Shown here piece by piece: positions 1 through 64,000 of a DNA stretch of 64,000 nucleotides. Both the position numbers and the translations under genes were made by a program. This DNA comes from an uncultured Chloroflexia bacterium (GTDB taxonomy: Bacteria > Chloroflexota > Limnocylindria > QHBO01). Within the stretch, counting starts at the first letter, position 1. Every line of letters begins with the position of its first letter. The notes under the pieces are model-generated. The model had not been told where the DNA came from. It saw nothing but the letters and a program-made list of their open reading frames with translations, and made no database searches. The DNA lies in contig CAWGTN010000002.1 of the NCBI GenBank assembly GCA_963825525.1, forward strand, positions 1,504,001-1,568,000, in the 5' to 3' direction.

Positions 1-152
1 TCCTCATCCAGATCAACGAGCTGGGCACCACGGTCCTCATGGCCACGCACAACCAGGAGATCGTCAACGCCATGCGCCGACGGGTGCTGGCCCTGGAGAA
101 CGGCCACCTGGTGCGCGACGAGGCTGCGGCGGCCTACGAGCGGGAGTACTGA
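1..152 (+). CDS. ftsE: cell division ATP-binding protein FtsE, 3' fragment
   Basis: Frame from nt 3 reads LIQINELGTTVLMATHNQEIVNAMRRRVLALENGHLVRD...*, the ABC H-loop and FtsE C-terminus; lies directly upstream of ftsX. Confidence 0.88.
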   Translation, partial: LIQINELGTTVLMATHNQEIVNAMRRRVLALENGHLVRDEAAAAYEREY

Positions 153-155
153 CCG

Positions 156-1049
156 ATGCCGTTCGTGCGCTTCGTCGGCTTCAGCATCGTGCGCGCCTGG
201 CAGGGCTTCTGGCGCAACGCGATGATGAGCCTTGCGGCCACCGCCACCGTCATCCTCATGCTCGTCCTGCTGTCAGGGCTGTTCATCGTCATCGCGGGGC
301 TCAACTCGGGCCTCGAGTTCATCGAGAGCAAGGTGGCGGTCACCGCCCAGCTGGTCGACAACCTGTCCGACAACCGACGGGCGCGACTGATGGGTGAGGT
401 CGAAGCCGTTCCCGGGGTCGAATCCGTCGCGTACGTCTCGCCCGAGGCGGCAATGGAGCGGCTTCGAGCTTCCTACCGCGATGCGGGCCAGGAGCTCGAC
501 ACCGGCGGCGCCGAAATCAAGCTGTTCGCGAGCCTCGAGATCAGCCTCGTCGACCCGAACGCCTCGGGCGACGTGGGATCGTTCCTGGCGACGAAGGACG
601 AAGTCGTGCGCGTCCTGACCAAGCAGGCGGAGTACGACACGCTGCTCGGCATCATCAACGTCATCCGTACCGTGGGCCTGGTCGGCATCGGGCTGGTGAG
701 CCTGACCGTCCTGTTCATGATCATCAACACGATCCGCATCGCGGTCTACAGCCGTGCCGGCGAGATCGAGATCATGCGACTGGTCGGGGCATCGGACTCG
801 TTCATCCGCTGGCCCTTCATCCTGGAGGGGATCCTGTGCGGGCTGCTGGGCGCCCTCGTGACCATCGTCCTGGTGGCGGTGATATGGGATCCCATCCAAC
901 CGGCCATGGTCACGATCTTCCAGATGCCCACGGCGGTCAGCGCGCAGTTCCTGACCACCTTGTCGATCATCCTGCTGGGCGCCGGGCTGGGCGTCGGGGC
1001 GCTGGGCTCGTACATCAGCGTTCGCTCGTACCTGTCGGCCGCTCGATGA
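156..1049 (+). CDS. ftsX: cell division permease FtsX
   Basis: 297 aa; FWRNAMMSLA and INTIRIAVYSRAGEIEIMRLVGASDSFIRWPFILEG are FtsX signatures. Confidence 0.95.
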   Translation: MPFVRFVGFSIVRAWQGFWRNAMMSLAATATVILMLVLLSGLFIVIAGLNSGLEFIESKVAVTAQLVDNLSDNRRARLMGEVEAVPGVESVAYVSPEAAMERLRASYRDAGQELDTGGAEIKLFASLEISLVDPNASGDVGSFLATKDEVVRVLTKQAEYDTLLGIINVIRTVGLVGIGLVSLTVLFMIINTIRIAVYSRAGEIEIMRLVGASDSFIRWPFILEGILCGLLGALVTIVLVAVIWDPIQPAMVTIFQMPTAVSAQFLTTLSIILLGAGLGVGALGSYISVRSYLSAAR

Positions 1050-1129
1050 GCGAGGGCTCATGCGTAAGGAAATCGTAATGAGCCCTCTACCTCGCCGCGG
1101 CTGATGCGCGGCTAGACTTCGACGATCCC

Positions 1130-2488
1130 ATGAACGAACATCCCCCGACGACGCCCGCGTCCCCGCGTGGCGGCACCATTCCGTGGCTCATCTCGCTGGC
1201 CCTGGCAGCGGTGGTCGGCGCTGTCCTGTTCGCCGGCGGTTACCTGGCCGGTGGCAGCGGCGGCGGGTCCGGCTGCGCGGCGCCCGACGATGCCTTCGCC
1301 GCGTTCTGCGACGCCTACGGCCAACTGCAGCGCCAGTACGTCGACGAGCTCGACAGCGAGGCCTTGGCCGAGGGCGCCATCCGCGGCATGTTCGAGTACG
1401 GCGTGGCCGATCCGTATTCGGGCTACATGCCTCCCGAGCAGTATCAGCAGGCCCTGGGCGACCTCTCCGGCGCGTTCAGTGGCATCGGCGCGGAGATGGC
1501 AATTCGCAACGTCGATGACGCGGCCGATCTGGCGGCATGCAACAAGCTCAGCGATACCTGCCGGCTGGTGGTCGTGGCTCCGCTGGCCGACTCGCCTGCG
1601 GAGCGCGCCGGGTTGCAGGCCGGCGACTTCGTGATCGCCGTGGACGGTACCTCGGTCAACGGGACGACCATGGAGGATCAGATCGGCCAGATCCGCGGCG
1701 AGTCAGGGACCGACGTCACGCTCACCCTGCTGCGCGACGCGGCTGACCCGTTCGACGTGACGATCACGCGCGCCGAGATCGAGCTGCAGGAAGTGGAGAC
1801 GCGCCTCATCGACGGGCACATCGGCTACATCGGGCTCAACAGCTTCTCCGCGCCGGCCGCCGATCAGTTCAAGGTTGCGCTCGGCGACCTCCTCGAGCAG
1901 GGCGCCGACCAGATCGTGCTCGATCTCCGCGACAACCCCGGCGGATACATCGACGCGGCCCAGCAGATCGCCAGCCAGTTCATCGATGACGGGATCATCT
2001 TCACCCAGGAGTCGTCCGGCAGCGACGTCAGGGAGTGGCCGTCGACCGGCGATGGAGTGGCGACCGATCCGAACCTGCCGGTCGCGGTGCTGATCAACGG
2101 CGGGTCGGCATCGGCTTCGGAGATCGTCGCCGCCGCGCTCCAGGAGACCGGGCGGGCGACCCTCATCGGCGAGCCGTCGTTCGGCAAGAACACCGTGCAG
2201 GTCTGGAGCCGGCTCGAGAACGAGGGTGGGGTTCGGATCACCATCAGCCGGTGGTTCACACCGGAGCACAACAGCGTGGCTCCCGACGGCATCCAGCCCG
2301 ACATCGAGGCGGCGCGCACCGCGGAGACGCCACCGGAGGAGGATCCAGTCCTGGATGCCGCCCTCTCGTTCCTGGCGGAGCAGCCGGTGGCCGGGGAGAA
2401 CGCGGCCCCGGCCGCCTCCGGTTCGCCGTCGGCCGCGCTCGAGCTGCCGCTGGTGGTCGGCATTGTCGCGCCGCGAGCCATCTGCTAG
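1130..2488 (+). CDS. ctpA: S41 family carboxyl-terminal processing protease (PDZ)
   Basis: DPYS, GIGA, SPAERAGL (PDZ), LDLRDNPGG, SASASEI, SFGK motifs; N-terminal TM; TAGACT -10-like hexamer at 1113-1118. Confidence 0.93.
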   Translation: MNEHPPTTPASPRGGTIPWLISLALAAVVGAVLFAGGYLAGGSGGGSGCAAPDDAFAAFCDAYGQLQRQYVDELDSEALAEGAIRGMFEYGVADPYSGYMPPEQYQQALGDLSGAFSGIGAEMAIRNVDDAADLAACNKLSDTCRLVVVAPLADSPAERAGLQAGDFVIAVDGTSVNGTTMEDQIGQIRGESGTDVTLTLLRDAADPFDVTITRAEIELQEVETRLIDGHIGYIGLNSFSAPAADQFKVALGDLLEQGADQIVLDLRDNPGGYIDAAQQIASQFIDDGIIFTQESSGSDVREWPSTGDGVATDPNLPVAVLINGGSASASEIVAAALQETGRATLIGEPSFGKNTVQVWSRLENEGGVRITISRWFTPEHNSVAPDGIQPDIEAARTAETPPEEDPVLDAALSFLAEQPVAGENAAPAASGSPSAALELPLVVGIVAPRAIC

Positions 2489-2521
2489 CATCGCCGGCAA
2501 CGAAAGGAGGTGGTGTTGCTG

Positions 2522-2563
2522 ATGGATAGTTCCACGCACGCCACCACCGAGGCAGTGGCCTAA
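2522..2563 (+). CDS. putative small peptide MDSSTHATTEAVA
   Basis: Perfect SD AAGGAGGT at 2504-2511, extended -10 TGCTAGCAT at 2483-2491, and a downstream hairpin. Confidence 0.35.
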   Translation: MDSSTHATTEAVA

Positions 2564-2591
2564 CACAGCTTCGCGTGGTGTAGCGACGGAG

Positions 2592-2614
2592 GAGCCGGCC
2601 GATACGGCCGGCTC
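2592..2614 (+). terminator. GC-rich hairpin upstream of smpB (no U-tract)
   Basis: GAGCCGGCCG-ATA-CGGCCGGCTC, perfect 10-bp stem. Confidence 0.5.
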
Positions 2615-2658
2615 TCTCCATGTCCGCCGCCAGATTGAGAGCAGCCGAGCCAGGACCG

Positions 2659-3123
2659 ATGCCCGACGAGACGATCGCCGTCAACCGACGCGCCCGACAC
2701 GACTACACCATCGAGGACACCCTCGAGGCTGGCCTCGTGCTGTCCGGGACCGAGATCAAGAGCATCCGGGAACACAAGGTCAACATCGCCGAGGCCTACG
2801 CCAGGGTCGACAAGGGCGAGGCGTGGCTCATCGGCGCCCACATCGCCGAGTATGCCCAGGGCAACCGCAACAACCACGCGCCGACGCGGACGCGCAAGCT
2901 CCTCCTGCACCGCGACCAGATCGCGGAGCTGACCGGCCTTCAATCGGCCAAGGGGCTCACCATCGTTCCGCTGCGGCTTTACATCAGCCGGGGTCGGGCC
3001 AAGCTGGAGCTCGGGATCGCGCGCGGTAAGAAGATCCACGACAAGCGCCGATCGATCGCCGAGCGAGACATGCGCCGTGAGCTGGACCGCGAGTCAAAGC
3101 AGGCCGGCCGGATCAAGCTCTAG
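2659..3123 (+). CDS. smpB: SsrA-binding protein SmpB
   Basis: NRRARHDY, EAGLVLSGTEIKSIR, RKLLLHR, RGKKIHDKR motifs; adjacent to tmRNA. Confidence 0.97.
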   Translation: MPDETIAVNRRARHDYTIEDTLEAGLVLSGTEIKSIREHKVNIAEAYARVDKGEAWLIGAHIAEYAQGNRNNHAPTRTRKLLLHRDQIAELTGLQSAKGLTIVPLRLYISRGRAKLELGIARGKKIHDKRRSIAERDMRRELDRESKQAGRIKL

Positions 3124-3151
3124 AACACCTGTTCATATCGGCTTGTTCGTC

Positions 3152-3160
3152 TGATACAAT
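3152..3160 (+). promoter_or_regulatory. extended -10 promoter of ssrA
   Basis: TGATACAAT (TGn-TACAAT), 20 nt upstream of the mature tmRNA 5' end. Confidence 0.6.
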
Positions 3161-3179
3161 TGGTGTCTGATTGGTTCAT

Positions 3180-3542
3180 GGGGATGTCAGGTTTCGACAG
3201 TGCCCGGGGACCGAGAATCGCAGGTCGAGGTTGCTCGCAGGCCTCGTTAAACAGCGGGCAATTGCTGTAACTGGCAACGATAGTTACGCCTTCGCTGCTT
3301 AGGCAGTGAACATCGACGCCGTCCCCCCTCCCCGGGCGGCGAAGATGTCATTAGGGGAGGTGCGGCGTCGCCGACTCCGGTGAGTGGCGTCAAAGAGCCG
3401 AAAGGCATCACCGGATAGCAGGCGAAGCACCCCGCCGGTCGGGGGCCCGCATTGCGAAGCGCAAGTTGGCCGGAAATACCTGTAGGAAGTTCTCGGCGAC
3501 CGTGTTCTGGACGGGGAGTTCGATTCTCCCCCATCTCCACCA
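3180..3542 (+). ncRNA. ssrA: tmRNA; tag peptide (A)GNDSYAFAA* at 3273-3302
   Basis: 5' GGGGATGT..GGTTTCGAC; 3' T-arm GGGGAGTTCGATTCTCCCC plus ATCTCCACCA; TAACT upstream of the resume codon; tag ends in AA; follows smpB. Confidence 0.96.
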
Positions 3543-3623
3543 CATTCCAACTCCTGATCGACTTCTGGCGTGTTATCGGACTCATGAATTGGCCGTTTTG
3601 GCCGTCTCTCGGGTCCCAGGTCG

Positions 3624-4397
3624 GTGGACCGCTTGCTCCTCTTGCTCTGGCTGGACGGCTGGCCGATCGAGCCTGATCGCGTTCGCCGTGCCTTGCGAGC
3701 GTGTCTGCCGCAGCTACCTACTCGCAAGCTGACCGAAGCAGATCGTGATCGCATCAGCCCGCACGCCGTGAGCCACGCAGCGGCCTTGCAACGTAGGCTG
3801 CCCCCATCCCACCCAAAGTCCATCGAAGCCGCGGAGGTGGCCGAGTTCTTCGCTCTGTTCGCGTTGGGTGATCAACTCGAGCCCTCCGACCAATTGGCGC
3901 CGATCATCTCAAAGGCCATGGGCTTGGATCGTGCAGCCCGCGATCGCGTCGGCGACGCCGAGCCATGGTACGACCCCAGCGGCGGTCTGGCGCCCTTGCT
4001 GCAAGGCTTCTCGCTGCCCGAATTGCACCAACTGATTGAAGAGTCGACCGACCTCGAGCTACAGGCAGCTCGCGCACCGTCGCGAATTCTCGTCCATGAC
4101 TTCTGCCGGGTGGTCGAAGCGATGGAACTCGCCTATGGCCGCGGTGTTGCTGGCTTCAGCGTTGCGCGTTCGCTAGAGTCGCGCACTGCTGAGCTCGCGG
4201 TCCTGGCAGCGCTCCGAGCCATGCGTGCCGGGCTAGGCGAGGTGCTGCAGCAATTCACCGCCGCGATGAACTCAGCGCCGATGAGCGAAGTCCTCGCGAC
4301 GCTGCCAGAGGCGCGCGCGTGGCTGGCTGCGCATCCCGAGCGCCTCCGCATCCAGCGCATCGGGCAGCTGGCATACCAGGAGCGCCCGGCGAGCTGA
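3624..4397 (+). CDS. hypothetical protein, possibly 5'-truncated
   Basis: 257-aa protein-like ORF with a GTG start and no clear SD, directly after tmRNA. Confidence 0.45.
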   Translation: MDRLLLLLWLDGWPIEPDRVRRALRACLPQLPTRKLTEADRDRISPHAVSHAAALQRRLPPSHPKSIEAAEVAEFFALFALGDQLEPSDQLAPIISKAMGLDRAARDRVGDAEPWYDPSGGLAPLLQGFSLPELHQLIEESTDLELQAARAPSRILVHDFCRVVEAMELAYGRGVAGFSVARSLESRTAELAVLAALRAMRAGLGEVLQQFTAAMNSAPMSEVLATLPEARAWLAAHPERLRIQRIGQLAYQERPAS

Positions 4398-4534
4398 CCG
4401 ATACACCACTGGCCTTCGATGTCGGCAGGCCTGACCCATCTGCAATGATAGTGGGATGACAGGCTGCCACCGCGGCCAGCGAGAGCCGACACCTTGACTG
4501 ACGAGCGGCATCGGCACGCCCGCGACTAAATAGG

Positions 4535-4903
4535 ATGTACTTCCTGCGCACATCGCTGGCCGCCGCAGCGATCGCGATGGTCCTCAATGCCTGCGGGGCT
4601 GACATGCCTACCCAGACGGCTGGCGGTTTGGCGGCGCTGCCGGGAACGTGGGATTGCCAGCAGGCGGGAACGGTGGTGATCCTTGATGAGGGTCACTATG
4701 AGGCCGGCGAACCACCGGTGGTGGGCCACTTCCTGTCCACGCGAGATGCGAGCCAAATGAGCTTCCTCGACGACGGGCCACTGGGCGGGCGCTCCGGCCG
4801 CTGGGACCCAGCTCGCGACGAGATCGTATTGGCTGGCGAGGGAGGGCAGATCACCTGTCGCAAGATCGCGCCTGCGCCTTCGTTCGACCACTCGGCCCAC
4901 TAG
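4535..4903 (+). CDS. hypothetical lipoprotein
   Basis: Signal peptide with lipobox LNAC; small beta-rich mature domain with two further Cys. Confidence 0.65.
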   Translation: MYFLRTSLAAAAIAMVLNACGADMPTQTAGGLAALPGTWDCQQAGTVVILDEGHYEAGEPPVVGHFLSTRDASQMSFLDDGPLGGRSGRWDPARDEIVLAGEGGQITCRKIAPAPSFDHSAH

Positions 4904-5016
4904 CCACCGGCTTCATTCACGCTGCCGCATGCGTCAGCCTCTGCAAGCGGGAGGCACCAACGCTATGCGTCGGTGCCTCACCGGAGTTCGCTAACAGCAG
5001 ATCTGAAAGCGTTGCG

Positions 5017-5370
5017 TCAGCAGATCTGACCGGCTTGGACGTTGGTGATGGATTGGCTCTCAAACGTGTGACCGCCCTGGGTCACGAACGCTTGCTGGGT
5101 GTAGGTGTGGTAGGTGCAGGTATAGAAGCGGTGGCTGAAGCCACGTGACAGGTTCGAAGTGTTGACGACCGGACACGACGTGCCATCGCCATAACAGAAC
5201 ACGACCTGCGTATTTCCGCCCCCGTTCCAGCTCACTGTCCACGAGGCAAGAGCGCCGGAGGCCCTTGTCTGCGAGTTCGGAGCGACGTCGGACCAGGTGT
5301 GGCCGAGCACCGGCACGGAGAGGATGAGCGTTAGGCAGGCGGCAAGCACCAGCCCGAGACGTAGACGCAT
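5017..5370 (-). CDS. small secreted PKD-like beta-sandwich protein (117 aa)
   Basis: ATG at 5370 behind GGGGG SD; signal peptide MRLRLGLVLAACLTLILSVPVLG; FCYGDGT resembles the PKD WDFGDGT motif; four Cys in the mature part. Confidence 0.7.
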   Translation of the reverse strand: MRLRLGLVLAACLTLILSVPVLGHTWSDVAPNSQTRASGALASWTVSWNGGGNTQVVFCYGDGTSCPVVNTSNLSRGFSHRFYTCTYHTYTQQAFVTQGGHTFESQSITNVQAGQIC

Positions 5371-5418
5371 TTCACTACCCCCAAATGATGGGAAGTCGTC
5401 GTCCGCGCGGCACCTGCA

Positions 5419-5460
5419 ACTCTGCGCCCTTCCCAGACCTCTGTCAAGTACAGTATGACA
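5419..5460. promoter_or_regulatory. divergent promoter region with imperfect palindrome TGTCA-N9-TGACA
   Basis: Minus-strand TTGACA (5442-5447)-N17-CAGAGT toward the PKD gene; TGTCAAGTACAGTATGACA at 5442-5460. Confidence 0.45.
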
Positions 5461-5525
5461 ACGCCTGAAATAATGCTTTGCCGCCCTATACGGGGACACA
5501 GACGCAAGTTGAAAGGAAGCCAGAG

Positions 5526-8234
5526 ATGGCTGCTCGGGTAGTGCCTGGGCCGCTCACGCGGTTGCGGCGCTCGCGGCTCACGCTGTTCGCTGTGCTGGTG
5601 CTGGCGACCTTCGCGGCTGGCGCTGGCTACATGCGCGAGGCCGCGTTCGTTCGGCTGCAAGGCACGGTCGATGCGAACTGGCGTGGCGCCTTCGACCTGC
5701 TCGTACGGCCGCAGGGGGCACGTCTGCCGATCGAAGACACCGCCGGGCTCGTGGAGCCGAACTACCTGTCCTTCAGCGGTGAAGGTGGCATATCGCTCGC
5801 CGATCTGGAGCGCATTCGCGATCTTCCGACTGTGGAACTCGCCGCGCCGGTCGCGACGATCGGGAACGTGCGCTACGTCGTGGGCGGGCCTGCCATCGCG
5901 ATCGCCGAATTGCCGGAGCAACCGACGCTCTACGAGCTCGTGGTCCGTGCTGAGTCATCTGACGGTGTCGAGTCCGTCCTTGTCCAGGAGGAGCGGGCAC
6001 GACTGCTGATCGGCCCGGCTGACCTGAGCGCCGACACCGTGCCGTTCTCGATCGAGACCGGAAGCTTCTCCTGGGGCGTCGACGGGCTCTACGTTTTCCT
6101 CTCGTCACTGCCCGCGATCGCCAGCCCGGTGATCGCTGTCGATCCGGTCGCCGAGCGCGAGCTGCTTGGCTCGAGCACGGAGTTCCTGGCGCCGTTGGAA
6201 GCCGTCGCTGCGCTGCCCGAGGCACCGATCGCCCGCGACTTCGAATTGGTACGCATCCCCGAAGTGTTCGAGGATCAGCGCTTCCTGGTAAGCGCCCTCG
6301 CAACCGACCCCAACTCTCCGGCGGCCAGACGCCCGGTGATCCCGGTGGCGGTCAGTTCGACGATCTACGCGCCGCTGACAATCAGCCTTCAAGTGAGCCA
6401 GGTGGGCCAGCCACTTGCCGACTATCCAACCGGTGCAAACGAGGATGAGCGACTGGCGACGGCCAGTCAGCAGGCGGGAGACGGCCTGACCGAAGTTGGT
6501 GCCTCGTCGATCGACGCCAGCGAGTCTCTCCGTCCCCTGCAACCGCCGATGCTGGAGATCCTCTGGCCCGGCTCTGGCGAACCGCCCGGCTCGGCGGGAT
6601 CGATCGGTGTCGCTGCCGACCTGACGGCCGAGCTGGCGGGTCGACCGGAGTACACGGCGCTGGCGCCGCGCCGCGAAGGCGGACCACTGGCCTTCGGAGT
6701 GGAGCCACAGGGCTGGGTGGACAGCAGCGGCACCGTTCGCGAAGCGGCCGCGTCAGACGAGCGACTACGCATCGGGCTCGAGCCCGCCTTCCGCCCCAGT
6801 CGGCCAGCGTCAGTGCCGCTGCTGGAAACGTACCAGCCCACGGGTCCTCTCGACCGACCCTTCGTATTCGCACCGGTCTCGCAGTTCGATCTGGACAGCC
6901 TCGATCTGCCCGTCAACCCGCTGAACTACGTGCCGCTTGGTGCCTACTCCGCGCCGGATACGACCTACGTCGCCGGCCCCGATGGCGAGCCGGTCGAGCC
7001 GGTGTCGATGACGCCGACGCTCAATCCTCGCGGCTTGACCACCCTTCCCCCGCTGGCCATCACCGATCTGCGCAGCGCGGTGACCCTCCGTGGGGAAGCT
7101 CCAATCGACGCCATCCGCATCCGCGTGGCCGGCATTGATCGCTTCGACGACGCGGCGATCGCCCGCGTCGAGCGAGCCGCATCGGCCATCGCCGCCATGG
7201 GCTTCGACGTGGACATCGTCGCCGGTTCTTCGCCTCAGCCGGTCGAGGTCCTGGTCGCGGGACTCGGCGACGATGGGGCAAGCGCTCCACGCGGCTGGGT
7301 CGAGCAACCGTGGACGACGCTGGGAGCGGCTGAGCGCGTCGTCGTTGGCTTCAGCACCATCAACACGGCCCTGCTGATCTTGAGCGCCCTCACCGCGCTT
7401 ACCTTGGGAAGCGGATTGCTGGTGATGCAGCGCGCGGTCCGCCGCAGCGAGGTGGGCGTTCTAAATGCCTTGGGCTGGTCGCGCTGGCAGGTGGCGCGCT
7501 GGATGGTTGGGGAGGCGCTCTGGGCCGGCGGGCTGGTGCTGGTCATCGGCGTCGCGGCATGGTGGCTGGCCGGGCGCGGCAGCCCTATCGGGCTGGCCGT
7601 CTCCGTGGCGCTGGCGGCACTGTTGCCCATTGTCGCCGCCGCTGGCGCGCTGGCGGCGCTGCGTGCTGGCGTGACCTCGAAGGCAGTCAGCAGCGGCGAC
7701 ATCGATGTGCGCACAGCCCGCGTCGTTTCGCACGTCGGCCGGCCCTTTACCTATGGGCTGCGCACGGCGGTCGCTCGTCCAGTGCGCTCCCTGGTGATCG
7801 CCGTCGCCCTGGCCATCGCATCAGCCTCGGCCGCTGCCGGCGCGGTGACGGTCGCGACAACGGCAACGGCGGTCGGTCCCACTCGCCTCGCGCAGGCACT
7901 GGCACAACAACTTGGGCTGGCTCAGGTGGGGATGCTGCTGGCGGCCGTTGTCGGCACAGCGATTGTCGGTTTCGCGCTCCTGCGGATGGACTTGGCCTCG
8001 CGTCGTACCGAGCTGCGCGTCCTGGCCGCATGTGGGTGGGATGGCCGTCACACGCGAACCATGCTCTTCGCGCACCGCCTGGCCATCGCCGGCCCTGCAG
8101 TGATAGCAGCCGCCGGCGTTGGCTGGCTGCTGAGCGTGGGACTACTTGGGCAGCGGGACCTTGTGGTGCTAGCAATCGCCCCGGTCACGGTGCTTGCATT
8201 GCTGATGACGGAGGTACGATGGTCGACTCGATAG
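5526..8234 (+). CDS. large FtsX/MacB-type ABC permease with a ~580-aa extracytoplasmic domain
   Basis: SD GAAAGGAAG; N-terminal TM; AFDLLVRP; two FtsX C-terminal motifs (RRSEVGVLNALGW, RRTELRVLAACGW). Confidence 0.85.
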   Translation: MAARVVPGPLTRLRRSRLTLFAVLVLATFAAGAGYMREAAFVRLQGTVDANWRGAFDLLVRPQGARLPIEDTAGLVEPNYLSFSGEGGISLADLERIRDLPTVELAAPVATIGNVRYVVGGPAIAIAELPEQPTLYELVVRAESSDGVESVLVQEERARLLIGPADLSADTVPFSIETGSFSWGVDGLYVFLSSLPAIASPVIAVDPVAERELLGSSTEFLAPLEAVAALPEAPIARDFELVRIPEVFEDQRFLVSALATDPNSPAARRPVIPVAVSSTIYAPLTISLQVSQVGQPLADYPTGANEDERLATASQQAGDGLTEVGASSIDASESLRPLQPPMLEILWPGSGEPPGSAGSIGVAADLTAELAGRPEYTALAPRREGGPLAFGVEPQGWVDSSGTVREAAASDERLRIGLEPAFRPSRPASVPLLETYQPTGPLDRPFVFAPVSQFDLDSLDLPVNPLNYVPLGAYSAPDTTYVAGPDGEPVEPVSMTPTLNPRGLTTLPPLAITDLRSAVTLRGEAPIDAIRIRVAGIDRFDDAAIARVERAASAIAAMGFDVDIVAGSSPQPVEVLVAGLGDDGASAPRGWVEQPWTTLGAAERVVVGFSTINTALLILSALTALTLGSGLLVMQRAVRRSEVGVLNALGWSRWQVARWMVGEALWAGGLVLVIGVAAWWLAGRGSPIGLAVSVALAALLPIVAAAGALAALRAGVTSKAVSSGDIDVRTARVVSHVGRPFTYGLRTAVARPVRSLVIAVALAIASASAAAGAVTVATTATAVGPTRLAQALAQQLGLAQVGMLLAAVVGTAIVGFALLRMDLASRRTELRVLAACGWDGRHTRTMLFAHRLAIAGPAVIAAAGVGWLLSVGLLGQRDLVVLAIAPVTVLALLMTEVRWSTR

Positions 8235-8917
8235 CCCCAGTCACAGGCACCACGGCAAGCGCCGGCCCGGCGCTGGAGTTGCGCGATGTCGGGATGGTGT
8301 ACACCGACTCGGACGGTGAGCCACTTCACGTCGTATCCGGTCTGACGTTGGTCGCACGCCCGGGGCAGATGGTCTGCCTGGCCGGCCGCTCCGGATCGGG
8401 TAAGACGACGGTGATCAACATCGCGGCCGGTCTGCTCCACCCAACCAGCGGCCAGGTCAGCTGGGCTGCCCTCGACCTCGCGGATCTCAGCGCCGACGAA
8501 CTCATCCGCGAGCGCGGTCGCCGCATCGGCATCGTCTTTCAGAACGCCGCCCTCATCCCCACGCTGCGCGCGGGGGAGAACGTGGCGTTGCCGGCGATGG
8601 TCAGCCCGGCGCGGCACAACGGCGCCGCCGACCGTGTTCAGCACCTACTTAGCACGGTCGGATTGGCTGACCGTCGAAGCCATTTCCCAAGCCAGCTCTC
8701 CGGCGGCGAGCAGCAGCGCGTCGCCTTGGCGCGGGCGCTGTTCCGAGATCCGGGTCTCCTACTGGCCGACGAGCCGACGGCCAGCCTCGACCGACGCAGC
8801 GCCGACCACATTATCGGCTTGCTCGTGGCGCTGCGGCAGGAGCAGCACGCGATCGTGGTTGCCACCCATGACGAGGCCCTGATCGCGGCCAGCGACCTCG
8901 TCATCAGAATGGACTGA
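8219..8917 (+). CDS. ABC ATP-binding protein (LolD/MacB-like)
   Basis: [31 protein letters not shown]; SD GGAGG; overlaps the permease stop. Confidence 0.93.
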
Positions 8918-8921
8918 CGTG

Positions 8922-9509
8922 ATGCGAAATGCTGTCGTGACCACAGCGATCCTGGTTGTCATCGCCGGCTGTTCCGCGCCGGCCCCAAACGAGCCCACTG
9001 CCACAGCCTCAGTAGCCGAAAGCGACCGTGAAGCCGCGGCCACCTCTGCTGGCCTATCGGCTGACCAACTGGTCCCGCTCGACGACGGCTTCGTCGCCGC
9101 GTCGTTCGACGCGGGCTCGTCGCTCCAGCTGATCTGGGTCCGCCCGGGCGCCCAAGGGTTCGAGACTTCCGTGCTGGTGACGCTGGACGAGCAGCGCGCG
9201 GAGGGAACCTCGCGGATCAGCACGCACCCTGTCAGTTGCGCGGCAGACGTGGGGCTAACCCGAACGCGCTTTATCGTCGGACAGGCCACCGAGCACGACG
9301 CCTTGCAGATGTCCGGGCTCCCAGCCGTCGGAGGTCAGGTGGTGGATGACGCCTACGTCTTCGCGATCGACCCCACGGCGTCCAGCGCCGGCTGGTCGTT
9401 GCAGAGCGCCGATGGCCAGCAGGTGGCGACCGCAGATCCGTCCTGGTTCACTAGCTCACCGCTACCTCCGACCGAAGGCGAGCTGTGCTCGTCGGTGGCA
9501 GAGCATTGA
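8922..9509 (+). CDS. hypothetical lipoprotein
   Basis: Lipobox IAGC; starts 4 nt after the ATPase stop. Confidence 0.7.
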
Positions 9510-9616
9510 CGAGCGCAGCAATCGGACCAAGATCGTCCAGCTCATGGTCCTTACTGTCCATGCGCGCAAGATCGCATGCCACACCTGCGTTGGCTGGTGC
9601 GACCTACCGATGAACC

Positions 9617-10144
9617 ATGTCTGTCGATGAGGGTGCATTGACCGAGGTAGCGGGTCGGGCCACGAGCGACCTGGACCACCGGCTCGCCGTGCTCGATGAG
9701 CGCTTTGCGCAGATCCGACCGCGGCTGGTAGGCGTCTGTCGCTCGCTTGCCGGCGACGCCGCCGAGGATGCGGTGCAGGACGCCTACCTGGCCGCTCGGG
9801 GCGCGGTTGGGTCCTTGCGCGATCTAGCAGCGATCGACGGCTGGCTAACGACGATCGCCGTGCGCCAATGCATTTCGGGCCATCGCCGTACGAAGCGCCT
9901 GCGTGACCGCCTGGCTGATCTGCTCCCGCGACAGGTGGCCCCGGCACCGGATCTGGGGTTGCGCGAACTCCTCGATCGCCTACCCGCGCGCTCGCGCGCC
10001 GTCTTGGTCCTTCACCACGGCTATGGCTACTCGCTCGCCGAGGTCGCCGACATCCTCGGGATTACCCACACCAACGCCCGATCCATCTCCGCTCGAGCAC
10101 GACACCGCCTGATGCAGCAGGCGCGGGAGGCCGACCATGCGTAG
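9617..10144 (+). CDS. ECF RNA polymerase sigma factor
   Basis: Region 2 AEDAVQDAYL...WLTTIAVR; region 4 LPARSRAVLVL..GYSLAEVADILG. Confidence 0.92.
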   Translation: MSVDEGALTEVAGRATSDLDHRLAVLDERFAQIRPRLVGVCRSLAGDAAEDAVQDAYLAARGAVGSLRDLAAIDGWLTTIAVRQCISGHRRTKRLRDRLADLLPRQVAPAPDLGLRELLDRLPARSRAVLVLHHGYGYSLAEVADILGITHTNARSISARARHRLMQQAREADHA

Positions 10145-10826
10145 GTGCCGGCAAAGGGAGCAGCTCACGAGCGCACTGGCGGCTGAAGAGCCAATCAGCC
10201 GCGAGCTGTCCGGCCATGCGGCGTCGTGCGCCGACTGCACGGCGGTGCTGGCAGCCGGCCGCCGCTTCGAGGGTCACCTGCAGGCTGCAATGGATCAGTT
10301 GATCACCGACGCCCTTCCGCCGGAAACTTTGGCCGCCGCCCGCATGGGTGCGCCGGCTGGACGGAGATCGCAACTCCCGCGCCTCGTACTCTCCGGGCTG
10401 AGCGCAGCCGCGCTGCTGCTGTTCGCCGCCGTGGGCGTCGCCGCCACCGGCGTCGGCGTGCTCGGTGCATTGGCGGACCGGTCTCCGGTCACTGAGGGCG
10501 AATTGCGCCACGGTAACTTTTCGGAGTGCTACGTCACCGAAGTCTTGGCCCGGGGCCACGACCATGCCTCAGGCGAGACCGCCACTGTCGAGCACTGCCT
10601 GGTCGATGTGTCAGGTGGGACGCTGACCGGCGACTACGAAGCCGTCGCGATCATCAATCGCGAAGCTGAAGAGACATCAGCGTGCCTGCGGGCACGCGGC
10701 TGGGACATCGAACCCGAGCTGGAGCCGGACGGACGCTTCCTCATTCCACCGGCCTCGCCACCGACGGGCGGCGACGACGAGCTCTACCTCCGCGACATGC
10801 AAGCTTGCGCGGCCGAAGGTCGATAA
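10137..10826 (+). CDS. zinc-binding membrane anti-sigma factor
   Basis: HAASCADC (HxxxCxxC ZAS motif), one TM, extracytoplasmic domain with four Cys; overlaps the sigma gene. Confidence 0.8.
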   Translation: MRRCRQREQLTSALAAEEPISRELSGHAASCADCTAVLAAGRRFEGHLQAAMDQLITDALPPETLAAARMGAPAGRRSQLPRLVLSGLSAAALLLFAAVGVAATGVGVLGALADRSPVTEGELRHGNFSECYVTEVLARGHDHASGETATVEHCLVDVSGGTLTGDYEAVAIINREAEETSACLRARGWDIEPELEPDGRFLIPPASPPTGGDDELYLRDMQACAAEGR

Positions 10827-11006
10827 CGTGCCGTCCCTCAGTAGGAAGGCAACTCGCGATCATCGGCGCCGAAAAGTGGCAAGCCGAGGCGTGGCGCATG
10901 CGCCTACGCGAAAACTTGACAAGCGGGGCTTCCAGACGAACTTCAGCGAATGACTTTGCCTCATGTGCCGCTCTCGCAGGCGCTGACCTTGGCGCATGCC
11001 GCCAGC

Positions 11007-11357
11007 ATGGCGCCTAAGGCGACGAAGCGGCTCCGCCATGGCACGGCTCTCGCCACAGTATTGCTAGCACTTGCCATAGCCGCATGTGCGAGTATCAGTA
11101 TGCCGGGATTGACTTGCGCCGGGCCGGATGCGAGAACGTGCCAACAAGCCGCCTCGCTTGCTCTGGAGCGCGGGGTCTTTGTGCCCCACGCTGATCTCGC
11201 CGGCCCGGTTCGCGTGACGTACACATCAGCAACCGAGTGGATGGGCGCGAAGCGACCACTTCTCGATGTCTCGTTTGAAGTGAGGACGGCGTCGCGACCA
11301 ATCGTAGTGACGGTCGGCGAGATGGACGACGGCCGCCTCACAGTTTGCACGTACTAG
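11007..11357 (+). CDS. hypothetical lipoprotein (start uncertain, 10950 or 11007)
   Basis: Hydrophobic signal with lipobox IAAC; three further Cys. Confidence 0.55.
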   Translation: MAPKATKRLRHGTALATVLLALAIAACASISMPGLTCAGPDARTCQQAASLALERGVFVPHADLAGPVRVTYTSATEWMGAKRPLLDVSFEVRTASRPIVVTVGEMDDGRLTVCTY

Positions 11358-11592
11358 CCGGTCCTCGTCAGTCAGACTCCTCGGAGAGCAACGCTCGGAA
11401 CGCATCGATGGGGCGGAGCCCGATGGCCAGCGCCGACAGTTGCGCATCACGCCCGCCGAACAGTGCCTGATAGGCACAGCGCCCACGCGCCGCCGTTCCT
11501 CGTAGTTTCCGGCAAGACCGGTTGACCCGCTGTGCTACGGTCCGTCGGCGGGTCGGGGGGCCCATTGATCTACATGGAGGGTGTTGGATCGC

Positions 11593-12148
11593 ATGGATTT
11601 CTCTAAGCTCTCATCGACCGAAAAGCTGGCCGTTTACGGGTCGGTCGGGGTCATCGTCGGCGGACTGGTTGGATACAGCTACGGATTGACGGTCCTGGCC
11701 GTCCTGGCCGCCATCGTCATGCTCGTGATCGTCCTGTTGCCGCAGTTGTCACCGAGCACGACTCTTCCCGGTTCGCGCGGAAGCCTCATGGTCGCGGTCG
11801 GCGGGCTGGCGGGAATCGTGATGCTCCTTGCCCTGCTGGTCTCGATCAACACCGTATTTCTCTCGTTCAACTTCCGCGACGCCTTCTTCCTGATCGCAGT
11901 CGCCGGCGGTCTCCTCATGGCGTGGAGCTGGCTGGCAGGCGTTCCAGGCCGAAGGCGGGAAGTTCAACGTCGGCACCACGGCCTCGTCCTCGTCACCGGC
12001 AGCCAGCACCCCGGCAGCCACCAGCGACCCGGCACCCACCAGCGACCCGGCACCGGGCGAGCCGGTCGCCAGCGCATCGGCTCCGGCAACCGACCCGGCA
12101 CCCAGCGAGCCGGTCGCCGACACGAGGGACGACCGACCGGAGGCCTAG
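11593..12148 (+). CDS. four-TM membrane protein with a Pro/Ala/Ser/Thr-rich tail; apparent +1 frameshift at ~11926
   Basis: Removing A11926 gives AWAGWQAFQAEGGKFNVG...TSDPAP repeats...PEA*; SD GGAGG. Confidence 0.65.
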
Positions 12149-12576
12149 CGGCCCTCCCTGTCCAGCAGCTCTCCGACGCGGCCACGGATCAACGTGGCCG
12201 CGTCCGTCTGCGCCCCGAGCGCACGGCCCAGTCGCGAGATGGTGACATCGGCGGCCAGGCCATCGTCCACCGCGTCAACGGCCTCCGCCAGCAGTAGGCG
12301 CTGGTCCGGATTGCGCTCGTGCTCGGCAACGTGCCGCACGAGCGAGCCGATGTCCCCGAGCGTCGCAGCCAGCTCGTCGGGAGGCTCATCGAGCGACTCC
12401 TCGAAGTAGAGCATCGCCATGGCGAGCAGCTCGTGGCTGTCAGCCGGCGCCCGGACCGCCGGGTGCCCGCGCCGTCCGACGACCAGGGCGTACCCGTCAT
12501 CGAGCGTCGGGACGAAGCCCACCCATGGACCGTCGGCCCCGAAGCGCCCGACGGCGCACGCCACGCCGTCCATCAC
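12145..12576 (-). CDS. hypothetical protein
   Basis: 143 aa, host-like codon usage, directly downstream of jag. Confidence 0.7.
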   Translation of the reverse strand: MMDGVACAVGRFGADGPWVGFVPTLDDGYALVVGRRGHPAVRAPADSHELLAMAMLYFEESLDEPPDELAATLGDIGSLVRHVAEHERNPDQRLLLAEAVDAVDDGLAADVTISRLGRALGAQTDAATLIRGRVGELLDREGR

Positions 12577-12605
12577 CCGATGACCGATCGTGCCGGGTGC
12601 CGGAC

Positions 12606-13655
12606 CTACTCCTTGACCTGGCCTGCGGGCAGCACGACGATGCGCCGATTCGGCTCGACCCCGACGCTCTGTGTACGGATGCGCGGATTCTCGAGCAGCG
12701 CCATGTGCACGACGCGGCGCTCGATGGCGGGCATGGCCTCGAGCTGGATGATCTTGCCGCTCTGGATCACGCGCTTTGCCGCACGATCGGCGACGTCACG
12801 CAGCTGCTGCTCGCGGCGACCCCGATAGTTCTCGACGTCGATGGCGATGCGGTGGTGCTGGCCCTCGCGTCGGCCGACGATGAGATTCACGATGTGCTGG
12901 AGGCTCGCGAGCTTCTCGCCGCGGCGCCCGATGAGCGCACCGAGGTCGTCGCCCTTCACGTTGAGCCGGGCCGTGTCGCCTCCACTCGCGATCTCGACCG
13001 TCCCCTTGAGCTCCATGAGCCCGAGCATCTCGGTGAGCACGGTCTTGGCGGTCTCAAGGGTCGATCGCTCTTCGTCACTGAGCTCCTCGACCGGCTTGCC
13101 GGACACGAACGGGGCCGGCTCTCGGCCCGGGCGATCGGCCCGCGGCTCGCGCGGCTCGCGCTCGGGGCGCGGCGCGCGGTCCGACGTGTCTCGATCGCGG
13201 CCGTTGCGACCGCGGCCACCGCGACCACGGCTGCCGCGGGTGCGTCGGGCGGCATCGGCACGCTCGAGCTCGGCGACCTGCTCTTCGGCATTGACCGCGG
13301 CCACCTCCAGGTCGACCGGCGCGGCCGGGGCCTCAGGCTCCGTCACCTCGGTTGCGGCGGGCGCTTCCGCGTCCGCCTCGGCTTCCGCCTCCACGGCGCG
13401 CGGCGCACGGGAAGGGCGCTCGGCCTGGGCGGTCGGGGCGGCCGGGGGCGCTTCGGCCTTCACCGAATCGGCCGCGGCAACCGCGGACTTCGGTGCCGCC
13501 AGGATGCGTGCCTCCTCGGCGCCGACTCCCAGGACGCCTCGGCTGCCCTGGGCCAGGATCTCGATGTCGAGCTCGCCGAGGTCGGAGCTGAACTCCGCCA
13601 TGGCACTTCGGATCGCCTCTTCAACGTTCTTGCCGGTGAATTCTCGGAATGTCAT
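12606..13655 (-). CDS. jag: RNA-binding protein Jag/EloR (Jag_N, KH, R3H)
   Basis: GKNVEEAI; KH LIGRRGEKLASLQ; R3H MPAIERRVVH; conserved position after yidC. Confidence 0.95.
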   Translation of the reverse strand: MTFREFTGKNVEEAIRSAMAEFSSDLGELDIEILAQGSRGVLGVGAEEARILAAPKSAVAAADSVKAEAPPAAPTAQAERPSRAPRAVEAEAEADAEAPAATEVTEPEAPAAPVDLEVAAVNAEEQVAELERADAARRTRGSRGRGGRGRNGRDRDTSDRAPRPEREPREPRADRPGREPAPFVSGKPVEELSDEERSTLETAKTVLTEMLGLMELKGTVEIASGGDTARLNVKGDDLGALIGRRGEKLASLQHIVNLIVGRREGQHHRIAIDVENYRGRREQQLRDVADRAAKRVIQSGKIIQLEAMPAIERRVVHMALLENPRIRTQSVGVEPNRRIVVLPAGQVKE

Positions 13656-14791
13656 CGCTTTCGGCCTCGTCGCTTGGCGCTGCCCTTTGCCCGATTCGCG
13701 GGTCGCGGCTTGGAGCCGCGGTCAGCGCTGGGAGAAGGGGCGCGAGATGGGGTGGGCGGAGCTGCCTCGGCGGACTCGGCGTCGGACTCGATGCGTTTCG
13801 GACGCGGCACGCTGGCCACCTCCGGCGTCGGCGCCCACGAGGGCTGCCAGCCGAAGAGTGGGAAGAGGTTGCCCCAACCCATGATCAGGAACTGCTGGAC
13901 CACGAGATACGCGGTGTACACGATCCAGTACAGGATCAGGCCGCTCGGGAAGATCCCGCCCCAGATGATGGTGAGCAACGGGAACGTGTAGATCATCGTG
14001 CTCGTCATGCTGGAGGTCGGGTCGTCCTTGTTCGGCCGCGGGCTCGTCATCTTGACCTGCACGAACTGCAGGATCGCGGCGATGACGGCCAGGAGAGAGA
14101 GCGCGAACCCGCCGAAGAGCGGGAGCGCGAAGACGGTGTCGATCTGGGCCAGGTCGAGCCCCAGCAGCCAGCCGACGGACGTGTTGACGTGGTCATTGAG
14201 CTTGACCGGGTCGATGAGCTGGCAGTTCAGCGGCAGGAACTGCGGCAGTTGGCTGTACTCGGGCAGGTTGCAGGCACCGTCGAACGCCACGCGGTAGTGG
14301 TCGGCCTTGCCCGCCACCTGCTCCACGACGTTGGCCGCCTGGAGTGTCTCGAACGCGGTCCGATTGCCATCGTTGACGGTGAAGCCCTGGATGACCCCCG
14401 ACGCCCGAATGAGCGCCTGGTAGAGGGCGAACAGGATCGGCAGCTGGAGCACCACCGGCAGGCAGCCGGCGGCAGGGTTCACGCCGTGCTCCTTGTAGAG
14501 CGCCATCGTCTCCTCGGAGACCTTCTGCCGGTTGCCCTTGTGCTTGCGCTGAACCTCCCGGATCAGCGGCTGCATCCGCTGCATCTCCTTCTGCGAGCGG
14601 ATCTGTCGCACGAAGAGCGGGGCGAGGATGGTGCGGATGATGATCGTGAAGACGATGATCGCCAGCGCGAAGTCGAAGAACGGGATCTTGAACAGGAAGA
14701 CGAGCAGGTTGAAGAGCGGGAGGAAGAAGACGTCCCAGGGTGGCGTGAAGTGCTCGATGCCCAGGAAGCCCGCGCCGATGATCGGGGTCAA
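13652..14791 (-). CDS. yidC: membrane protein insertase YidC
   Basis: AIIVFTIIIR, MQRMQP, LYKEHGVNPAAGCLP, PSGLILYW. Confidence 0.95.
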   Translation of the reverse strand: MTPIIGAGFLGIEHFTPPWDVFFLPLFNLLVFLFKIPFFDFALAIIVFTIIIRTILAPLFVRQIRSQKEMQRMQPLIREVQRKHKGNRQKVSEETMALYKEHGVNPAAGCLPVVLQLPILFALYQALIRASGVIQGFTVNDGNRTAFETLQAANVVEQVAGKADHYRVAFDGACNLPEYSQLPQFLPLNCQLIDPVKLNDHVNTSVGWLLGLDLAQIDTVFALPLFGGFALSLLAVIAAILQFVQVKMTSPRPNKDDPTSSMTSTMIYTFPLLTIIWGGIFPSGLILYWIVYTAYLVVQQFLIMGWGNLFPLFGWQPSWAPTPEVASVPRPKRIESDAESAEAAPPTPSRAPSPSADRGSKPRPANRAKGSAKRRGRKR

Positions 14792-14806
14792 ATCGCTCTC
14801 TCTCGT

Positions 14807-15013
14807 CTAGCTGACCGGGTCATAGCCGCCCGGATGGAACGGATTGCAGCGGCCGATGCGCTTGGCGCCCATCCAGCTGCCGCGCAGCAGGCCGTGGCGC
14901 TCGATGGCCTGGTACGTGTAGTGCGAACAGGTCGGGGAGTATCGGCAGCTCGGCGGCATCCATGCCGTCAGCTTCTGGTAGGCCGTGATGAGTCCGAGCC
15001 CGATTATCTTCAT
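14807..15013 (-). CDS. yidD: membrane protein insertion efficiency factor YidD
   Basis: [10 protein letters not shown]...[16 protein letters not shown]. Confidence 0.95.
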
Positions 15014-15345
15014 CCGCCGATCTCCGATCGGGCCAGCAGCGCGTCGATCGCCTCTGCCAGCTCTGCATGGCTGGCGTCACCCGCGGCTGGCCGCGCGATC
15101 AGGAGGATGTCCCATCCAGGACCGATCCGTCCGATCCGCTCACGGAGCAGGCTCCGCAGGCGACGTCTCACTCGATTTCGTTCGACCGCACCCCCGAGCG
15201 TGCGGGGTGTCGACAGTCCGATCCGCGTGTCCGCTCGTGCGGTCCTCATCCAGCGCAGGACGAGGATCGGCGTCGACCGGGCTGTCCCGTGACGTCCGAT
15301 GGCGTCGAAGTCCGCGCGGCGCCGAAGCATCGGCAGCACAGGCAC
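15010..15345 (-). CDS. rnpA: ribonuclease P protein component (start uncertain, 15345/15339/15330)
   Basis: [26 protein letters not shown] (RNR motif). Confidence 0.92.
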
Positions 15346-15368
15346 GGTCTCGGCGAGCCGCTCGGGCG

Positions 15369-15503
15369 TCAGACGGTCAGTCGCTTGCGCCCCTTGGCCC
15401 GACGACGAGCCAGCACGCGGCGGCCGCCCTTCGTGGCCATGCGGGCCATGAAGCCGTGCTCGCGCTTCCGCGAGCGCTTCTTGGGCTGATACGTCCTCTT
15501 CAT
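15369..15503 (-). CDS. rpmH: 50S ribosomal protein L34 (absent from the ORF track)
   Basis: Translates [44 protein letters not shown]. Confidence 0.97.
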
Positions 15504-15618
15504 GAGCGCGTGCCGTTTCCTCGTTCAATTTCGCGATCCGGACCATCAAACACACGAAGGGCTGGCGTTTCGCCAGCCTGCACACGAACACGGATGGCCC
15601 GTCTCGCTCTGGATCGCG

Positions 15619-15647
15619 ATTCTACCGACGCACCCGATTCGGGTCAA
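15619..15647 (-). promoter_or_regulatory. sigma70-type promoter of the rpmH operon
   Basis: TTGACC-N17-TAGAAT on the minus strand. Confidence 0.7.
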
Positions 15648-15715
15648 ACTCCATTCCTCGTGATGGGCCTCCGGCGGGCCGCGGAAGCGGGATTTGACCA
15701 GGTTGGTCTCATCCA

Positions 15716-15745
15716 TTGCCCCGCCGATTCGGGCGCTGCTATAGT
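15716..15745 (+). promoter_or_regulatory. sigma70-type promoter of dnaA
   Basis: TTGCCC-N18-TATAGT with extended TG. Confidence 0.6.
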
Positions 15746-15854
15746 GGCGCGACCCCCGGCCCGGACCGCCCGAAATGACGTCCGATCTCGGCTCGGAGGC
15801 GGACTCATCAGCCCAGGCGGAACCCCCGCAGATCGGTTCGGAGCACATCGTTTG

Positions 15855-17198
15855 ATGGATGCCAATCAGGTATGGCGCGCCGCCCTCGGCGAGCTTCAGG
15901 TCTCTCTCTCCCCGGCCAATTTCGAGACCTGGCTGAAGGACACGGAGCTCGTCGAGATCGACGAGAACCGATACCGCATCTCGGCACCGAACGGGTTCGC
16001 CCGCGACTGGCTCGACAACCGATACCGGCCCCTGATCAGCCAGACCCTGGCACGCGTGGTGGGTGGCTCGGTGCAGCTGGAGTTCGTGGTCGCCGATGCG
16101 TCCGGCCCCCTTCCGGAGCAGGTCGACGAAGAGGCCCGGGTGCAGATGCCGCCGCTCAGCGCGGGCGGCAATGCCATCAACCTCAACGCTCGGTACACGT
16201 TCAACAACTTCATCGTTGGCTCCGCCAACCGACTGGCCCACGCGGCGGCGCTGTCGGTCGCCGAGCGCCCCGGACATGCCTATAACCCGCTCTTCCTGTA
16301 CGGAGGAGTCGGGCTCGGCAAGACGCACCTCATGCATGCCATCGGCAATGCCGTGGCCGGCAAGTTCCCGAGGAAGCGCATCCTCTACGCGACGAGCGAG
16401 AAGTTCACGAATGACTTCATCAACTCGATCCGCGAACAGAAGATGGAGGACTTCCGCAACCGGTATCGGCGCATCGACGTGCTCCTCATCGACGACATCC
16501 AGTTCATCGCCGAGCGCGAGCGGACCCAGGAGGAGTTCTTCCACACCTTCAACGCGATTCACGAAGCCGGCAAGCAGGTCGTCCTCAGCTCGGACCGGCC
16601 GCCGAAGGCGATCACGACCCTCGAGGAGCGGCTCCGCAGCCGGTTCGAATGGGGACTCATCGCCGATCTGACCCCACCGGACCTCGAGACCCGGATCGCC
16701 ATCCTTCGCTCGAAGGCGGAGGACCAGCTCCACCTCATCCCGTCCGAGGTGATCGACTTCATCGCCCGCAAGGTCGTCAGCAACGTGCGCGAGCTCGAGG
16801 GCGCCCTCAACCGGGTCGTCGCCTACGCCAGCATGAGCGGCATGCCGGTGAACATCGAGCTTGCCAGCGCGGTCCTCAGCAACGTCATGTACAACCCGCG
16901 CAAGCGATCGATCACGCCACAGCGGATCGTGCGCGCCGTGGCGGACTACTACGGGGTCAACCTCGATCAGCTGCGCAGCAGCAAGCGCGACCGCGCGATC
17001 GTGGTCCCGCGCCAGATCGCGATGTTCCTGATTCGCGAAGAGACCGATATCAGCCTGCTCCGGATCGGTGCCGAGCTCGGCGGCCGAGACCACTCGACGG
17101 TCCTGCACGCCTACGACAAGATCGCTCGCGAGCTCCAGGAGAACGATGAGATGCGCCGAGAGATCAGCGCAGTCCGGGAGATGATCTACTCCGAGTGA
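15855..17198 (+). CDS. dnaA: chromosomal replication initiator DnaA
   Basis: [45 protein letters not shown]. Confidence 0.98.
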
Positions 17199-17589
17199 GA
17201 GCTCGTGCTGGATCCCTACCGAATCCGGCGCATTCTGGCACCACGGCGCACCTTTTCGTGGATAAGTGCCCTGTTCTCGTGGATATCTCGGGGTCGATGT
17301 GGACAAGCGGCCACGGCATCGGCTTCGGGGGGTACCCTCCGTCCACCGACATTGCCCGATCATCCGCCGTCCATGCGCGGCCGACCCGGGCGATATCGAC
17401 ACCCGACAGCAAGGTTTTCCGCAGGGCTCGCCACGCTCGGACGAGCACCGCACCAGGGGCCTCGTCCACACCGTCCACACCCCTACGGGGGACGGCGGCG
17501 TATGAGTATCCTTCCCTTGGAACCATAGAACGTGAATCAGCACAACGTGGACAACATGGACGATCCACGGTCCTTCAGATGAGGTCGGC
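17199..17589. other. oriC (dnaA-dnaN intergenic region) with clustered degenerate DnaA boxes
   Basis: CGTGGATAA 17257, CGTGGATAT 17278, TGTGGACAA 17298, TTTTCCGCA 17415, tandem TCGTCCACA/CCGTCCACA 17462-17479, CGTGGACAA 17546, CGATCCACG 17561. Confidence 0.85.
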
Positions 17590-18720
17590 ATGAACATCTC
17601 GGTGATGCAGGAGAACCTGGCGCGCGGACTTGCCACGGTGAGTCGAGCGGTCAGCAGCCGCGCAACCCTGCCCGTCCTGGCCAACGTGCTGCTGAAGACG
17701 GAGAACGCCGGCCTCAAGCTGACCGCCACCAACCTCGAGATCGGGATCAACTGCTGGGTTCCCGGCAAGGTCACCGAGGAGGGCGAGATCACGGTGCCGG
17801 CCAAGCTGCTCACCGACCTCGTCGCATCATTGCCGAACCAGCGCATCGACCTCGTCCTGTCGCCGAAGGATCGGACCCTGAAGCTGACCTCCGGCAACAA
17901 CCGCTCGAGCATCAAGGGCATCGAGGCCGATGAGTTCCCGGTCGTGGCCGCCATCGGCGACACGCCGGCCACGAGCGTTGACGCGCGCGTGCTGCGCGAG
18001 GCCCTGGGCGAGGTGGTCTTCGCCGCGGCATCGGACGAGAGCCGCCCGATCCTGACCGGCGTCCTGACCCGCCTCAACGGCGACAAGATGACCCTGGCGG
18101 CGGCCGACAACTATCGCATCGCGGTTCGAACGCTGACGCTCGCCACGCCGGTCAGTCCCGAGGTCGTGATCGTCGTTCCGGGCCGCTCGTACGCCGAGCT
18201 GATGCGGATCCTGCCCGACACCGAGACGCCCATCGAGATCACCGTCACTCCGAACAAGAGCCAGGTGCTCTTCCACGTCGAGGGCATCGACCTGGTGAGC
18301 CGGCTGATCGAGGGACAGTTCCCGAACTACGAACCGGTCATCCCGGCGTCGCACAGCTCCCGCGCCGTCATCGATCGGGAAGCGTTCCTGTCCGGCACGC
18401 GCCGCGCGAGCATCTTCGCGCGCGACAGTGCGAACATCGTGAAGATCGAGATCGGCGGCGATGATGCCGATGGCACGGGCGTCGCCATCACCGCCCATGC
18501 CGCCGACGTCGGCGACAACGCCGATACCGTCGAGGCGACGATCGAGGGCTCTCCCACCGCCATCGCCTTCAACGCGCGGTATCTCATCGACGTGCTGAGC
18601 AACCTGGGATCGGAGGAGGCAGTGCTCGAGCTCTCCGGTCCGCTGGCGCCCGGCGTCATCCGGGGCATCGGCAAGGACGACTACGTCCACGTCATCATGC
18701 CGGTCCGGACCGCGTCGTAG
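17590..18720 (+). CDS. dnaN: DNA polymerase III beta clamp
   Basis: ATLPVLANVLL, SRPILTGV, SRLIEGQFPNY, VIMPVR. Confidence 0.97.
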   Translation: MNISVMQENLARGLATVSRAVSSRATLPVLANVLLKTENAGLKLTATNLEIGINCWVPGKVTEEGEITVPAKLLTDLVASLPNQRIDLVLSPKDRTLKLTSGNNRSSIKGIEADEFPVVAAIGDTPATSVDARVLREALGEVVFAAASDESRPILTGVLTRLNGDKMTLAAADNYRIAVRTLTLATPVSPEVVIVVPGRSYAELMRILPDTETPIEITVTPNKSQVLFHVEGIDLVSRLIEGQFPNYEPVIPASHSSRAVIDREAFLSGTRRASIFARDSANIVKIEIGGDDADGTGVAITAHAADVGDNADTVEATIEGSPTAIAFNARYLIDVLSNLGSEEAVLELSGPLAPGVIRGIGKDDYVHVIMPVRTAS

Positions 18721-18766
18721 GTCGCTCATGGCACTGCGCGCCGCGCCGCGCGTCACGGCTGCCGGG

Positions 18767-19937
18767 ATGGACCTGACCCGTCTGGCGCTCGAGGACTTTC
18801 GGAGCTACGCGGCGGCCGAGCTCCATCCGGATCCCGGCCTCACCGTCGTCGCCGGGCCGAATGGCATCGGCAAGACGAACCTGCTCGAGGCCATCCACGC
18901 GACGATCGTGGGTCGGTCACACCGAGCCGTGGTCGAGGTCGACCTGGTCCGCCACGGCGCGCCGTTCGCCCGCGTCCACCTGGACCTGGCCGGCGGCACC
19001 GGCAGCGGCGGCTCCTCGGTCGAGCTCATCCTGCCCGGAGCCGACGCCGGACCGGGGATTCGCAAGCGACTCACGATCAACGGCGTGCCGCGGCGGACCT
19101 CGGCGCTGTCCGACGTGGCGCGCGTCGTCCTGTTCCGGCCGGAGGAGATGCTCCTCCTGGTCGGCGCCCCATCCGATCGGCGCCGGTTCCTGGATGGGAT
19201 CCTGGCCCAACGCGATCGACGGGCGGCCCGCGACCTGGTCGAGGTCGCGCGGGTCGTCACGCAGCGCAACGCATTGCTGCGCGCCATCCGGGCCGAGGAG
19301 GCGTCGATCGAGACGCTCGGGTTCTGGGACGAGCAGCTGGCGCTGCTCGGCGCGCGGGTGATGCGGGCGCGGCTGGAGGTCCTGCAGCGAGCTCAACGAC
19401 CGGATCGGCACCCTGCACGACTCGGTGGCCAGCGATCCCGAGCGCGGCGCGACGGTGAGCCTGACCTACCTGGACGGATTGAAGGATGCCTGGCCGGAGC
19501 GCGGCGACCACGCGGGGCGCGCCCCGTCCGACGAAGAGCTGAGCGCCGCGTACCGCAGGCGCATCGCCGATGTCCGCCAGAAGGAGGCCTGGAACGGCGT
19601 GAGCCTGGTCGGCCCGCAGCGGGACGACCTTCGGGCCGAGCTCGGCGGACGCGACGTCGCGACCCACGCCAGCCGCGGTCAGCAGCGCACGATCATCCTC
19701 GCCATGAAGCTGGCCGAGACCGACCTCCTCGGGGTCGACGGTCCGCGGCCCATCGTTCTGCTCGACGACGTGTTCAGTGAGCTGGACCCGGATCGATCCG
19801 CCCGCCTCTCCGACCTGATCGCCGGCCGCGGGCAGGTGATCGTCACCACGGCCGACCCCGGCACGCTCGACGCGGCCAGGGGCCGCAGCGCGGCGATCTG
19901 GCGCATCACGGCCGGGCAACTGGAGCGGGAGCCATGA
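18767..19937 (+). CDS. recF: DNA replication/repair protein RecF; apparent +1 frameshift at ~19386
   Basis: FRSY, GPNGIGKTNLLEAI in the first frame; GPQRDD, SRGQQR, LLDDVFSELD in the next frame; removing A19386 joins them. Confidence 0.9.
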
Positions 19938-20284
19938 GCGGGCGCGATGCGGCCGGCGCGGCCGTCCAGCGGGCCCTCATGGCATGTATGGGTCCCGGCG
20001 CCGCCGACCAGCTGGCGCTGGCCCAGGTCCGGCTCGCATGGGCCGAGGTGATGGCGGAGGCCCGCCTCGAGCGGGGACCGCTGACCAGCCGCATTCGCCG
20101 CGTGACGGGTGGAACCGCACACGTCGAGGCGTCCGAATCGATGCTCGCGCAGGAGCTCACCATGCGTGCCGAGGCCCTGGTGTGGGCCGTGAACGAGCGG
20201 ATGCGCGGCCGGCCGGGGGCGACCATCGGCTTGATCGGTCTGGCCGTATCGGTTGGTCGAGCGGAGGATGCCCGGTCCCTATAA
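19934..20284 (+). CDS. DciA/DUF721-like protein
   Basis: 116 aa overlapping the recF stop; W.EV...HVEASESMLAQEL resembles DUF721; conserved position after recF. Confidence 0.65.
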   Translation: MSGRDAAGAAVQRALMACMGPGAADQLALAQVRLAWAEVMAEARLERGPLTSRIRRVTGGTAHVEASESMLAQELTMRAEALVWAVNERMRGRPGATIGLIGLAVSVGRAEDARSL

Positions 20285-20322
20285 TCGGCCGCGATACGCC
20301 TTCTCCGAGCACCCGGGCCGCC

Positions 20323-22543
20323 ATGAGCAACCGCTTCGCAACCAGGATCGGACTTCCGTCCGCCGAAGAGCGACCGGCGGACGCGTTCGATGTCGTCACG
20401 TTCCACGAGCCCGCCGTCGGTGCCCTGGCGCGCACCAAGGGGAGCCTCTACCTGCTCGCCCAGCTCACCGGAGGCAGCGCCAACCTGGCCCGGGCGGCGC
20501 GCGAGGCACTCGAGAGCATCGAGCGTGACTACTACTACGACCTGTCGGCCGGCGTCACGATCTCGCTCTCTCGCGCGCTGGGCGGCGCGAACCGTCGCCT
20601 CTACCACGCTCGCAAGCGGCTCGGCATTCCGCGCAGGTCAGCGGTCAGCGTGGTGGCGATCGTCATTCGCGGACACGAGGCGCACGCGGCGAAGCTCGGC
20701 CCGGCCAGCGCGGTGATCGTGCGCGACGGGCGCATGTACGAAGTGCCGCCACCGCCTCCCGCCACGGAGGAGGATCCCCGCGTTCGGCAGCGCAGGATCG
20801 CCGCCAGCCTGGGGGAGGCTCTCGAGGTGGAACCGTACGTCTGGCAGGGGGCGCTCGCCGTCGGCGACCGGATCGGCCTCGTCAGCCGTCACCTTGCGCA
20901 CCTGGTCGGGGTCGAGGAGCTCAAGGGCGCGCTGTCATCGATGCCGCCCGGCCGGGCCGTGGCGCACCTCCAGCAGGTCTTCGGGATCCGGGGTGGATCC
21001 GGCTCGGACGGGCTGCTCGTCGTCGAGGTCACCGAGCTGTCCTCCACCGCAACCAGCCACCACCTCGAGCCGGTGAAGCCGGCCGAGCCCTTCGCCGGGC
21101 TGCCCGACCAGAGCCCGGTGCCGCTGGCCGATGCGATCGGGCGCGGCCTGCACCGCGCCGGCAACGCCGCCGAGGCGACCCGGGCCGCCCTGGGCCGCGG
21201 CGTCCTGACCCTGATCAGCTGGATCCTGGCCTTCGTGCCGCGGCGTCGTGCGGCGTATCCCACCAGCATCCCGCGCACGGCGGAGCGCGAGCAGGGGCGC
21301 CGTCGCCGCGTCGGGCTTGTAGCGATGGCGGGATTGGCGGGCATCCTGGCGGCCGGCGCCACGGTCGCCGCATTCCCGGCCGTGCGTCCGACCGAGGCCA
21401 TCCCGCGAGCCACCGTGGCACGAGCATCGATCCGGGAGGCCGTCGAGCTGCTCGTCGCGGTCGAGGAGCGCATCGACGGTGCCGATCTGGTGGACCGCAA
21501 CCCGGAGCGCGCCGTCGAGCTGCTGGCGGACGCGCATGCTGCGGTGACGCGCGCGGCCACGGCCGGAGTCGCCGAGGGGGACCTGGCCACGCTGTCGGGA
21601 CGCATCGAGCGACGGCTTGACGCGCTGTACGGCGTGACCCGCATCGCCGAGACGGACCTCGTCATCGATCTCGGTTCGGCCCTCGAGGACGTGGACCCGA
21701 GCGACATGGTGGCCGCGAGTGACGGCTCGCTGTGGATCATGGACGCGGGTCGCGGCCGCATCATCCGCGCCGATCCGGCGGATGGCTCGCTCACCATCGT
21801 GTCGCGGGCCGGCCAAGCACTGGAGTCAGGCGAGATCCCGGGAGACCCGTGGCTCATGGCCACGGCGGCCACCGATGTGGTGGTCATCGACCGTCAGCGA
21901 ACCGCATGGCGCATCGATCTGGAAGAGCGCATCCCGCGCCCGATGCCGTTGGCCGGCGTCGAGGAGCTCAGCCCCCGAACGACGCTGATCGGGGCGCTCC
22001 AGCATCGGCCTCCGCTCGAGATCTTCAACCTCTACGTGGTCGACGGCGCGACCGGCGAGATCGACCGATGGACGCCGCCGGCCGTCATCCCGGTCACGTA
22101 TCCGGATCCCGCCGTCCCGTTCCTGACCGGCGAGCCCGACCTCGACCCGCGCGATGCTCGCGACCTGCGGGTCGACATCAACGCGTGGCTCCTCCACGCG
22201 TCGACCGTGACGCGCGTCGACTTCGGCTCACCCCGCGACCAGGCCGAGTACTCGCTGGATCCACCGCCCGATGCGGCGATTCGGCCGGAGCTCGACTACC
22301 GGCTGCTCGACGGCGCGACCGTGGGCGACCGCGACTTCCTCTACGTGTACGACGCCGCCAACTCGCGGCTCATCGCCTTCCAGCGAGCGGACGGCGCCTT
22401 CGTCCGGCAGTGGATGGCGTCCGCCACCGGGACGGCAGACCTGTCGGTCGTTCGCGGGCTGTCCGTCTCCTCGGTGAGCTGACGGTCCGCCGGTCGCGTT
22501 CCTCCTCACCCCCGACGGCGTGGTCCGACTCGTCCTCGATTGA
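20323..22543 (+). CDS. membrane protein: PP2C-like N-domain, TM, beta-propeller-like C-domain; apparent +1 frameshift at ~22477
   Basis: PP2C-like pattern (ALGGANRRLY, AVSVVAIVIRG, LAVGDRIGLVS); TM VGLVAMAGLAGILAAG; DGSLWIMD/LYVVD/LYVYD repeats; TATAAT at 20280. Confidence 0.7.
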
Positions 22544-22563
22544 CCGGCGCTAGAATCGGGACC

Positions 22564-23112
22564 ATGGCGGAGCAGCCATTCGGCCGGGTTCGGCTCATTG
22601 AAATGGTCGTCGAGAGCGTGCGCGTGCACATGCTCTCGAGCCAGCACGTCGTGATCCTGAAGCAGTCCGAGCGTGATCGCTACCTGCCGATCTGGATCGG
22701 CCCGTCTGAGGCGAACGCCATTGCCATGCGGCTCCAGGGCCTGTCGGCAGAGCGGCCACTGACCCACGACCTCATGGTCAGCGTGCTCGCATCGCTGGGG
22801 GCGAGCATCAGCCGCGTCGTCGTCACCCACGTGACCGACGGGACGTTCCATGCTCGGCTCTACCTCGAGAACGCCAGCGGCGACGAGAGCGAGGTCGATT
22901 CGCGCACCTCAGACGCCATCGCCGTGGCGGTGCGGACCGGCTCGCCGATCTACGTCGATGAGCGGGTGCTCGATGAGGCCGGCGTCGAACCGGACGCGAG
23001 TGACGATGACACCCCGGACGAGGAGCAGCTCGCCGTGTTCCGCGACTTCGTGAACTCGCTGGACGTGGACATGGAGTCCGGCGAGAAGGGCCCGCCGACC
23101 GAGGAGAGCTGA
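22564..23112 (+). CDS. bifunctional nuclease family protein (DUF151)
   Basis: RYLPIWIGPSEANAI, RPLTHDL, DSRTSDAIAVA. Confidence 0.92.
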   Translation: MAEQPFGRVRLIEMVVESVRVHMLSSQHVVILKQSERDRYLPIWIGPSEANAIAMRLQGLSAERPLTHDLMVSVLASLGASISRVVVTHVTDGTFHARLYLENASGDESEVDSRTSDAIAVAVRTGSPIYVDERVLDEAGVEPDASDDDTPDEEQLAVFRDFVNSLDVDMESGEKGPPTEES

Positions 23113-23124
23113 GCCGGGCTGCCG

Positions 23125-23878
23125 CTATCGACGCGGCGGGCCGAGGACCTCGCGGCGGTTGGTGATCAGCGCGATCCGCAGCTTCCCGATGTCGCGGAAC
23201 GTCCGCATGATCTTGCGGAAGCTGGCCCCGGTGTTCGTTCCCGCCGCGCGCGGGTAGTGGTTGACTCCCACCTGTGCCAGCTTCTCGCCGCGCGCCTTGA
23301 GCTTGATGAGCAGCTCGGCCGACAGGAACGGCGAGTCGGTGGTGAGCGGCAGGCCGTCGAACAGCTCGCGGCGGAAGAGCTTCATGGCGCAGTCGATGTC
23401 CCGCACCCGCAGGCCGAAGAGCACCGACACGATGGCGTTGTAGCTCTTGGCGATGACGATGCGGTGCGGAGGGTCACGCCGCTTGATGCGATAGCCGATG
23501 ACGCCATCCACCGCCTTGCGTGACGAGTCGCGCGAGGCGATCGAGCAGCCGATGCATCTCGCGCAGGTCGAACTGCAGGTCGCCGTCGCTGAAGCTGATC
23601 AGCTCGCCGCGCGCGTTCTCGAAGCCGGCGCGGAGGGCGCCGCCGTAGCCGCGATTCTCCTGGTGGTGGACCCTGACCCGCGGGTCGGCGGCGCTGAGGG
23701 CGTCGGCCAGCTCGGCGGTGCGGTCGGTCGAGCCATCGTTCACGACCAGGACCTCGATAGATCCGTCCACGAGGGGACCGATCTCGTCGAGCGCCCGCCG
23801 GACGGTCTCCTCGACGTTCTCCTCCTCGTTGTAGGCCGGGAAGAAGAACGTCAGGCGGGGACGCTCTGGATCGGTCAT
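23125..23878 (-). CDS. GT2 glycosyltransferase (polyprenol-phosphate sugar synthase-like); apparent +1 frameshift at ~23531
   Basis: FFPAYNEE, VNDGSTD, NRGYGGAL, SDGDLQFD, then DIDCAMKLFR in the next frame. Confidence 0.88.
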
Positions 23879-25516
23879 GACGCGGGACCCTCGACATGCA
23901 GGAGCCGGGTGAATCCCGGCAGGGTTGGCACCGTGGTGAGCTCCCAGCGATCGGTGACGTTCCGACGCTCCCAGTCGGGGAGAACCACGTAGACCGGCCG
24001 CTCGCCGAAATGGGAGCGGATGGCGTTGTTCATCGTACGGTATCCGTCGTCGAGGATGTCGCGCTCGTCGATGATCGTCAGGTCCGGACGCTCGCCGAGC
24101 ACCCAGCGGTGATGCCAGAGCGGCGTGCTGTAGCTCCACCAGCTGACGATCACCGCATTCACCGGCAGAAGCTCGTGCACCGATGCCACCCAGGCATCGG
24201 CGTCGCGATTGTCGCTCTGGTCATGCGCCGCGTACTCGGTGACGATCGATGCCGCCGGGAGCAGGGCGCCGAGGCCCAGAACGATGCTTCCGGCAAACCC
24301 CGCCAGCAGGCGTCGCGACCGCAGCGAGTCGGTGAGGCGCCGGGACACCTCGGCCACCGCGCGCGCGACCGCCGTCCCGACCGCGGCAAGGGCAACGCCG
24401 AGGAGCGGCGCGAGGACCGCGATCGTCGGCATGTAGTAGCGGTCGATGTCGCCATCGCGGAAGTTCATCGAGTACAGAACGTTGCCGACCACGAAGAGCA
24501 GCAGCACCGCGAAGGTCCCGAGCGAACGGGCGGCCACGACGGCCGCCCCGATGGCGACCAGGAGCCACCCGGGCGCCGCGAACTGTGCCGCCAGGACGCG
24601 CTCCGCGTCCGCCCACTTGTTGGCGAGGTCGGCCAGGGGCTCCCGGAAGTCGCGGAACAGGCCACTGAACTGCTCGGCGAACACCACGTAGCGGAACCGC
24701 TCGAACGTGTCGGGACGGCCGTAGAACAGCGGAGGCTCGGGGTCGGTGATGGCCCGCAGCCAGATGTAGGCGAACGATGCGATCCCAGCCGCCAGCACCA
24801 GCGCGCAGATCGCGATGAGTCGTCGACGCCGATGGAAGGAGGGGTCCACCAGGAACAGCCAGGCGCCGATTCCGAAGGCGAAGAGGCCGATGAGTGGATG
24901 AACTCCCAGCCCGAGACCGAAGGTCGCCGCCGCGGCGACCAGCCACCGACCCGCTTTCGGTGAGCCGGTGGCTTCCGCGCGAGCCCAGCTGAGGACGAGC
25001 CAGACCAGCGACGGTCACGGACAGGATGCTGATGGCGTGGACGTCCGCGCGGGTCGCGTTCTCCCATGGTTCCGAGGCGAAGGCGAACGCGGCCCCCGCC
25101 ACGCCGGCCGCGACGGCATGCAGTCCACGGTCCCGCTCTCGGATGAGGAGGCCGGTGCTCAGGACCACGAAGCCGGACGCCAGCGCCACAGCCACCGCCG
25201 AGAGAAGGTTCATGCGCCAGGCGACCTCCCCGATCGGCAGCTGGCTCCACAGCCAGCCGATCATGGTGTACACGGGAAACCCGGTCGGATGGAAGATGGA
25301 GAGCGTCGGAGGTACGGTCTGGGCCTCGCCGGTGTCCCAGAATCCGCCGGCTGGCAACAGGGTGCGCAGGTAGATGCCGAAGGCCAGGACGACCACCAAC
25401 GCGGCGGCGAACGCCACGAGATTGTCGGTGTGGGCGATCCACTGCCGGCCGGTTCGGCGTGCGGAGGATGCAACCGCGACCCGTTCGGGGCCGTCGGGGG
25501 CTCGATGTATACTCAC
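23875..25516 (-). CDS. DUF2723/TMEM260-like GT-C membrane glycosyltransferase; apparent +1 frameshift at ~25011; start uncertain
   Basis: WDTGEAQ..LSIFHPTGFPVY..AWRMNLLS..ATRADVH, then YIWLRA..RYY in the next frame. Confidence 0.8.
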
Positions 25517-25600
25517 CGCCACCTTGGCGTGCTTGACGAGACGGCGCACCCCCCGGGAGTGCCGCACCTGATGATTCGTGGCCCCGTCGGGCGACGGGGC

Positions 25601-28600
25601 GTGGGGATACTCGACGCGATTCGACAGCTCGACGCCCGCACGGTCCTCACCACGATCCTCGTCCTTGGCCTCGCGCTGCGCGTATTCATCGCCGGTGTCT
25701 ACCTGCCGCTCAGCGGATTCTCGATCGACATCGGTGACTTCTCCGCCTGGGGACAACGGCTAGCAAGCGTCGGGCCAGGCGCATTCTACGAGTCGGGCTA
25801 CTTCAGCGACTACCCGCCCGGGTACCTGTACGTGCTCTGGCTGCTCGGCGCCATCGGCGGCGCGCTCGCGCCGCTGGTCGGACAGGACGCCACCGGGGGT
25901 CTCGTCAAGATCCCGGCAATCCTCGCCGACATCGGCATCGGCTGGCTGCTGTTCGTCATCTGCCGCCGATGGGCGGGTGACCTGCTGGACCGGACGCGGT
26001 TTGCCATCAGCGGCGAAACGTTGGGCATCGCGGCCGCCACGATCTACGTCTTCAACCCCGGATCCATCTTCGACTCGTCCGTCTGGGGCCAGATCGACTC
26101 GGTCGGTTCGCTGGTGCTGCTGGCCACGATCTACGCGCTGGCTCGCGGCTGGACCGAGGCCGCCGCGTTCGGTGCCGTTCTCGCCATGCTGGTGAAGTTC
26201 CAGTTCGCGTTCCTGCTGCCCATCGTTGCCATCGTCGGGATCCGCCGGCACGTCCTCGGCCGGTCGACCGACCCGGCGCTCCACGGACGCCGAGACGTCC
26301 TGCGGGTCGTGACCTCACTGGCGGTCGGCGTGGGCACCCTCACCGTCCTCATGCTCCCGTTCGGAATGTCGCTCTACGCGCCGCTTGCCGGAGGCGACCC
26401 GACCGGGTTCCTCGGCATCCTGCCCGAGCCAGATCCGAGCGCGAGCCTCATCGGCAAGTTCGTGGAGGCTGCCAATACCTACACCGGCCTCTCGATCAAC
26501 GCCTTCAACATGTGGCGCAACCCATGGTCGGGTCTGGGCGACACGCTCGTCTGGGGCGACGACACCCCGGTCGGGTTCGTGGTCGGGTCGGTCGCGCTGA
26601 CCTGGCAGCAGGTCGGAACCGTCCTCTTCATCCTCGTGGCGCTGGTCGCCCTGGTCCAGGTGGCGCGACGCGACGACCTTCGCGGCATCCTCGTCGCCAG
26701 CCTTCTGCTGGCCATCGCCTTCTTCGTCCTGCCGACCCGCGTCCACGAGCGCTATCTCTTCCCGGCCCTCGTGCTTGCGGCTCCGCTGCTCCTGTCCGGC
26801 CGGCTGTGGCCGTGGATCTACGGCGGGCTGACACTCTCGTTCTTCACGAACATCTACTGGGTCTACAGCGAGGACTGGTCGTTCGCCAGTGGACTCATCA
26901 ACCCGGGGGTTAACGGCCTCCCGATGGTCCAGGATTGGCTGCTCGAGCACACCCTTCTCACCGACTGGGGCATCTGGGCGATCTCGCTGCTGAGCGTCGT
27001 CCTCCTGCTGCTCGTGATGGCCAGGTCCGTGGCGATGGTGGTTCGGCCCGCGTCCGACGCTGTGCCGGTGCCCGATGCCGCGACGTCCACGCTCCCAGCT
27101 GGCCGCTCGCCGCGCGCCGCCCAATGGGCTGTCGACGGTGAGGGCGAGCCGGCCGTCGCGGTGCGACGAGGCGGGATCTTCGGATGGCTGCGTCCCGACC
27201 CCGCCGACCCGTACCTGCTCGAGCCCCGCCGCCGGCTTGATCGGCGCGACGCCGGTCTCCTCCTGCTCCTGGTGGTCTTCGCGCTCGTATTCCGTCTGTG
27301 GCGGCTCGATGTCCCGCGCGGCGACCACTTCGACGAGGTCTACCACGCGCGTTCCGCCACCGAGTGGATCAGCAACTGGCAGAACGGCTGGCAGCGCGAT
27401 GTCTACGAGTGGACCCATCCGATGCTGGCGAAGTACCTCATCGCGGCCGGGATCACCCTGGCCGACCCGAACAAGGTGACCGATACCGACCAGCTCGACG
27501 GCCCGTCGCCATCCATCGCGGTGGCCACGGCAAGGTCCTCGCAAGGTTGGGACCGTTCGATCGTGTTCACCGCCCCGGCTGCCGGCAGCACGATCCTGGC
27601 GACCGACGCCGAAACGGGCCGGGTCGTCGTCCGCTTCGACGCGGGCGGTCCGGTGGCCGCGCTCGCGTACGACGCCGATGCACCACGCCTCCTGGTCGGC
27701 CGCGCGGACATCGGCACCGTCGAGACGTTCGAGCTGGCCGGCCTGCTCGCGTCACCGGACGGCCGCGCGCCACCCTCGGGGCCACCGATCGTCACCGAGC
27801 TCCAGGGCGTGATCCAGTTCGCGGTGCCGCGCGACGCGGACGTGATGCTGCTCCGCGGCCCGGACGGGCTCGCGGTCGTGGATCGCGCGACCGACGAGGT
27901 GCGGGTCAGCGGACCGGGGGTCTACGGAGGAATGGCCTGGATTCCCAGCTCCGACGCGGATCAGCCGAGCTTCGTGGCGGTCACCGATCCGGGTCGCGGC
28001 TCCGTTTTGTTCCTCGACAGCTCGACGCTCGCGCTGGTCTCGAACGCTGACGGTGGCGAAGCCGGGGTGGTCGAGGTCGCGTCACCGCTCGTCGGCCCGC
28101 TCATCTCGCGGGGTAGCGGCGATGACCAGCAGCTCTTTGTGCTGACCGGGGCGGTGGCCGCCAATGACGAGCATCCGGAGACGGCCGGCGGCATCGCGGC
28201 ACTCGACGCCGATGCCCAGTCGCTGAGCGACATCGTCCCGTTGCCGGGCGCTCCGGCGCTCATCGGCGAGCAGAGCGTCGCAAAGCTCGTCTACGTGGCC
28301 GGGGTCAACAACAGCGGGGAGCCGGTGGTGTGGCCGATCGAGCCGCACCTGGACGATCGAGGTGACACGAGCTCCGGCCTCGCGGCCTTCGACGAGACCG
28401 TGCTGCCGGCCCCGGCCCTGGCGATGGATTTCGACATCAGTGCCGATAACCAGGGCGACGACCACGGGGGTCTCATCCTGAGCACCGGCGACGGGCAGCT
28501 GGTCCGCCTTGACGCGGGCAGCAACGCCTTCGCCTGGCGGCTGGCGGGCGTGACGTTCGGGGCCGTCCTCGTCGGCCTCATCTACCTGCTCACCGCGACA

Positions 28601-30340
28601 CTCTTCGGCCGACGTCGGATCGCGGTCCTGGCCGCCGGCTTCATCGCCATCGACGGCATGAGCTACGTCATGAGCCGAATCGCGATGAACGACATCTTCG
28701 TGGCCGTCTTCATCGTGGCCGCGTATCTCGCTTTCTGGCAGATCTGGTCAGGCCGATGGGCGCGAAGCGCCTGGTGGGTGCTGCCGCTGGTCGGCGTCCT
28801 CATCGGCCTCGCGGCAGCCACCAAGTGGGTCGGCTTCTACGCCCTGGCCGGCATCTGGATCCTCGTACTGGCGCGGTCGAACCTCGGGCGGCTGCTGCTG
28901 GTCGGACTCGTGGCCCTCGGCACCGTGGTGGGCGGGTTCGATGCCCCGTGGCCGTTCCTCGTCACCATGCTGCTGGCGCTCGCCATTGCCCTGGCGATCG
29001 TCCACGTCAGGCCGATCCGGCTCGACCTGGCGACGGCTCGCCTGGCGCTACCGGCGACCGGGGTCGTACTGGGTGGGGTGGGGCTGGCCTTTGCCCTGGC
29101 CTACGATCAGGTCGATGGCGCCGGCACGGCCGACGGGGCGGTCGAGATCCTCTTCGCGCTCCTCGCCCGCGGCGCGCAGGTCGGCTGGCCGGCGTACCTG
29201 ATGCTCGCCGTCGCCGGGCTGCTCCTGCTGTGGCGCGCCGTGCGGTCGATCCGCGAGCCGAGCTCGGACGCGCGCTGGGCCCAGCCGGGGGAGATGGGCG
29301 GCTTCGCCTGGTCGTGGATCGGCGCGTGCCTGATCGTCATCCCGCTGACCGTGTATGCCCTGAGCTACGTCCCGTACCTGCAGCTCGGCCACGTCTTCGC
29401 CGGCGCCGATGCGGGTCCGGGTTACGGCTGGTCGCTGGAGGAGCTCCACGCCCAGATGTTCGGCTACCACTTCGGGCTGACCGCGGGCCACGCCAGCTCG
29501 TCGCCGTGGTGGAGCTGGCCGTTGGACCTGAAGCCGACCTGGTTCTTCAACGCGACGTATGACGCCGACCAGGTCGCGGTCATCTACAACGGCGGGAATC
29601 CGATCCTGTTCTGGGCCGGCATCCCTGCAGTGGCGGTCTGCGCGGTGCTGGCCTGGAAGCGCCGATCGGCCGCCCTGGTGCTCGTCGTGGCCGCCTTCGC
29701 CTTCCAACTGGCGCCGTGGACCCGGATCGAGCGCGCCACGTTCGCCTACCACTACCTCACCGCGGTGATCTTCGCGATGATCGCCATCGCCTACGTCGTG
29801 GACGAGCTCCTGCGTCGTCCAGCGTGGCGCGAGCTGGCCATCGGCTACCTGGCGCTGGTCGTCGTCGTCGGCATCCTGGTCTTCCCATTGGGCGCCGCGT
29901 TCCCGATGCCGGATTGGTACATCAACGCCGCCCGCGCGCTGCCGCCGTGGAACTACGGGTTCCAGTTCCCCGATCCGCCGAAGGGCGATCGCGGCGACCT
30001 CGTCAGCGCATCGGGCCTCAAGCTCATCGGCGGCGTCGTGGCGGCGGTGCTTGCCATGGCGTGGTCGGTGGGTGGCCGATCCTGGGTGCCGGCGATCCGG
30101 TCGCGGCTGCCCTCTCGGCGCTCGGTGCCGGACGCTCCCCGACGCAGGCTGATCGTCACATGCCGCGGGGAGGAATCCGGCGAACGTTCGGTGATCGGAG
30201 GCGCCTTACGTGGTGACCAACCGCCTGGCACTACTGGCCGCGATCTTCACCCTTGTCGGAGTTTGGATGAGTCACTCCTCACGCGTCTTCACACCTCTGC
30301 ATTCGATTCGGGGGTTGAAGAGATCGCGAGTGGTTCGTAA
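25601..30340 (+). CDS. fusion protein: GT-C mannosyltransferase-like domain plus PMT (GT39) with beta-propeller-like insertion; true stop possibly 30152
   Basis: DYPP, WGQIDS, HERY; FDEVYHARSA..EWTHPMLAK; AWRL, SRIAMND, ATKWVG; SSPWWSWPL..GNPILFW; GTG start at 25601. Confidence 0.85.
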   Translation: MGILDAIRQLDARTVLTTILVLGLALRVFIAGVYLPLSGFSIDIGDFSAWGQRLASVGPGAFYESGYFSDYPPGYLYVLWLLGAIGGALAPLVGQDATGGLVKIPAILADIGIGWLLFVICRRWAGDLLDRTRFAISGETLGIAAATIYVFNPGSIFDSSVWGQIDSVGSLVLLATIYALARGWTEAAAFGAVLAMLVKFQFAFLLPIVAIVGIRRHVLGRSTDPALHGRRDVLRVVTSLAVGVGTLTVLMLPFGMSLYAPLAGGDPTGFLGILPEPDPSASLIGKFVEAANTYTGLSINAFNMWRNPWSGLGDTLVWGDDTPVGFVVGSVALTWQQVGTVLFILVALVALVQVARRDDLRGILVASLLLAIAFFVLPTRVHERYLFPALVLAAPLLLSGRLWPWIYGGLTLSFFTNIYWVYSEDWSFASGLINPGVNGLPMVQDWLLEHTLLTDWGIWAISLLSVVLLLLVMARSVAMVVRPASDAVPVPDAATSTLPAGRSPRAAQWAVDGEGEPAVAVRRGGIFGWLRPDPADPYLLEPRRRLDRRDAGLLLLLVVFALVFRLWRLDVPRGDHFDEVYHARSATEWISNWQNGWQRDVYEWTHPMLAKYLIAAGITLADPNKVTDTDQLDGPSPSIAVATARSSQGWDRSIVFTAPAAGSTILATDAETGRVVVRFDAGGPVAALAYDADAPRLLVGRADIGTVETFELAGLLASPDGRAPPSGPPIVTELQGVIQFAVPRDADVMLLRGPDGLAVVDRATDEVRVSGPGVYGGMAWIPSSDADQPSFVAVTDPGRGSVLFLDSSTLALVSNADGGEAGVVEVASPLVGPLISRGSGDDQQLFVLTGAVAANDEHPETAGGIAALDADAQSLSDIVPLPGAPALIGEQSVAKLVYVAGVNNSGEPVVWPIEPHLDDRGDTSSGLAAFDETVLPAPALAMDFDISADNQGDDHGGLILSTGDGQLVRLDAGSNAFAWRLAGVTFGAVLVGLIYLLTATLFGRRRIAVLAAGFIAIDGMSYVMSRIAMNDIFVAVFIVAAYLAFWQIWSGRWARSAWWVLPLVGVLIGLAAATKWVGFYALAGIWILVLARSNLGRLLLVGLVALGTVVGGFDAPWPFLVTMLLALAIALAIVHVRPIRLDLATARLALPATGVVLGGVGLAFALAYDQVDGAGTADGAVEILFALLARGAQVGWPAYLMLAVAGLLLLWRAVRSIREPSSDARWAQPGEMGGFAWSWIGACLIVIPLTVYALSYVPYLQLGHVFAGADAGPGYGWSLEELHAQMFGYHFGLTAGHASSSPWWSWPLDLKPTWFFNATYDADQVAVIYNGGNPILFWAGIPAVAVCAVLAWKRRSAALVLVVAAFAFQLAPWTRIERATFAYHYLTAVIFAMIAIAYVVDELLRRPAWRELAIGYLALVVVVGILVFPLGAAFPMPDWYINAARALPPWNYGFQFPDPPKGDRGDLVSASGLKLIGGVVAAVLAMAWSVGGRSWVPAIRSRLPSRRSVPDAPRRRLIVTCRGEESGERSVIGGALRGDQPPGTTGRDLHPCRSLDESLLTRLHTSAFDSGVEEIASGS

Positions 30341-31007
30341 GACCATCAGGTTGGCGGTCGGGGCACTCATCCTGATTTTGAGTGCTTCGCCCGCTACCGC
30401 TCTGGTATGCGGTATTGCCCCCGACGATCCACAGAACCCTGGTGTGGTCGAACGTACCATCGCCGGGCAGGAGCCAATGGGCGGCGACTTCGATGTGGTC
30501 GTGCTGGGTGTCATCGAAGGTATCGGCAGTACGGACTCCAACGGCTATCGACGCGTGGTCATCGATGTCCGTGCGGTACTGAGGGGGTCCGCGCCCCGCG
30601 CATACGAGTTCTCGTACCCGGCTGCTGCCGACGAACCCGAGCCGATGTTCGTTCGGGGTGCCAGCTACTTGGTTGCCATCGAGTCCGAGGGGATCACCGG
30701 CGGCCCAACAGCGAGCGAGTGCAGCGCCACAAAGCAGATCGCTAACCCTGAAGAGATCAATCGATACATCGGTCTGTCTGCGAGCCCGACGATCTACGGG
30801 GAAGTTCCAGCCGCCCGGTCGGCACTGAGGTCGCACCGAATTGGGTCATTGGAGGGTCCCTGGCAAGCATTCTCGCGGTCGGCGTTGCGAATCGGGCTAG
30901 TTCACTGTCGTACGCATCGGAACTCGGCGCCCGCCGGCGCCTTTGATGAGAACAAGGAGGTCGTGGATCTAATGGTCTCTTCAATGGTGTTTGGAACCGC
31001 CAATTAG
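30330..31007 (+). CDS. secreted TIMP/NTR-like protein, 3' part probably frameshifted
   Basis: Signal peptide ending ATA-LVC; DVVVLGVI, VRAVLRG, FVRGASYLV, ECSAT; lower GC; TM-like WVIGGSLASILAVGVA in another frame. Confidence 0.5.
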   Translation: MVRKTIRLAVGALILILSASPATALVCGIAPDDPQNPGVVERTIAGQEPMGGDFDVVVLGVIEGIGSTDSNGYRRVVIDVRAVLRGSAPRAYEFSYPAAADEPEPMFVRGASYLVAIESEGITGGPTASECSATKQIANPEEINRYIGLSASPTIYGEVPAARSALRSHRIGSLEGPWQAFSRSALRIGLVHCRTHRNSAPAGAFDENKEVVDLMVSSMVFGTAN

Positions 31008-31106
31008 GCTCGCATGCGGCCTCGGCGTACGCTGGGCCGCTGGAGCCGTCCGCTATTCGCCGACCGGCAACTTCGCCCCGCTCCAATCTACTACCCCGGA
31101 CGAAAG

Positions 31107-31136
31107 TTGACAGCGGGCAAGCGCCGGTCGTAGACT
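31107..31136 (+). promoter_or_regulatory. sigma70-type promoter of the leader/ABC operon
   Basis: TTGACA-N18-TAGACT. Confidence 0.7.
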
Positions 31137-31220
31137 CCGCCGGCACCCGGACCGCAACCGATGCTGCCCGTGTGCCCGGCGGCCATTTCACCCAGCACAG
31201 AGAGGAGCGATCTGACGGCA

Positions 31221-31325
31221 ATGCACTTCTGCATCTCCGCCCTTGACGCGCCGCGACTCGCACCCACCGGGAGCGATGTCGACGGGAGATCTGTGCCCTC
31301 ACTCGAGGTTGCGCACCGGCAGTAA
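31221..31325 (+). CDS. putative leader peptide (34 aa) MHFCISALDAPRLAPTGSDVDGRSVPSLEVAHRQ
   Basis: AGAGGAG upstream; lies between the promoter and an intrinsic terminator in a ~340-nt leader. Confidence 0.45.
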   Translation: MHFCISALDAPRLAPTGSDVDGRSVPSLEVAHRQ

Positions 31326-31348
31326 CAGCGCCGACGCAAGACACCACG

Positions 31349-31380
31349 AGCCGTGGGCCGGATCAGGTCCACGGTTTTTT
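31349..31380 (+). terminator. intrinsic terminator in the 5' leader (attenuator)
   Basis: CCGTGGGCC-GGATCA-GGTCCACGG followed by TTTTTT, 100 nt upstream of the ATPase start. Confidence 0.8.
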
Positions 31381-31480
31381 GATGCCCACGGGCATCCGGG
31401 AGCCGCGGACCGAGAGCATCGGGCCCGCGGCTCTCTCCATCTCCGGGCTCAGCAGCGACAGCACCGAATAGGACACGACG

Positions 31481-32381
31481 ATGATCGAGGTCATGGACGA
31501 ACCAAAGACGACAGCCAGCACGACGCCGGTCCGCGAGCCCGTCCGAAGGGTGGGTCCGCCGCCACCGGGCGAGCAGCCGGCAATGCTCATCGAGCACGCC
31601 ACGAAGCGATTCGTGGTCGGCCGCAAGAAGAAGGCGGTGGTCGCGGTCAATGACGTGTCGATGTCGATCCGGCGCGGCGAGATCTACGGGATTCTCGGCG
31701 CCAACGGATCGGGCAAGAGCACGCTCATTCGGCTCATCAGCACGCTGCTGACGATCGACGCCGGGCGGATCCACGTGCTGGGGCACGACGTCGAGCGCGA
31801 GGAGATGGCGGTCAAGCAGCTCATCAACCGGGTGAGCGTGGATGCCGCGTTCTTCAAGAAGCTCAGCCCGCACGAGAACCTGGCCTACGCGGCGCGGCTC
31901 TATGGCCTCGACGCGGCGGCTGCTCGCCGGGACGCCATCCGCATCCTGGCGCGGCTCGGGATCGCGCGAGAAGCGCCTGAGCCGGCCGCTCGAGCAGATG
32001 AGCCGGGGAATGCAGCAGAAGGTCGCGATCGCGCGGGCGCTGCTCACGAGCCCGACGGTGCTGCTGCTCGACGAGCCGACGACGGGCCTCGATCCGCGGT
32101 CGAAGCTCGACGTGCAGGCCTTTATCGAGGAGGTGCGCGACACGCACGACGCGACGATCGTGCTGACGACGCACGACCTTGCCGAGGCGGAGCGGCTGTG
32201 TGACCGGATCAGCGTCATCAACGACGGCCGCCTGGTCGCGGAGGGGACGCCCGACGAGCTGAAGACGCTGGTTGCGACCCAGCAGGGGATGCCTCCGACC
32301 ATGGACAGCGTGTTCATGGCGTTCACGGGACGCAGCCTCGACGACGACCACGACGACGACAACCACGAAGACGACGAGTAG
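31481..32381 (+). CDS. ABC exporter ATP-binding protein (DrrA-like); apparent +1 frameshift at ~31966
   Basis: GANGSGKST in the first frame; MSRGMQQK, LLDEPTTGLD, TTHD in the next frame. Confidence 0.88.
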
Positions 32382-32405
32382 CAGGAACGAAAGGAGGTGA
32401 TTTCC

Positions 32406-32603
32406 GTGCAGAGCAACCTGGACCTGCGTGTCGCGCTCGACTTCGTCGAGGAGCGTCAGGCGCGATTGCGCCGCACGAGCCTCCTCGTGAGCGAGCCGAC
32501 GCAGAAGCGCCGCCGCGTGCGGCGTTGGATCGGCCGAAGGCTGGTGCGCTACGGCCACCGGCTGGCTGCCGAGCCGACGATGCGGCCGGTCCGAGCCCGA
32601 TAA
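32406..32603 (+). CDS. small Arg-rich protein (65 aa)
   Basis: Perfect SD AAGGAGGTGA before GTG; RRVRRWIGRRLVRYGHRLA. Confidence 0.65.
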   Translation: MQSNLDLRVALDFVEERQARLRRTSLLVSEPTQKRRRVRRWIGRRLVRYGHRLAAEPTMRPVRAR

Positions 32604-32627
32604 GGGCCGGGCCGGTCCATCGGCCCT

Positions 32628-32650
32628 GAACGAACGAACGAACGAACGAA
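32628..32650 (+). repeat. (GAAC)5GAA tetranucleotide repeat upstream of the permease
   Basis: Read directly; preceded by hairpin AGGGCCG...CGGCCCT. Confidence 0.85.
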
Positions 32651-32665
32651 GAAAGAGACCGAACG

Positions 32666-33466
32666 ATGTCGATGGCAACGCGCGAGCTGAAGGCGAGCTT
32701 CGCCTTCGTCGAGCGCAACTTCAACCTGACGAAGCGTTACTGGGGCTGGGAGGTGGCGTGGCTCGTCTATTCCCTGGCGGCCGCCCTGGCGGTGGCCTTC
32801 ATCGGCGTTGCCCAAAACGACACCGAGCTGCTCCAGGTGCTCGTGATCGGCACGATCTTCTGGAACTTCCTCTCGATCGTCTTCGGCTTCATCGGCGAGA
32901 CGGTGACCTGGGAGCGCTGGGAGGGGACCCTGGAATACACCTTCATGGCACCCGTGCGCCGGTACACCCAGCTCATCGGGTCCACGGTCTTTGCGGTGAG
33001 CTACGCGCTCATCCAGATGGTCGTGATCCTCATCGTGATGATGCTGTTCTTCGGGCTGGAGTTCACCGGCGGCAACTTCGTGACCGCCGCGGTGTTCCTT
33101 GGCATCGGCTCACTGAGCTTCGTGGGAGTCGGCATGATGGCGGCCATCCTGCCGCTGCTCTACGTGGAGCGTGGCGACCAGATGGTGTTCCTCATCCAGT
33201 CGGTGATCCTGCTGTTCAGCGGGGTCTACTACTCGACCGACATCCTTCCCGACTGGATGCAGTTCGTCAGCCAGTTCTCGCCGGGCACCTACGTGCTCGA
33301 CGGGATCCGTGAGGGGCTCATCAAGGGCACGCCGGTAACGGAGCTGCTCCACGACGTGTGGCCGCTGCTGATCATGGCCGTGGTCCTCATCCCCCTGGGC
33401 GTCTACGTCTTCGGGATCGCGGAGCGCTACGCGAAGCGCACGGGCAAGCTGAAGAGAGTCGGATGA
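32666..33466 (+). CDS. ABC-2 type permease
   Basis: Six TM; ERWEGTLEYTFMAP, FSGVYY..LPDWMQ. Confidence 0.9.
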   Translation: MSMATRELKASFAFVERNFNLTKRYWGWEVAWLVYSLAAALAVAFIGVAQNDTELLQVLVIGTIFWNFLSIVFGFIGETVTWERWEGTLEYTFMAPVRRYTQLIGSTVFAVSYALIQMVVILIVMMLFFGLEFTGGNFVTAAVFLGIGSLSFVGVGMMAAILPLLYVERGDQMVFLIQSVILLFSGVYYSTDILPDWMQFVSQFSPGTYVLDGIREGLIKGTPVTELLHDVWPLLIMAVVLIPLGVYVFGIAERYAKRTGKLKRVG

Positions 33467-34488
33467 TGGAGATTGACATGAAGACCGATACGGCCGCTCA
33501 CGCGGCGGACATTCCCGGCCTTGTGGTGCGACCGTACGCCGGCGAGGCCGATCTGCCCGAGGTGGCGCGCGTCCAGAGCGCGGAGTGGGCCGCCGATGGC
33601 GTGAGCGAGCGCGCGAGCGTGGACCAGCTGCGGGCGTGGTGGGGCAATCCGTCGGAGCAGTTCGACCCGGCGCGCGATGTCGACATCATCGAGATCCACG
33701 GCCGGGTCGTGGCGGTCACCCAGCGCGACTGGACCGATACCACCGATGGCGTCCGCGAGTACCGGGGCCGGGGCTGGATCGAGCCGGAGCACCGCCGCCG
33801 CGGAATCGGGACCATGCTGGTCGCCCGCAACGAGGCGGTTCGCCGCAGCCTGGCAGCGACCCACGACACCCGCCGACCGCTCGTGCTCGGCATGGGAGGC
33901 CCCGAATCCAACGTCGGGGCCCAGACCCTTGCCCGCGCGTTCGGCTACGAGCCGGAGCGCTGGTTCACCGACATGGAGCGTCCTCTGACCGGTGACCTGC
34001 CGGATGTGCCTCCGATACCCGATGGCCTCGAGGTGCGCCCGGCATCGGCGGACCAGTCGCGCCAGATCTGGGAGGCGGATCACGATGCCTTCCGCGACCA
34101 CTGGGGTGGCTGGGATCCGTCGGATGCGAGCTATCGGCGCTGGGTGGAGTCGCCGGAGTTCCAGCCCGACCTCATGCTCGTGGCGTGGGACGGTGACGAG
34201 ATCGCGGGCGCCGTGCTCAATGCGGTCTATGCCGACGAGAACGAGGAGCTGGGAATCAGTCGCGGCTGGCTCGACAGCGTCTTCACGCGACGACGGTGGC
34301 GGCGGCGCGGGCTGGCTCGCGCGCTCATCGTGCGCTCGCTCCACCTGCTGCGCGACGGTGGCCTGGCAGCGGCGGCTCTCGGCGTCGACGGCGACAATCC
34401 GTCGGGCGCTTTCGGCCTGTACGAATCGGTTGGGTTCCAGCCGACCAAGAGGTTTGTTGCCTGGCGCAAGCCGATGGAGGGTGCGTGA
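33466..34488 (+). CDS. double-domain GNAT acetyltransferase
   Basis: PEHRRRGIG and WRRRGLARAL acetyl-CoA motifs; LGVDGDNPSGAFGLYESVGF. Confidence 0.88.
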   Translation: MEIDMKTDTAAHAADIPGLVVRPYAGEADLPEVARVQSAEWAADGVSERASVDQLRAWWGNPSEQFDPARDVDIIEIHGRVVAVTQRDWTDTTDGVREYRGRGWIEPEHRRRGIGTMLVARNEAVRRSLAATHDTRRPLVLGMGGPESNVGAQTLARAFGYEPERWFTDMERPLTGDLPDVPPIPDGLEVRPASADQSRQIWEADHDAFRDHWGGWDPSDASYRRWVESPEFQPDLMLVAWDGDEIAGAVLNAVYADENEELGISRGWLDSVFTRRRWRRRGLARALIVRSLHLLRDGGLAAAALGVDGDNPSGAFGLYESVGFQPTKRFVAWRKPMEGA

Positions 34489-35483
34489 TGGATAACGAGC
34501 TGGGGATCGTGGGCCCAGACATCGCCGGGCTGGCGTTCCGTCGCTTCCGCGGGGAGGACGATCTGCCCGGGATGCTGGCGCTCCTCAATAAGGCGCATGC
34601 AGCGGACGGGGTCGACGAGGTCCTGACCCTTGACCAGCTGCGGCTGAATTACGCCACGCTCGTGAATTGCGATCCCGAGCGCGACATGTGCCTGGCGGAG
34701 GTCGATGGTGAGGTCGTGGCCTACGGCCGCGTCTTCTGGCAGGACCTCGTGGACGGCGGGCGGACGTACGAGAATTTCGGGCTGGTTCGCCCGGATTGGC
34801 GGCGCCGCGGGATCGGCGGGGCCCTCCACCGGCAGAACGAAGCCCGCCTCCGTGAGATCGCGGCCGATCACGACATCTCGCCGAAATGGCTTTCGTCCGA
34901 GGGGGTGGACGACGATGCGGGGAACGCCGCACTGCTGCTGGGCGACGGCTACCAGCCGGTCAGGTACTTCTACGACATGGTGGCGGCATCCCTGGATGGG
35001 CTGCAGCCGGTGCCGATGCCTGACGGGATCGAGCTTCGCCCGGTGTCGCGCGACCAGTATCGGGCCATCTGGGAGGCGTCGGCGGAGGCGTTCCGTGACC
35101 ATTGGGGCGAGGCCGAGTGGGCCGAGGCCGATTGGGAGCGGTTTCAGTCCGAGCCGGAGAACGCCGACCCGCGGCTGTGGCGCGTCGGCTGGGCCGGGGA
35201 TGAGGTGGCTGGCGCCGTCACGGTCACCGTGCCGGAGGAGGAGAACAGGCTGCACGAGCGCGCCCGGGTCTACGTGGCGTGGGTCTCGGTCCGTCGCGCG
35301 TGGCGCCGGCGCGGGCTGGCGCGTGCGCTCATGGCGAGCGGGCTGCTTGCTGCCCGCGACGAGGGATTCACCTCGGCGAGCCTTGGCGTCGACACCGACA
35401 GCCCGACCGGGGCCACGTCCCTCTACGAATCTCTGGGGTTCGCGCCGGAGAAGTCGTTCACCGCGTATCGCAAGGCCATGTAG
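34488..35483 (+). CDS. double-domain GNAT acetyltransferase (tandem paralogue)
   Basis: PDWRRRGIG and WRRRGLARAL; AFRDHWG shared with the upstream paralogue. Confidence 0.88.
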   Translation: MDNELGIVGPDIAGLAFRRFRGEDDLPGMLALLNKAHAADGVDEVLTLDQLRLNYATLVNCDPERDMCLAEVDGEVVAYGRVFWQDLVDGGRTYENFGLVRPDWRRRGIGGALHRQNEARLREIAADHDISPKWLSSEGVDDDAGNAALLLGDGYQPVRYFYDMVAASLDGLQPVPMPDGIELRPVSRDQYRAIWEASAEAFRDHWGEAEWAEADWERFQSEPENADPRLWRVGWAGDEVAGAVTVTVPEEENRLHERARVYVAWVSVRRAWRRRGLARALMASGLLAARDEGFTSASLGVDTDSPTGATSLYESLGFAPEKSFTAYRKAM

Positions 35484-35596
35484 GTTCGGGCGGCGGCTCG
35501 TTGCGCGGTCGTGGGCGGCTCGTGGGCGGCGTTGTGACCAACGCTCTCCTGGTGCGCGTATGACGAGTGGTGGGCCCGCTACCTGACAACTGCCGG

Positions 35597-35694
35597 CCTG
35601 GTTCGCATTAGCGGGCGCTGCGCTCCAGGGCCGACTCAATCCGTGCTCATGCGGCGGGGTCTTAGGCACGACTGGTCGGCTAATGCGAACCAGG
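35597..35694. repeat. perfect 16-bp inverted repeat (REP/MITE-like)
   Basis: CCTGGTTCGCATTAGC at 35597-35612 and GCTAATGCGAACCAGG at 35679-35694. Confidence 0.85.
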
Positions 35695-35803
35695 AGTGCA
35701 TATGGCAGGGCGCGCGCTGCCCACGCACGTGACGCGGGCCCCGCACGGCGCGCTCTGGCCCCCACTCGCCGCGCCGCCGCGCCTCAGCGAACTCCGAGCC
35801 AGC

Positions 35804-36952
35804 CTAGCCTCGCTCCGACAGCACCCGATCCCGGGTCTCGTAGTAGAAGTCGACGATCCGCTCCGTCACGCGATCCCAGCTGAACTCGGGGGCGCGGGCG
35901 CGGCCGGCCTCGCCCATCTCGTGCCGCAGCTCTGGATCTCGCGCCAGCGCGTACAGGCCGGCAGCCAGAGCCCGCGGATTCCTCGGCTCCACGAGCAACC
36001 CCTGGACGTTGCGCTCCACCACCCGTTTGAATCCGTGGATGTCGGAGGCGACGATCGGCACACCGGCGGCCATGGCTTCGAGCAGCACGATCCCGAACGA
36101 CTCCTGTCCGGTGTTCGGGGCGCAATAGATGTCGGCCGATGCGAAGTAGCGGACCTTGGCCTCGTCGTCCACGCGACCCAGGAACTCGACGTCGCGGATC
36201 CCGCGCAGCCCCACGTAGCGCTTGTACTCGCGCAGCTTCGGCCCCGCTCCCACCACCAGCAGCCGAGCGTCGACCTTGCGCTTGCGGAGCCGATGGTATG
36301 CCTTCAACAGGTGGGTGAGACCCTTGCGCTCCTCGAGGCGGCCGACGAACAGGATGTTCAACGTCCCGTCGCGCAGCTCCTCGAACGGCTCGGCCTGCGT
36401 GAAGCGGTCGAGGTCCACGCCGTTGGGAATGATCCGATATTCGCCGGGGAAGTACGTGCTGATGAAGTGGCGCGCGGCCCCGCTGACCGCGATCCGTCCA
36501 TGGAGCAGGTTGGCCAGGCCACCGGCGAAGCGCCCACCCACCCAATAGGACGGTGAGAAGCCGCCGAAGGCGTGGAACGTCGCGATGTTGACCGTCTCGG
36601 ACTGGTCGAGCACGGTCGGCGAGAGGAAGGGCACGAACGGCTCGTGGAAGTGGAGGATGTCGAACCGTTGCGCCTCGAGCACCTCGCGCGCCTGGCGCTT
36701 GAACCGCAGGCCCAGGGTCACGCGCCCGACACTGCCGTTGGCCGGCGCCGCCCACCCGGTGCCCAGGCGGATGATGTGCCCCTCGCTCTCTCGCTGTCGC
36801 CCGTACTTGCTGGTGATGATCCACACGTCGTGGCCCAGGCGTCGCATGGCCTCGTACGTGAAGCGCACGTGCTCGTTCACCCCGCCGGGGTGCGGATACC
36901 CGTACGGGCTGACGATGCCGATCTTCAACGGCGGTCGAGCCGGCGACGTCAT
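35804..36952 (-). CDS. pimA: phosphatidyl-myo-inositol alpha-mannosyltransferase (GT4)
   Basis: KIGIVSPY..PGGVNEH, NGSV, HFHEP..P, ATFH, APNTGQESFGIVLLEAMAAG; operon context. Confidence 0.85.
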   Translation of the reverse strand: MTSPARPPLKIGIVSPYGYPHPGGVNEHVRFTYEAMRRLGHDVWIITSKYGRQRESEGHIIRLGTGWAAPANGSVGRVTLGLRFKRQAREVLEAQRFDILHFHEPFVPFLSPTVLDQSETVNIATFHAFGGFSPSYWVGGRFAGGLANLLHGRIAVSGAARHFISTYFPGEYRIIPNGVDLDRFTQAEPFEELRDGTLNILFVGRLEERKGLTHLLKAYHRLRKRKVDARLLVVGAGPKLREYKRYVGLRGIRDVEFLGRVDDEAKVRYFASADIYCAPNTGQESFGIVLLEAMAAGVPIVASDIHGFKRVVERNVQGLLVEPRNPRALAAGLYALARDPELRHEMGEAGRARAPEFSWDRVTERIVDFYYETRDRVLSERG

Positions 36953-37692
36953 CGCCATTCCCCTGTGGGCCGCAGGGTATGCCGCAGGTGCCTTGCCTTG
37001 GCTCCCAGCTGGCGCCGATACACGTCGAGATTGTGCCGGTTCGACCAGAACGCGCCATCGGGCCGGGTGGTGCGCGCCTCGATGGCCGCCCGATAATCGG
37101 CCCCGCTGCTCCCCGGGAACCATGTCCACCCCGAGCCGATGCCCTCGAGAACGTGCGCATCGGAGTTCCCGACGGCCGCCAGCTCGAGGACGGTTTCGTT
37201 CAATCGGTCGCGTGCGGATCGTCTCGACCGTCCGGCGGCTGACGGGTTCATCAGCTCGATGCCATCCAGCCGATGCCGCGCGTCGCTGGCCTGCTGCGCC
37301 GCGCGCAGCGATCGGGACCCGAGAGACGGGGTGAGGGGCGCCAGCGGGTGGGCGGCGACCGCGATCCCGCCCTGGTCATGGATTCGCTCCAGGGTCTCGG
37401 GTAGTGGTCGCAGCGCCGGGATCCGATCCGTGATGAAGAGGGCCAGGACGTGGCCGCGACGGGTCGTGATCTCCTCGCCGACCACCAGCTCGAACGAATA
37501 GTTGCCCTGGGCATGGAGATCGCGCGCCCGCAGCGCGCCATCGATGCGCTCGTGGTCGGTGATGGCCACGAGGTCGAGATCGGTTCGCGCCTCGACGTGG
37601 TCGAGCACAGCCTGGACCCCGGCAGTCCCATCCGAGTACAGCGTGTGGAGGTGCATGTCGGCCTTGCCATGATCGCCGCCGGATCGTGTCAT
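36949..37692 (-). CDS. PHP-domain metallophosphoesterase
   Basis: DMHLHTLYSDG, AITDH, GEEIT, AHP, GNSDAH. Confidence 0.9.
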   Translation of the reverse strand: MTRSGGDHGKADMHLHTLYSDGTAGVQAVLDHVEARTDLDLVAITDHERIDGALRARDLHAQGNYSFELVVGEEITTRRGHVLALFITDRIPALRPLPETLERIHDQGGIAVAAHPLAPLTPSLGSRSLRAAQQASDARHRLDGIELMNPSAAGRSRRSARDRLNETVLELAAVGNSDAHVLEGIGSGWTWFPGSSGADYRAAIEARTTRPDGAFWSNRHNLDVYRRQLGAKARHLRHTLRPTGEWR

Positions 37693-38573
37693 GCGTCGGC
37701 CCGCCGGAGATCGGGCCAGAACGGCTGGAACGCGCCCCACCACTGCTCCGGCGCCTCACCGATGTCGTGCTCGTATCGGGCGGCCATGAGCTTCGTCAGG
37801 GCGGCCACATCGGCCCGTCGGTCGCCGGTGGAAGGCAACGCGATCACCTCGCCATCGGCGACGAACCGTTCAGGACCCGTACGCAGGCAGCGACCGACGA
37901 TCAGGGCCGCGTGGTGGGCGATGGCCAGGACCGCCGGGCCGATCGGCACCGTGGTCGGATGCCCGAACATCGTCACCGGGAGCCCGTCACCGGCCAGGTC
38001 GCGGTCGCCGATGATCCCGACCGTGCCGCCGGCACGCAGCCGGGCGCTCAATGCGCGGCGCGCACCGCTCAGCGGCACGAGCTCGATCCTCGCCCCACCC
38101 CGCCGCGCCGCGAGAAACTCGAACAGGACGCGCGGCTCGATCTCCTCGATCGGGGCAAGGGGCCGGTGCCCGTGGGCCGCTATGAACACGCCGAACGGCT
38201 CGAAATTGCCGAGATGGGAGCTCACCAGCATCCCCGGGCCGTCGCGCAGCGCCGCCCCGAAGACCGCCCAATCCGGCACCGCGACGATCTCGTCGATGCG
38301 GTCGAGGGGATAGTGCGGCGCCCGCAGCAGCTCGAGGTAGTAGCGCGCGTGATTGCGGAACGCGGCACGCACCAGATCTCGGAATGGCCTGCCTCGCGTC
38401 GGTCGACCGGTCGCGGCACACACCCGCGCAAGATTGGCGGCCACCATCCGTCGACGGTCGGGCGCCATCCGGTACCACGCCGCGCCGAGCAGGTCAGCCA
38501 GGCGGTATGCCACGGAGGACGGCAACCAGGCAACGATGCGGTCCGCGATGCCGAGGCCGAGACGAAGCATCAC
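37689..38573 (-). CDS. PIM acyltransferase PatA-like (HtrB/LpxL family), copy 2
   Basis: HLGNFE, IIGDRDL, PEQWWGAFQPFW. Confidence 0.85.
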   Translation of the reverse strand: MMLRLGLGIADRIVAWLPSSVAYRLADLLGAAWYRMAPDRRRMVAANLARVCAATGRPTRGRPFRDLVRAAFRNHARYYLELLRAPHYPLDRIDEIVAVPDWAVFGAALRDGPGMLVSSHLGNFEPFGVFIAAHGHRPLAPIEEIEPRVLFEFLAARRGGARIELVPLSGARRALSARLRAGGTVGIIGDRDLAGDGLPVTMFGHPTTVPIGPAVLAIAHHAALIVGRCLRTGPERFVADGEVIALPSTGDRRADVAALTKLMAARYEHDIGEAPEQWWGAFQPFWPDLRRADA

Positions 38574-39589
38574 GCGGCGATCTTCGTCCAGTCCTCGCCG
38601 CGCCGGGCTGCCTCGAGTGCAGCTCGGGCTTCGGCTCGCTCGGCGTCGGTCTCCGGCCACACCGGGCGGAACATGTACCACTGCCCGGGATCCTCGGCGA
38701 TGACCCCGCCCAGCGCGTCGGCCAGCGCCTGGGTCGCGCGGTAGATCTCCGCCGGCTCGGTGCTCGCGCAGTGGATGAAGGGCAGGCCGCGGGCATCGAA
38801 CCGGTCGTCGCGGTCCCTCCGGCACCAGACCGGAAGCAGCGGGGCGCCGGTCTTGGCGGCCAGCGTCGCGGGCCCGATGGGGAACGTCGTCGCCTCCCCG
38901 CACAGCTCGACCGGCACGTCGCCGCGCCGGTAGCCGCCGTCGCAGAACAGGACGAGGTTGCCGTTCTCGCGCAGGACCTTGAACAGGCCGCGCAGGTTAC
39001 GCCACCCGATGACGAAGATGTTCTGGCTGGCCCGCGCCGCGGCGAGATGGTCGTAGAGCCGGCCGTACGTCGTGTCGTCGGCAACGACGTGCAGCGCCTC
39101 GCCGCTCAGCTTGAGCCCGGGTCCCAGCAGATCCATGCCGCCGATGTGGATCGTGCAGCACAGCACCCCGCGACCCTCCTTGCGCGCCTCGCCGAGGACC
39201 TCGACGTTCTCGATCCGCACGAGGTCCGCCGCGTCGTCACTCGTCAGCTCACCGAGACGCATCATGTCCACCAGGTACTTGGCGTAGTTGCGGAACGCGC
39301 GACGTGCGGCGGCCTTCACGCGCCGGTCATCGGGATCCAGGCGCATCGGCCTGGCCAGGTTCTCGTGGATCAGCTGCTGCTTGGGGCCCGAGAGGTCGTA
39401 GGCGACATTGCCGACCGCCGACGCGCCGAGCATCGCCAGCCGGCGCGGGAGGGCGTTGATGATCCGCTCTCCCGCCAGGTAGAGCCAGTACGTCAGGCGC
39501 TCACGCTTGCGCTCCGCGCTGCTGCCCTCCGGTGATCGGCTGCGGCCGATGCGACCGGCGAAGCCGGTCACGGCCCGTGCGAGATTCAT
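38570..39589 (-). CDS. PIM acyltransferase PatA-like, copy 1
   Basis: AFRNYAKY, HIGGMD, LFCDG, PGQWYMFRPVW. Confidence 0.85.
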   Translation of the reverse strand: MNLARAVTGFAGRIGRSRSPEGSSAERKRERLTYWLYLAGERIINALPRRLAMLGASAVGNVAYDLSGPKQQLIHENLARPMRLDPDDRRVKAAARRAFRNYAKYLVDMMRLGELTSDDAADLVRIENVEVLGEARKEGRGVLCCTIHIGGMDLLGPGLKLSGEALHVVADDTTYGRLYDHLAAARASQNIFVIGWRNLRGLFKVLRENGNLVLFCDGGYRRGDVPVELCGEATTFPIGPATLAAKTGAPLLPVWCRRDRDDRFDARGLPFIHCASTEPAEIYRATQALADALGGVIAEDPGQWYMFRPVWPETDAERAEARAALEAARRGEDWTKIAA

Positions 39590-39644
39590 GCTCGGAGGAG
39601 TATCGACGGACGGGATGACGGCCGCTCGTCGATCGGTCCCCTCC

Positions 39645-40871
39645 CTAGACCACCTCGGCTGCTGCTGCCTTCGCCTTGCCGCGCGTATTGGCCGCCGCAA
39701 GCTTCTTCGTTCGCCGCGGCGCGACCTTCTCGGTCCCGACCAGAGTCTCGTTGTCGTCGCCGCGGATGAAATCCTCGACGCGGTTGTGGGCGATGTCGTC
39801 GTGGATCTGCATCGGCGGCGACTTCATGAAATAGCTCGACGGGGCAACGAGCGTGCCGGCCAGGCCACGATCGAGCCCGAGCTTCGCGCAGCGGATGGCA
39901 TCGGTGATGACGCCGGCGCTGTTCGGGCTGTCCCAGACCTCGAGCTTGAGCTCCAGGTTCAATGGGACGTCGCCATAGGTCGTGCCCTCCATCCGGATGT
40001 GGCACCACTTGCGGTCCTTGAGCCACGGGACGTAGTCGGACGGACCGACGTGGATATCGGTGTCCGCGATCTCGTAGTCCATCATGCTCGTGACCGCGTT
40101 CGTCTTGCTGATCTTCTTCGACTCGAGGCGCTCTCGCTCGAGCATGTTCAGGAAGTCGGTGTTGCCGCCGAAGTTGAGCTGGTAGGTGCGGTCGATCTTC
40201 ACGCCGCGGTCCATGAACAGCCGTGTCAGCACGCGGTGCGTGATCGTTGCGCCGACCTGGCTCTTGATGTCGTCGCCGATGATCGGCAGGCCCGCCTCGG
40301 CAAAGCGCCGCTGCCAGTACGGCTCGCGGCCGATGAAGACCGGGATGGCGTTCACGAATGCGACGCCCGCCTGGATCGCCTGCTCGGCGTACCACTTCGT
40401 GGCCTGCTCGCTGCCGACCGGCAGGTAGCTGACCATCACATCGACCTCGCGGTCCTTGAGGATGCCGATGACGTCGGCCGTGGGCCCGGGCGCCGGCTCG
40501 ATGATCTCGGAGAGGTACTTGCCCAACCCATCGTGCGTCATGCCGCGCTCTACCGGCACGTTCAGCTGGGGAACTTCGCTGAACGTGAAGGTGTTGTTCG
40601 GCTCGACGAAGATCGCTTCGGAGAGGTCCTTGCCGACCTTGTTCTTGTCGACATCGAACGCCGCCACGAACTCGATGTCGCGGACGTGATACCCGCCCAG
40701 GTTGACGTGCATCAACCCGGGGATGAAGTCCCCGTCCTTCGCGTCGGCGTAGTGGTAGCGGCCCTGGACCAGGCTGCTGGCGCAGTTCCCGACGCCCACG
40801 ATGGCGACGCGGACCTTGCCGTCACTGGCTCGGTGTCCGTTGCTGGCGGCCTTGCCGTTTGGAGATGCCAC
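39645..40871 (-). CDS. ino1: myo-inositol-1-phosphate synthase
   Basis: [51 protein letters not shown]. Confidence 0.96.
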
Positions 40872-40878
40872 GATGCGA

Positions 40879-41553
40879 TCAGTGCTCCCTGCTGCGAAGT
40901 GTTGCGGCCTGGCTGGCGCGCCAGACATGCCAGATGCGTTGGATGACGGTCACCACCGTGAGGGTGGCGACCAGGACGAGGATGCCGATGAGGATGGGCG
41001 TGAACCCGAGTCCGGCAAGTCCGATGCCGGCGATGACGAGGACCAGGCGCTCGGTGCGAGGCGCCAGGCCGACCGTGGCCGTGACCCCGATGCCTTCGGC
41101 GCGGGCTCGCGCATAGCTGACGAGGAACGATCCGGTCAGGGCCACGATGACCGCCACCACCGGCAGGACCGGATCCTCCAGCGTGGTCAGAAACCAGGTG
41201 GCGATGCCGGCGTAGAGGACCGCTTCACCGGCGCGATCCAGCGTGGAGTCCAGGAAGCTGCCGAACGCCGTTCCGCCGCCCTGCGCGCGGGCCAGTGCGC
41301 CGTCCACGGCATCGAGCAGCGACCCGCCGGTGAGCACGGCCGCCCCGACGAGGAGCCAGCCGCCTGCCACGAGCGCGGACGCGGCAACCGTGATCAGCAG
41401 GCCGATGACCGTGATGGTGTTCGGCGTCAGGTGCAGTGCGATGGCGAGCCGGACGATCGGCGCCAGGATGCCTCGGGCAGCGTCCTTGAACCGCGCGGGC
41501 ATGACCGAAGCGCCGCGCCGCAGGTCGTGTGCGTGGTCGCGGCTACTGGACAT
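40879..41553 (-). CDS. pgsA: phosphatidylinositol-phosphate synthase (CDP-alcohol phosphatidyltransferase)
   Basis: [40 protein letters not shown]. Confidence 0.9.
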
Positions 41554-41905
41554 CGGCGACCGTCCCACGGGCATCCGGCGAGCCGGCGACCCCGGCTGTC
41601 CCGCCGACGAGTCGAGCCTCGGCGTCGTGCAGCTCCTCGAACGCCGCCAGTCGCAGGCGGCAGATGACCTCGCGGCCCTGACGGTCGGTATCGATGAGGC
41701 CCGCCAGGCGCAGGATGCGCAGGTGCCAGCTGATGAGCGGCTGGGACAGGCCGACGCGCGCCGAAAGCTCACGTACCGGCATGGGACCGATCTCGGCGAT
41801 CAGGCCGATGACGCGCAGGCGCGTCTCGTCGCCGAGGGCACGGTAGAGGGCCCGAAGGCGCCGGAGATCCTGTTCGGCGGCGGTCTCGGTGGGGGCAGGG
41901 ATCAC
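41543..41905 (-). CDS. ArsR/SmtB family regulator
   Basis: RALGDETRLRVI...LSQPLISWHLRILRLAGLI. Confidence 0.9.
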   Translation of the reverse strand: MIPAPTETAAEQDLRRLRALYRALGDETRLRVIGLIAEIGPMPVRELSARVGLSQPLISWHLRILRLAGLIDTDRQGREVICRLRLAAFEELHDAEARLVGGTAGVAGSPDARGTVADVQ

Positions 41906-41910
41906 GAGCA

Positions 41911-41940
41911 GATATTTATCAAATGCGAGTTTATATAAGC
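41911..41940. promoter_or_regulatory. AT-rich imperfect palindrome, probable ArsR operator/promoter
   Basis: GATATTTATCAAATGCGAGTTTATATAAGC directly upstream of the arsR start, in a GC-rich background. Confidence 0.6.
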
Positions 41941-42034
41941 GTCGGCTTATGGTATCGGGCCGGTTCCGTGTTCGTCAAGCCCTCTGCTAGCATCGGCGCC
42001 CGACCCATGGTCGGACGACGCAGGAGGTGCACCG

Positions 42035-42829
42035 CTGGCGAGCTCGACCCCCGATGCGCTGTGGAGCGCGTCGCCGCTCCGTGCGCTGCGCCCTGCCGCG
42101 GTGACGTGCACCGACCTGCGGCGCGGCCGCGAGATCGTTCATTGCTCGTTCTCGATCCCGGCGGGCGCCCGGATGCTCCTCGTTTCCGAACCGGAGCCGG
42201 CGGCATCGACCCTCGTGCGCGTCGTGGCGGGCCTGGCACGGATCGACGCCGGACGCATCTGGGTCGCCGGATCGAGCGATCCCACCGCGTACGGCTGGGG
42301 CCGGCGCGTCGCGTACCTTGGCCCGCGCGCCGGGCTCCACGAGTGGATGTCGCCGAATGAGCTGCTCGCGCTGGCCGGCGGGTTGCTGGGGCTGACGCCG
42401 GCCCAGGCCGCGCGCCGCTCCCACGAAGTCCTCGAGTGGACCCGGATCTCGGCGGCGATCGCCGCGCGGCCGATGCGTCGAGGTGGCGAGCCACTCCAGC
42501 AGCGAGCCGCACTCGCCGCCGCGCTGATGGGGGAACCCGAGGTGCTCCTGCTCGACGAACCGCTGCGCGCGATCGACGCGCGGGAGCGCGCGCGGCTCCT
42601 GACGCTGCCCGGGCCGCGCCTGACCATGATCCTCGCGAGTCGCTACCCGGCAAGCGAAGTCGGACTGGTGGACCGAGTCGCGTACCTGGCCGAAGGTCGG
42701 ATCCGGATGATCGCGCCGGTCGATGCGCTGAAGGACGCAGGGCTGACCCTGTCGCACCGGGGGATCGTGGCCCTCAGTGACCAGATGGGCGCCCGCGCCC
42801 CGATCCGCAAGGCAACGGCACGGGCATGA
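42035..42829 (+). CDS. degenerate ABC ATPase-like protein (probable CTG start; alternative GTG at 42101)
   Basis: Walker B LLLDEP kept; Walker A position reads SEPEPAAST; SD AGGAGGT 6 nt before CTG 42035. Confidence 0.7.
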   Translation: MASSTPDALWSASPLRALRPAAVTCTDLRRGREIVHCSFSIPAGARMLLVSEPEPAASTLVRVVAGLARIDAGRIWVAGSSDPTAYGWGRRVAYLGPRAGLHEWMSPNELLALAGGLLGLTPAQAARRSHEVLEWTRISAAIAARPMRRGGEPLQQRAALAAALMGEPEVLLLDEPLRAIDARERARLLTLPGPRLTMILASRYPASEVGLVDRVAYLAEGRIRMIAPVDALKDAGLTLSHRGIVALSDQMGARAPIRKATARA

Positions 42830-43512
42830 GCCAGACCTGGCTGGTCGCACGACTGGCATTGCGCGAGCTGTGGATGAGCTTCCGACTGTTCGTGCTGCTG
42901 GCCGCGTACCTCGGGGCGGGTGTCCTGATCGCGTCGGTGCCGGGGACGGACGCCGAGACCCTGGAGCGCCTGACGCTCGCTTTCGCGGTCGCCACCGTCG
43001 TCGGCGCGGCGACGGCCGCGTGGTCGCTCAGCCACGAGCGTGAGCTTGGCCGGATCGGCTGGCTCGCGGCTCGATCGATCGAGCGGCGGCGGATCCTGAC
43101 CGGCTGGTTCGTCGCGCTCGGCGCGCTCACGGTGGGCGGTACCGTGGGAACCGCGGTTCTCGGTTGGGCGGCGGCGGGTGGCTCCGTCGAACGCGTGAGC
43201 CCGATCGCCTTCGGATGGACCATCGTGGCGGTTGCGTGCGCCGCCACGGCCCTGCTGGCACTCGGCCTGCTGGTCGGCGCCTGGCTGCCACCCCGATTGG
43301 CCAGCATCGGGGCGATCGTGGTGGGTGGCCTGGTCATCGGGGCCGGTTGGGCGGCGCCGTGGTGGCCCGCACTCCCGGTCAAGGCACTCGCCGAGCTCCC
43401 GCAGCTGGATCGGCCGATCTCCCTGGCCATGCAGGGCGCGGGGCTGATGCTGGCGGTCGCGGTGCTGTTCCTGGTGATGGCCTCGATCGTGCTTGGTCGC
43501 GCCGACCTGTGA
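42826..43512 (+). CDS. six-TM ABC-2-like membrane protein
   Basis: LSHERELGRIGWL resembles the ABC-2 E.E.G motif; coupled to the upstream gene. Confidence 0.7.
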   Translation: MSQTWLVARLALRELWMSFRLFVLLAAYLGAGVLIASVPGTDAETLERLTLAFAVATVVGAATAAWSLSHERELGRIGWLAARSIERRRILTGWFVALGALTVGGTVGTAVLGWAAAGGSVERVSPIAFGWTIVAVACAATALLALGLLVGAWLPPRLASIGAIVVGGLVIGAGWAAPWWPALPVKALAELPQLDRPISLAMQGAGLMLAVAVLFLVMASIVLGRADL

Positions 43513-45074
43513 ACGAAGAGCCGATCCGCATCCACCCCGTCGCCGCCTGGGCGGCGCTCGTCTTCGCCAGCCTGGGGGTGCTGCTGGGCGGCGCCGAGCT
43601 CATGGTGGTGGCGATCGCACTGCCCTCCATCGTGGCCGATTTCGGCGGCTGGGCGGATCTGGCGCGGGTCAGCTGGATCGTGAACGCGTACCTGCTCGCC
43701 TACGTGGTGGCGATGCCGCTGGCCGGCCGTGGCGCCGACCTGTGGGGGGCGCGGCGCCTCTACGTTGTCGCGTTGCTCCTGTTCGTCATCGGCAGCGCCG
43801 GAGCCGGACTGTCACGCTTCGCTGGGCCGGACGGCCTGACCTGGCTCATCGTCGCTCGCGTGATCCAGGGCTTTGGCGGGGGGGCGCTGGTTCCGCTCTC
43901 GATGGCGCTGGCGAGCCACCTGTTCAGCGGCCGCGCGCGGGCCACGGCCCTGGGCGTCGAAGGCGCCGCGACGTACATCGGCATGGCGATCGGGCCGGCC
44001 TACGGGGCCTGGGTGCTGCTCAACTTCAACCTGCCGATTCCCGGGCTCGACATGGCCAGCTGGCAATGGATCTTCCTGCTGAACGTCCCGATCGGCATCG
44101 TGACCCTGCTGCTGATCTACGTGGTGGTGGGCGGCATCGAGACTCCCCGCGTGCGCGCGTCGCTCGATCTGCTCGGCGCCGCGCTGCTCACCGTGGCGCT
44201 CGTCAGCGGGATCGGCGCCGTCACCGTCTCCGGGACGAACGGGTGGCTGAGCCCAGCCGTGATCGGCGGCGTGGCGATTGCGGCGCTCAGCGGCGTGGCG
44301 TTTGCGTGGCATCAGCTCCGCGTCACCTCGCCGCTCGTCGACCTCCGGCTGTTCGTCGACCGCGCGTTCAGCTCGGCCAACGCGGTCAGCCTGCTCACCG
44401 GCTACACCCTGGCGACGGCGATCATCGGCGGGCCGGTCTTCGTGAATCGTGTCCTGTTCGGCGGGGACGTGGATGCATCGACGGTGCTCACGGCGCTGAC
44501 CCTGGCCATCGCCGGCGGGGCGTTGCTGGGCGGGCTGCTGTCCGCCTTCATCGGGGAGCGAATCGTGACGATCGTCGGCGTGCTGGCCAGTGCCGTCGGA
44601 CTGTGGCTGGCGATGAGGTGGGGGGTCGAGACAGGCGTCGGTCAGCTCACCACCGACCTCGCCATCTACGGCGTCGGCTTCGGGCTGACGGTCTCCCCGC
44701 GCGCCACGGCCGCGGTCGACGCGGCGGGTGCCGGGGCGTATGGGGTGGCCAGCGCCATGCTTCAGATCACGCGGACCATCGGCATGAGCATCGGCCTGGC
44801 GCTGCTGACCTCGATCGGACAGAACCGAATCGACGAGCTCTCGGCACTCATCGCCGACCCGATGCTGCGCGACGAGCTGGTCCAAGACCTCGGCAGGTCG
44901 GAGTTTGTCGGAGTCGACCCACGGGCGTCACTGCAGCTCGTGGACTTCCTCGAACGCTGGTCGCAGGGCCAGTCGGCTGAGGTGCTCCAGATGGTGTTCG
45001 GGATTGCGCTGGCGGTTGCGGTGGCCACGCTTCTCCCGGCCTGGTTTGTCCGTGGGCGCTCGGCCCAGCGCTAA
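43509..45074 (+). CDS. MFS transporter, DHA2/EmrB-like
   Basis: IALPSI, WIVNAYLL, ARVIQGFGGG, WQWIFLLNVPIG. Confidence 0.92.
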   Translation: MNEEPIRIHPVAAWAALVFASLGVLLGGAELMVVAIALPSIVADFGGWADLARVSWIVNAYLLAYVVAMPLAGRGADLWGARRLYVVALLLFVIGSAGAGLSRFAGPDGLTWLIVARVIQGFGGGALVPLSMALASHLFSGRARATALGVEGAATYIGMAIGPAYGAWVLLNFNLPIPGLDMASWQWIFLLNVPIGIVTLLLIYVVVGGIETPRVRASLDLLGAALLTVALVSGIGAVTVSGTNGWLSPAVIGGVAIAALSGVAFAWHQLRVTSPLVDLRLFVDRAFSSANAVSLLTGYTLATAIIGGPVFVNRVLFGGDVDASTVLTALTLAIAGGALLGGLLSAFIGERIVTIVGVLASAVGLWLAMRWGVETGVGQLTTDLAIYGVGFGLTVSPRATAAVDAAGAGAYGVASAMLQITRTIGMSIGLALLTSIGQNRIDELSALIADPMLRDELVQDLGRSEFVGVDPRASLQLVDFLERWSQGQSAEVLQMVFGIALAVAVATLLPAWFVRGRSAQR

Positions 45075-45772
45075 CCCGCTGGCTCCGCGATGACCACGAG
45101 CTCACCCCAGTTGCGATTGAAGCCCTGCGAGGTCTGGAGCGTCAGGCGCTCGTAGTCGGTCGACGCGGTCCACGAGGCCCCCTCGTCGCAGTTGTCGTGG
45201 ATCTGGAGGGCCAGCGGCGGGTTCGGCGGATTGTTCTGCGTCGCGTTCGGGTCGGGGCAGGCGACGTTGGGCCGGACCTCGGTGACCGTGTAGCGCAGCA
45301 CGGAGCCGTTCGACATCCGGACCAGCACCTCGGCGCCGATCTGGACGTTCCAGAGCGGCTTGAACAGCCCGTTCACGGCGTGCGCGAAGATGTAGGAGTT
45401 CGTGTTCCTGCCCGGTTGGTTGCCGGCGCTCAGGATGTATGCGGCGTCGACCGGCGGGAAGCCATCCGTCTCGGCGCTTGTCGACTGGCGAACCAGGACG
45501 TTGATGCCCACTCCGGGGATTTCGAGCTGGGTCGCCGTCACGTCAGCCGGCAGGGGATCTGGCGTCGGAGACTCGGAGGGTTCCTGCGGCGACGCCGAGG
45601 TCGATGGCGTGGGCGTCGGTGTTGCCTCGGCCACCGGGGTTGGAGTCGAGGTCGTGATCGGCGGCAGGCTCGGCGTCGCAGGCCGATCAAGGTCGAGGGT
45701 GCCGGCGATAATGAGGGCCACCCCCGCAACACCCAGGATGATCGGGAGCGCCCATGACGAAAGACGCTTCAC
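45071..45772 (-). CDS. sortase-fold protein with TLQTS in place of TLxTC
   Basis: N-terminal TM, S/T/P linker, LEIPGVGIN, PG..TNSYIFAH, LFKPL, YTVTE, LTLQTS, LVVIA. Confidence 0.8.
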   Translation of the reverse strand: MKRLSSWALPIILGVAGVALIIAGTLDLDRPATPSLPPITTSTPTPVAEATPTPTPSTSASPQEPSESPTPDPLPADVTATQLEIPGVGINVLVRQSTSAETDGFPPVDAAYILSAGNQPGRNTNSYIFAHAVNGLFKPLWNVQIGAEVLVRMSNGSVLRYTVTEVRPNVACPDPNATQNNPPNPPLALQIHDNCDEGASWTASTDYERLTLQTSQGFNRNWGELVVIAEPAG

Positions 45773-45801
45773 CGCGCGAGTCTACCGTCCGCACCGATGA
45801 C

Positions 45802-46596
45802 GTGCTGCAGCGGGCTATCGATCTCGCGATGGCCGCGTGGGCGACGGAGCCTGCCGGACTGCTGACCGACTTCGACGGCACGCTGTCGCCGATCGTCCCC
45901 GACCCGGCGAGCGCGCGGCTGGTCGAGGGCGCGCCCGCGGCGCTGAGCCGCCTCGCGGAACGCCTGGCCGTCGTGGCCGTCGTGACCGGGCGTGCGCCGC
46001 TCGACGCGAGGCGCATGACGGGCGTCCCCGGCCTGCTCATCGCCGGCAACCATGGGACCGAGTGGCTCGAGCCGGACTCCGACGAGCCCGTCGCCTCCCC
46101 CGAGGCGGCTGCCGCGCGGGCCGGCGTGCGCGAGGTGCTGACCCGGCTGCCCGAGCTGCCCGGCGTCACGGTCGAGGACAAGGGCAGCACCGCATCGGTC
46201 CATTTCCGCAACTCGCCCGATCCCGGGAGCGCGCTGCCGGCCATCCTGGCGGCGCTCGGGGACGTGGAGCCATTGGGCCTGCGCATCGGGCACGGCCGCC
46301 AGATCGTCGAGCTGCGCGCGATCGGTCTCGGGGACAAGGGAACCGCCACGCGGGCGATCGTGGAGCGCTTCGGCCTGCGTGGCGTGGTCGTGATGGGCGA
46401 TGACGTCACCGACCTGGACATGTTCGCGGCGATCGATGAGCTTCGGGCAGCCGGTCGGTTGCGGGGAGTGATCGTCGGTGTCGGCGGCCGCGACCACGAG
46501 GTCCCCGACGAGGTGGTGGACGCCTCGGACGTGGTGCTGCCCGGTCCGGCCGAGGCCGCCGCGTTCCTGGCTGACCTGTCCCGACTCAGCGGGTGA
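45802..46596 (+). CDS. otsB: trehalose-6-phosphate phosphatase (start uncertain)
   Basis: DFDGTLSPI, VVTGR, GNHG, VEDK, DKG, GDDVTDLDMF. Confidence 0.92.
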   Translation: MLQRAIDLAMAAWATEPAGLLTDFDGTLSPIVPDPASARLVEGAPAALSRLAERLAVVAVVTGRAPLDARRMTGVPGLLIAGNHGTEWLEPDSDEPVASPEAAAARAGVREVLTRLPELPGVTVEDKGSTASVHFRNSPDPGSALPAILAALGDVEPLGLRIGHGRQIVELRAIGLGDKGTATRAIVERFGLRGVVVMGDDVTDLDMFAAIDELRAAGRLRGVIVGVGGRDHEVPDEVVDASDVVLPGPAEAAAFLADLSRLSG

Positions 46597-48091
46597 GCTG
46601 ACCCAGATCCTCGAGCTGGGTGCGCAGCCACCAGGTGATGTCCTCGCGGACGACCCCGGCCCGCAGCTTGCCCAGTCGCCGACGCCGCTCCTCGACCGGC
46701 ATGGCGAGGGCCGTGGCGAGGGCCTCGGCGGTCCCCACCACGTCGGCCGGTGCGACGGACAGCGCGCCGTTCGCCATCTGGTCGAACGCGCCGGCCGCCT
46801 CGGACAGGACGAGCACGGCATCCCGCTCGGAGACGACCACCGCCTCCTTGGCGACGAGATTCATGCCGTCGACCAGCGGATTCACGAGGATCGCATCGGC
46901 GATCGAGAGGCCGGCCAGCGCCTGCGCGTAGTCGTTCTCATAGAAGATCTGGATCGGGCGCCATGACGCCCGGCCGAAGCGCGCGTTGATTCGGTCGACC
47001 TCGTTCTGGACCTTGCGTCCGTAGTCGCCGTACTCGCGCAGGCCGGTCCGCGATGGCACGAGAAAGGCGAGGAAGCTCACCCGGCCTCGGAGGCGCGGCT
47101 GGCGCTGCAGCAGCGCTTCGTAGGCCAGGAACCCGCGGAGGATGTTCTTGGATGGCTCGAGCCGATCGACGCGGACGATCACCTGCTCACTCGTGTTGCT
47201 CAGCAGCTGCTCTGCACGCCGGCGTGCCGCACGTGACGACGAGATTCGCTGGGTAGCCTCGACGTCAATGCTGATCGGGTAGTGACGCACGTGCGTCGTG
47301 CGTCGCCGCCTGCGGACCGTTCGCGCGGCGTAGTCGACCGTCGCGTCGGGCAGGAACGTCTCGACCATCCGCATGAAGTTGTGCGCGTAGCGCTCGGTCT
47401 GGAATCCCACGACATCGTTCCCCAGCAATCCGCTGGCGATGCCCTCCCGGATCGCCGGCGCAATGGCCATCCAGATGCTCGATGGCGGCCATGGGATGTG
47501 GGTGAAGTGGCTCAGGATCGCCTTCGGGCGTGCACGACGGATGCTCGCCGCAGCCGTGTACAGGTGGTAGTCGTGGAGCATGATCCGTGGCCGTTTGTCG
47601 CCGCGCGCCTGGGACAGCACCGCCGAGGCGAAGGCCTCATTCATGGCCAGGTAGCCGCGCTCCCACGCCCGCATGGTCGAGGCGTCGATCACGGGTCGCT
47701 CCGGAAGGTTCCACATCTGGTGCTGCAGGAACCACAGGAGCGGATTCGCGATGACGTTGTACGCCTGCTCGTAGACCGTGCGCTCCACGGTCGCGAAGCG
47801 CAGGCGAACGGAATCGTCGTCGCCCGCCGCCTGGCGAAGGAGCTTCGGCTCCTGCGCGGCCCTGCGGTCCCCGTCGCTCATGGCCGCCGCGACCCAGGTC
47901 ACCGGCACGTGGCGTCCGACCTGCCCGAGGGCGGTGACGAGTCCCCCGGACCCGCGCCGCGGACGCAACGATCCGTCGGCGGCCGAGGTGAACGTGACCG
48001 GTCCGCGGTTGGTGGCGATGATCAGCCGGCGGTCGCCGAGCAGGGCGGACGCGGCGGCTCCGAGGGCATCATCGGCCTTGGCGTCAGTCAT
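46586..48091 (-). CDS. otsA: trehalose-6-phosphate synthase (GT20)
   Basis: NRGP, GGLVTAL, HDYHL, HIPWP, VDRLEPSKN, DGMNLVAKE. Confidence 0.92.
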   Translation of the reverse strand: MTDAKADDALGAAASALLGDRRLIIATNRGPVTFTSAADGSLRPRRGSGGLVTALGQVGRHVPVTWVAAAMSDGDRRAAQEPKLLRQAAGDDDSVRLRFATVERTVYEQAYNVIANPLLWFLQHQMWNLPERPVIDASTMRAWERGYLAMNEAFASAVLSQARGDKRPRIMLHDYHLYTAAASIRRARPKAILSHFTHIPWPPSSIWMAIAPAIREGIASGLLGNDVVGFQTERYAHNFMRMVETFLPDATVDYAARTVRRRRRTTHVRHYPISIDVEATQRISSSRAARRRAEQLLSNTSEQVIVRVDRLEPSKNILRGFLAYEALLQRQPRLRGRVSFLAFLVPSRTGLREYGDYGRKVQNEVDRINARFGRASWRPIQIFYENDYAQALAGLSIADAILVNPLVDGMNLVAKEAVVVSERDAVLVLSEAAGAFDQMANGALSVAPADVVGTAEALATALAMPVEERRRRLGKLRAGVVREDITWWLRTQLEDLGQLTR

Positions 48092-48095
48092 CCGC

Positions 48096-49559
48096 TCAGA
48101 ATAGGCTCGACGCGGACACCTCGATCAGCTCCAGGACCCCGCCGGGGAAGAGGCCAAGGATGACCACCCCCGCCACCGAGAGCGCCAGTGCCACGGTGCC
48201 GAAGGGTGAGGTGTCGATGGGGGCGGGGTCGTCCTCCGGATCCCGCATGTACATGTAGACGATGACGCGAAGGTAGTAGAACGCGGCCATCGCGGCATTC
48301 AGGACGAGGATCACGGCAAGCCAGGCCAGCCCCGCGTCGACCGCCGCCAGCAGCACGTACAGCTTGGCGAAGAACCCGACCGTGGGTGGGATGCCGGTGA
48401 GGCTGAGCATGAGCACGCCCATCGCAGCGGCACGGGCCGGCGACCGCGACCCGAGGCCGGCGAACGAGTTCAGGCCGCCGAACCGCCGCGTGTCTCGCTG
48501 CAGCATGCCCACCACCGCGAAGGCGGCGATGTTCATCACCGCGTAGCCGAGGACGTAGAACAGCACCGACTCGATGCCCTGCGCGGCGGTCTCCGGGTCG
48601 GAGGCGTTGGCGAAGGCGGCCAGGCCCACCATGATGTAGCCGGTGTGGGCGATGCTCGAGTACGCCAGCATCCGCTTCACGTTGACCTGGGTGAGCGCGA
48701 CGACGTTCCCTACCGTCATCGTGAGCACGGTGAGCACCAGGAAGACGCCGATCCAGTCGGCGCGCAGCGGTGCGAGCGCCTCCGCGAAGACACGGACCAG
48801 GAGGGCAAAGGCCCCGAGCTTCGGGCCCACCGACAGGAATCCGGTGATCGGCGTCGGAGCGCCCTGGTAGGCATCCGGCGTCCAGTAGTGGAACGGGACC
48901 GCCGCGATCTTGAACGTGCCGCCCACGATGAGGAATCCGATGGCGATGAGCAGTGCGCCGCTCATGCGTCCCTCGAGGCCCGATGCCGCGATCTCCGCGA
49001 TGTTGGTGGTGCCGGTGAGCCCGTAGAGCCAGCTGATGCCGAACAGCACGATGGCGCTCGCGAAGCTTCCGAGCAGGAAGTACTTCAGCCCGCCCTCGTT
49101 GCTGTAGCGGTCCGTCTTGTGGAGGCCGGTGAGCAGGTAGGACGGCATCGTCATCAACTCGAGGCCAAGGAACAGGGTGATCAGGTCGGAGCTCGACGCG
49201 AGCACGAACATACCGAGCAGCGCGCTGAGCAGGATCATGTGGAACTCGCCCAGCGGGATCCTGCGCACGAGGAGGTAGGAGGGCGCGAACAGCACCGAGA
49301 TGACGCCGATGACCACCGTCGCCGCCTTGAAGAAGACGGACAGGTCGTCCACCACGTAGAAGCCGGCGTAGACGGTCTCGTTGACATCCCACACCACGAA
49401 CAGCGCGGCACCGACGAGGACGAGACCGGCCACCGTGAGCGGAGTGAGGATCCACTTGTCGGCACGCGCCAGGAACAGGTCGACCGTGATCACCGTGAGG
49501 ATGAGGACCACGAGCAGCAGCTCCGGCATGAGCGTGACGAGGTCGTCGATGTACGTCAT
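48096..49559 (-). CDS. nuoN: NADH-quinone oxidoreductase subunit N
   Basis: EGGLKYFLLG, FKIAAVPFHYWTPDAYQGAP, KRMLAYSSIAH. Confidence 0.95.
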   Translation of the reverse strand: MTYIDDLVTLMPELLLVVLILTVITVDLFLARADKWILTPLTVAGLVLVGAALFVVWDVNETVYAGFYVVDDLSVFFKAATVVIGVISVLFAPSYLLVRRIPLGEFHMILLSALLGMFVLASSSDLITLFLGLELMTMPSYLLTGLHKTDRYSNEGGLKYFLLGSFASAIVLFGISWLYGLTGTTNIAEIAASGLEGRMSGALLIAIGFLIVGGTFKIAAVPFHYWTPDAYQGAPTPITGFLSVGPKLGAFALLVRVFAEALAPLRADWIGVFLVLTVLTMTVGNVVALTQVNVKRMLAYSSIAHTGYIMVGLAAFANASDPETAAQGIESVLFYVLGYAVMNIAAFAVVGMLQRDTRRFGGLNSFAGLGSRSPARAAAMGVLMLSLTGIPPTVGFFAKLYVLLAAVDAGLAWLAVILVLNAAMAAFYYLRVIVYMYMRDPEDDPAPIDTSPFGTVALALSVAGVVILGLFPGGVLELIEVSASSLF

Positions 49560-49569
49560 GCGCAGCTCC

Positions 49570-51096
49570 TCACCACAGCGGCCCGAATGCGGTCAGGCCG
49601 GCACCACGGACTGCATCGAGGATCCGGTCGACCGGTGCCGCGATCAACTCGAGGACCGGCCCCGGATACACCCCGAGGGCCACGACCAGGATGATGAGGG
49701 GCGCCAGCGCGATCCATTCATTGCGATTGATGTCGCGCAGCGCCGGCCACGACTGGCGCATCCAGTCGGACGGCACGGTGAAGAAGACGCGCTGGAACAT
49801 CCACAGCATGTACACCGCGCTGATGATGACGACGATCATGGTCGCCGCGGCGATGAATCCATTGGCACGGAACGCCCCGAGAATCACGAGGAACTCCCCG
49901 ACGAACCCGGAAAGCCCGGGGAGCCCGATGCTGGCGAAGGTGAAGAGGCCGAACATCGCGGCATAGCGCGGGATACGGGCGTTGAGCCCGCCCATGTGGG
50001 CGATGAGCCGGTCATGGGTCTGCTCGTACAGGATCCCGACCAGCATGAACAGCGCGCCGGTGGTGATGCCGTGGCTGATCATCTGGTAGATCGCACCCTG
50101 CAGGCCCTGCTCGTTGAAGACGAACGCGCCGAGCATCACGAAGCCCATGTGACTGACGCTCGAGTACGCGACCAGCTTCTTCAGATCGGGCTGGACCATG
50201 GCGACCAGGCCGCCGTAGATGATGGCGATGATGGCGAGGCCGATGATGATCGGCGCGAAGCTGACGGCCGCGTCGGGCAGGAGCGGCAGGCTGAAGCGCA
50301 GGAACCCGTAGCCGCCGAGCTTCAGCATGACGCCGGCCAGGATGATCGAGCCGGCGGTCGGGGCCTCGACGTGCGCGTCGGGCAGCCAGGTGTGGAACGG
50401 CCACATCGGCACCTTGATCGCGAACGCCAGGAAGAAGGCGACGAAGGCCAGTGCCTGGAGCGTATCGGCGTAGGCGAATCCGCGGAGCGCCTCGTAGCTG
50501 AAGGTGAAGGGCTGGCCGCTTGCCGCGTGGGCGATGGCCACGGCCAGGATGGCGACGAGCATGAGCAGCGAGCCGACCAGGGTGTAGAGCACGAACTTCA
50601 CGGTGGCGTAGATGCGCCGTGGCCCGCCCCACACCCCGATGATCACGTACATCGGGAAGAGGCTGATCTCCCAGAAGACGTAGAACAGGAACATGTCGAG
50701 CGCCATGAAGACCCCGAGCATCCCGACCATCAGGAGCAGGAGCGCGATGTAGTACTCCTTGACCCGCTTCTGGATCGGCTCCCAGGAGTAGAAGAGGGCG
50801 ACCACGCTGAGGACGGTGGTCAGCAGCACCAGGACGACCGAGAGACCGTCCACGCCCAGCGTGTAGCGCATGCCGAAGGCCTCGATCCAGGGCAGGTCCT
50901 CCCTGAACTGGAACTCGGATGCCGCCGAGGAGGCGTCGTAGCCGAGCAGCACGAGCGAGAAGGCGAGGCTGGCCAGCGCCGCCCCGAGCGCCACCCAGCG
51001 GATGGCTCGGTGATTGGAGCTCGGAATCAGGAGGAGCAGCAGGACGCCGACGACCGGCATGAAGATGATGAGTGAGAGCACCGGCAGGCCTGTCAT
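49570..51096 (-). CDS. nuoM: NADH-quinone oxidoreductase subunit M
   Basis: FYVFWE, IKVPMWPFHTWLPDAHVEAP, KKLVAYSSVSHMG. Confidence 0.95.
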   Translation of the reverse strand: MTGLPVLSLIIFMPVVGVLLLLLIPSSNHRAIRWVALGAALASLAFSLVLLGYDASSAASEFQFREDLPWIEAFGMRYTLGVDGLSVVLVLLTTVLSVVALFYSWEPIQKRVKEYYIALLLLMVGMLGVFMALDMFLFYVFWEISLFPMYVIIGVWGGPRRIYATVKFVLYTLVGSLLMLVAILAVAIAHAASGQPFTFSYEALRGFAYADTLQALAFVAFFLAFAIKVPMWPFHTWLPDAHVEAPTAGSIILAGVMLKLGGYGFLRFSLPLLPDAAVSFAPIIIGLAIIAIIYGGLVAMVQPDLKKLVAYSSVSHMGFVMLGAFVFNEQGLQGAIYQMISHGITTGALFMLVGILYEQTHDRLIAHMGGLNARIPRYAAMFGLFTFASIGLPGLSGFVGEFLVILGAFRANGFIAAATMIVVIISAVYMLWMFQRVFFTVPSDWMRQSWPALRDINRNEWIALAPLIILVVALGVYPGPVLELIAAPVDRILDAVRGAGLTAFGPLW

Positions 51097-53288
51097 CAGC
51101 GCACCACCACCGCCAGCGCAACGAGCACGAGCACCAGGCCGGCGGCGATCCCCAGGCCATAGTTCTCGACTCGACCGGTCTGGACCTTCCGGAGCCCGCC
51201 GCCCACGGTCCGGGCCAGCCAACCGGCTCCGTTCACCGCGCCGTCGATGATCTTCACGTCGAACCACCACAGGGCGTTGCTGAGCAGGACGCCGCCGCGC
51301 GCCCAGACCAGCCCGTAGAGATCATCCACGTAGTACTTGTTCACGCTGGCCCGATACATCCCGGGCCCGAGGCCGAACGGGATGCGCTCCACGAAGCGCA
51401 CGGCCGACTCTGGTCGCTGCACGTACCAGCGATAGGCGAGCAGCACGCCGCCCACCGCGACCGCCGCCCCGATCAGCAGCAGCAGACCGCCGAGGCCGAA
51501 GAGCTCGAAGCCATGGTGCTCGCCATCCGCGATGGAACCGGCGAGGACCCCGGCATGCGACTCCTCGGCGGCATGGAAGATCTCCTCGAGCCAGCCGTGG
51601 ATCACGCCGCCCTCCGGCGGGATGCCGAGAATGAGACCCGCCAGGATGGTGGGCACGGCCAGGATCGCCAGCGGCGCGACCATGGTCGGGGCGCTCTCGT
51701 GGATGTGGTCCCAGGCCGCCTTCGGCCCGCGCCACTCGCCCCAGAACGTCATGAAGATCATGCGGAACGTGTAGAAGGCGGTCATGAAGGCGACGATGGT
51801 GCCCACGAGATAGAAGACGAGGTACCCGCGGTTGAAGGCCTCGGCCAGGATCTCGTCCTTGCTGAAGAAGCCGGAAAAGATCGGGATGCCGGCCAGCGCC
51901 AGCGAGCCGATGACCATGGTGATATAGGTCCAGCGCATCTTCGCCCGCAGGTTGCCCATGTAGCGCATGTCCTGCTCGCCGCCCGCCCCGTGGATGACGG
52001 AGCCCGAGCCCATGAACAGCAGGCCCTTGAAGAAGCCGTGGCTGACGAGATGGAAGATGGCGGCCACCCATGCGCCGATGCCGAGCGCGAAGAACATGTA
52101 CGCCAGCTGGCTGACGGTCGAGTAGGCCAGCACCTTCTTGATGTCGTTCTGGGTCAGGGCGATCGCCGCGGCAAAGATGGCGGTGAAGACGCCGATGATG
52201 GCCACCGTCCACATCGCGACCGGCGCCTCGGCAAAGATCGGGTTGGCGCGGGCGACCAGGTAGACCCCGGCGTTGACCATGGTCGCCGCGTGGATCAGCG
52301 CGCTGACCGGGGTGGGGCCCTCCATCGCGTCCGGCAGCCAGACGTGGAGCGGGAACTGGGCGCTCTTGCCCACGGCGCCGGCGAAGAGGAGCAGCGCGAT
52401 GACCGTGATCGTGGTCTCGTCGAGTGTCCCGATCCGCTCGAAGACCTCGTGGAAGCTCAGCGTCCCCAGGTTGACCCAGATCATCATGATGCCGAGCCCG
52501 AACCCGAAGTCGCCGACCCGGTTGACGATGAACGCCTTCTTGGCGGCCCCGGCGGCGGAGGGCTTCTTGTACCAGAAGCCGATCAGCGCGTAGCTGCACA
52601 GGCCGACGGCCTCCCAGCCGACGTAGAGCATCAGGAAGTTGTCGCCAAGGATCAGCAGCAGCATGCTGAACATGAAGAGGTTGAGGTAGGCGAAGAACCG
52701 CCAGAAGCCGCGGTCGCCGTCCATGTAGCCGATGGAATAGATGTGGACCAGGAATCCGACCGTGCTGACGACGAGCAGGAGCATGGCCGTCAGTGAGTCC
52801 ACCAGGAACGCGATCTCGATGGTGAAGTCGCCCGAGGCGATCCACTCGTAGATCGAGACCTCGTACTCGTTGCCACCGAACACGACGCTGGCGAACACGA
52901 TCATCGAGAAGACCCACATCAGGCCCACGACCGCGGTCGGCACGACCCACGATCGGTAGCGCGGCCGCTCGGCTCCCGGGGCCACGTGGCCGGCCTGGCC
53001 CAGGCCGTCGCTCATGTCGGACGGGATCACGCCATCGGCGCCCTCGGCGTTCGCAAGGTCATCGGCATGGCCGGCATGCGGGCTGGTGGCGCGCTGCTCT
53101 TCCTCGCTCGGGACCGGACGGAACGCAGAATCGTCGACCGCGTGGTCGTCGTGCGTCCCGTGCTCGGCATCGGCGTGTGCGTCGCCATGGCCGTGGCTCG
53201 GAACGCGGTCCAGCCTGGCTCCGGCGAGCACGGCGAACAGGAACCCGACCAGGGGCAGCGCGGGGATGAGGGCGATCAACAGCTCCAC
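51096..53288 (-). CDS. nuoL: NADH-quinone oxidoreductase subunit L with a His/acid-rich insertion
   Basis: GWEAVG, GKSAQFPLHVWLPDAMEGPTPVSALIHAATMV, KKVLAYSTVSQL. Confidence 0.95.
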   Translation of the reverse strand: MELLIALIPALPLVGFLFAVLAGARLDRVPSHGHGDAHADAEHGTHDDHAVDDSAFRPVPSEEEQRATSPHAGHADDLANAEGADGVIPSDMSDGLGQAGHVAPGAERPRYRSWVVPTAVVGLMWVFSMIVFASVVFGGNEYEVSIYEWIASGDFTIEIAFLVDSLTAMLLLVVSTVGFLVHIYSIGYMDGDRGFWRFFAYLNLFMFSMLLLILGDNFLMLYVGWEAVGLCSYALIGFWYKKPSAAGAAKKAFIVNRVGDFGFGLGIMMIWVNLGTLSFHEVFERIGTLDETTITVIALLLFAGAVGKSAQFPLHVWLPDAMEGPTPVSALIHAATMVNAGVYLVARANPIFAEAPVAMWTVAIIGVFTAIFAAAIALTQNDIKKVLAYSTVSQLAYMFFALGIGAWVAAIFHLVSHGFFKGLLFMGSGSVIHGAGGEQDMRYMGNLRAKMRWTYITMVIGSLALAGIPIFSGFFSKDEILAEAFNRGYLVFYLVGTIVAFMTAFYTFRMIFMTFWGEWRGPKAAWDHIHESAPTMVAPLAILAVPTILAGLILGIPPEGGVIHGWLEEIFHAAEESHAGVLAGSIADGEHHGFELFGLGGLLLLIGAAVAVGGVLLAYRWYVQRPESAVRFVERIPFGLGPGMYRASVNKYYVDDLYGLVWARGGVLLSNALWWFDVKIIDGAVNGAGWLARTVGGGLRKVQTGRVENYGLGIAAGLVLVLVALAVVVR

Positions 53289-53298
53289 GGGTGTCTGC

Positions 53299-53604
53299 CT
53301 ACTCCTTCAGATCGGAGTACTGATCGACCTCGGCCGTCTGACGCGTCCGGATGATCGCAATCACCAACGCCAGGCCCACGGTCACCTCGGCTGCGGCGAC
53401 GGCCATGATCATGAGCGCGAAGACGGCGCCCGCATTCGAATCGGGTGGGAGGAAGGCGTTGAAGGCGACCAGGCTCAGGTTCACGGCGTTGAACATCAGC
53501 TCGATGCTGATGAGCATGAGGATCGCGTTGCGGCGGGCCATGAAGCCGAACGTCCCGATGCCGAACAGCATCACGGAGACGATGAGGTAGCCGGTGAGTC
53601 CCAT
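53299..53604 (-). CDS. nuoK: NADH-quinone oxidoreductase subunit K
   Basis: RRNAILMLISIELM, AVAAAEVTVGLA. Confidence 0.95.
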   Translation of the reverse strand: MGLTGYLIVSVMLFGIGTFGFMARRNAILMLISIELMFNAVNLSLVAFNAFLPPDSNAGAVFALMIMAVAAAEVTVGLALVIAIIRTRQTAEVDQYSDLKE

Positions 53605-53606
53605 GC

Positions 53607-54116
53607 TCAGTTGGCCCGCTCGTCTTCTTCGGGACGTCGCGCCAGGTAGATGGCGCCGATGATGGCCACCAGGATCAGGAGGCTGATGATCTCGAACGGC
53701 AGCGCAAAGGTGGTGAACACCGCGTTGGCGATGGCGTCAACGGCCGCGGCGACCGGCTGCGGCAGCACGGACCAATCCGTCTGCACGACCGCCCATCCCA
53801 CGACGCCAATGAGGCCGAGCGCCACGACGGCCGCGATCGGAACCTGGCGGTGGAACGGTGCCGGCAGGTTCGCATCGCCAGCCTGGGTCAGCATGATGGC
53901 AAACAGGATGAGCACGCTGATCGCGCCCAGGTAGATGAGGACCTGGGCTGCCGCCACGATGGGGGCGCCGAGCAGCGCATACATCCCGGCCAGTGAGCCG
54001 AAGCAGATCATCATTGCCACGGCCGAATGGATGATGTTGCGCAGCGTCACCACGGCAATGCCGGCTCCCACAACGCCGATGGCGAGCAGGAAGAACAGGA
54101 CGCTGGAGATATCCAG
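53607..54116 (-). CDS. nuoJ: NADH-quinone oxidoreductase subunit J (probable CTG start)
   Basis: QVLIYLGAISVLILFAIML, LPFEIISL; first TM lies upstream of the ORF-track start; AGGAG 9 nt before CTG; TAGAAT at 54178-54183. Confidence 0.92.
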   Translation of the reverse strand: MDISSVLFFLLAIGVVGAGIAVVTLRNIIHSAVAMMICFGSLAGMYALLGAPIVAAAQVLIYLGAISVLILFAIMLTQAGDANLPAPFHRQVPIAAVVALGLIGVVGWAVVQTDWSVLPQPVAAAVDAIANAVFTTFALPFEIISLLILVAIIGAIYLARRPEEDERAN

Positions 54117-54272
54117 GGTCGAATGCTCCTGAGAGAGGTTGAGCGCTCAAAACGGTCCCGCTCGGGGACCGCGCTCGATTCTAGCGCAGGCATTGCGTGG
54201 TCGCGCGCTGACCCCGTACCCTGCGCGGAACCGCCGACCCTGGCGGAGGAGTGGATGGAGGACGAGGTCACG

Positions 54273-54641
54273 ATGACGAGACGGACCGTTCCGGTACTCG
54301 CGGCGCTCGCGATCGCCCTGGCCGCATGCGGCGGCGGCGGCGGCGGAGGTGGCGCCAACGATGGCGCGGACAATCCGACCAAGGCCACGGTCGAGGCCGG
54401 TGCCGAGCGCGTTGCCTACCTGCTCGCCCCCGGACGGTACCGGATGACGATCAACGAGGACTGCGACGACTACACCATCGCGATCACCCAGGACGGCGGC
54501 GACTTCACGTACACCCTCGACAATTCGCCGATCCGTTTCGTCTTCGTGAACGACGTGCCGGCCGGCAGCTTCTTCATCGAGCAGACCAACGAGGCGTGCA
54601 CTGAGTGGAGCGTTGACCTCAGCAGAGTGAACGCCCCCTGA
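54273..54641 (+). CDS. hypothetical lipoprotein in opposite orientation inside the nuo cluster
   Basis: Lipobox LAAC, poly-Gly linker, beta-rich domain with two Cys; SD GAGG. Confidence 0.75.
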   Translation: MTRRTVPVLAALAIALAACGGGGGGGGANDGADNPTKATVEAGAERVAYLLAPGRYRMTINEDCDDYTIAITQDGGDFTYTLDNSPIRFVFVNDVPAGSFFIEQTNEACTEWSVDLSRVNAP

Positions 54642-54695
54642 TCCGACTCGGTGGTCACGCGGATGGCCCCTGAGCCGAAGATGGAACGAATTGGT

Positions 54696-54726
54696 GCGTC
54701 CGGCACGCCACACGAGTGCCGGACGC
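54696..54726. terminator. 11-bp hairpin between convergent genes
   Basis: GCGTCCGGCAC-N9-GTGCCGGACGC. Confidence 0.55.
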
Positions 54727-54739
54727 TTCCCACGTCGGT

Positions 54740-57136
54740 CTAGCGGGTGGGGCGCTCCCGGTCGGACATCTCGAGAATGTCGAGCATCGGCAGGTCGCGC
54801 TGGTACTCGCTGAACTCGAACTCGGGGCCGCATCGCAGCGCGTCGTACGGACAGGCATCGGCGCAGATGCCACAGAAGATGCAGCGGCTGATATCGAGCT
54901 GGTAGGTCTCGAGGATGCGCGGGCGCGGCATGAGCGCGCCGACCGGGCAGGTCTCCGCGCATCGGCCACAGGAGACGCACGGCGTCTCGTTGAGTGACAC
55001 GAAGTCGGCGGTGGTGACCAGCGAGTCGAAGCCCTTGCCGATGAAGTCGTAGCAGCCGGCGCCCACGATCTCCTTGCAGACCTGGGCGCAGCGGCCGCAG
55101 TCGATGCAGCGGCTGTAGTCGCGCAGGATGAACGAATGCGTCTCGTCCCGGCCGTAGCCGTGGTTCACGCCGACGTACGGGTTGTCCTGGATCGAGCGCT
55201 CGTCGATCGCCATGTTCAGCGTCGTCTCGTACTCGATGGCCGCCTCGCGCAGGTCGCAGTGCCCGATCGCCTCGCAGGTGCACTGAAGGCATCGGCCCGC
55301 CTCGGCCATGGCCTGGTCGCCGGTGTAGCCGAACTCGTACTCGTTGAAGTTCGTGCGGCGCTCGTCGGCCTCCTGCTTGCCCATGATGGCGCGTGGTTCC
55401 TTCACGTCGTCGGTGAAGGGCACGATGGTCAGGAAGTTCGGCTGCGGCTCGGTGACGATGCGGCGCACCTGCGGGTCGTCGAGGTCATGGCCGCGCAGCC
55501 AGTAGTCCATGGCGTAGCTGGCGCGGCGTCCCTCGCCGATCGCCTCGACCACGGTGGCGGCGCCGGTCCGAACGTCGCCGGAGGCGAAGATCTTCGGGAC
55601 ATTGGTGCGGAAGATGTGCTCCTCGGCGACCAACGTGCCGCGGCGCGAGACCTCGAGGCCGGCCCGAATCTCCTCCGGCTCGGACTCGATCCATGACAGC
55701 TCGGGTCCCTGGCCGATGGCGCCGAGGACGGTGTCGCACTCGACGATGAACTCGGTGCCGGGCATCGGCTCGGGCCGACGGCGGCCCTGCGCATCGGGCT
55801 CGCCCAGCTTCATGCGCTGGAACTCGACGCCGTTCACCTTGTCATCGGCGCCGGTCACGATCCGCGTCGGTGCGGCCTGGAAGATGACGCGCGCGCCCTC
55901 CTCGATCGCCTCGTGCACCTCGTCGGCGGCGGGCATGTCCTTGAGGTCGCGGCGATAGACGAGCGTGACCTCCGCCGCGCCCTGCCGGACGCTGGTCCGG
56001 GTGCAGTCGATGGCGGTGAAGCCGCCGCCGATGACCACGACCCTCGCATTCTTCAGGCGCGGGACGGGGACGCCGCGGGTCGAGTTGTAGAGGTTCTCGA
56101 GGGCGTTGACCGTCCCATCGGCCTCTTCGCCCGGGATGCCGAGCTCGTTCGGCTTGTAGCAGCCGATGCCGACGTAGATGGCGTCGTAGTCGTCGATGAT
56201 GTCGCCCAGGTGGAAGTCACGACCGAGGCGCATGTTCGGCTTGAAGGTCGCGCCCAGCTCCCACACGTGGTTGAGCTCGCGGTCCATCCAGCCCTTGGGC
56301 AGCCGGTACTGGGGGATGCCGTAGCGCAGCATGCCGCCCTGCTCCGGGTCGGCCTCGTAGACGTCGCACTGATGGCCGCGCAGCTGGAGGTAATAGGCCG
56401 CGGTCATGCCGGCCGGTCCGGCGCCGATGATCGCCACCTTGCGACCGGTGGGCGGATCCTTCGGCCACGGAATCGGGGCAGGGGCGTCCACTTCGAGCAC
56501 CCGGTCGGCGCAGTAGCGATGCGAGTCACGGATGGCGATGGCCGTGTCGACTTCCTCACGGCGGCAGTGCGTCTCGCACGGAGCGGGACACACGCGGCCG
56601 AGGATGGCGGGGAAGGGAAGGGAGCGCTTGAGGATGCGCGTCGCCTCTTCCCAGTTGCCCAGGGTGTTCTGCTTCAGGTAGCCCGGGATATCGACGCGGG
56701 TGGGGCACTTGAACTGGCACGGGGGAAGGCAGTAGGCGTCGTGGTCGCTGAAGATGAGCTCGAGGACCATGCGACGGTTCTCGATGACCCGCTCGGAGTG
56801 GGTGGTGATGACCATCCCCTCCTCGATGGTCGTTCCGCAGCTGATGGGTGTGTCGTCGCGACCCTCGACCTCGACCGCGCAGATGCGGCAGGCGCCGTAC
56901 GGCGCGAGCTTGGGCTCGTAGCACAGGGTCGGGACGTCGATCCCCAGCACGCGACAGGCCTGGAGGATGGTCTGTCCCTCCTCGACCTGGAGCTCCTTGC
57001 CGTTGATGGTGACGCCGATCTCGCGCGTCCCGGGCACCATCGGCCAGATCGGGGTGTAATCGGCACTCGGGCCGTCACCCGCGCTGCCGTTGCCTGCCCC
57101 GTGGCCGTTCGTTCCGTTCGTCGTTCCGAAGCCCAT
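54740..57136 (-). CDS. NuoG N-terminal FeS module + GltD-like FAD/NADPH oxidoreductase + C-terminal half of NuoI
   Basis: PTLC..GACRIC..SC (2Fe-2S); PCQFKCP, GRVCPAPCETHC, GAGPAG, GGGFTA, YRR, GD (GltD); CIDCGRCAQVC and CVSCGRCAETCP; then YQLDISRCIFCGICADACP..EFEFSEY. Confidence 0.88.
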   Translation of the reverse strand: MGFGTTNGTNGHGAGNGSAGDGPSADYTPIWPMVPGTREIGVTINGKELQVEEGQTILQACRVLGIDVPTLCYEPKLAPYGACRICAVEVEGRDDTPISCGTTIEEGMVITTHSERVIENRRMVLELIFSDHDAYCLPPCQFKCPTRVDIPGYLKQNTLGNWEEATRILKRSLPFPAILGRVCPAPCETHCRREEVDTAIAIRDSHRYCADRVLEVDAPAPIPWPKDPPTGRKVAIIGAGPAGMTAAYYLQLRGHQCDVYEADPEQGGMLRYGIPQYRLPKGWMDRELNHVWELGATFKPNMRLGRDFHLGDIIDDYDAIYVGIGCYKPNELGIPGEEADGTVNALENLYNSTRGVPVPRLKNARVVVIGGGFTAIDCTRTSVRQGAAEVTLVYRRDLKDMPAADEVHEAIEEGARVIFQAAPTRIVTGADDKVNGVEFQRMKLGEPDAQGRRRPEPMPGTEFIVECDTVLGAIGQGPELSWIESEPEEIRAGLEVSRRGTLVAEEHIFRTNVPKIFASGDVRTGAATVVEAIGEGRRASYAMDYWLRGHDLDDPQVRRIVTEPQPNFLTIVPFTDDVKEPRAIMGKQEADERRTNFNEYEFGYTGDQAMAEAGRCLQCTCEAIGHCDLREAAIEYETTLNMAIDERSIQDNPYVGVNHGYGRDETHSFILRDYSRCIDCGRCAQVCKEIVGAGCYDFIGKGFDSLVTTADFVSLNETPCVSCGRCAETCPVGALMPRPRILETYQLDISRCIFCGICADACPYDALRCGPEFEFSEYQRDLPMLDILEMSDRERPTR

Positions 57137-57156
57137 CGTGTCCTATCGTAGCGAGG

Positions 57157-58521
57157 CTAAGCGCCCGCCGCCGGATCGACTCCGGCAAGAGGCTCGAGAA
57201 GAGGGTGGACGCCGTCGGTGCGGCAGGCGCCGGCCAGGCATTCGCCGCGTTCCGCGTGCGCCCGGTACTCATCGGTGAATCGATCGAGGGTGGTGAGGAT
57301 CGGTCCCGATGCGAGCCGCTCCAGCTTGCAGAGCGCCGTGTCGCTCACCTTGCGCGACAGCTCGCGCAGGAGGTTGAAGTCGTTCGGCCGCGGCGTGGCT
57401 GCGAGGATGCGATCCATGGTCTCGACCAGGCGCTTCGTGCCGATCCGGCACGGGACCGCCTTGCCGCATGCCTCCCGCGCGTTGAAGTCGATGAAGAATC
57501 GGGCGGTGTCGACCATGCAGGTGGCGCTGTCGGTGACGAGCACCGATCCGGAGCCGATGATGGCGCCCGCTTCCTCGAGCGACTCGTAGTCGAACGGCAT
57601 GTTGAGCGAGCCGGCGTCGATGGCCCCACCACCCGGACCGCCGACAAACAGCGCCTTGGTGGTGCCGGTCCCGCCGCCCGCCATTCCGAGCAGGTCGATG
57701 AGCGGTGTTCCCAGCGGCACCTCGACGAGGCCCGGGGTGCCGACGCGGCCCATGATCGTGACGAGCTTGGTGCCGTGGCTGCCTTCGCTCCCAACCGACG
57801 CGAACGCATCCGGCGAGTGGGCCATGATCCATGCCACATGCGCCAGCGTCTCGCCGTTCTGGACGACGGTCGGGGCGCCGTTCAGCCCCTTCTGGGCCGG
57901 GTACGGTGGCCTGATGAGCGGCATGCCGCGGTCGCCGGAGAGGGCGTTGATGAGCGCCGTCTCCTCGCCCGCCACGTAGGCGCCGGAGCCCTCCCACACG
58001 CTGAGCTGGACGCTGGTGTCCGTGCCCAGCACGAGGTAGCCACCCAGGTGCGCATCGGTCGCCTCCGCGATGGCGGCTTGAAGGCGCTCGATGGCGACGG
58101 TCCAGTCACGCCGCACGGCGATGATCGCCTCGCTGGCGCCGGCCGCATACGCCGCAATGACGAGTCCCTCGACGATCAGATGTGGGTTGCCCTCGGCCAG
58201 GGCGCGGTCGCCGAGTGCGCTGGGATCTGCCGCCATGAGGTTGGCGACCACCACCCTGCGATCTCCCGGGGCATCACGCGCGACCCGCCACTTCGCCGCG
58301 GTCGGGAACCCCGATCCGCCGCGACCGCGAAGTCCCGCCGCCTCGATGTCACGAATGACCTCCTCGGGCGCCAGCTTGGTGATGGCGCGCTCGAGTCCGG
58401 CGTACCCGCCGTGCTCGCGGTAGCTCGCGAGGCTGCCCGGGTCAACACGGCCGATGTCGGTCAGGAGACGCGGCTCTCCCTCGGTGAGGATCCGGATCTG
58501 TGGCGAGAGGGTGCCGGTCAT
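57157..58521 (-). CDS. nuoF: NuoF-like subunit with degenerate NADH/FMN and N3 motifs
   Basis: GLRGRGGSGFPT..KW, GAYVAGEETAL, PPYPA; canonical NADExEPG reads NLMAADPS; CGKCxPC reads CGKAVPC. Confidence 0.85.
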   Translation of the reverse strand: MTGTLSPQIRILTEGEPRLLTDIGRVDPGSLASYREHGGYAGLERAITKLAPEEVIRDIEAAGLRGRGGSGFPTAAKWRVARDAPGDRRVVVANLMAADPSALGDRALAEGNPHLIVEGLVIAAYAAGASEAIIAVRRDWTVAIERLQAAIAEATDAHLGGYLVLGTDTSVQLSVWEGSGAYVAGEETALINALSGDRGMPLIRPPYPAQKGLNGAPTVVQNGETLAHVAWIMAHSPDAFASVGSEGSHGTKLVTIMGRVGTPGLVEVPLGTPLIDLLGMAGGGTGTTKALFVGGPGGGAIDAGSLNMPFDYESLEEAGAIIGSGSVLVTDSATCMVDTARFFIDFNAREACGKAVPCRIGTKRLVETMDRILAATPRPNDFNLLRELSRKVSDTALCKLERLASGPILTTLDRFTDEYRAHAERGECLAGACRTDGVHPLLEPLAGVDPAAGA

Positions 58522-59354
58522 GCTCGGTCACGACCCCCGGCCGGCGCGGCCGCCCGGCGCTCACCGACGATGTGCAGGGCCTTCTCTTCGTCGAGCGGGC
58601 CGTACACGAGGGTATCGATCCGCATGGCCGGGCTCAGCGCCCCGGCGCCGACGTCGGGTCGTGTCTCGAGCGAGAACCGGCCGTCTGCCGTCGTCTCGCC
58701 GGGCCGGATGCCGAGCTCCCGTTCGATCGCCGAGAGCAGGCGATCGCCGCCGGCGAACCGACAGGAGGCGCAGTCGCACACCGTCACCAGGTGGCCACTG
58801 GCCGGCAGCAGGCGGAATCCACCGAGTCCGGCGGCACCGAAGACCTGGGCCCAATGGATCGTCATTCGGTCGCTGATCCGGCGCAGTGCCCGCTCCGGGA
58901 GATAGCCATATCGCTCCTCGATGGCGCGGAAGATGGCAACCAGCGCCTCGGGGCGTCCGCCGAACCCGTCAATGACCTGGTCCACGAACGGCGTGTCGAT
59001 CGCCTCGTCCCAGCGCGCCGCGTTTCGCATCGGTTTGGCCTCCAGACCGGCACGTCGATAGGCGTTGGGATCCTTGCGCTCGTCATAGATCTCCGGCATG
59101 CCGTAGCGGATCCGGTTGCCGGTCGAGTCGAACCCGCTCATGTCGATGGCCTCGACCGGACAGACCTGGGCGCACTGGAAGCACACCTCGCACTTGTGCT
59201 CCCCGAACGGGTCGTAGATCAGGTCGAGACGGCCGCGCCAGCGATCGGGGATCTCGGGGCGCTGCTCCGGATACTGCCGCGTCACCTTCGGCGCGAAGAA
59301 GTTCCGCAGGGTCGTCGCCATGCCCTTCGCGATGCCGGAGCCGGGAAATGCCAT
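58518..59354 (-). CDS. fusion: N-terminal half of NuoI + degenerate NuoE domain
   Basis: GIAKGMATTLRNFF..VTRQYPE..RWRG..CEVCFQCAQVCP (single motif); then IEERYGYLP, TVCDCASC, GETTADGRFSLE, DVGAGALSP. Confidence 0.88.
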   Translation of the reverse strand: MAFPGSGIAKGMATTLRNFFAPKVTRQYPEQRPEIPDRWRGRLDLIYDPFGEHKCEVCFQCAQVCPVEAIDMSGFDSTGNRIRYGMPEIYDERKDPNAYRRAGLEAKPMRNAARWDEAIDTPFVDQVIDGFGGRPEALVAIFRAIEERYGYLPERALRRISDRMTIHWAQVFGAAGLGGFRLLPASGHLVTVCDCASCRFAGGDRLLSAIERELGIRPGETTADGRFSLETRPDVGAGALSPAMRIDTLVYGPLDEEKALHIVGERRAAAPAGGRDRA

Positions 59355-59366
59355 GGGTTCGCCCTC

Positions 59367-60377
59367 CTACAGGTCGAAGACGACCACGGCGATGGCCGTG
59401 ATGAACAGGTTGACGAGGGCGAGAGGCAACAGGACCTTCCACGCCATGCCCATGAGCTGATCCACGCGCATGCGGGGCAGGGTGGCGCGCAGCCAGACCG
59501 CGATGGACACGAAGATGTAGGTCTTGAGGAAGAACCAGAAGATGCCATAGAGGGTGCCGCCGAATCCATCGAGCTGTGCCGGGAACGGCCAGGGCGCCAG
59601 CCAGCCGCCGAAGAAGAGGCTGACCAGGATGCCGCTCATGATGAACAGCGCGACGTACTCGGCGAAGAAGAAGAACCCGAAGCGCATCCCCGAGTACTCG
59701 GTGAAGGGGCCGGCCACCAGCTCCGAGTCTGCCTCGACCATATCGAACGGGGTCCGGTTCACCTCCGCCAATGAGCTGATGTAGAAGATGCCGAGGCCGA
59801 CCGGTTGCCACACCAGGAGCCAGCCATGGTCCCGCTGCCAGGCGATGAGCTCGCTGAAGTTCAGCGTGCCGGCCAGGACCACCGCCCCCACGATCGAGAG
59901 GGTGAGCGGAATCTCGTAGCTCACCATCTGGGCCGCCGCGCGCAGCCCGCCGAGGAGCGAGTACTTGTTGTAGCTCGCCCAGCCGGCCACGAGGAGCCCC
60001 ACAACCGAGAGGCCGAGCACCGCGAAGAAGTAGACGATGCCGATGTTGAAGTCGGCGGCGACGGCACCCGGCGCGAACGGGATCACGAGCATGCTCATCG
60101 CCGCGGCCATGTAGACCATCCACGGCGCGAGGGTGAACGTCCCGCGGTCCGCCTGGTCGGGCACCGTGTCCTCCTTGGCGAGGACCTTGAACCCGTGGAT
60201 CGTGCTCTGGAAGATGCCGCGCGGACCGATGCGGTTCGGTCCGAAGCGCAGGTTCATCTGGGCGATGATCTTCATCTCCATCTGGATGATGACGAACGCC
60301 GTCGGAACGGTGAGCAGCAGCAGCAGCGTCGTCGCCAGGATGAATCGGCCGAGGCCGAGAAGCAGCTCGAAGTCCAT
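59367..60377 (-). CDS. nuoH: NADH-quinone oxidoreductase subunit H
   Basis: GPNRIGP, KYSLLGGLRAAAQMVSYE, AEVNRTPFD, EYSG. Confidence 0.96.
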   Translation of the reverse strand: MDFELLLGLGRFILATTLLLLLTVPTAFVIIQMEMKIIAQMNLRFGPNRIGPRGIFQSTIHGFKVLAKEDTVPDQADRGTFTLAPWMVYMAAAMSMLVIPFAPGAVAADFNIGIVYFFAVLGLSVVGLLVAGWASYNKYSLLGGLRAAAQMVSYEIPLTLSIVGAVVLAGTLNFSELIAWQRDHGWLLVWQPVGLGIFYISSLAEVNRTPFDMVEADSELVAGPFTEYSGMRFGFFFFAEYVALFIMSGILVSLFFGGWLAPWPFPAQLDGFGGTLYGIFWFFLKTYIFVSIAVWLRATLPRMRVDQLMGMAWKVLLPLALVNLFITAIAVVVFDL

Positions 60378-60380
60378 CGG

Positions 60381-61664
60381 CTACTTGTCCACGCCGCCCA
60401 TGACCGGGTCGAGGCTGGCCATCACCGCCATGGTGTCGGCGACCAGCCGGCCCGGCATGAGCTTCGGCAGTGCCTGGAGGCTGATGAAGCTGGGATCGCG
60501 CATCCGGAAGCGGTACGGGTTCGGGCCTCCGTCGCTGATGGCATAGACGCTGTACAGGCCGCGTGGCGACTCGACCGCGCCGTACGCGCGGCCCGGCCGT
60601 GGACGGATGATGCCGGGGACCTGGGCCTGCACCGCCCCGTGGGGCATCTTGTCGATGATCTGGTCGATGAGGTGGATGCTCTGCTTGATCTCGGCGATGC
60701 GCTGCAGGTAGCGGGAGTAGGAATCTCCGCCCTCCTGGGTGATGACGTCGAACTCGAGCTCGTTGTAGATCGAGTAGGGCTTCGCCTTGCGGACATCGAA
60801 GGGGACGCCGGATGCTCGCAGGTTCGGACCGGTGACGCCGAGACTGATGGCCTCCTGGCCGGTGAGCGTGCCCATGTTGATCGTCCGTGCTCGGAAGATC
60901 TCGTTCTCGGTGATCATGTGCTCGTTCATCTCGATGTTCTTCATGACGTTGCCGCGCCACGTGCCGAGACGGCTGAGGAACTCGTCGTTGGTGTCGAAGT
61001 TCACGCCACCCACGCGGAAGAAGTTGAAGAGCATGCGCTGGCCGCTGATGGCCGACAGCATGTCGACGATCTCGTCGCGATTGATGAACGCGTAAAGGAT
61101 CGGGGTGATGCCGCCCATGTCGAGCGCCAGGAAGCCCATCATCAGCCCGTGGCTGAAGATGCGATTCAGCTCCACGACCAGTGCGCGGATGTACTCGGCG
61201 CGCGGCGGTGCCTTGATGCCGTACAGCTTCTCGAACGCGATGGCCGGTGCATGCTCGTTGTGCATGGTCGACAGGTAGTCCATGGGGTCCACGTAGGTGA
61301 GAACGGTGGTGTACGTCGCGTTCTCGCACAGCTTCTCGATGCCGCGATGGAGGTAGCCAAGGACGGGGTCGATGTCGACGATGATCTCGCCGCGAACCTT
61401 GACCACCAGCCGCATCACGCCGTGGGTCGACGGGTGCTGCGGCCCCATGTTCACGAGCATCTCCCCCTCGTCCAGGGTGTAGACCTCGCGCTCCCGTTCC
61501 GTCTGGGGTGGTCGATCCGGGATCCCGACCTGGTCGAAGCCCGCGTACTCGCCCGCACTCGTTCGGACCGGCGTCAGGCCGGCGACCGCGCGGAGGCGTT
61601 CCTCTTCGAGCCGATCCAGCTCGATCGGGTCGGGGATTCGCGTCTCCGGATCCACGCTCGTCAT
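60381..61664 (-). CDS. nuoD: NADH-quinone oxidoreductase subunit D
   Basis: NMGPQHPSTHGVMR, GYLHRGIEK, ELNRI, ESPRG. Confidence 0.96.
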   Translation of the reverse strand: MTSVDPETRIPDPIELDRLEEERLRAVAGLTPVRTSAGEYAGFDQVGIPDRPPQTEREREVYTLDEGEMLVNMGPQHPSTHGVMRLVVKVRGEIIVDIDPVLGYLHRGIEKLCENATYTTVLTYVDPMDYLSTMHNEHAPAIAFEKLYGIKAPPRAEYIRALVVELNRIFSHGLMMGFLALDMGGITPILYAFINRDEIVDMLSAISGQRMLFNFFRVGGVNFDTNDEFLSRLGTWRGNVMKNIEMNEHMITENEIFRARTINMGTLTGQEAISLGVTGPNLRASGVPFDVRKAKPYSIYNELEFDVITQEGGDSYSRYLQRIAEIKQSIHLIDQIIDKMPHGAVQAQVPGIIRPRPGRAYGAVESPRGLYSVYAISDGGPNPYRFRMRDPSFISLQALPKLMPGRLVADTMAVMASLDPVMGGVDK

Positions 61665-62254
61665 CGCGCGCCGCTCCCGTTGGAATCCGTTGGCGCTTCC
61701 GTCGCGCCCGGCGTGTCGCGGTAGCGGGAGAGGTCCCAGGTCGCGGGCCGCTCGAGCGGGTTCACGCCAGCGGCGGGAGAGTCGGCCGCGTCATCCGGCA
61801 GAAGAAAGTCACGACGCTGCGGAAAGGAGCGGTAGTCGGGGCTCATGTAGATGCGCCGAAGGTCGCGATTGCCGTCGAAGATGATGCCCATCATGTCGTA
61901 CATCTCGCGCTCGTGGAACATCGCCCCCTCCCACAGGTCGGTGATGGTGGGGATGCGCGGATCATCGCGGTCCACGTCGGCACGGATGCGGAGCCAGCCG
62001 GGATGCTTCCAGCTGAACAGGTGGTACACCACCTCGAAGCGCTCCCCGAGTCCGTAGTCGACCGCCGCGGCGTCGGCAAGCATGAAGAAGTCGAGATCGT
62101 CATCGTCGCGCAGGGTCTTGAGGACGTCATGGGCACGGGGCGCACTGACCCGGTACTCGACGGTGTCCTCGTCGGTCCACAGGTCGCGAAGGTCGTCACC
62201 GAGACGCTCGGCCAGCGCCCGGACGAGCGCGCCGGCCGCGGCGGACGTGGTCAG
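61661..62254 (-). CDS. nuoC: NADH-quinone oxidoreductase subunit C (probable CTG start)
   Basis: [29 protein letters not shown]; CTG overlaps the nuoB TGA, with AAGGAG upstream. Confidence 0.92.
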
Positions 62255-62910
62255 CGGACGTCTCCTTCCCAGTTGGTTCGCTGCGGGCCTCGATCCACGT
62301 ACGTGCTCCACTGGCCTCGGCGCTGCTTGACCAGCTCGTGCAGCTTCATCATTCCGTAGATCAGGCCCTCGGGGCGCGGTGGGCAGCCCGGCACGTACAC
62401 GTCGACCGGCATGACCCGATCCACGCCCTGGACCACGCTGTACGAACGCTTGAAACGGCCACCGGATGTCGTGCAGGTGCCCATGGCCACGCACCACTTG
62501 GGCTCGGGCATCTGCTCCCACAGCCGGACGAGCGGCCCGGCCATCTTCGTGGTCAGCGTGCCGGCCACGATCAACACGTCCGCCTGCCGTGGGCTGGCGC
62601 GGAACGGGAACATCCCGAATCGGTCGATGTCGTTCACGCTCGTGGCCGTGCTCATCATCTCGATGGCGCAGCAGCTGAGCCCCGACAGCAACGGCCAGAG
62701 CGAGTTGGCTCGAATGAGGTCGAGGATGTAGTCGGCCTTGGTCGGGATGACCTCGAGCAGGCCGTGGAATCCGCCCTGCGGATGCTCCTCCATCCCGAAC
62801 TCGCGCAGCAGGTCGCTGTCCGCGGCCTGGTCGGGAATGACGATCGGTCCGTTGCCGGGGGTCGACATCAGTTCGGTCGAGCTCCCGGTTGTTGGTCGGT
62901 CTACTGCCAT
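62251..62910 (-). CDS. nuoB: NADH-quinone oxidoreductase subunit B
   Basis: [32 protein letters not shown]. Confidence 0.96.
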
Positions 62911-63260
62911 CGCAGGTCCCCCTTCTTCCACGCGTACAGCTCACCGAACATGAGGATGGCCAGGAAGATGCCGATCAGGACGATCCCCTGGAACTCGAGC
63001 GACCGCACGGTGATCGCCCACAGGTATACGAAGATGATCTCCACGTCGAAGGCCACGAACAGCAGGGCGTATAGGTAAAAGGCAAGTCCGAATCGGCTCC
63101 AGGTGTCGCCGATCGTGTCCACCCCGGACTCGTACGGCAGGCCCTTCTGGGGACGCCGGCGCCGATGGGTGATCAGCCAGCTGAACAGGATCGTGCCGAA
63201 GACGAAGGTCGTCGCGGCAAACGCGAATCCGATGACGTAGAGCAGTCCGGTGTGATCCAT
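62901..63260 (-). CDS. nuoA: NADH-quinone oxidoreductase subunit A
   Basis: [29 protein letters not shown]. Confidence 0.95.
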
Positions 63261-63369
63261 CTCCACTCCGGTTGCACGCGGTGCAGTTGCGTGTCGGGCA
63301 GCGGCCCGACGCTGAGGTTCGTCGTTGGTGGAGCGGTGCGGCGCTGCGTGCACGGCCCGCTCGTTTCAC

Positions 63370-63378
63370 AGTCTAGCA
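63370..63378 (-). promoter_or_regulatory. extended -10 element upstream of nuoA
   Basis: TGCTAGACT on the minus strand; related TAGACT/TAGAAT hexamers precede several genes in the window. Confidence 0.5.
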
Positions 63379-63458
63379 GGGGCGTTCCGCCTCGTGGCCG
63401 CACCGTTCTCGACCATTCCCGCGGTGCGCACCGATATTTCGCCGATAGTTCTGCCGGA

Positions 63459-64000
63459 TCATCGGCCCTGCCACGCGGCCGCCACGATGAGCCGCAGCCC
63501 GTCGCTGACGAGGGCGTGGCCCCCCAGCAGGAACGGGACCGAGGCATCGGCTGCCGACTCGGTCAGCTCGCGCAGCCACGGGGTCTCGACCCGCGTCACA
63601 TCTCCGAAATCGGACGCCAGGCGCTCCTCCTCCGGCGGCCACGCCGCCGCCTCCGACGACCGTCCGAGCGCCGCCATCAGCACCCGCGTATCGAGGACGA
63701 CCGCATCCCCGAGCCGCGACAGCTCGGCGATCAGCTCGCGCGGTGACGTGCGATCCATGAACGCGGCGAGCAGTGATCGTGGGGCCGAGCCGGTGTCTCG
63801 CGCCGACCGCATCCCGCGCTCCTCGATGAAGCCTCTGACGCGGCACGCCGTCTCGGTCTCGAGCTCCTTCCAGGTCGTCGCCGGGATGCGTCCGGCGACC
63901 ACCAGCTCGCCGCCGCGGTCGCGGATCACCTCGCCGATCGTCTCGAGCCGCGGGACCTCGAGGGCGCCTCCGCCGGGCAGGCGGGCCATCTCCAGGAACC
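63459..64000 (-). CDS. hypothetical protein, 5'-truncated by the window edge
   Basis: Open frame with host-like codon usage (CRVRGFIEERGMRS, LDTRVL, LLGGHALVS). Confidence 0.7.
   Translation of the reverse strand, partial: FLEMARLPGGGALEVPRLETIGEVIRDRGGELVVAGRIPATTWKELETETACRVRGFIEERGMRSARDTGSAPRSLLAAFMDRTSPRELIAELSRLGDAVVLDTRVLMAALGRSSEAAAWPPEEERLASDFGDVTRVETPWLRELTESAADASVPFLLGGHALVSDGLRLIVAAAWQGR

What the first reader, a model, noticed from the sequence alone, without database searches (positions are those of the whole stretch)
36949..37692. PHP phosphoesterase as a candidate for the missing phosphatidylinositol-phosphate phosphatase
Established: bacterial PgsA1-type synthases use inositol-1-phosphate and give PI-phosphate, which must be dephosphorylated before PimA acts; to my knowledge that phosphatase is not firmly assigned. 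Seen: a stand-alone PHP protein with all metal ligands overlaps both neighbours (patA and pimA) by 4 nt and is the only phosphoesterase in the operon. Inference: it performs this step.
Basis: partly seen in the sequence, partly recalled or inferred. Interest (0 to 1): 0.75.

Follow-up and report, generated by a model that had tools for sequence, protein, structure and literature searches.

The report
Candidate PI-phosphate phosphatase in Chloroflexota
A small metal-dependent phosphoesterase gene sits inside the phosphatidylinositol lipid operon of this soil bacterium and of most of its phylum, which makes it a strong, testable candidate for the enzyme step that has long been missing from bacterial phosphatidylinositol synthesis.

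Summary
Window 36949-37692 (-) encodes a 247-aa stand-alone PHP-fold protein with the metal-ligand motifs. It shares ATGA overlaps with a PatA-like acyltransferase upstream and a PimA-like mannosyltransferase downstream. The six-gene minus-strand operon is pgsA(PIPS)-ino1-patA-patA-PHP-pimA, and the PHP is its only phosphoesterase.

The organism is a Candidatus Limnocylindria bacterium (Chloroflexota).
- Of 141 related PHP loci examined, 116 lie next to pimA, 5 next to pgsA only and 2 next to other PI genes at a contig end; 18 are unlinked.
- Adjacency survives at least five gene orders.
- Three Ktedonobacteria genomes with no PimA orthologue found keep a PHP-pgsA pair.

The neighbouring synthase keeps the inositol-phosphate pocket residues of M. 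tuberculosis PgsA1, so a PIP intermediate is expected. No PgpA homologue was found in the genome.

Papers up to 2026 still call the PIP phosphatase unidentified outside Bacteroides. Searches for a PHP-PIP connection in print found none.

Limits:
- No activity data exist.
- Some Chloroflexota PI operons lack this PHP.
- Unlinked homologues exist.
- IMPase and PAP2 genes elsewhere in the genome remain alternatives.

I put the PIP-phosphatase reading at about 0.55.

The parts
40879..41502 (-). pgsA: phosphatidylinositol-phosphate synthase (PIPS). The start is uncertain; the open frame runs up to 41772.
   Evidence: NF045883 PIPSynth gives 164.1 bits against a cut-off of 170, and PF01066 also matches. 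The best PDB hits are Renibacterium PIPS 5d92 (E 6.3e-31) and M. tuberculosis PgsA1 6h53 (E 2.1e-30). The residues aligned to MtPgsA1 R94, S132, Y133, R137, R152, R155 and R195 are identical, and K135 is Arg.
39645..40928 (-). ino1: myo-inositol-1-phosphate (inositol-3-phosphate) synthase
   Evidence: TIGR03450 gives 544.8 bits (below its cut-off of 638), and PF01658 gives 129.4 bits.
38570..39700 (-). patA-like acyltransferase, copy a (start uncertain)
   Evidence: PF03279 gives 114 bits. NF005919 'PIM acyltransferase' gives 146.8 bits against a cut-off of 209.
37689..38570 (-). patA-like acyltransferase, copy b. The likely start is at 38570; the open frame runs to 38903.
   Evidence: PF03279 gives 90 bits. 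NF005919 gives 151.5 bits against a cut-off of 209. Its stop overlaps the PHP start in ATGA.
36949..37692 (-). Stand-alone PHP-fold metal-dependent phosphoesterase, 247 aa. It is the candidate PIP phosphatase. It ends in a cationic helix at about residues 218-240.
   Evidence: It has no transmembrane-like segment: the highest Kyte-Doolittle 19-mer average is 0.85. The tail carries net positive charge in all 21 orthologues checked.
35804..36952 (-). pimA-like GT4 mannosyltransferase
   Evidence: PF00534 and PF13439 match. The best PDB hit is M. smegmatis PimA 2gej, E 9.2e-57 over residues 7-372. Its start overlaps the PHP stop in ATGA.

Best explanation
The 247-aa PHP protein is a cytoplasmic enzyme with a PHP-type multi-metal site. 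It probably attaches peripherally to the membrane and removes the phosphate left on the inositol ring of phosphatidylinositol phosphate (PIP). PIP is the product of the operon's PIPS (CDP-DAG plus inositol phosphate from Ino1). The phosphatase product is phosphatidylinositol, which the downstream PimA-like enzyme mannosylates and the two PatA-like enzymes acylate.

Shown here:
- the PHP fold and its conserved ligand motifs;
- the operon structure;
- conserved linkage of this PHP clade to pgsA/pimA across Chloroflexota;
- conservation of the inositol-phosphate pocket in the synthase.

Inferred:
- the substrate (PIP);
- that the chemistry is phosphomonoesterase rather than diesterase;
- membrane-surface association through the cationic C-terminal helix.
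For: 1. Pathway logic. The operon encodes every step from glucose-6-phosphate to acylated PIM except the PIP-to-PI dephosphorylation, and the PHP is its only phosphoesterase.

2. Linkage within the class. In 20 of 20 loci from 20 genomes (5 families, 13 genera) the order is ino1-patA-patA-PHP-pimA. pgsA lies upstream in 19 of 20; the twentieth is cut by a contig end.

3. Linkage outside the class. I chose 40 loci from the matches listed. Of these, 28 are pimA-adjacent (20 anonymous families), 1 lies beside ino1 at a contig start and 11 are unlinked. Of the 80 best GTDB-species loci, 68 are pimA-adjacent, 5 are pgsA-adjacent only, 1 follows patA-patA at a contig end and 6 are unlinked.

4. Adjacency survives rearrangement. 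Five gene orders were seen: pgsA-ino1-patA-patA-PHP-pimA; ino1-patA-patA-PHP-pimA-pgsA; ino1-PHP-pimA-pgsA; PHP-pimA-pgsA; and PHP-pgsA.

5. PHP goes with pgsA where PimA is not found. In Ktedonobacter racemifer and two other Ktedonobacteraceae, PHP lies directly beside pgsA. No PimA orthologue was found in them: the best hits are 135.8-141.7 bits with partial coverage, against 528.8 bits in a relative that has PHP-pimA-pgsA. Ino1 is present in all four genomes. A cultured member of that class has PI as a major polar lipid (PMC12453558, passages).

6. The synthase should make PIP. It keeps the residues that bind the phosphate of inositol phosphate in MtPgsA1.

7. No PgpA in this genome. No PgpA-family gene, which is the Bacteroides solution, was found in a genome that is 91.8% complete.

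8. Location fits. The PHP has no transmembrane segment. Its basic C-terminal helix carries net +1 to +7 in its most amphipathic 18-mer in 21 of 21 orthologues. The PIPS alcohol pocket faces the cytoplasm (PMC6506517).

9. Not a TrpH-type nucleotide enzyme by architecture. The PHP lacks the roughly 78-residue stretch of RNase AM-type enzymes that has no counterpart in the profile alignment (chain residues about 91-168).
Against: - There is no biochemical or genetic test. The whole case is guilt by association, and related genomes are not independent.
- The PHP is dispensable for PI operons in some Chloroflexota. I picked five genomes that had no match at E<=1e-25. All 5 have PIPS, and 4 of 5 have pimA next to pgsA without this PHP, including two ino1-pimA-pgsA operons.
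- Eighteen of 141 homologous loci are unlinked, and several of these sit at the base of the tree. Family f54 genomes carry a homologue (for example 227.5 bits) but have no PIPS match at E<=1e-10.
- Two Ktedonobacteria genomes keep an intact PHP beside a frameshifted pgsA remnant.
- The first His of the HxH motif is Gln in 12 of 95 linked orthologues.
- The genome also holds two IMPase-family and two PAP2-family genes elsewhere that could do the step.
- The nearest characterised PHP relatives act on nucleotides or RNA, not on lipids.
Confidence: 0.55

Rival explanations
1. The PHP is a soluble inositol-monophosphate phosphatase. It would convert the Ino1 product to free inositol, either for a PI synthase that uses inositol or for other uses, and would not act on the lipid.
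For: The operon context (ino1 beside a CDP-alcohol transferase) fits this equally well. PHP enzymes such as histidinol-phosphate phosphatase act on small soluble phosphomonoesters (family knowledge, recalled). Arrangements with ino1 directly before PHP exist (L084, L173, L180).
Against: The synthase conserves the residues that bind the phosphate of inositol phosphate in MtPgsA1, and it scores best against the PIPS model. An IMPase in the same operon would therefore drain the synthase's substrate. The genome already has two IMPase-family genes. In Ktedonobacteria the PHP stays with pgsA while ino1 lies elsewhere.
Confidence: 0.1
2. The PHP works in the PI/PIM pathway, but at a different step. 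It could be a phosphodiesterase or pyrophosphatase acting on PI, PIM or CDP-DAG for turnover or regulation. It could also be a largely structural partner of PimA or PIPS.
For: The conserved linkage shows pathway membership, not the step. PHP domains include diesterases and exonucleases. PI operons without the PHP exist, as expected for an accessory function. The H14Q substitution in 12 of 95 orthologues could point to a relaxed catalytic requirement.
Against: Eight of the nine ligand positions are invariant in 95 orthologues, which argues for catalysis. The dephosphorylation is the one step that has no enzyme in the operon. The PHP-pgsA pairs in genomes without a detectable PimA argue against a PimA-specific role.
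Confidence: 0.15
3. The PHP is a nucleotide or RNA phosphoesterase of the TrpH kind (3',5'-bisphosphonucleotide phosphatase or RNase AM). It would be co-transcribed with the lipid genes without a direct role in PI synthesis.
For: The best sequence matches among characterised proteins are V. cholerae and E. coli RNase AM and Cv1693. Some sources name the orthologues 'TrpH'. From recall, actinobacterial PIM operons also carry nucleotide-hydrolase-type genes (HIT, Nudix). The Nudix/LemA gene at the end of that operon is described in bioRxiv 10.64898/2026.07.15.738315.
Against: Scores against the equivalog models are far below their cut-offs (37 of 375 and 32 of 400). The stretch of RNase AM between the two aligned blocks is absent. 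The genome has a second PHP/PHP_C paralogue elsewhere. Tight adjacency kept through five gene orders is hard to explain without a role in the pathway.
Confidence: 0.1

Closest known systems
BT_1525 of Bacteroides thetaiotaomicron (PIPPh, PgpA family)
   Same: It has the same proposed reaction, PIP to PI, directly after a PIPS-type synthase, and it is encoded in the inositol-lipid gene cluster. Its deletion mutant accumulates PIP-DAG (PMC9246714, passages).
   Different: The fold and family are unrelated (PgpA, PF04608). No PgpA homologue was found in this genome. BT_1525 has genetic evidence; the PHP has none.
EphE (alpha/beta-hydrolase), proposed mycobacterial PIP phosphatase candidate
   Same: It is a candidate for the same missing step, inferred from its association with PimA and from the loss of PIMs in a mutant (bioRxiv 10.64898/2026.07.15.738315, passages).
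   Different: It has a different fold and is not encoded in the pgsA/patA/pimA operon. The authors state that direct biochemical evidence is also lacking for it.
TrpH/YciV group: RNase AM (7ug9, 9etk) and Cv1693 3',5'-nucleotide bisphosphate phosphatase (2yb1)
   Same: They share the PHP fold and the DxHxH...DG, DH, E, HP and SDxH motifs. The N-terminal 85 residues or so align at E 1.2e-20 to 3.4e-13, and Foldseek probability is 1.00.
   Different: The window protein is about 45 residues shorter and has no counterpart of chain residues about 91-168. Equivalog scores are 37 of 375 and 32 of 400. Their substrates are nucleotides and RNA.
TM0559 of Thermotoga maritima (2anu) and BVU_3505 (3e38), uncharacterised compact PHP phosphoesterases
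   Same: These are the closest overall architecture (2anu: TM 0.63-0.67 by query length and 0.69-0.73 by target length), and TM0559 is of similar size.
   Different: Sequence identity is 20-23%, their function is unknown, and no link to inositol lipids was examined.
PHP-type histidinol-phosphate phosphatase (HisK/HisJ)
   Same: It is a stand-alone PHP domain that works as a biosynthetic phosphomonoesterase, removing a phosphate left on an alcohol intermediate (family knowledge, recalled).
   Different: It is only a weak structural match here (2yxo, Foldseek E 0.093). Its substrate is soluble and it belongs to a different pathway.

Membership tests
PHP superfamily (polymerase and histidinol phosphatase fold) | PHP barrel fold | tested here: met
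   The AF2 model has pLDDT 94.6 and pTM 0.91. The 36 Foldseek matches at E<=0.001 that are listed are all PHP domains: TM0559, BVU_3505, RNase AM, PsfC, Cv1693, EndoQ and the Pol III/PolC/PolX PHP domains.
PHP superfamily (polymerase and histidinol phosphatase fold) | Conserved metal-ligand motifs (HxH, D, H, E, H, H, DxH) | tested here: met
   The window protein has H14, H16, D21, H47, E74, H81, H115, D178 and H180. In 95 linked orthologues all are invariant except H14, which is Gln in 12. The motifs align with those of RNase AM. Assigning these positions as the metal ligands is from recall of the family.
PHP superfamily (polymerase and histidinol phosphatase fold) | Match to Pfam PF02811 (PHP) above threshold | tested here: not met
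   Only PF13263 (PHP_C) is reported at E<=0.001. PF02811 is precomputed for some close orthologues. Fold and motifs nevertheless place the protein in the superfamily.
RNase AM / 3',5'-nucleoside bisphosphate phosphatase (NF047791, NF041577) | Score above the equivalog cut-off and full-length match | tested here: not met
   The scores are 37 bits (cut-off 375) and 32 bits (cut-off 400), covering only residues 27-107. The middle stretch of RNase AM has no counterpart.
CehA/McbA family metallohydrolase (NF038032, domain model) | Score above the cut-off of 80 bits | tested here: not met
   The score is 68.7 bits over residues 27-199; the whole-genome search gives 67.7 bits.
PgpA-type PIP phosphatase (BT_1525 kind) | PgpA domain (PF04608) | tested here: not met
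   The PHP protein has no PgpA match, and the genome has none either (the controls ring in E. coli, B. subtilis and B. thetaiotaomicron). If the PHP does this step, it is by non-orthologous replacement.
PIP phosphatase (functional class) | Hydrolysis of the inositol-ring phosphate of PIP; PIP accumulates when the gene is absent | not testable with these tools
   This needs enzyme assays or reconstitution. Only genomic context is available.
PIPS (neighbouring pgsA; needed for the PIP intermediate to exist) | CDP-alcohol phosphotransferase with the inositol-phosphate phosphate-binding residues (MtPgsA1 S132, R155, R195; also R94, K135, R137, R152) | tested here: met
   The alignment to 6h53 shows identical residues at R94, S132, Y133, R137, R152, R155 and R195, with K135 as Arg. 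The residue roles are taken from PMC6506517 (passages). NF045883 gives 164.1 bits, just under its cut-off of 170.
PimA (neighbouring GT4) | Full-length similarity to characterised PimA rather than to other GT4 enzymes | tested here: met
   M. smegmatis PimA 2gej matches at E 9.2e-57 over residues 7-372. The next family, PimB' 3okc, matches at E 7.6e-22 over the C-terminal half only. The acceptor and donor were not tested.

The most novel reading that the evidence does not exclude
This PHP clade is the PIP (phosphatidylinositol-3-phosphate-type) phosphatase of the PIPS pathway in Chloroflexota. That would make it another, unrelated answer to the step, beside the PgpA-like BT_1525 of Bacteroides and the still unproven alpha/beta-hydrolase candidate of mycobacteria. 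PI operons of the same phylum that lack it carry other hydrolase genes by the synthase: an MBL-fold gene overlapping the pgsA stop and an alpha/beta-hydrolase gene after pgsA. This suggests the step has been filled repeatedly by non-orthologous replacement.
Probability: 0.5. Interest if true: 0.75.

Novelty: new variant of a known kind. Interest (0 to 1): 0.66.

Why it matters
Bacteria and archaea with PIPS/AIPS-type synthases make PI through a phosphorylated intermediate. Papers from 2019 to 2026 call the enzyme that removes the phosphate 'yet-unidentified', 'unidentified' or 'long-sought'. Only Bacteroides has a genetically supported enzyme.

A soluble 247-aa protein with a confident structural model gives a candidate that can be tested directly. 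Suitable tests are reconstitution in E. coli and in-vitro assays. It sits in a phylum where PI is a major membrane lipid. It would also add a lipid-headgroup substrate to the PHP superfamily.

It does not solve the mycobacterial case. No orthologue was seen outside Chloroflexota-type contigs among the 80 best loci.

Tried and rejected
- Complex prediction. PimA (alignment A3) with PHP (alignment A2) gave 'no answer', with scores 0.00 and 0.00. This is neither for nor against binding.

- Fused forms. The 'longer' protein search gave 13 hits at E<=1e-10, including PHP+GT4, PatA+PHP and Ino1+PatA+PHP. All 13 are single-member clusters. Two of the three I read (P0121, P0131) contain out-of-frame-looking stretches at the junction; P0125 looks like a read-through. 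I take them as frameshift or read-through gene calls, not as Rosetta-stone fusions.

- Phyletic co-occurrence across 401 Chloroflexota genomes. The PHP profile hits 338 genomes at E<=1e-25 and PIPS hits 387 at E<=1e-10. This could not be turned into a clean table. The PHP threshold also passes paralogues (G000 itself has 2 matches), and linked and unlinked homologues overlap in score (about 226-243 bits). PIPS is also nearly universal in the phylum, so co-occurrence carries little information there.

- Expression. One metatranscriptome run held 0.05 of the words. When laid, its contigs are about 100-nt pieces at 90-95% identity, piled on ino1. They most likely come from relatives, so this is no evidence of transcription of this operon.

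- Earlier findings. The earlier-findings look-up by place returned nothing.

- Genomes with 'no PIPS' but a PHP. G174 and G421 turned out to have frameshifted pgsA remnants directly after the PHP. They are decayed linked loci, not independent counter-examples. The f54 genomes remain genuine exceptions.

- Contigs labelled as other phyla. Four contigs are labelled Actinomycetes, Udaeobacter, Verrucomicrobiia and Roseobacter (L118, L155, L159, L188). Three of them sit inside Chloroflexota clades in the tree, and L188 is a long basal branch. I treat them as probable mis-binning and not as evidence for other phyla.

- Supplementary files of the cited papers were not seen.
Full report
**What is at the coordinates**

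The minus strand of the window carries six consecutive genes:
- a CDP-alcohol phosphatidyltransferase (about 40879-41502; open frame to 41772);
- an inositol-phosphate synthase (39645-40928);
- two Lip_A_acyltrans genes (38570-39700, and 37689 to about 38570);
- the PHP gene (36949-37692);
- a GT4 glycosyltransferase (35804-36952).

The minus-strand sequence shows ATGA at 37692-37689 and at 36952-36949.

Family searches gave the following.
- PHP protein: only PHP_C (PF13263, 34.5 bits), plus sub-threshold NCBIfam matches. These are CehA/McbA 68.7 of 80, RNase RNM 37 of 375 and nucleoside bisphosphate phosphatase 32 of 400.
- Synthase: PIPSynth, 164.1 of 170 bits.
- Ino1: TIGR03450, 544.8 bits.
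- Both acyltransferases: the 'phosphatidylinositol mannoside acyltransferase' model, 151.5 and 146.8 of 209 bits.

The GT4 is closest to M. smegmatis PimA (2gej, E 9.2e-57, nearly full length). The synthase is closest to Renibacterium PIPS and M. tuberculosis PgsA1. The flanking genes lie on the other strand: an ABC ATPase and an MFS transporter upstream, and two GNAT genes downstream. The operon has six genes and one phosphoesterase.

**Organism**

Near-identical proteins are named Candidatus Limnocylindria or Chloroflexota by their sources. The window lies in a 2.58-Mb, 4-contig genome that is 91.8% complete.

**The protein**

An AlphaFold2 model built on 95 orthologues has mean pLDDT 94.6. 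Foldseek finds only PHP domains. The nearest are the uncharacterised TM0559 (2anu) and BVU_3505 (3e38). RNase AM (7ug9, 9etk), PsfC, BAD_1165, Cv1693 (2yb1), EndoQ and polymerase PHP domains follow.

A profile of the 95 orthologues against PDB sequences aligns in two blocks with RNase AM. About 78 residues of RNase AM (chain residues about 91-168) have no counterpart. The protein is thus a compact PHP without that middle stretch.

In the 95 linked orthologues, D12, H16, D21, H47, E74, H81, H115, S177, D178 and H180 are invariant. H14, the first His of HxH, is Gln in 12. Reading these as the metal ligands is from my recall of the family.

The protein has no transmembrane-like segment: the highest Kyte-Doolittle 19-mer average is 0.85, against 2.73 in the synthase. 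A C-terminal helix (218-240 in the model) is cationic in all 21 full-length orthologues checked. In 17 of 21 it ranks among the three most amphipathic 18-mers of the protein. I take this only as weak support for binding to an anionic membrane surface.

Within the class, I took 20 loci from 20 genomes (5 families, 13 genera). All 20 show ino1-patA-patA-PHP-pimA. pgsA lies upstream in 19; the twentieth contig ends there.

A profile search of 401 Chloroflexota genomes found strong matches far outside the class. I then chose 40 out-of-class loci from the listed matches; this was my selection, not a random sample. Of these, 28 are pimA-adjacent (20 anonymous families), 1 lies beside ino1 at a contig start and 11 are unlinked.

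Among the 80 best loci from one genome per GTDB species, 68 are pimA-adjacent and 5 are pgsA-adjacent only. One follows patA-patA at a contig end, and 6 are unlinked.

The totals over 142 loci are 116, 5, 2 and 19. These include the genome's own distant paralogue as an unlinked row, and at least two places were fetched twice.

Gene order differs between lineages:
- pgsA-ino1-patA-patA-PHP-pimA;
- ino1-patA-patA-PHP-pimA-pgsA;
- ino1-PHP-pimA-pgsA;
- PHP-pimA-pgsA;
- PHP-pgsA.

In all the linked forms where the downstream gene is on the contig, the PHP sits immediately upstream of pimA or pgsA.

**The Ktedonobacteria case is the most informative**

Ktedonobacter racemifer DSM 44963 and two other Ktedonobacteraceae have a PHP-pgsA pair. 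A search with the PimA alignment finds in them only GT4 paralogues (135.8-141.7 bits, partial coverage). A fourth genome with PHP-pimA-pgsA gives 528.8 bits. All four have Ino1 elsewhere. A cultured member of the class has PI as a major polar lipid (PMC12453558, passages). The PHP therefore follows the synthase, not the mannosyltransferase.

**Is a phosphorylated intermediate expected?**

PMC6506517 (passages) names the residues around the sulfate that marks the phosphate site of inositol phosphate in MtPgsA1. These are S132, R155 and R195, plus the main chain of R152, with R94, K135 and R137 nearby. In the alignment of the window's synthase to 6h53 these positions are identical, except that K135 is Arg. 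This favours a PIPS that yields PIP, and it weighs against the rival in which the PHP merely makes free inositol.

**Other candidates in the genome**

No PgpA-family match was found. Two IMPase-family and two PAP2-family genes lie elsewhere on the chromosome and are not linked to the operon. They cannot be excluded.

**Evidence against, stated fully**

1. I picked five genomes without a PHP match at E<=1e-25. All five have PIPS. Four have pimA beside pgsA with no PHP, including two clean ino1-pimA-pgsA operons.

2. Unlinked homologues exist. Some are basal in a quick LG+G4 tree rooted on a single paralogue, and others are nested among linked ones.

3. Three f54 genomes have a homologue (for example 227.5 bits) but no PIPS match at E<=1e-10. 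There the neighbours are a SIS-domain gene and an M42 peptidase.

4. G174 and G421 keep an intact PHP beside frameshifted pgsA remnants.

5. H14 is Gln in 12 of 95 linked orthologues.

6. All characterised relatives act on nucleotides or RNA.

7. Related genomes are not independent, so the locus counts overstate the number of independent observations. The rearrangements and the PimA-less Ktedonobacteria are the more independent evidence.

**Literature**

- Heaver et al. 2022 (PMC9246714, passages) identified BT_1525, a PgpA-family protein, as the Bacteroides PIP phosphatase by PIP-DAG accumulation in the mutant. They noted that the bacterial enzyme had not been identified before.
- PMC6506517 (2019) calls the mycobacterial enzyme 'yet-unidentified'.
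- PMC9385802 (2022; passages) writes of 'an unidentified phosphatidyl inositol phosphatase'.
- bioRxiv 10.64898/2026.07.15.738315 (July 2026; passages) calls it 'as-yet unidentified' and 'long-sought'. It proposes the alpha/beta-hydrolase EphE without biochemical proof.
- Searches combining PHP terms with PIPS, PIP or Chloroflexi terms found no paper that links a PHP protein to this step (one search listed none either). The library lacks most subscription journals, and supplements were closed.

**Verdict**

I put about 0.85 on a role in PI/PIM synthesis and about 0.55 on the specific PIP-phosphatase role. The enzyme would be a non-orthologous replacement for a known step. It is restricted, as far as seen here, to Chloroflexota. 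It is directly testable.

Tallies include genomes flagged unpublished (G006, G078, G180, G206, G258, G303, G372). No locus-level claim rests on them.

Noticed in passing
L198 (G204) 6855-7745 (-), next to pgsA at 7742-8323: In a PI operon without the PHP (pimA-pgsA), a metallo-beta-lactamase-fold gene (PF00753, 64.2 bits) overlaps the pgsA stop by 4 nt. It may be another hydrolase in the same functional slot.
   Followed up: partly
L197 (G088) 9178-10071 (+), after pgsA: An Abhydrolase_3 alpha/beta-hydrolase gene (186 bits) follows pimA-pgsA in another genome without the PHP. This recalls the alpha/beta-hydrolase candidate proposed for mycobacteria, but it belongs to a different subfamily.
   Followed up: no
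L194 (G118) 3789-4469 (-): A different, distant PHP-domain gene (PF02811, 32 bits) has only local similarity to the window's PHP (E 0.002). It lies about 1 kb upstream of an ino1-pimA-pgsA operon, on the opposite strand and separated from it by a Usp gene.
   Followed up: partly
L098 (G174) 10476-11044; L192 (G421) 10072-10533: Frameshifted remnants of pgsA lie directly after an intact PHP gene in two Ktedonobacteria-type genomes that have no PIPS match genome-wide.
   Followed up: partly
window 37689-39700 (-): Two tandem PatA-like acyltransferases lie side by side; mycobacteria have one (from recall). The pair is kept in most linked loci across the phylum. Both score below the NF005919 cut-off.
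   Followed up: no
alignments A1 and A2, position 14 of the PHP: Families f2 and f5 of the class have Q instead of the first His of HxH (DLQLHS). Their PHPs group with out-of-class sequences in the tree, not with the rest of Limnocylindria. This could reflect operon transfer or a long-branch effect.
   Followed up: no
window 33358-35483 (+): Two tandem two-domain GNAT acetyltransferase genes lie convergent to the end of the PI operon. They sit next to an Ino1 that matches the 'mycothiol_INO1' model. Whether they relate to an inositol-containing thiol was not examined.
   Followed up: no
window 24968-30340 (+): An open frame of 1790 aa is listed. It was not examined.
   Followed up: no
G000:C2:1457843-1458454 (outside the window; L191): The genome's second PHP/PHP_C gene has 26% identity to the operon's PHP. 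Its context and function were not examined.
   Followed up: no

What the first reader, a model, noticed from the sequence alone, without database searches (positions are those of the whole stretch)
54740..59354. NuoI split in two by an inserted nuoE-nuoF-nuoG/gltD module, each half fused to one end of the insert
Seen: the gene after nuoH begins as NuoI (amphipathic helix, T.QYPE, R.RG, DP.G..KC) but has only the first CxxCxxCxxxCP motif (~59157-59192) and then runs into a NuoE domain. The missing second half (YQLDISRCIFCGICADACP..EFEFSEY.R, ~54740-54925) is the C-terminus of the 798-aa flavoprotein two genes later, as a third, unpaired ferredoxin motif. Both junctions are open and in frame. 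Established: in NuoI each of clusters N6a/N6b takes three Cys from one motif and one from the other, and 11-subunit operons run ABCDHIJKLMN. Inference: an EFG-type electron-input operon landed inside nuoI, so the N6a/N6b domain must be built from two polypeptides, tying the input module to the quinone module. I do not know of a described complex I with this architecture, but could not search.
Basis: partly seen in the sequence, partly recalled or inferred. Interest (0 to 1): 0.92.

Follow-up and report, generated by a model that had tools for sequence, protein, structure and literature searches.

The report
Split-NuoI complex I with NADPH module
In this bacterium and in almost all its class, the respiratory complex I has its core iron-sulfur subunit NuoI cut in two, with a three-gene NAD(P)H-oxidising module of the Stn/Nfn type sitting in the cut and fused to both halves, an architecture I could not find described in print.

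Summary
On the minus strand the window holds nuoA-B-C-D-H, then a 278-aa protein (NuoI profile positions 1-72, then a NuoE-like domain), a 454-aa NuoF-like protein, a 798-aa protein (NuoG-type 2Fe-2S, GltD/NfnB flavoprotein, two ferredoxin motifs, then NuoI positions 71-112), then nuoJ-K-L-M-N. The two NuoI pieces are complementary, and each carries one invariant CxxCxxCxxxCP motif.

The insert is not a canonical nuoEFG. Its closest solved relatives are the transhydrogenases StnABC and NfnABC of the Bfu family.

The same operon occurs in three families of the class (relatives are named Candidatus Limnocylindria) and in Thermoleophilia (Actinomycetota) genomes. An intact NuoI was found in only 3 of 201 genomes of the class. 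In the window's own genome the intact copy lies in a second nuo operon with frameshifts.

In the window's lineage the E-like part has lost two of its four 2Fe-2S cysteines. The F-like protein lacks the Bfu end domains, so bifurcation is unlikely here. The GltD/FAD/NADPH part is the best conserved.

Best reading: a working, proton-pumping NAD(P)H:quinone oxidoreductase whose N6a/N6b domain is assembled from two polypeptides. Physical reconstitution is inferred; modelling gave only weak support. It is a new variant of a known kind.

The parts
62901..63353 (-). nuoA
   Evidence: Pfam Oxidored_q4, E 1.4e-29. The start codon was not settled.
62251..62931 (-). nuoB. It carries the N2-type cysteines, including the CC pair, as read from the sequence.
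   Evidence: Pfam Oxidored_q6, E 2.6e-28; alignment.
61661..62359 (-). nuoC (start approximate)
   Evidence: Pfam Complex1_30kDa, E 1.2e-36.
60381..61664 (-). nuoD (NuoD type, no NiFe cysteine motifs)
   Evidence: Pfam Complex1_49kDa, E 2e-83; alignment.
59367..60377 (-). nuoH
   Evidence: Pfam NADHdh, E 1e-109.
59100..59354 (-). P1 residues 1-85: the N-terminal half of NuoI, with the amphipathic helix, the YPE region and the first CxxCxxCxxxCP motif at nt 59157-59192.
   Evidence: NuoI profile positions 1-66 to 1-73, 56.8-58.7 bits. C55, C58, C61, C65 and P66 are invariant in 17 sequences. dN/dS is 0.03-0.15.
59001..59099 (-). P1 residues 86-118: conserved linker between the NuoI half and the E-like domain.
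   Evidence: Alignment; dN/dS 0.06-0.22.
58518..59000 (-). P1 residues 119-278: NuoE/BfuC-like domain. The helical part is kept. The thioredoxin-like part keeps the first cysteine pair and has lost the second.
   Evidence: Pfam 2Fe-2S_thioredx, E 2.9e-25. Residue-by-residue alignment to chain 9bov_C. Model pLDDT is 80-97, and Foldseek's best hits are HydC, StnA and NfnC.
57157..58521 (-). P2: NuoF/BfuB-like core without the N-terminal 2Fe-2S domain and without the C-terminal 2x[4Fe-4S] domain. Its start overlaps the end of P1 by 4 nt.
   Evidence: PDB best hits are 9bov_B and 8oh5_B, aligned to residues about 104-526 of 584. Pfam. dN/dS 0.09-0.19.
54932..57136 (-). P3 residues 1-735: NuoG/HydA-type 2Fe-2S domain, GltD/NfnB-type FAD/NADPH domain with two 4Fe-4S sites, a C-x2-C-x-C-x5-C site, and a two-cluster ferredoxin domain.
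   Evidence: PDB hits 9bov_A (E 6.6e-168), 8oh5_C (1.9e-153) and 9n5u_A (3.3e-139). Pfam and NCBIfam. Invariant cysteines.
54740..54931 (-). P3 residues 736-798: the C-terminal half of NuoI, with the second CxxCxxCxxxCP motif at residues 752-763 and the NuoI-type tail.
   Evidence: NuoI profile positions 71-112, 47.6-51.1 bits. C752, C755, C758, C762 and P763 are invariant in 17 sequences.
54027..54641 (+). Oppositely oriented ORF in the 668-nt gap between P3 and nuoJ. It is not part of the complex. An internal Met is followed by a lipoprotein-like signal peptide.
   Evidence: GC by codon position is 0.66/0.51/0.80, like real genes here. No Pfam family matched. tblastn found it in none of 12 related loci.
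53607..54071 (-). nuoJ
   Evidence: Pfam Oxidored_q3, E 5.8e-34.
53299..53604 (-). nuoK
   Evidence: Pfam Oxidored_q2, E 1.8e-25.
51096..53288 (-). nuoL
   Evidence: Pfam Proton_antipo_N and Proton_antipo_M.
49570..51270 (-). nuoM (start not settled)
   Evidence: Pfam Proton_antipo_M, E 1.2e-75.
48096..49559 (-). nuoN
   Evidence: Pfam Proton_antipo_M, E 1.3e-72.

Best explanation
This is a working 11-subunit-type complex I (NuoA, B, C, D, H, J, K, L, M, N plus a two-piece NuoI). Its electron-input module is a reduced Stn/Nfn-type (Bfu-family) flavoprotein trimer encoded inside the former nuoI gene.

The first half of NuoI, with its membrane-proximal helix and first cysteine motif, is the N-terminus of the E-like protein P1. 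The second half is the C-terminus of the G-GltD protein P3. In a 2x[4Fe-4S] ferredoxin fold each cluster takes three cysteines from one motif and one from the other (established knowledge). So clusters N6a and N6b can form only when P1 and P3 come together. This welds the input module to the quinone module.

Proposed electron path, inferred by homology with StnABC and NfnABC:
- NADPH gives electrons to FAD in the GltD domain of P3.
- They pass through the 4Fe-4S clusters of P3 to the two-polypeptide N6a/N6b domain, then to N2 in NuoB, then to quinone.
- The membrane arm pumps protons.
- NADH oxidised at the F-like protein P2 is a possible second input.

In the window's lineage the parts that Bfu enzymes need for bifurcation are missing: the 2Fe-2S cluster of the E-like subunit and the C-terminal clusters of the F-like subunit. 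I therefore read it as a non-bifurcating NAD(P)H:quinone oxidoreductase.

Shown: the anatomy, homology, conservation, purifying selection, and lack of an intact NuoI in relatives. Inferred: reconstitution of the fold, the donors, and the direction of electron flow.
For: 1. The halves are complementary. NuoI profile positions 1-73 sit in P1 and 71-112 in P3. P1's N-terminal piece and P3's C-terminal piece are 30% and 40% identical to this genome's own intact NuoI.

2. All 10 other core Nuo subunits are present in one tight operon.

3. The architecture is conserved.
- The fusion protein has more than 120 clusters at 80% identity or more.
- The best match starts at query residue 1-3 in families f1 (64 of 66 genomes with a match), f3 (59 of 60) and f4 (7 of 7).
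- The whole gene order is kept in 11 of 12 loci examined in the class.
- It is also kept in 6 of 6 Thermoleophilia loci examined.
- 44 such Actinomycetota loci were fetched.

4. No intact NuoI is available in relatives.
- Only 3 of 201 class genomes have one (196 of them at least 90% complete), and 0 of 15 other genomes of the same genus.
- 5 of 5 genomes scanned at E<=1e-8 have only the halves, plus one 48-bit partial hit in G023.
- In Thermoleophilia 2 of 5 genomes lack one, and G558 has a single nuoH, the one in this operon.

5. The own genome's intact nuoI sits in a second nuo operon with nuoD in 4 frame pieces and nuoF in 2.

6. Selection is purifying. dN/dS against 7 same-genus loci is 0.03-0.15 for the NuoI half, 0.06-0.12 for the E-like helical part and 0.09-0.19 for P2.

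7. The cluster and nucleotide sites are kept. The 8 cysteines of the split domain, the 2Fe-2S cysteines, the GltD cluster cysteines, the FAD and NADPH glycine motifs and Y394-R395-R396 are invariant in 17 P3 sequences.

8. Identity of the module. The best solved relatives of all three proteins are chains of 9bov/9bp5 (C. saccharolyticus Nfn-ABC), 8oh5 (S. ovata StnABC) and 9n5u (T. sibiricus NfnABC).

9. Loss of bifurcation parts.
- P1 lacks the second cysteine pair of the 2Fe-2S site.
- The whole thioredoxin-like domain is gone in 4 of 12 relatives' proteins aligned.
- P2 aligns only to the core of StnB, and one of its four N3/B1 cysteines is replaced.
- The role of these parts is described in passages of PMC10482914 and PMC12018979.

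10. Modelling of P1 residues 1-112 with P3 residues 660-798 and four 4Fe-4S clusters gave 'weak support'.
- The score was 0.37; the best of 3 controls was 0.00.
- 58 of 80 solved complexes and 2 of 110 mismatched pairs reached the mark. At a score of 0.60 or under, only 7 of those 80 solved complexes did, as did both mismatches.
- The runs agree in at least 77% of contacts, and the partner's pLDDT is at least 60.
- My own alignments and riding ligands were used, so the calibration holds only roughly. A pass for halves of a known fold may come from likeness to solved NuoI.
Against: - There are no biochemical or structural data. The complex model is only weak support.
- The AlphaFold2 model of P3 is uninformative beyond residue 564 (pLDDT 25-37). 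P1 residues 22-113 are also low.
- P2 departs from canonical NuoF/BfuB at sites near the flavin. The NADEGDPG-type motif reads differently in all 12 class sequences aligned. One N3 cysteine is A, T or S in 9 of 12. The glycine loop is degenerate in the two f4 loci and altered in one f3 locus (L025). So NADH input is doubtful.
- NADPH as donor rests on homology and on a recalled reading of the YRR motif.
- This genome has PntB, so it does not need this complex for NADH/NADPH exchange.
- In this genus an oppositely oriented ORF separates P3 from nuoJ. The membrane genes may therefore be a separate transcript.
- Expression is not shown. Only contigs from RNA libraries, 90-95% alike, lie on P3 and on the start of P1.
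Confidence: 0.72

Rival explanations
1. Confurcating or bifurcating complex I, in the sense of Schut's 'Nuo-Bfu'. The module would oxidise reduced ferredoxin together with NAD(P)H, or run in reverse, at a Bfu-type flavin site, and pass the electrons to quinone.
For: - The Thermoleophilia version keeps a full BfuB of 634 aa, with an N-terminal thioredoxin-like 2Fe-2S domain, canonical flavin motifs, all N3 cysteines and a C-terminal 2x[4Fe-4S] domain. It also keeps a BfuC with all four 2Fe-2S cysteines.
- A confurcating Nuo-Bfu has been proposed in print (PMC9304861, passages read).
- The module's nearest solved relatives all bifurcate.
Against: In the window's lineage the parts that carry the low-potential branch are missing or damaged. 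The C1 2Fe-2S site has 2 of 4 cysteines. There is no B3/B4 domain. B1 has 3 of 4 cysteines. The need for these parts is stated in PMC10482914 and PMC12018979.
Confidence: 0.12
2. Only the GltD/FAD site is catalytic. P2 and the E-like domain of P1 would be structural remnants that hold the module together, making the enzyme a strict NADPH:quinone oxidoreductase.
For: - P3 is the best conserved protein: 56-60% identity between families, against about 36-45% for P1 and P2.
- The flavin-site motifs of P2 are altered in all class members and degenerate in the two f4 loci; the glycine loop is also altered in one f3 locus.
- The E-like 2Fe-2S site is lost.
Against: P2 is under purifying selection (dN/dS 0.09-0.19). 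It keeps the glycine loop and the GEET motif in this genus. A scaffold role would also explain the selection, so this rival is a sub-case of the best explanation rather than a contradiction of it.
Confidence: 0.3
3. Reverse operation. The complex would use the proton-motive force to push electrons from quinol to NADP+ and so make NADPH for biosynthesis.
For: Complex I is reversible (established knowledge). The module's relatives are reversible transhydrogenases (PMC10482914, passages read).
Against: In most of the class this is the only complex I found: an intact NuoI turned up in 3 of 201 genomes. So forward respiration is the simpler main role. PntB is present in this genome for NADPH supply. 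Nothing in the sequence tells the direction.
Confidence: 0.1
4. The split is non-functional or an artefact: a misassembly, a pseudogene, or halves that do not pair, with another ferredoxin serving as NuoI.
For: This genome has an intact nuoI elsewhere. The third motif of P3 lies only 20 residues after the second, so an internal pairing cannot be excluded from sequence alone. Modelling support is weak.
Against: - Independent DNA contigs bridge both junctions.
- The architecture is kept in two phyla under purifying selection.
- Intact NuoI is lacking in 198 of 201 class genomes.
- The own intact copy lies in a frameshifted operon.
- Motifs 1 and 2 of P3 together match the two-cluster HydA/NuoG ferredoxin domain (Pfam Fer4_Nqo3, residues 670-735). 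That leaves motif 3 unpaired within P3.
Confidence: 0.03

Closest known systems
StnABC / Nfn-BfuABC electron-bifurcating transhydrogenases (PDB 8oh5, 9bov/9bp5, 9n5u; PMC10482914 and PMC12018979, passages read)
   Same: The three genes come in the same order. There is an E-like subunit with a 4-helix part and a thioredoxin-like part, an F-like flavoprotein core, and a NuoG-type subunit with a GltD/NfnB FAD/NADPH domain inserted after the 2Fe-2S domain. P3 matches at E 6.6e-168 to 3.3e-139, and P2 at 9.3e-126 to 1.3e-119.
   Different: - These enzymes are soluble, with no Nuo partner.
- StnC ends in an FdhF-like domain, where P3 ends in half a NuoI.
- StnA has no N-terminal NuoI half.
- The window's P2 lacks both end domains of StnB, and P1 lacks two 2Fe-2S cysteines.
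'Nuo-Bfu', the predicted 14-subunit complex I with a BfuABC input module (Schut et al. 2022, PMC9304861, passages read)
   Same: A Bfu-type module is encoded in the middle of a nuo cluster and is proposed to feed menaquinone reduction and proton pumping.
   Different: - It is described as 14 subunits, A to N, with BfuABC in the place of NuoEFG. The passages I saw mention no GltD/NADPH domain and no split or fused NuoI.
- The words fused, fusion, split and Actinobacteria occur 0 times in the main text.
- The phyla named are Deferribacteres, Proteobacteria, Planctomycetes and Nitrospirae.
- I could not see its supplementary tables.
Canonical NuoI / Nqo9 / TYKY of complex I
   Same: The N-terminal helix, the YPE region, two CxxCxxCxxxCP motifs, the tail after the second motif, and the position in the operon between nuoH and nuoJ.
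   Different: Canonical NuoI is one polypeptide of about 150-180 aa. Here the two motifs are on different proteins, about 4.2 kb apart in the DNA, and neither piece reaches the family cut-off (58 and 51 bits against 113).
'Por-Bfu' clusters (Schut et al. 2022), and the Por-linked paralogues seen here in Actinomycetota (L081, L092, L099, L100, L102, L107, L111, L114)
   Same: A Bfu module is joined to another oxidoreductase. In the loci seen here the BfuC-like protein again starts with a NuoI-like first motif. The G-GltD protein again carries the NuoI-like second motif, with profile positions 69-119 at 41-46 bits.
   Different: The partner is a pyruvate:ferredoxin oxidoreductase, and its beta subunit is fused after the second motif. 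There are no Nuo genes. The NuoI-specific N-terminal region is degenerate.
11-subunit complex I relatives with other input modules (Fpo with FpoF, cyanobacterial NDH-1; recalled), and mbx-like operons where a GltD-type flavoprotein stands in for NuoI (PMC4758237, passage read)
   Same: An ABCDHIJKLMN-type core is combined with a non-NuoEFG electron entry. A GltD-type NAD(P)H site sits close to the NuoI position.
   Different: In those systems NuoI (or FpoI, NdhI) is whole or replaced outright. None is described as split with both halves fused to the input module.

Membership tests
NuoI (TIGR01971 / Nqo9 / TYKY) | Two CxxCxxCxxxCP motifs in one polypeptide that scores over the family cut-off (113.05 bits). 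| tested here: not met
   P1 has one motif and scores 56.8-58 bits. The tail of P3 has one motif and scores 47.6-51.1 bits. The same genome's intact NuoI scores 144.5 bits.
NuoI (TIGR01971 / Nqo9 / TYKY) | The whole profile is covered, and the gene lies between nuoH and nuoJ. | tested here: met
   Profile positions 1-73 and 71-112 of 121 are covered by the two pieces together. The pieces flank the insert between nuoH and nuoJ.
NuoI (TIGR01971 / Nqo9 / TYKY) | Binds clusters N6a and N6b and bridges NuoG to NuoB. | not testable with these tools
   All 8 cysteines are invariant. The complex model gave weak support only: 0.37 against a best control of 0.00.
Complex I core (Nuo11) | NuoA, B, C, D, H, J, K, L, M and N are present in one cluster. 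| tested here: met
   Pfam matches for all ten.
Bfu family (BfuBC core; Schut 2022, Xiao 2025) | BfuB with an FMN/NADH core plus a C-terminal 2x[4Fe-4S] domain (B3, B4), usually with an N-terminal thioredoxin-like domain. | tested here: not met
   P2 has 454 aa and aligns only to residues about 104-526 of the 584-aa StnB and NfnB chains. Pfam finds no ferredoxin domain in it. The Thermoleophilia homologue (634 aa) does have both end domains.
Bfu family (BfuBC core; Schut 2022, Xiao 2025) | BfuC with a four-cysteine 2Fe-2S cluster (C1) in its thioredoxin-like domain. | tested here: not met
   The first pair (C-x4-C) is present. The second pair is replaced in the window (alignment to 9bov_C). 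The whole domain is absent in 4 of 12 relatives' proteins. It is intact in Thermoleophilia.
Bfu family (BfuBC core; Schut 2022, Xiao 2025) | B1 (N3-type) 4Fe-4S cluster with four cysteines next to the FMN. | tested here: inconclusive
   Three of the four cysteines are kept. The second is Ala here, and T, S or A in 9 of 12 class sequences. Another ligand is possible.
Stn / Nfn-Bfu type A subunit (StnC / NfnA) | An N-terminal HydA/NuoG-type 2Fe-2S domain, an inserted GltD/NfnB FAD-NADPH domain, and a two-cluster ferredoxin domain. | tested here: met
   P3 residues 39-763 align to residues 3-700 of 8oh5_C and 9bov_A. Pfam and NCBIfam agree.
Stn / Nfn-Bfu type A subunit (StnC / NfnA) | An FdhF-like C-terminal domain (StnC residues 683-1172). 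| tested here: not met
   P3 ends at residue 798 with the NuoI half. The alignment to StnC stops at its residue 700. The domain limits come from PMC10482914.
Canonical 14-subunit Nuo (nuoA-N with nuoEFG between nuoD and nuoH) | Gene order A-B-C-D-E-F-G-H-I-J-K-L-M-N with a NuoG that carries a molybdopterin-like domain. | tested here: not met
   The order here is A-B-C-D-H-[I'-E]-F-[G-GltD-I'']-J-K-L-M-N. P3 has no molybdopterin-like domain. A canonical operon lies elsewhere in the genome.

The most novel reading that the evidence does not exclude
The NADH/NADPH-oxidising head of complex I was acquired a second, independent time. A Bfu-type (Stn/Nfn-like) three-gene module was inserted into nuoI of an 11-subunit ancestor. 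This created a two-polypeptide N6a/N6b domain that now acts as a portable connector. The same split ferredoxin hard-wires such modules to complex I in Limnocylindria and Thermoleophilia, and to pyruvate:ferredoxin oxidoreductase in Actinomycetota. In Thermoleophilia, where the full Bfu core is kept, the result would be a proton-pumping complex I that couples ferredoxin, NAD(H), NADP(H) and quinone. In Limnocylindria it has been reduced to the sole, NADPH-linked complex I of an abundant soil and freshwater class.
Probability: 0.35. Interest if true: 0.92.

Novelty: new variant of a known kind. Interest (0 to 1): 0.82.

Why it matters
- **Complex I structure and evolution.** NuoI is one of the most conserved core subunits, and I found no report of it split. 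A two-polypeptide N6a/N6b domain would make assembly of the electron wire depend on the presence of the input module. It would also show that the input head can be attached at a different place in the operon and in the protein than in the textbook enzyme.
- **Physiology.** A conserved GltD-type NADPH site wired to the quinone module suggests that a whole class of abundant soil and freshwater bacteria respire NADPH directly through a proton pump.
- **Bifurcation research.** The Thermoleophilia form gives a concrete candidate for the predicted membrane-bound Bfu enzymes.
- **Annotation.** The pieces are named 'NADH-quinone oxidoreductase subunit E' or 'NAD(P)H-dependent oxidoreductase subunit E', and P3's best NCBIfam match is a glutamate-synthase small-subunit model. 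Pathway tools will therefore score complex I as lacking NuoI in these lineages.

Tried and rejected
- **AlphaFold2 model of P3.** With 17 aligned sequences, residues 564-798 have pLDDT 25-37. That stretch includes the ferredoxin domain, which certainly folds in relatives. The model therefore says nothing about whether motif 3 pairs inside P3. I made no fold search with it.
- **AlphaFold2 model of P1.** The E-like domain is confident. Residues 22-113 are below 50-53, which fits a half-domain but may equally come from the shallow alignment. Foldseek with it only confirmed the NuoE/BfuC fold.
- **Replacement for a missing transhydrogenase.** I asked whether the complex stands in for a missing membrane transhydrogenase. 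It does not: PntB is present at 601 bits.
- **NiFe hydrogenase remnant in family f2.** I asked whether the f2 cluster (L031) is a NiFe hydrogenase remnant. It is not: its NuoD-like protein has NuoD-type, not NiFe-type, end motifs.
- **RNA evidence.** Runs X15 and X17 held only 0.09 and 0.06 of the sampled words. When laid, their contigs are mostly 90-95% alike and cover P3 and the start of P1, but hardly P2. The tool warns that contigs in RNA libraries do not show transcription and that uncovered parts prove nothing. I draw no conclusion on expression or habitat.
- **Third lineage (P0144).** Only 2 clusters were found, both unnamed, so no taxon can be given.
- **Literature.** Eight searches and passages of four papers gave no description of a split NuoI. 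Schut 2022's supplementary tables and figures of Nuo-Bfu and Por-Bfu clusters may bear on novelty, and I could not see them.

Full report
**What is there**

The minus strand of the window from 63353 down to 48096 is one nuo gene cluster. Pfam confirms NuoA, B, C, D, K, L, M and N and NuoH and NuoJ. Three genes lie between nuoH and nuoJ:
- P1, 58518-59354, 278 aa.
- P2, 57157-58521, 454 aa. Its start overlaps the end of P1 by 4 nt.
- P3, 54740-57136, 798 aa.

P1 starts 12 nt after nuoH ends. No ordinary nuoI stands in the cluster.

The NuoI profile TIGR01971 has 121 positions.
- It matches P1 residues 11-83 at positions 1-72, and P3 residues 740-781 at positions 71-112.
- In a scan of the whole genome the same two pieces come up with E 3e-15 and 2.3e-12.
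- Taken alone, the last 63 residues of P3 have seven NuoI models as their best hits. The best scores 51.1 bits, and the first non-NuoI family scores 33.9.
- The first 85 residues of P1 hit NuoI at 58.7 and 58 bits.
- P1's N-terminal piece and P3's C-terminal piece are 30% and 40% identical to this genome's own intact NuoI.

In the alignment both pieces align to the same short loop between the two motifs. The breakpoint therefore seems to carry a short overlap. This is an observation only.

P3 carries three. The first two lie in the HydA/NuoG-type two-cluster ferredoxin domain (Pfam Fer4_Nqo3, residues 670-735). The third, at 752-763, is the NuoI-type one and has no partner within P3.

**What the insert is**

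It is not a canonical nuoEFG. The best solved relatives of P3, P2 and the E-like part of P1 are the three chains of the same entries:
- 9bov/9bp5, titled Nfn-ABC of Caldicellulosiruptor saccharolyticus.
- 8oh5, StnABC of Sporomusa ovata.
- 9n5u, NfnABC of Thermococcus sibiricus.

P3 aligns over residues 39-763 to residues 3-700 of the 1172-aa and 1178-aa A subunits (E 1.9e-153 and 6.6e-168). It shares their N-terminal 2Fe-2S domain, the inserted GltD/NfnB FAD-NADPH domain and the ferredoxin domain. Where StnC continues into an FdhF-like domain (residues 683-1172; PMC10482914, passages), P3 ends in the NuoI half.

So the gene order is [NuoI-N::BfuC-like] - [BfuB-like] - [BfuA(Nfn type)::NuoI-C]. 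This is exactly what an in-frame landing of a stnABC-like operon in the inter-motif loop of nuoI would give. That an insertion made it is an inference.

**Conservation**

- P1 has more than 120 clusters at 80-90% identity and at least 95% coverage in public data. The sources name them NuoE or 'NAD(P)H-dependent oxidoreductase subunit E', from Candidatus Limnocylindria or Chloroflexi MAGs. That name is a class of Chloroflexota.
- In 201 genomes of the class, matches occur in 64 of 66 (f1), 59 of 60 (f3) and 7 of 7 (f4) genomes. The listed best matches start at query residue 1-3. Family f2 has only weak matches, in 57 of 66 genomes.
- In two f1 genomes (G189, G192) P1 appears in two pieces around residue 80.
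- In 401 genomes of the phylum, matches that include the NuoI half were seen only in this class.
- tblastn shows the whole order A-B-(C)-D-H-P1-P2-P3-J-K-L-M-N in 11 of 12 loci examined. One of the 11, L032, has several frame breaks. The twelfth, L031 of family f2, has only B-D-P1-P2-P3.
- A scan of 1.84 billion representatives found 24 proteins at E<=1e-30. Several more distant fusions have intact 2Fe-2S cysteines.
- One of these (P0147) led to 44 loci at 63-92% identity, 42 of them starting at residue 1. Their record titles read Thermoleophilia, Actinomycetes or Actinomycetota MAGs. One 3.8-kb contig is titled Deltaproteobacteria.
- All 6 Actinomycetota loci I mapped have the same operon.
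- In a tree of 25 P3 homologues the Nuo-linked forms of both phyla (17 rows) stand together. A 100/100 branch separates them from eight Por-linked forms. Each phylum forms its own group (midpoint root only).

**Is an intact NuoI available instead?**

In this genome, yes. An intact copy lies at G000:C2:11608-11994 (144.5 bits), inside a second, canonical nuoA-N operon with nuoEFG. But that operon's nuoD is found in four frame pieces and its nuoF in two. The window's operon has none of this. It may be decay or local assembly error.

More telling is the rest of the class.
- An intact NuoI (E<=1e-20, over the cut-off) was found in only 3 of 201 genomes, 196 of which are at least 90% complete. The three are this genome and two of family f2.
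- None was found in the 15 other genomes of the same genus.
- Five genomes scanned at E<=1e-8 showed only the two halves, plus one 48-bit partial hit in G023.
- Among five Thermoleophilia genomes, two lack an intact NuoI. One of these, G558, has a single nuoH, the one in this operon.

So in most carriers the split form is the only NuoI found.

**Selection**

I compared the window with seven same-genus loci. Three others were skipped by my script, and one unpublished locus was left out. dN/dS values:
- 0.03-0.15 for the NuoI half.
- 0.06-0.22 for the linker.
- 0.06-0.12 for the helical part of the E-like domain.
- 0.15-0.36 for its thioredoxin-like part.
- 0.09-0.19 for P2.

The eight cysteines of the split domain are invariant in 17 sequences from both phyla. 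In P3 so are the cysteines of its other cluster sites, the FAD and NADPH glycine motifs and a YRR triplet.

**Reduction of the Bfu parts in the window's lineage**

- The residue-by-residue alignment to NfnC shows that P1 keeps the C-x4-C pair and has lost the second cysteine pair of the 2Fe-2S site.
- In four of twelve relatives' proteins the whole thioredoxin-like domain is gone, while the helical part is kept.
- P2 aligns only to the core of StnB and NfnB, residues about 104-526 of 584. It therefore lacks the N-terminal 2Fe-2S domain and the C-terminal 2x[4Fe-4S] domain.
- One of the four N3/B1 cysteines is Ala in P2. It is T, S or A in 9 of 12 class sequences.
- A conserved acidic motif near the flavin reads differently in all 12.

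According to the passages I read, bifurcation in this family needs FMN with the B1 and C1 clusters, and ferredoxin is reduced through C1, B3 and B4 (PMC12018979; PMC10482914). The window's enzyme therefore fails the Bfu core test. The Thermoleophilia enzyme passes it by sequence: its BfuB has 634 aa with both end domains, and its BfuC has all four cysteines.

**A second context for the same connector**

In Actinomycetota loci L081, L100, L102 and five others the BfuC-like protein again begins with a NuoI-like first motif. The G-GltD protein again carries the NuoI-like second motif. Here, however, that protein continues into a PorB-like domain, and PorG-, PorD- and PorA-like genes stand upstream (read from the sequences of L081).

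**Modelling and reads**

One complex job was run on P1 residues 1-112 with P3 residues 660-798 and four 4Fe-4S clusters. It gave 'weak support'.
- The median score was 0.37; the best of three controls was 0.00.
- 58 of 80 solved complexes and 2 of 110 mismatched pairs reached the mark.
- At a score of 0.60 or under, only 7 of those 80 solved complexes did, as did both mismatches.
- The runs agree in at least 77% of contacts, and the partner's pLDDT is at least 60.
- My own alignments and riding ligands make the calibration rough, and halves of a known fold may pass by likeness to solved NuoI.

DNA contigs of another study bridge both junctions.

**How it most likely works**

Shown: a complete Nuo core and a two-piece NuoI that is the only one in most carriers. 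Also a conserved Nfn-type FAD/NADPH subunit covalently continuous with one NuoI half, and an E-like adaptor covalently continuous with the other.

Inferred:
- The halves fold into one N6a/N6b domain.
- Electrons enter mainly from NADPH at the FAD of P3, and perhaps from NADH at P2.
- They run through P3's clusters into N6a/N6b, then N2, then quinone.
- The double tether makes assembly of the wire depend on the input module.

The reaction direction and the donor specificity are open.

**Comparison with print**

Schut et al. 2022 predicted 'Nuo-Bfu' (14 subunits, with BfuABC in the place of NuoEFG) and 'Por-Bfu'. The words fused, fusion and split do not occur in its main text. Degli Esposti 2015 mentions mbx-like operons where a GltD-type flavoprotein replaces NuoI. 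Eight searches found nothing on a split NuoI. Supplements were closed.

I file this as a new variant of a known kind: complex I with an alternative input module.

Noticed in passing
G000:C2:3000-18100 (locus L011), outside the window: The genome holds a second, canonical nuoA-N operon with nuoEFG and an intact nuoI. Its nuoD is found in four frame pieces and its nuoF in two. None of the 15 other genomes of the genus has an intact NuoI. It lies at the start of a contig. It could be a decaying acquired operon or a local assembly error.
   Followed up: partly
window 54027-54641 (+), in the gap 54072-54739: An oppositely oriented ORF sits between P3 and nuoJ. It has coding-like GC by codon position (0.66/0.51/0.80), and an internal Met is followed by a lipoprotein-type signal peptide. 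No family matched, and it was not found in 12 related loci. In families f3 and f4 the gap is only about 200-350 nt. It may split the operon into two transcripts in this genus.
   Followed up: partly
L031 (G064, family f2) 3102-9218: The cluster is NuoB-NuoD-[NuoI-N::E-like]-F-like-[G-GltD::NuoI-C], with no nuoA, C, H or J-N within 17 kb. Its neighbours are unrelated genes. The same genome has an intact NuoI elsewhere. It may be a membrane-arm-less relative of the complex.
   Followed up: partly
L081 6980-15766, and L092, L099, L100, L102, L107, L111, L114: These Actinomycetota loci read PorG-, PorD- and PorA-like genes, then [NuoI-like N motif::BfuC], a full BfuB, and a protein of 937-1093 aa. 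That protein is BfuA(GltD type)::NuoI-like C motif::PorB-like. It appears to be a pyruvate:ferredoxin oxidoreductase hard-wired to an Nfn-type Bfu module by the same split ferredoxin.
   Followed up: partly
window 51096-53288 (-), NuoL residues about 1-106: NuoL of this family has an N-terminal extension of about 100 aa that contains a His/Asp-rich stretch. Homologues in families f3 and f4 and in Thermoleophilia align only from about residue 107.
   Followed up: no
L024-L035, C-termini of the P3 homologues: P3 of families f3 and f4 carries an extra 60-90 aa after the NuoI half. It starts with a conserved stretch and often ends in Gly/Asn/His-rich repeats. The window's family lacks it.
   Followed up: no
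P0144 and P0274 (proteins from the representative search): A third, rare lineage of NuoI-N::NuoE fusions with a Lys-rich composition and all four 2Fe-2S cysteines. Only two clusters were found, both unnamed, with no context available.
   Followed up: partly
G189:C2:463169-463976 and G192:C5:120918-121720: In two genomes of the window's family, P1 is found in two pieces that meet around residue 78-80. This is the border between the NuoI half and the rest. One case has an in-frame TGA. It may be frameshift errors or a real secondary fission.
   Followed up: no

Follow-up and report, generated by a model that had tools for sequence, protein, structure and literature searches.

A conserved complex I variant of Limnocylindria with NuoI split around a GltD-containing, Stn/NfnABC-like module

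INTRODUCTION

Canonical complex I consists of 14 subunits (NuoA-N; Thermus Nqo1-15, E. coli), whose genes follow the order D-E-F-G-H-I-J around the input module. In cyanobacterial NDH-1 and archaeal Fpo, NuoI is whole, and ferredoxin or FpoF docks. These 11-subunit relatives have an A-B-C-D-H-I-J-K-L-M-N core with a lineage-specific input device, as outlined in PMC3144371. Schut et al. (2022, PMC9304861) predicted Nuo-Bfu complexes, in which NuoEFG gives way to a Bfu-type module; these complex I forms, encoded in Deferribacteres, Proteobacteria, Planctomycetes, and Nitrospirae by a 14-subunit A-N cluster, would pump protons, be linked to menaquinone, and use NADH and ferredoxin. The passages of that survey on Nuo-Bfu mention neither a GltD domain nor a split NuoI, and its search demanded a ferredoxin-type domain in BfuB. 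In the soluble, electron-bifurcating transhydrogenases StnABC/NfnABC (structures 8oh5, 9n5u, and 9bov), as described for Stn, an FAD site feeds a cluster chain with a side branch through C1 and C2 to an inactive FdhF-like domain; this C-terminal domain is required for assembly, and the GltD/Nfn-type sites reduce NADP+ (PMC10482914). Here, we describe a complex I variant that is real, conserved, and apparently undescribed; a literature search found no published description of a complex I with a split nuoI and a GltD module.

RESULTS

Analysis of the window (the whole stretch of DNA that was analyzed, 64,000 nucleotides from an uncultured Chloroflexia bacterium) revealed an operon of 13 genes. 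Eleven core subunits (A, B, C, D, H, I, J, K, L, M, and N) are encoded together on the minus strand (48096..63353), with NuoI in two halves. The features are as follows.

62901..63353, minus strand, nuoA (NCBIfam NuoA models, E 3e-20)
62251..62931, minus strand, nuoB, carrier of cluster N2 (TIGR01957, E 5e-66, above cut-off)
61661..62250, minus strand, nuoC (PF00329, E 4e-36, residues 266-383 of the long open reading frame; TIGR01961)
60381..61664, minus strand, nuoD (PF00346, E 2e-83)
59367..60377, minus strand, nuoH (PF00146, E 1e-109)
58518..59354, minus strand, P0003, NuoI front half, linker, and NuoE-like domain
59100..59354, minus strand, NuoI front half, N-terminal part of P0003 (TIGR01971 positions 1-72 of 121, E 5e-15)
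58518..59099, minus strand, linker and NuoE/BfuC-like thioredoxin-fold domain of P0003 (PF01257, E 3e-25)
57157..58521, minus strand, P0001, NuoF/BfuB-like core, 454 residues (PF01512, PF10589, SLBB)
54740..57136, minus strand, P0002, NuoG/GltD protein, 798 residues
56795..57025, minus strand, NuoG-type [2Fe-2S] domain of P0002, Cys72/83/86/100 (PF13510, E 4e-20; cysteines 100% in 65 sequences)
55292..56728, minus strand, GltD/NfnB-like insert of P0002 (PF14691, PF07992; NF009454, E 6e-164)
54920..55291, minus strand, rest of the His-ligated cluster motif and two-[4Fe-4S] ferredoxin-like domain of P0002 (PF22117, PF12838; StnC/NfnA alignment)
54740..54919, minus strand, NuoI back half, C terminus of P0002 with stop codon (TIGR01971 positions 71-112, E 5e-15)
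54072..54739, no strand assigned, spacer between the GltD gene and nuoJ, without family match
53607..54071, minus strand, nuoJ (PF00499, E 6e-34)
53299..53604, minus strand, nuoK (PF00420, E 2e-25)
51096..53288, minus strand, nuoL (NF005141, E 4e-216, above cut-off)
49570..51270, minus strand, nuoM (PF00361, E 1e-75)
48096..49559, minus strand, nuoN (PF00361, E 1e-72)

The listed open reading frame of nuoC extends to 62944; since the family match begins near residue 238, the true start probably lies just after nuoB. The spacer varies from about 0.1 to 7.6 kb among relatives and is conserved over its full length in the nearest relatives only. Compared with canonical complex I, the window has all eleven Q- and P-module subunits and the NuoE, NuoF, and NuoG folds, but three module genes lie within an otherwise 11-subunit-type nuo operon, in the order D-H-[I/E]-F-[G/I]-J. 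Within the reach of their contigs, 80 of 80 related loci show this same gene order. The canonical N-module models scored below their cut-offs (TIGR01959 for NuoF, 344 bits versus 558.65; TIGR01973, 103.5 versus 470).

The nuoI gene is present in two pieces, the front half fused to the NuoE-like domain of P0003 and the back half forming the end of P0002. Residues 11-83 of P0003 correspond to positions 1-72 of the NuoI profile TIGR01971 and hold the first CxxCxxCxxxCP motif (Cys55/58/61/65; all four cysteines 100% in 67 sequences); over residues 8-76, P0003 aligns with NuoI/TYKY chains from solved complex I structures (E 3e-11). Residues 740-781 of P0002 correspond to profile positions 71-112 and hold the second motif (Cys752/755/758/762), followed by the NuoI tail (mean conservation, 0.98). 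Each half scores 55 bits, below the cut-off of 113, and unlike in canonical complex I, the NuoI motifs are complete only when two polypeptides are combined; all eight cysteines are then present and invariant in the orthologues. Because each NuoI [4Fe-4S] cluster takes cysteines from both halves, we infer that the two proteins must pair. Cofolding of the halves gave a median score of 0.45 in three runs; the highest-scoring of 3 controls reached 0.00. This amounts to weak support. Of 157 solved complexes, 116 attained the pass mark, as did 2 of 215 mismatched pairs, and passing scores of up to 0.60 comprised only 18 of the 157 solved complexes but both passing mismatches. At least 77% of the contacts agreed between runs, with a partner pLDDT of at least 64; the pass may stem from likeness to solved NuoI. 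Family profiles found no separate nuoI in the window operon, including the interval between nuoH and nuoJ.

The first-pass annotation of this DNA had described a GltD-like module inside the iron-sulfur cluster motif of a NuoG-like protein devoid of a molybdopterin domain, and this description was borne out. Pfam analysis of P0002 gave no match to a molybdopterin domain, in contrast to canonical NuoG, and located the GltD module (Fer4_20 and Pyr_redox_2, residues 137-550) between His132-x3-Cys136 and the Cys616-Cys627 group that completes the His-ligated cluster. The insert contains two [4Fe-4S] sites (Cys140-191), FAD and NAD(P)H Rossmann domains, and a linker. It has the motifs of a GltD/NfnB-type flavoprotein, namely, the FAD-binding GxGxxG (238-243) and a second dinucleotide motif (370-375) followed by Tyr394-Arg395-Arg396. 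An arginine pair after the second dinucleotide motif is a mark of NADPH specificity. Against solved chains, the insert matched 4ylf_B (E 5e-88) and 5jca_L (E 2e-78); P0002 scored 547 bits with NF009454, below the cut-off of 916. Two ferredoxin-like clusters follow (Cys677-687 and Cys720-730). P0002 thereby shows the NfnA/StnC layout of a 2Fe-2S domain, a GltD insert within the His-ligated cluster motif, and a two-cluster ferredoxin-like domain, and its residues 39-762 align continuously to 9bov_A 3-699 and 8oh5_C 3-700. The cluster cysteines, His132, both dinucleotide motifs, and Tyr394-Arg395-Arg396 are invariant in 65 of 65 orthologues, the window included. The best-conserved parts are the GltD cluster domain (137-225; 0.993), the 616-738 cluster domain (0.991), and the NuoI back half.

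The NuoF-like protein P0001 deviates from its canonical counterpart. An altered acidic loop (residues 94-106), an altered Asn-Asn loop (219-225), and the loss of one N3 cysteine (Cys352-x2-Ala355-x2-Cys358 and Cys398), all noted in the first-pass annotation, were recovered in the translated minus-strand open reading frames, as was the retained His422-x5-Cys428-x4-Cys433 motif. Pfam analysis of P0001 gave no match to a ferredoxin or thioredoxin-like domain. The changed motifs are identical in 68 of 68 orthologues (window included), and Ala355, Asn94, Asp99, Gly185-Glu187, and Arg204-Pro206 are each 100% in these sequences, as are the Gly-rich loop, the Gly-Glu-Glu loop, the Arg-Pro-Pro segment, and the three N3 cysteines. 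The recurrence of the noted residues of both proteins, in 68 of 68 NuoF-like and 65 of 65 NuoG-like orthologues, is not due to chance. Most of the positions that we take to be FMN/NADH contacts of canonical NuoF are retained or conservatively changed; Tyr182 is retained in just 74% of close orthologues. A [3Fe-4S] cluster could be accommodated by a Cys-x2-Ala-x2-Cys...Cys pattern, and a three-cysteine site can still hold a cluster. The dN/dS ratio of the NuoF-like gene (0.199) falls within the range of the other nuo genes (0.126 to 0.281) and is similar to that of nuoA, nuoL, and nuoN. The NuoF-like protein of the window genome is under purifying selection, with changed motifs that are fixed and not drifting. 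The NuoE-like domain, whose best solved matches are NfnC, HydC, and StnA (E 6e-23), keeps the first cysteine pair; the second is missing, both in the window and in almost every one of 67 orthologues. Within the module, conservation is lowest in the NuoE-like domain (mean, 0.80) and the NuoF-like protein (0.814). The NuoI split, the missing second cysteine pair, and the absence of a separate nuoI from the window operon go beyond the first-pass annotation.

The kinship with NfnABC suggested there was substantiated by comparison with solved structures. The best matches, 9bov, 8oh5 (Stn), and 9n5u (NfnABC), gave E values of 9e-126 to 1e-119 for the NuoF-like protein; those for the GltD protein were 7e-168 to 3e-139, and canonical NuoF and NuoG scored far lower. 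The window module resembles StnABC/NfnABC in its three subunit families, gene order, GltD insertion point within the NuoG-like N terminus, FAD/NADPH motifs, and cluster ligands. It differs in the NuoF-like protein, which has neither the N-terminal 2Fe-2S domain nor the C-terminal two-cluster ferredoxin domain and only three N3 cysteines; P0001 aligns solely to residues 104-524 of 584 of StnB (8oh5_B), or 104-526 across BfuB-type chains. The NuoE-like domain lacks two of four cysteines and has gained the NuoI front half. P0002 ends at residue 798 in the NuoI back half in place of the FdhF-like domain (solved chains, 963 to 1178 residues). Neither the extra BfuB clusters nor a complete BfuC 2Fe-2S site of the Bfu core is present. 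Compared with Nuo-Bfu, which has 14 separate subunits and a complete BfuABC, the window operon has 13 genes, a NuoI that is divided and joined to other proteins, and a shortened BfuB. As the genes sit in a nuo operon, the enzyme is presumably membrane bound and not bifurcating, unlike StnABC/NfnABC. Unlike in NDH-1 and Fpo, covalent links tie the input module to both NuoI halves.

Comparison of relatives revealed different fates of the two sides of the module. Three Limnocylindria families share the P0002 ligands, the FAD/NADPH motifs, and both NuoI halves; in the more distant families f2 and f4, 14 of 15 loci retain the ligands and motifs, at 46 to 57% identity. In contrast, NuoE and NuoF cofactor sites were lost in family-specific ways. 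The middle N3 cysteine is missing in f4 and in f1, the family of the window; f2 keeps all four N3 cysteines and has lost the Asn-Asn pair and both NuoE cysteine pairs. The His-Cys-Cys motif is lost in f4, and one f4 genome (L186) has also lost the Gly-rich loop, with the GltD protein intact. A metagenome relative (L086) has the same split nuoI, a complete Bfu-type NuoF, and the BfuB/BfuC features of the Bfu core. Identity to this NuoF over seven cofactor windows (76 columns) was 0.72 to 0.86 for four other NuoF-family genes of Limnocylindria, 0.59 to 0.63 for the window and five close orthologues without family assignment, 0.58 to 0.63 for f2, and 0.37 to 0.53 for f4. In the window and the close orthologues, the motif windows were 1.2 to 1.5 times as conserved as the rest of the protein. 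NuoH was matched in 22 f1 genomes, and in 19 of these the nuoH gene of the split-NuoI operon was the only one detected; most f1 genomes searched yielded no complex I other than the split-NuoI enzyme. The window genome also encodes NDH-2 (E 1e-46 to solved NDH-2 chains) and PntB (601 bits), so that NADH can be handled without the split-NuoI enzyme.

DISCUSSION

We favor, with a probability of roughly 0.55, the reading that this locus encodes an NADPH/FAD input module of complex I, a cassette derived from Stn/NfnABC inside nuoI, in which NuoE and NuoF serve mainly as a scaffold. In the mechanism that we infer from the observed anatomy, homology, NuoI split, conservation, and distribution, a cassette of the Stn/NfnABC type would have been inserted within nuoI of an 11-subunit-type operon (nuoA-B-C-D-H ... 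J-K-L-M-N), and the paired NuoI halves would bolt the input module onto the Q-module. The FAD of the GltD domain would take electrons from NADPH and hand them along the clusters of P0002, first the GltD pair, next the His-ligated cluster, and finally the ferredoxin-like pair; the NuoI clusters, N2 in NuoB, and menaquinone would follow, coupled to proton pumping. In a departure from canonical complex I, exit to NuoI is likely to occur via the second ferredoxin-like cluster and not via the His-ligated one; the correspondence of the Stn cluster names to the P0002 motifs is our own mapping. The NuoE-like and NuoF-like parts would be reduced remnants of the bifurcating core, mainly a scaffold in the window lineage. 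The proton pump of these uncultured soil and freshwater Chloroflexota probably runs on NADPH, a preference suggested by motif likeness to NADPH-using relatives.

The first-pass annotation had proposed that electrons enter from NADPH through FAD and bypass a vestigial NuoF. The entry route gains from the hard-wiring to complex I through the split NuoI, from the invariance and distant retention of the GltD-to-NuoI ligands and FAD/NADPH motifs, and from the family-wise erosion of NuoE and NuoF. A vestigial NuoF is not supported for the window genome, where the changed motifs are fixed, dN/dS is 0.20, and the Gly-rich and Gly-Glu-Glu loops and three N3 cysteines are kept. These same features give some weight to a two-inlet enzyme, in which the NuoF-like protein would bind FMN and oxidize NADH via a remodeled N3 (three cysteines, possibly [3Fe-4S]) while the GltD domain takes NADPH. 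The motif windows, still conserved above the rest of NuoF, the retained [2Fe-2S] domain that links to NuoF, and the four N3 cysteines of f2 point in the same direction, and a sole complex I in most f1 genomes would favor keeping NADH oxidation. Such an NADH- and NADPH-dependent quinone reductase could also swap electrons between pools. However, an acidic-loop residue and one FMN-site Asn are replaced (both Asn in f2), Tyr182 varies, the Gly-rich loop is gone in one f4 genome despite an intact GltD protein, conservation within the module is lowest in NuoE and NuoF, and NDH-2 and PntB are at hand. We regard a second inlet as possible but rather unlikely.

Operation of the same wiring in reverse, with the proton motive force driving menaquinol electrons to NADP+ to supply NADPH for biosynthesis, was the alternative put forward in the first-pass annotation itself. 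Complex I is reversible, and NADP+ reduction at GltD/Nfn-type sites is described for Stn/Nfn in PMC10482914. Nevertheless, PntB already provides a proton motive force-driven route to NADPH, this analysis found no evidence of a high-potential lithotrophic donor to the quinone pool, and a sole complex I in most f1 genomes seems to need a forward respiratory role, which makes reverse operation improbable. A soluble Nfn/Stn-like transhydrogenase merely located in the nuo operon, outside complex I, is highly improbable even though the closest solved relatives are soluble: NuoI sequence lies at both edges of the module (its N-terminal segment and C-terminal tail included), the operon yielded no other nuoI, all 80 related loci show the same gene order over the length that their contigs cover, and the bifurcation-specific domains and the FdhF-like domain needed for Stn assembly are missing.

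A wider proposal can be made tentatively. Most Limnocylindria, which are abundant soil and freshwater bacteria, might respire with a single proton-pumping NADPH:menaquinone oxidoreductase that arose when a complete bifurcating Nfn/Stn cassette entered nuoI and its NuoE/NuoF core later became a scaffold; the split NuoI might be a portable docking adaptor, also carried into a 2-oxoacid:ferredoxin oxidoreductase operon. The latter is a POR-linked cassette on a metagenome contig (L087), which we group with the Por-Bfu type clusters (Schut et al. 2022). It is the same cassette as in the window, with a NuoE-like protein bearing an N-terminal half-ferredoxin, a full BfuB, and a GltD protein ending in a half-ferredoxin (NuoI profile positions 69-115). 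Here, the host enzyme is a 2-oxoacid:ferredoxin oxidoreductase and not complex I, the front half lacks the first ~32 NuoI profile positions, and the back half continues into a PorB thiamine-diphosphate domain.

Organization of the nuo operon and the split of NuoI

Analysis of the window (G+C content of approximately 68%) with Pfam and family profiles revealed a single nuo operon on the minus strand, in the order nuoA-B-C-D-H, three-gene cassette, spacer and nuoJ-K-L-M-N.

62901-63353, minus strand, nuoA
Between nuoA and nuoH, minus strand, nuoB, nuoC and nuoD, in that order
59367-60377, minus strand, nuoH
58518-59354, minus strand, gene of the NuoI-front/NuoE-like protein P0003 (278 aa)
57157-58521, minus strand, gene of the NuoF-like protein P0001 (454 aa)
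54740-57136, minus strand, gene of P0002, a NuoG/GltD protein ending in the NuoI back half (798 aa)
54072-54739, spacer of 668 bp from the GltD gene to nuoJ
After the spacer and before nuoN, minus strand, nuoJ, nuoK, nuoL and nuoM
48096-49559, minus strand, nuoN
46586-48091, minus strand, directly 3' of nuoN, family-20 glycosyltransferase gene (PF00982, E value of 1e-102)

The three cassette proteins together comprise 1530 residues. PF00982 is presumably the trehalose-6-phosphate synthase family.

Beyond what the first-pass annotation had observed, NuoI is split between two cassette proteins. Positions 1 to 72 of the 121 positions of the NuoI profile TIGR01971 correspond to residues 11 to 83 of P0003, and positions 71 to 112 correspond to residues 740 to 781 of P0002 (E value of 5e-15 in both cases). 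NuoI/TYKY chains of solved complex I structures align with residues 8 to 76 of P0003 (3e-11), and NfnC, HydC and StnA align with residues 116 to 263 (6e-23). No separate nuoI was found in the window operon by Pfam and family profiles, and the spacer and overlapping ORFs had no family match. Because the NuoI halves flank the cassette and a separate nuoI was not found, the gene order is that of an 11-subunit A-B-C-D-H-I-J-K-L-M-N arrangement in which the cassette lies inside nuoI.

In the two-cluster ferredoxin fold, each cluster is held by three Cys of one motif and one of the other. Because Cys residues are thus drawn from both motifs, P0002 and P0003 should share both NuoI clusters. Co-folding of P0002 residues 655 to 798 with P0003 residues 1 to 112 gave a score of 0.45 (median of three runs) compared to 0.00 for the best of three controls, with at least 77% of contacts in agreement and a partner pLDDT of at least 64. 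Of 157 solved complexes, 116 reach the mark applied, compared to 2 of 215 mismatched pairs; only 18 of the 157 complexes, and both of the mismatches that passed, reach it at 0.60 or below. The result is a weak pass of the model, which may reflect only likeness to already solved NuoI structures.

Most of the length of the spacer is kept at 72 to 84% DNA identity in the 16 nearest relatives only; outside these, the match is confined to the first approximately 120 bases. The most conserved translated frame (approximately 54369-54632) runs against the operon, on the plus strand, inside an ORF (54027-54641) without a family match. A nuoI hidden in the 668 bp was rejected because Pfam and family profiles gave no match there.

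Relationship of the cassette to soluble transhydrogenases

Searching for solved homologs of P0001 revealed 9bov_B and 8oh5_B (Stn) and 9n5u_B (NfnB), chains of soluble bifurcating transhydrogenases, as the best matches (E values of 9e-126 to 1e-119). The HydB chains came next, and canonical NuoF chains matched at 7e-84 or weaker. The alignment spans only residues 104 to 524 of the 584 residues of 8oh5_B, and P0001 thus lacks the N-terminal 2Fe-2S domain and the C-terminal two-cluster domain of bifurcating BfuB, the NuoF-type subunit of the Bfu family. Residues 39 to 762 of P0002 aligned in one piece with 9bov_A (3 to 699), 8oh5_C (3 to 700) and 9n5u_A (7e-168 to 3e-139).

According to the sections consulted of the Stn study (PMC10482914), the FAD of the GltD domain is reduced by NADPH, electrons then reach the StnB FMN by way of the StnC clusters, and clusters C1 and C2 lead to an inactive FdhF-like domain, a nonfunctional branch. 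P0002, in contrast, has no FdhF-like domain, and the NuoI back half directly follows its second ferredoxin-like motif. With the Stn cluster names matched to the P0002 motifs by our own mapping, the dead-end branch of Stn would have turned, in P0002, into the route by which electrons leave for NuoI, N2 and quinone, in which case FMN, N3 and the 2Fe-2S cluster would make up a side arm.

Metagenomes were scanned for cassette relatives with a three-sequence alignment as the query. The P0003 query, run against 1.84 billion representatives, gave eight full-length sequences among the top 150, with identities from 81% down to 29%. On a 12.9-kb metagenome contig (L086), nuoA-B-C-D-H are followed by a fusion of the NuoI front half to a NuoE that keeps all four Cys, then by nuoF, a GltD protein gene and nuoJ-K-L-M. 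The NuoF of L086 (640 aa) is canonical in its motifs and bears a thioredoxin-like domain at the N terminus and a ferredoxin domain at the C terminus, and its GltD protein (825 aa) ends in the NuoI back half. Because L086 combines the same split with a complete Bfu-type NuoF, the window form most plausibly arose by reduction from a complete insert of the Bfu type.

On another metagenome contig (L087, 19-7991), the same cassette follows a 2-oxoacid:ferredoxin oxidoreductase operon (gamma, delta, alpha). The half-ferredoxin N terminus of its NuoE-like protein covers NuoI profile positions 33 to 64 only and is followed by a full BfuB; the C-terminal half-ferredoxin of its GltD protein covers positions 69 to 115 and continues into PorB. 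This suggests that the cassette moved between host enzymes with NuoI remnants still attached.

Conservation of the GltD-to-NuoI chain and erosion of NuoE and NuoF

The translation of P0001 bore out the altered NuoF acidic loop (residues 94 to 106) and the altered Asn-Asn loop (residues 219 to 225) described in the first-pass annotation. The N3 site (Cys352, Ala355, Cys358, Cys398) indeed lacks one Cys, the C-terminal His422-x5-Cys428-x4-Cys433 motif is present as reported, and Pfam detected no C-terminal ferredoxin domain. Likewise, P0002 has no molybdopterin-type domain and carries, as had been noted, a complete GltD module between His132-x3-Cys136 and the Cys616-627 group.

Conservation among close orthologues was counted by residue number. 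All cluster Cys, His132, the FAD motif, the second dinucleotide motif and Tyr394-Arg395-Arg396 were invariant in 65 P0002-type sequences, with a mean conservation of 0.993 for the GltD cluster domain, 0.991 for residues 616 to 738 and 0.98 for the NuoI back half. The NuoF-like protein reached 0.814 (68 sequences) and the NuoE-like domain 0.80 (67 sequences), with the second NuoE Cys pair missing from practically all of the latter.

Fifteen loci of two more distant Limnocylindria families (f2 and f4) were fetched for comparison. The GltD protein kept all ligands and motifs in 14 of them; in the remaining one (L190), the frame is broken near the end. The f2 NuoF proteins keep four N3 Cys and have lost both Asn of the FMN loop, and the f2 NuoE-like domain lacks both Cys pairs. 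The f4 NuoF proteins have Thr for the middle N3 Cys and lack the His-Cys-Cys motif; in L186 (f4), the Gly-rich loop is gone too. Identity to the L086 NuoF in the cofactor windows dropped in a family-specific manner; in L186, it equals that of the rest of the protein (0.37 versus 0.36). The GltD protein revealed no such family-specific drop (0.65 to 0.70 in all groups).

NuoF identity to the L086 reference in seven cofactor windows (76 columns) and in the rest of the protein
Four other NuoF-family genes of Limnocylindria: cofactor windows, 0.72-0.86; rest, 0.37-0.55
The window and five close orthologues (family not assigned): cofactor windows, 0.59-0.63; rest, 0.42-0.48
f2: cofactor windows, 0.58-0.63; rest, 0.32-0.36
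f4: cofactor windows, 0.37-0.53; rest, 0.35-0.36

Because the NuoE and NuoF losses are independent and different and the GltD-to-NuoI chain is untouched, these comparisons argue that the constant electron path would start at FAD. In effect, the lineage-specific erosion is nature's own test of which N-module components can be lost.

In the f2 loci (L189; L185, L187-L192, L194-L198), the layout is nuoB-nuoD-[NuoI front/NuoE-like]-NuoF-like-GltD protein, followed by a 162-aa ORF and a Methyltransf_28 gene (PF02636, which we take to be the family of the complex I assembly factor NDUFAF7) and preceded by a flotillin-like gene; nuoH, J, K and L were not seen within the fetched 10 kb. The very small f4 genomes (approximately 1.1 to 1.2 Mb; L186, L193, L199) keep the whole split-NuoI operon and have the most eroded NuoF-like protein.

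Electron entry and the state of the NADH site

The first-pass annotation had proposed that electrons enter from NADPH through FAD and bypass a vestigial NuoF. The first part is supported: with the GltD-to-NuoI chain constant, NADPH/FAD entry is the best-supported route as judged from sequence. The second part is not supported for the window genome. In pairwise Nei-Gojobori comparisons with 69 orthologues, the dN/dS of the NuoF-like gene was 0.199, compared to 0.165 for P0003, 0.127 for P0002 and 0.124 to 0.281 for the other nuo genes. The altered residues are fixed, with Ala355, Asn94, Asp99, Gly185-Glu187 and Arg204-Pro206 each at 100% (68 sequences), and Tyr182 is kept in only 74% of close orthologues. 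A Cys-x2-Ala-x2-Cys...Cys site could hold a [3Fe-4S] cluster. Because the dN/dS is low, the changed residues are fixed and the three-Cys site could carry a cluster, a working, remodelled NADH site in the NuoF-like protein is conceivable, if less likely than not. A NuoF pseudogene, or one under relaxed selection, was rejected for the window genome by the dN/dS of 0.20.

Both the GltD gene and the front half of NuoI are represented in metatranscriptome contigs from four runs of four studies; these contigs are mostly 90 to 95% alike and thus come from relatives. The thin cover of the NuoF gene is uninformative because DNA may be present in the libraries and depth cannot rank genes.

Distribution of the split-NuoI enzyme

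Scanning one genome per species revealed 241 stretches related to P0002. Nearly all of the best 80 are labelled Candidatus Limnocylindria, Chloroflexota or Chloroflexia (six otherwise), and all 80 have the window proteins in the same order as far as the contigs reach, with a gap of roughly 0.1 to 7.6 kb before nuoJ. In a class-wide sample including the window's own genome (G000), 59 of 61 genomes had a NuoF-family match.

Genomes of the window's family (f1) mostly have one NuoF match each, of about 300 to 340 bits; scores are lower in G003 and G021, where the matches are partial, a weaker second match is present in G018, G033 and G045, and a further, more canonical match occurs in G000 only. 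NuoH was matched in 22 of 26 f1 genomes, eighteen with one match each, a count resting partly on three unpublished single-match genomes (G424, G430, G436). The single gene of G003 spans two frames, a weak second match appears in G036 and G428, and G000 has two strong matches. The four genomes without a NuoH match are 55 to 81% complete. Since both searches mostly give one match, no complex I other than the split-NuoI enzyme was detected in most of the f1 genomes searched.

The second nuo operon of G000 lies outside the window on contig C2 (approximately 3000-18000), in the canonical order A-B-C-D-E-F-G-H-I-J-K-L-M-N. Its nuoB, nuoD and nuoF matches are spread over two to four reading frames, with nuoF profile positions 2 to 113 and 114 to 410 in different frames. 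No NuoF of this canonical type was found in the other f1 genomes searched, and the operon may represent a degenerating copy, a misassembly or DNA of foreign origin.

A phylum-wide search with P0147 gave full-length matches in four Limnocylindria genomes only (G000, G036, G048, G023); P0147 is a distant query that leaves many Limnocylindria under the threshold, and the few matches are no evidence of absence elsewhere. The other matches listed cover the NuoE-like part only, besides three somewhat longer ones without stop codons. In a few related MAG loci (L036:7720-9918, L009:8642-12385, L011:7771-9120), NuoE-like/NuoF-like or NuoF-like/GltD frames run together or break, a pattern that in long-read MAGs resembles indels introduced during assembly. 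Alignment A3 excludes these rows; the automatic close-orthologue ORF sets were not filtered for them.

Relation to described complexes and physiological context

Complex I is usually viewed as an NADH enzyme in which each core subunit is one polypeptide. Here, one core Fe-S subunit is divided between two polypeptides and links a foreign flavoprotein module to the complex, which illustrates clearly how input modules are swapped on the proton pump in nature. Complete relatives of the L086 type would unite NADH, NADPH, ferredoxin and quinone in a single membrane complex.

Schut et al. 2022 (PMC9304861) predict, for other phyla, a Nuo-Bfu that is encoded by a 14-subunit A-N cluster and uses NADH and ferredoxin; the sections consulted mention neither a GltD domain nor a split NuoI. 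In the mbx-like operons of Degli Esposti 2015 (PMC4758237), as far as the portion consulted describes them, a GltD-like protein stands in place of NuoI, which is a different arrangement. The parts accessed of a 2025 complex I survey preprint (10.1101/2025.03.13.643058) report C/D and B/C/D fusions only, and those of PMC5736913 are unrelated. The split-NuoI complex I is a real, conserved variant, of which no description was found in full-text searches of openly accessible papers.

The potentials in Table 1 of PMC9304861, one of the parts consulted, are -320 mV for NADPH and -74 mV for menaquinone, so forward electron transfer to menaquinone is equally favourable from NADPH and from NADH. An enzyme running on NADPH would provide a direct, proton-pumping route from NADPH to quinone and would call for revised energy and redox models of an entire class of Chloroflexota common in soil and freshwater. 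Because G000 encodes an NDH-2 (C2:606252-607703; 1e-46 to solved NDH-2 chains) and PntB (C2:1909973-1911328; 601 bits), NADH could be passed to the quinone pool or converted to NADPH without the split-NuoI enzyme. The same contig carries a paralogue of the GltD part of P0002 (C2:1641599-1643425; 33% identity over residues 136 to 748) with no nuo context, possibly encoding a soluble GltD/ferredoxin-type oxidoreductase.
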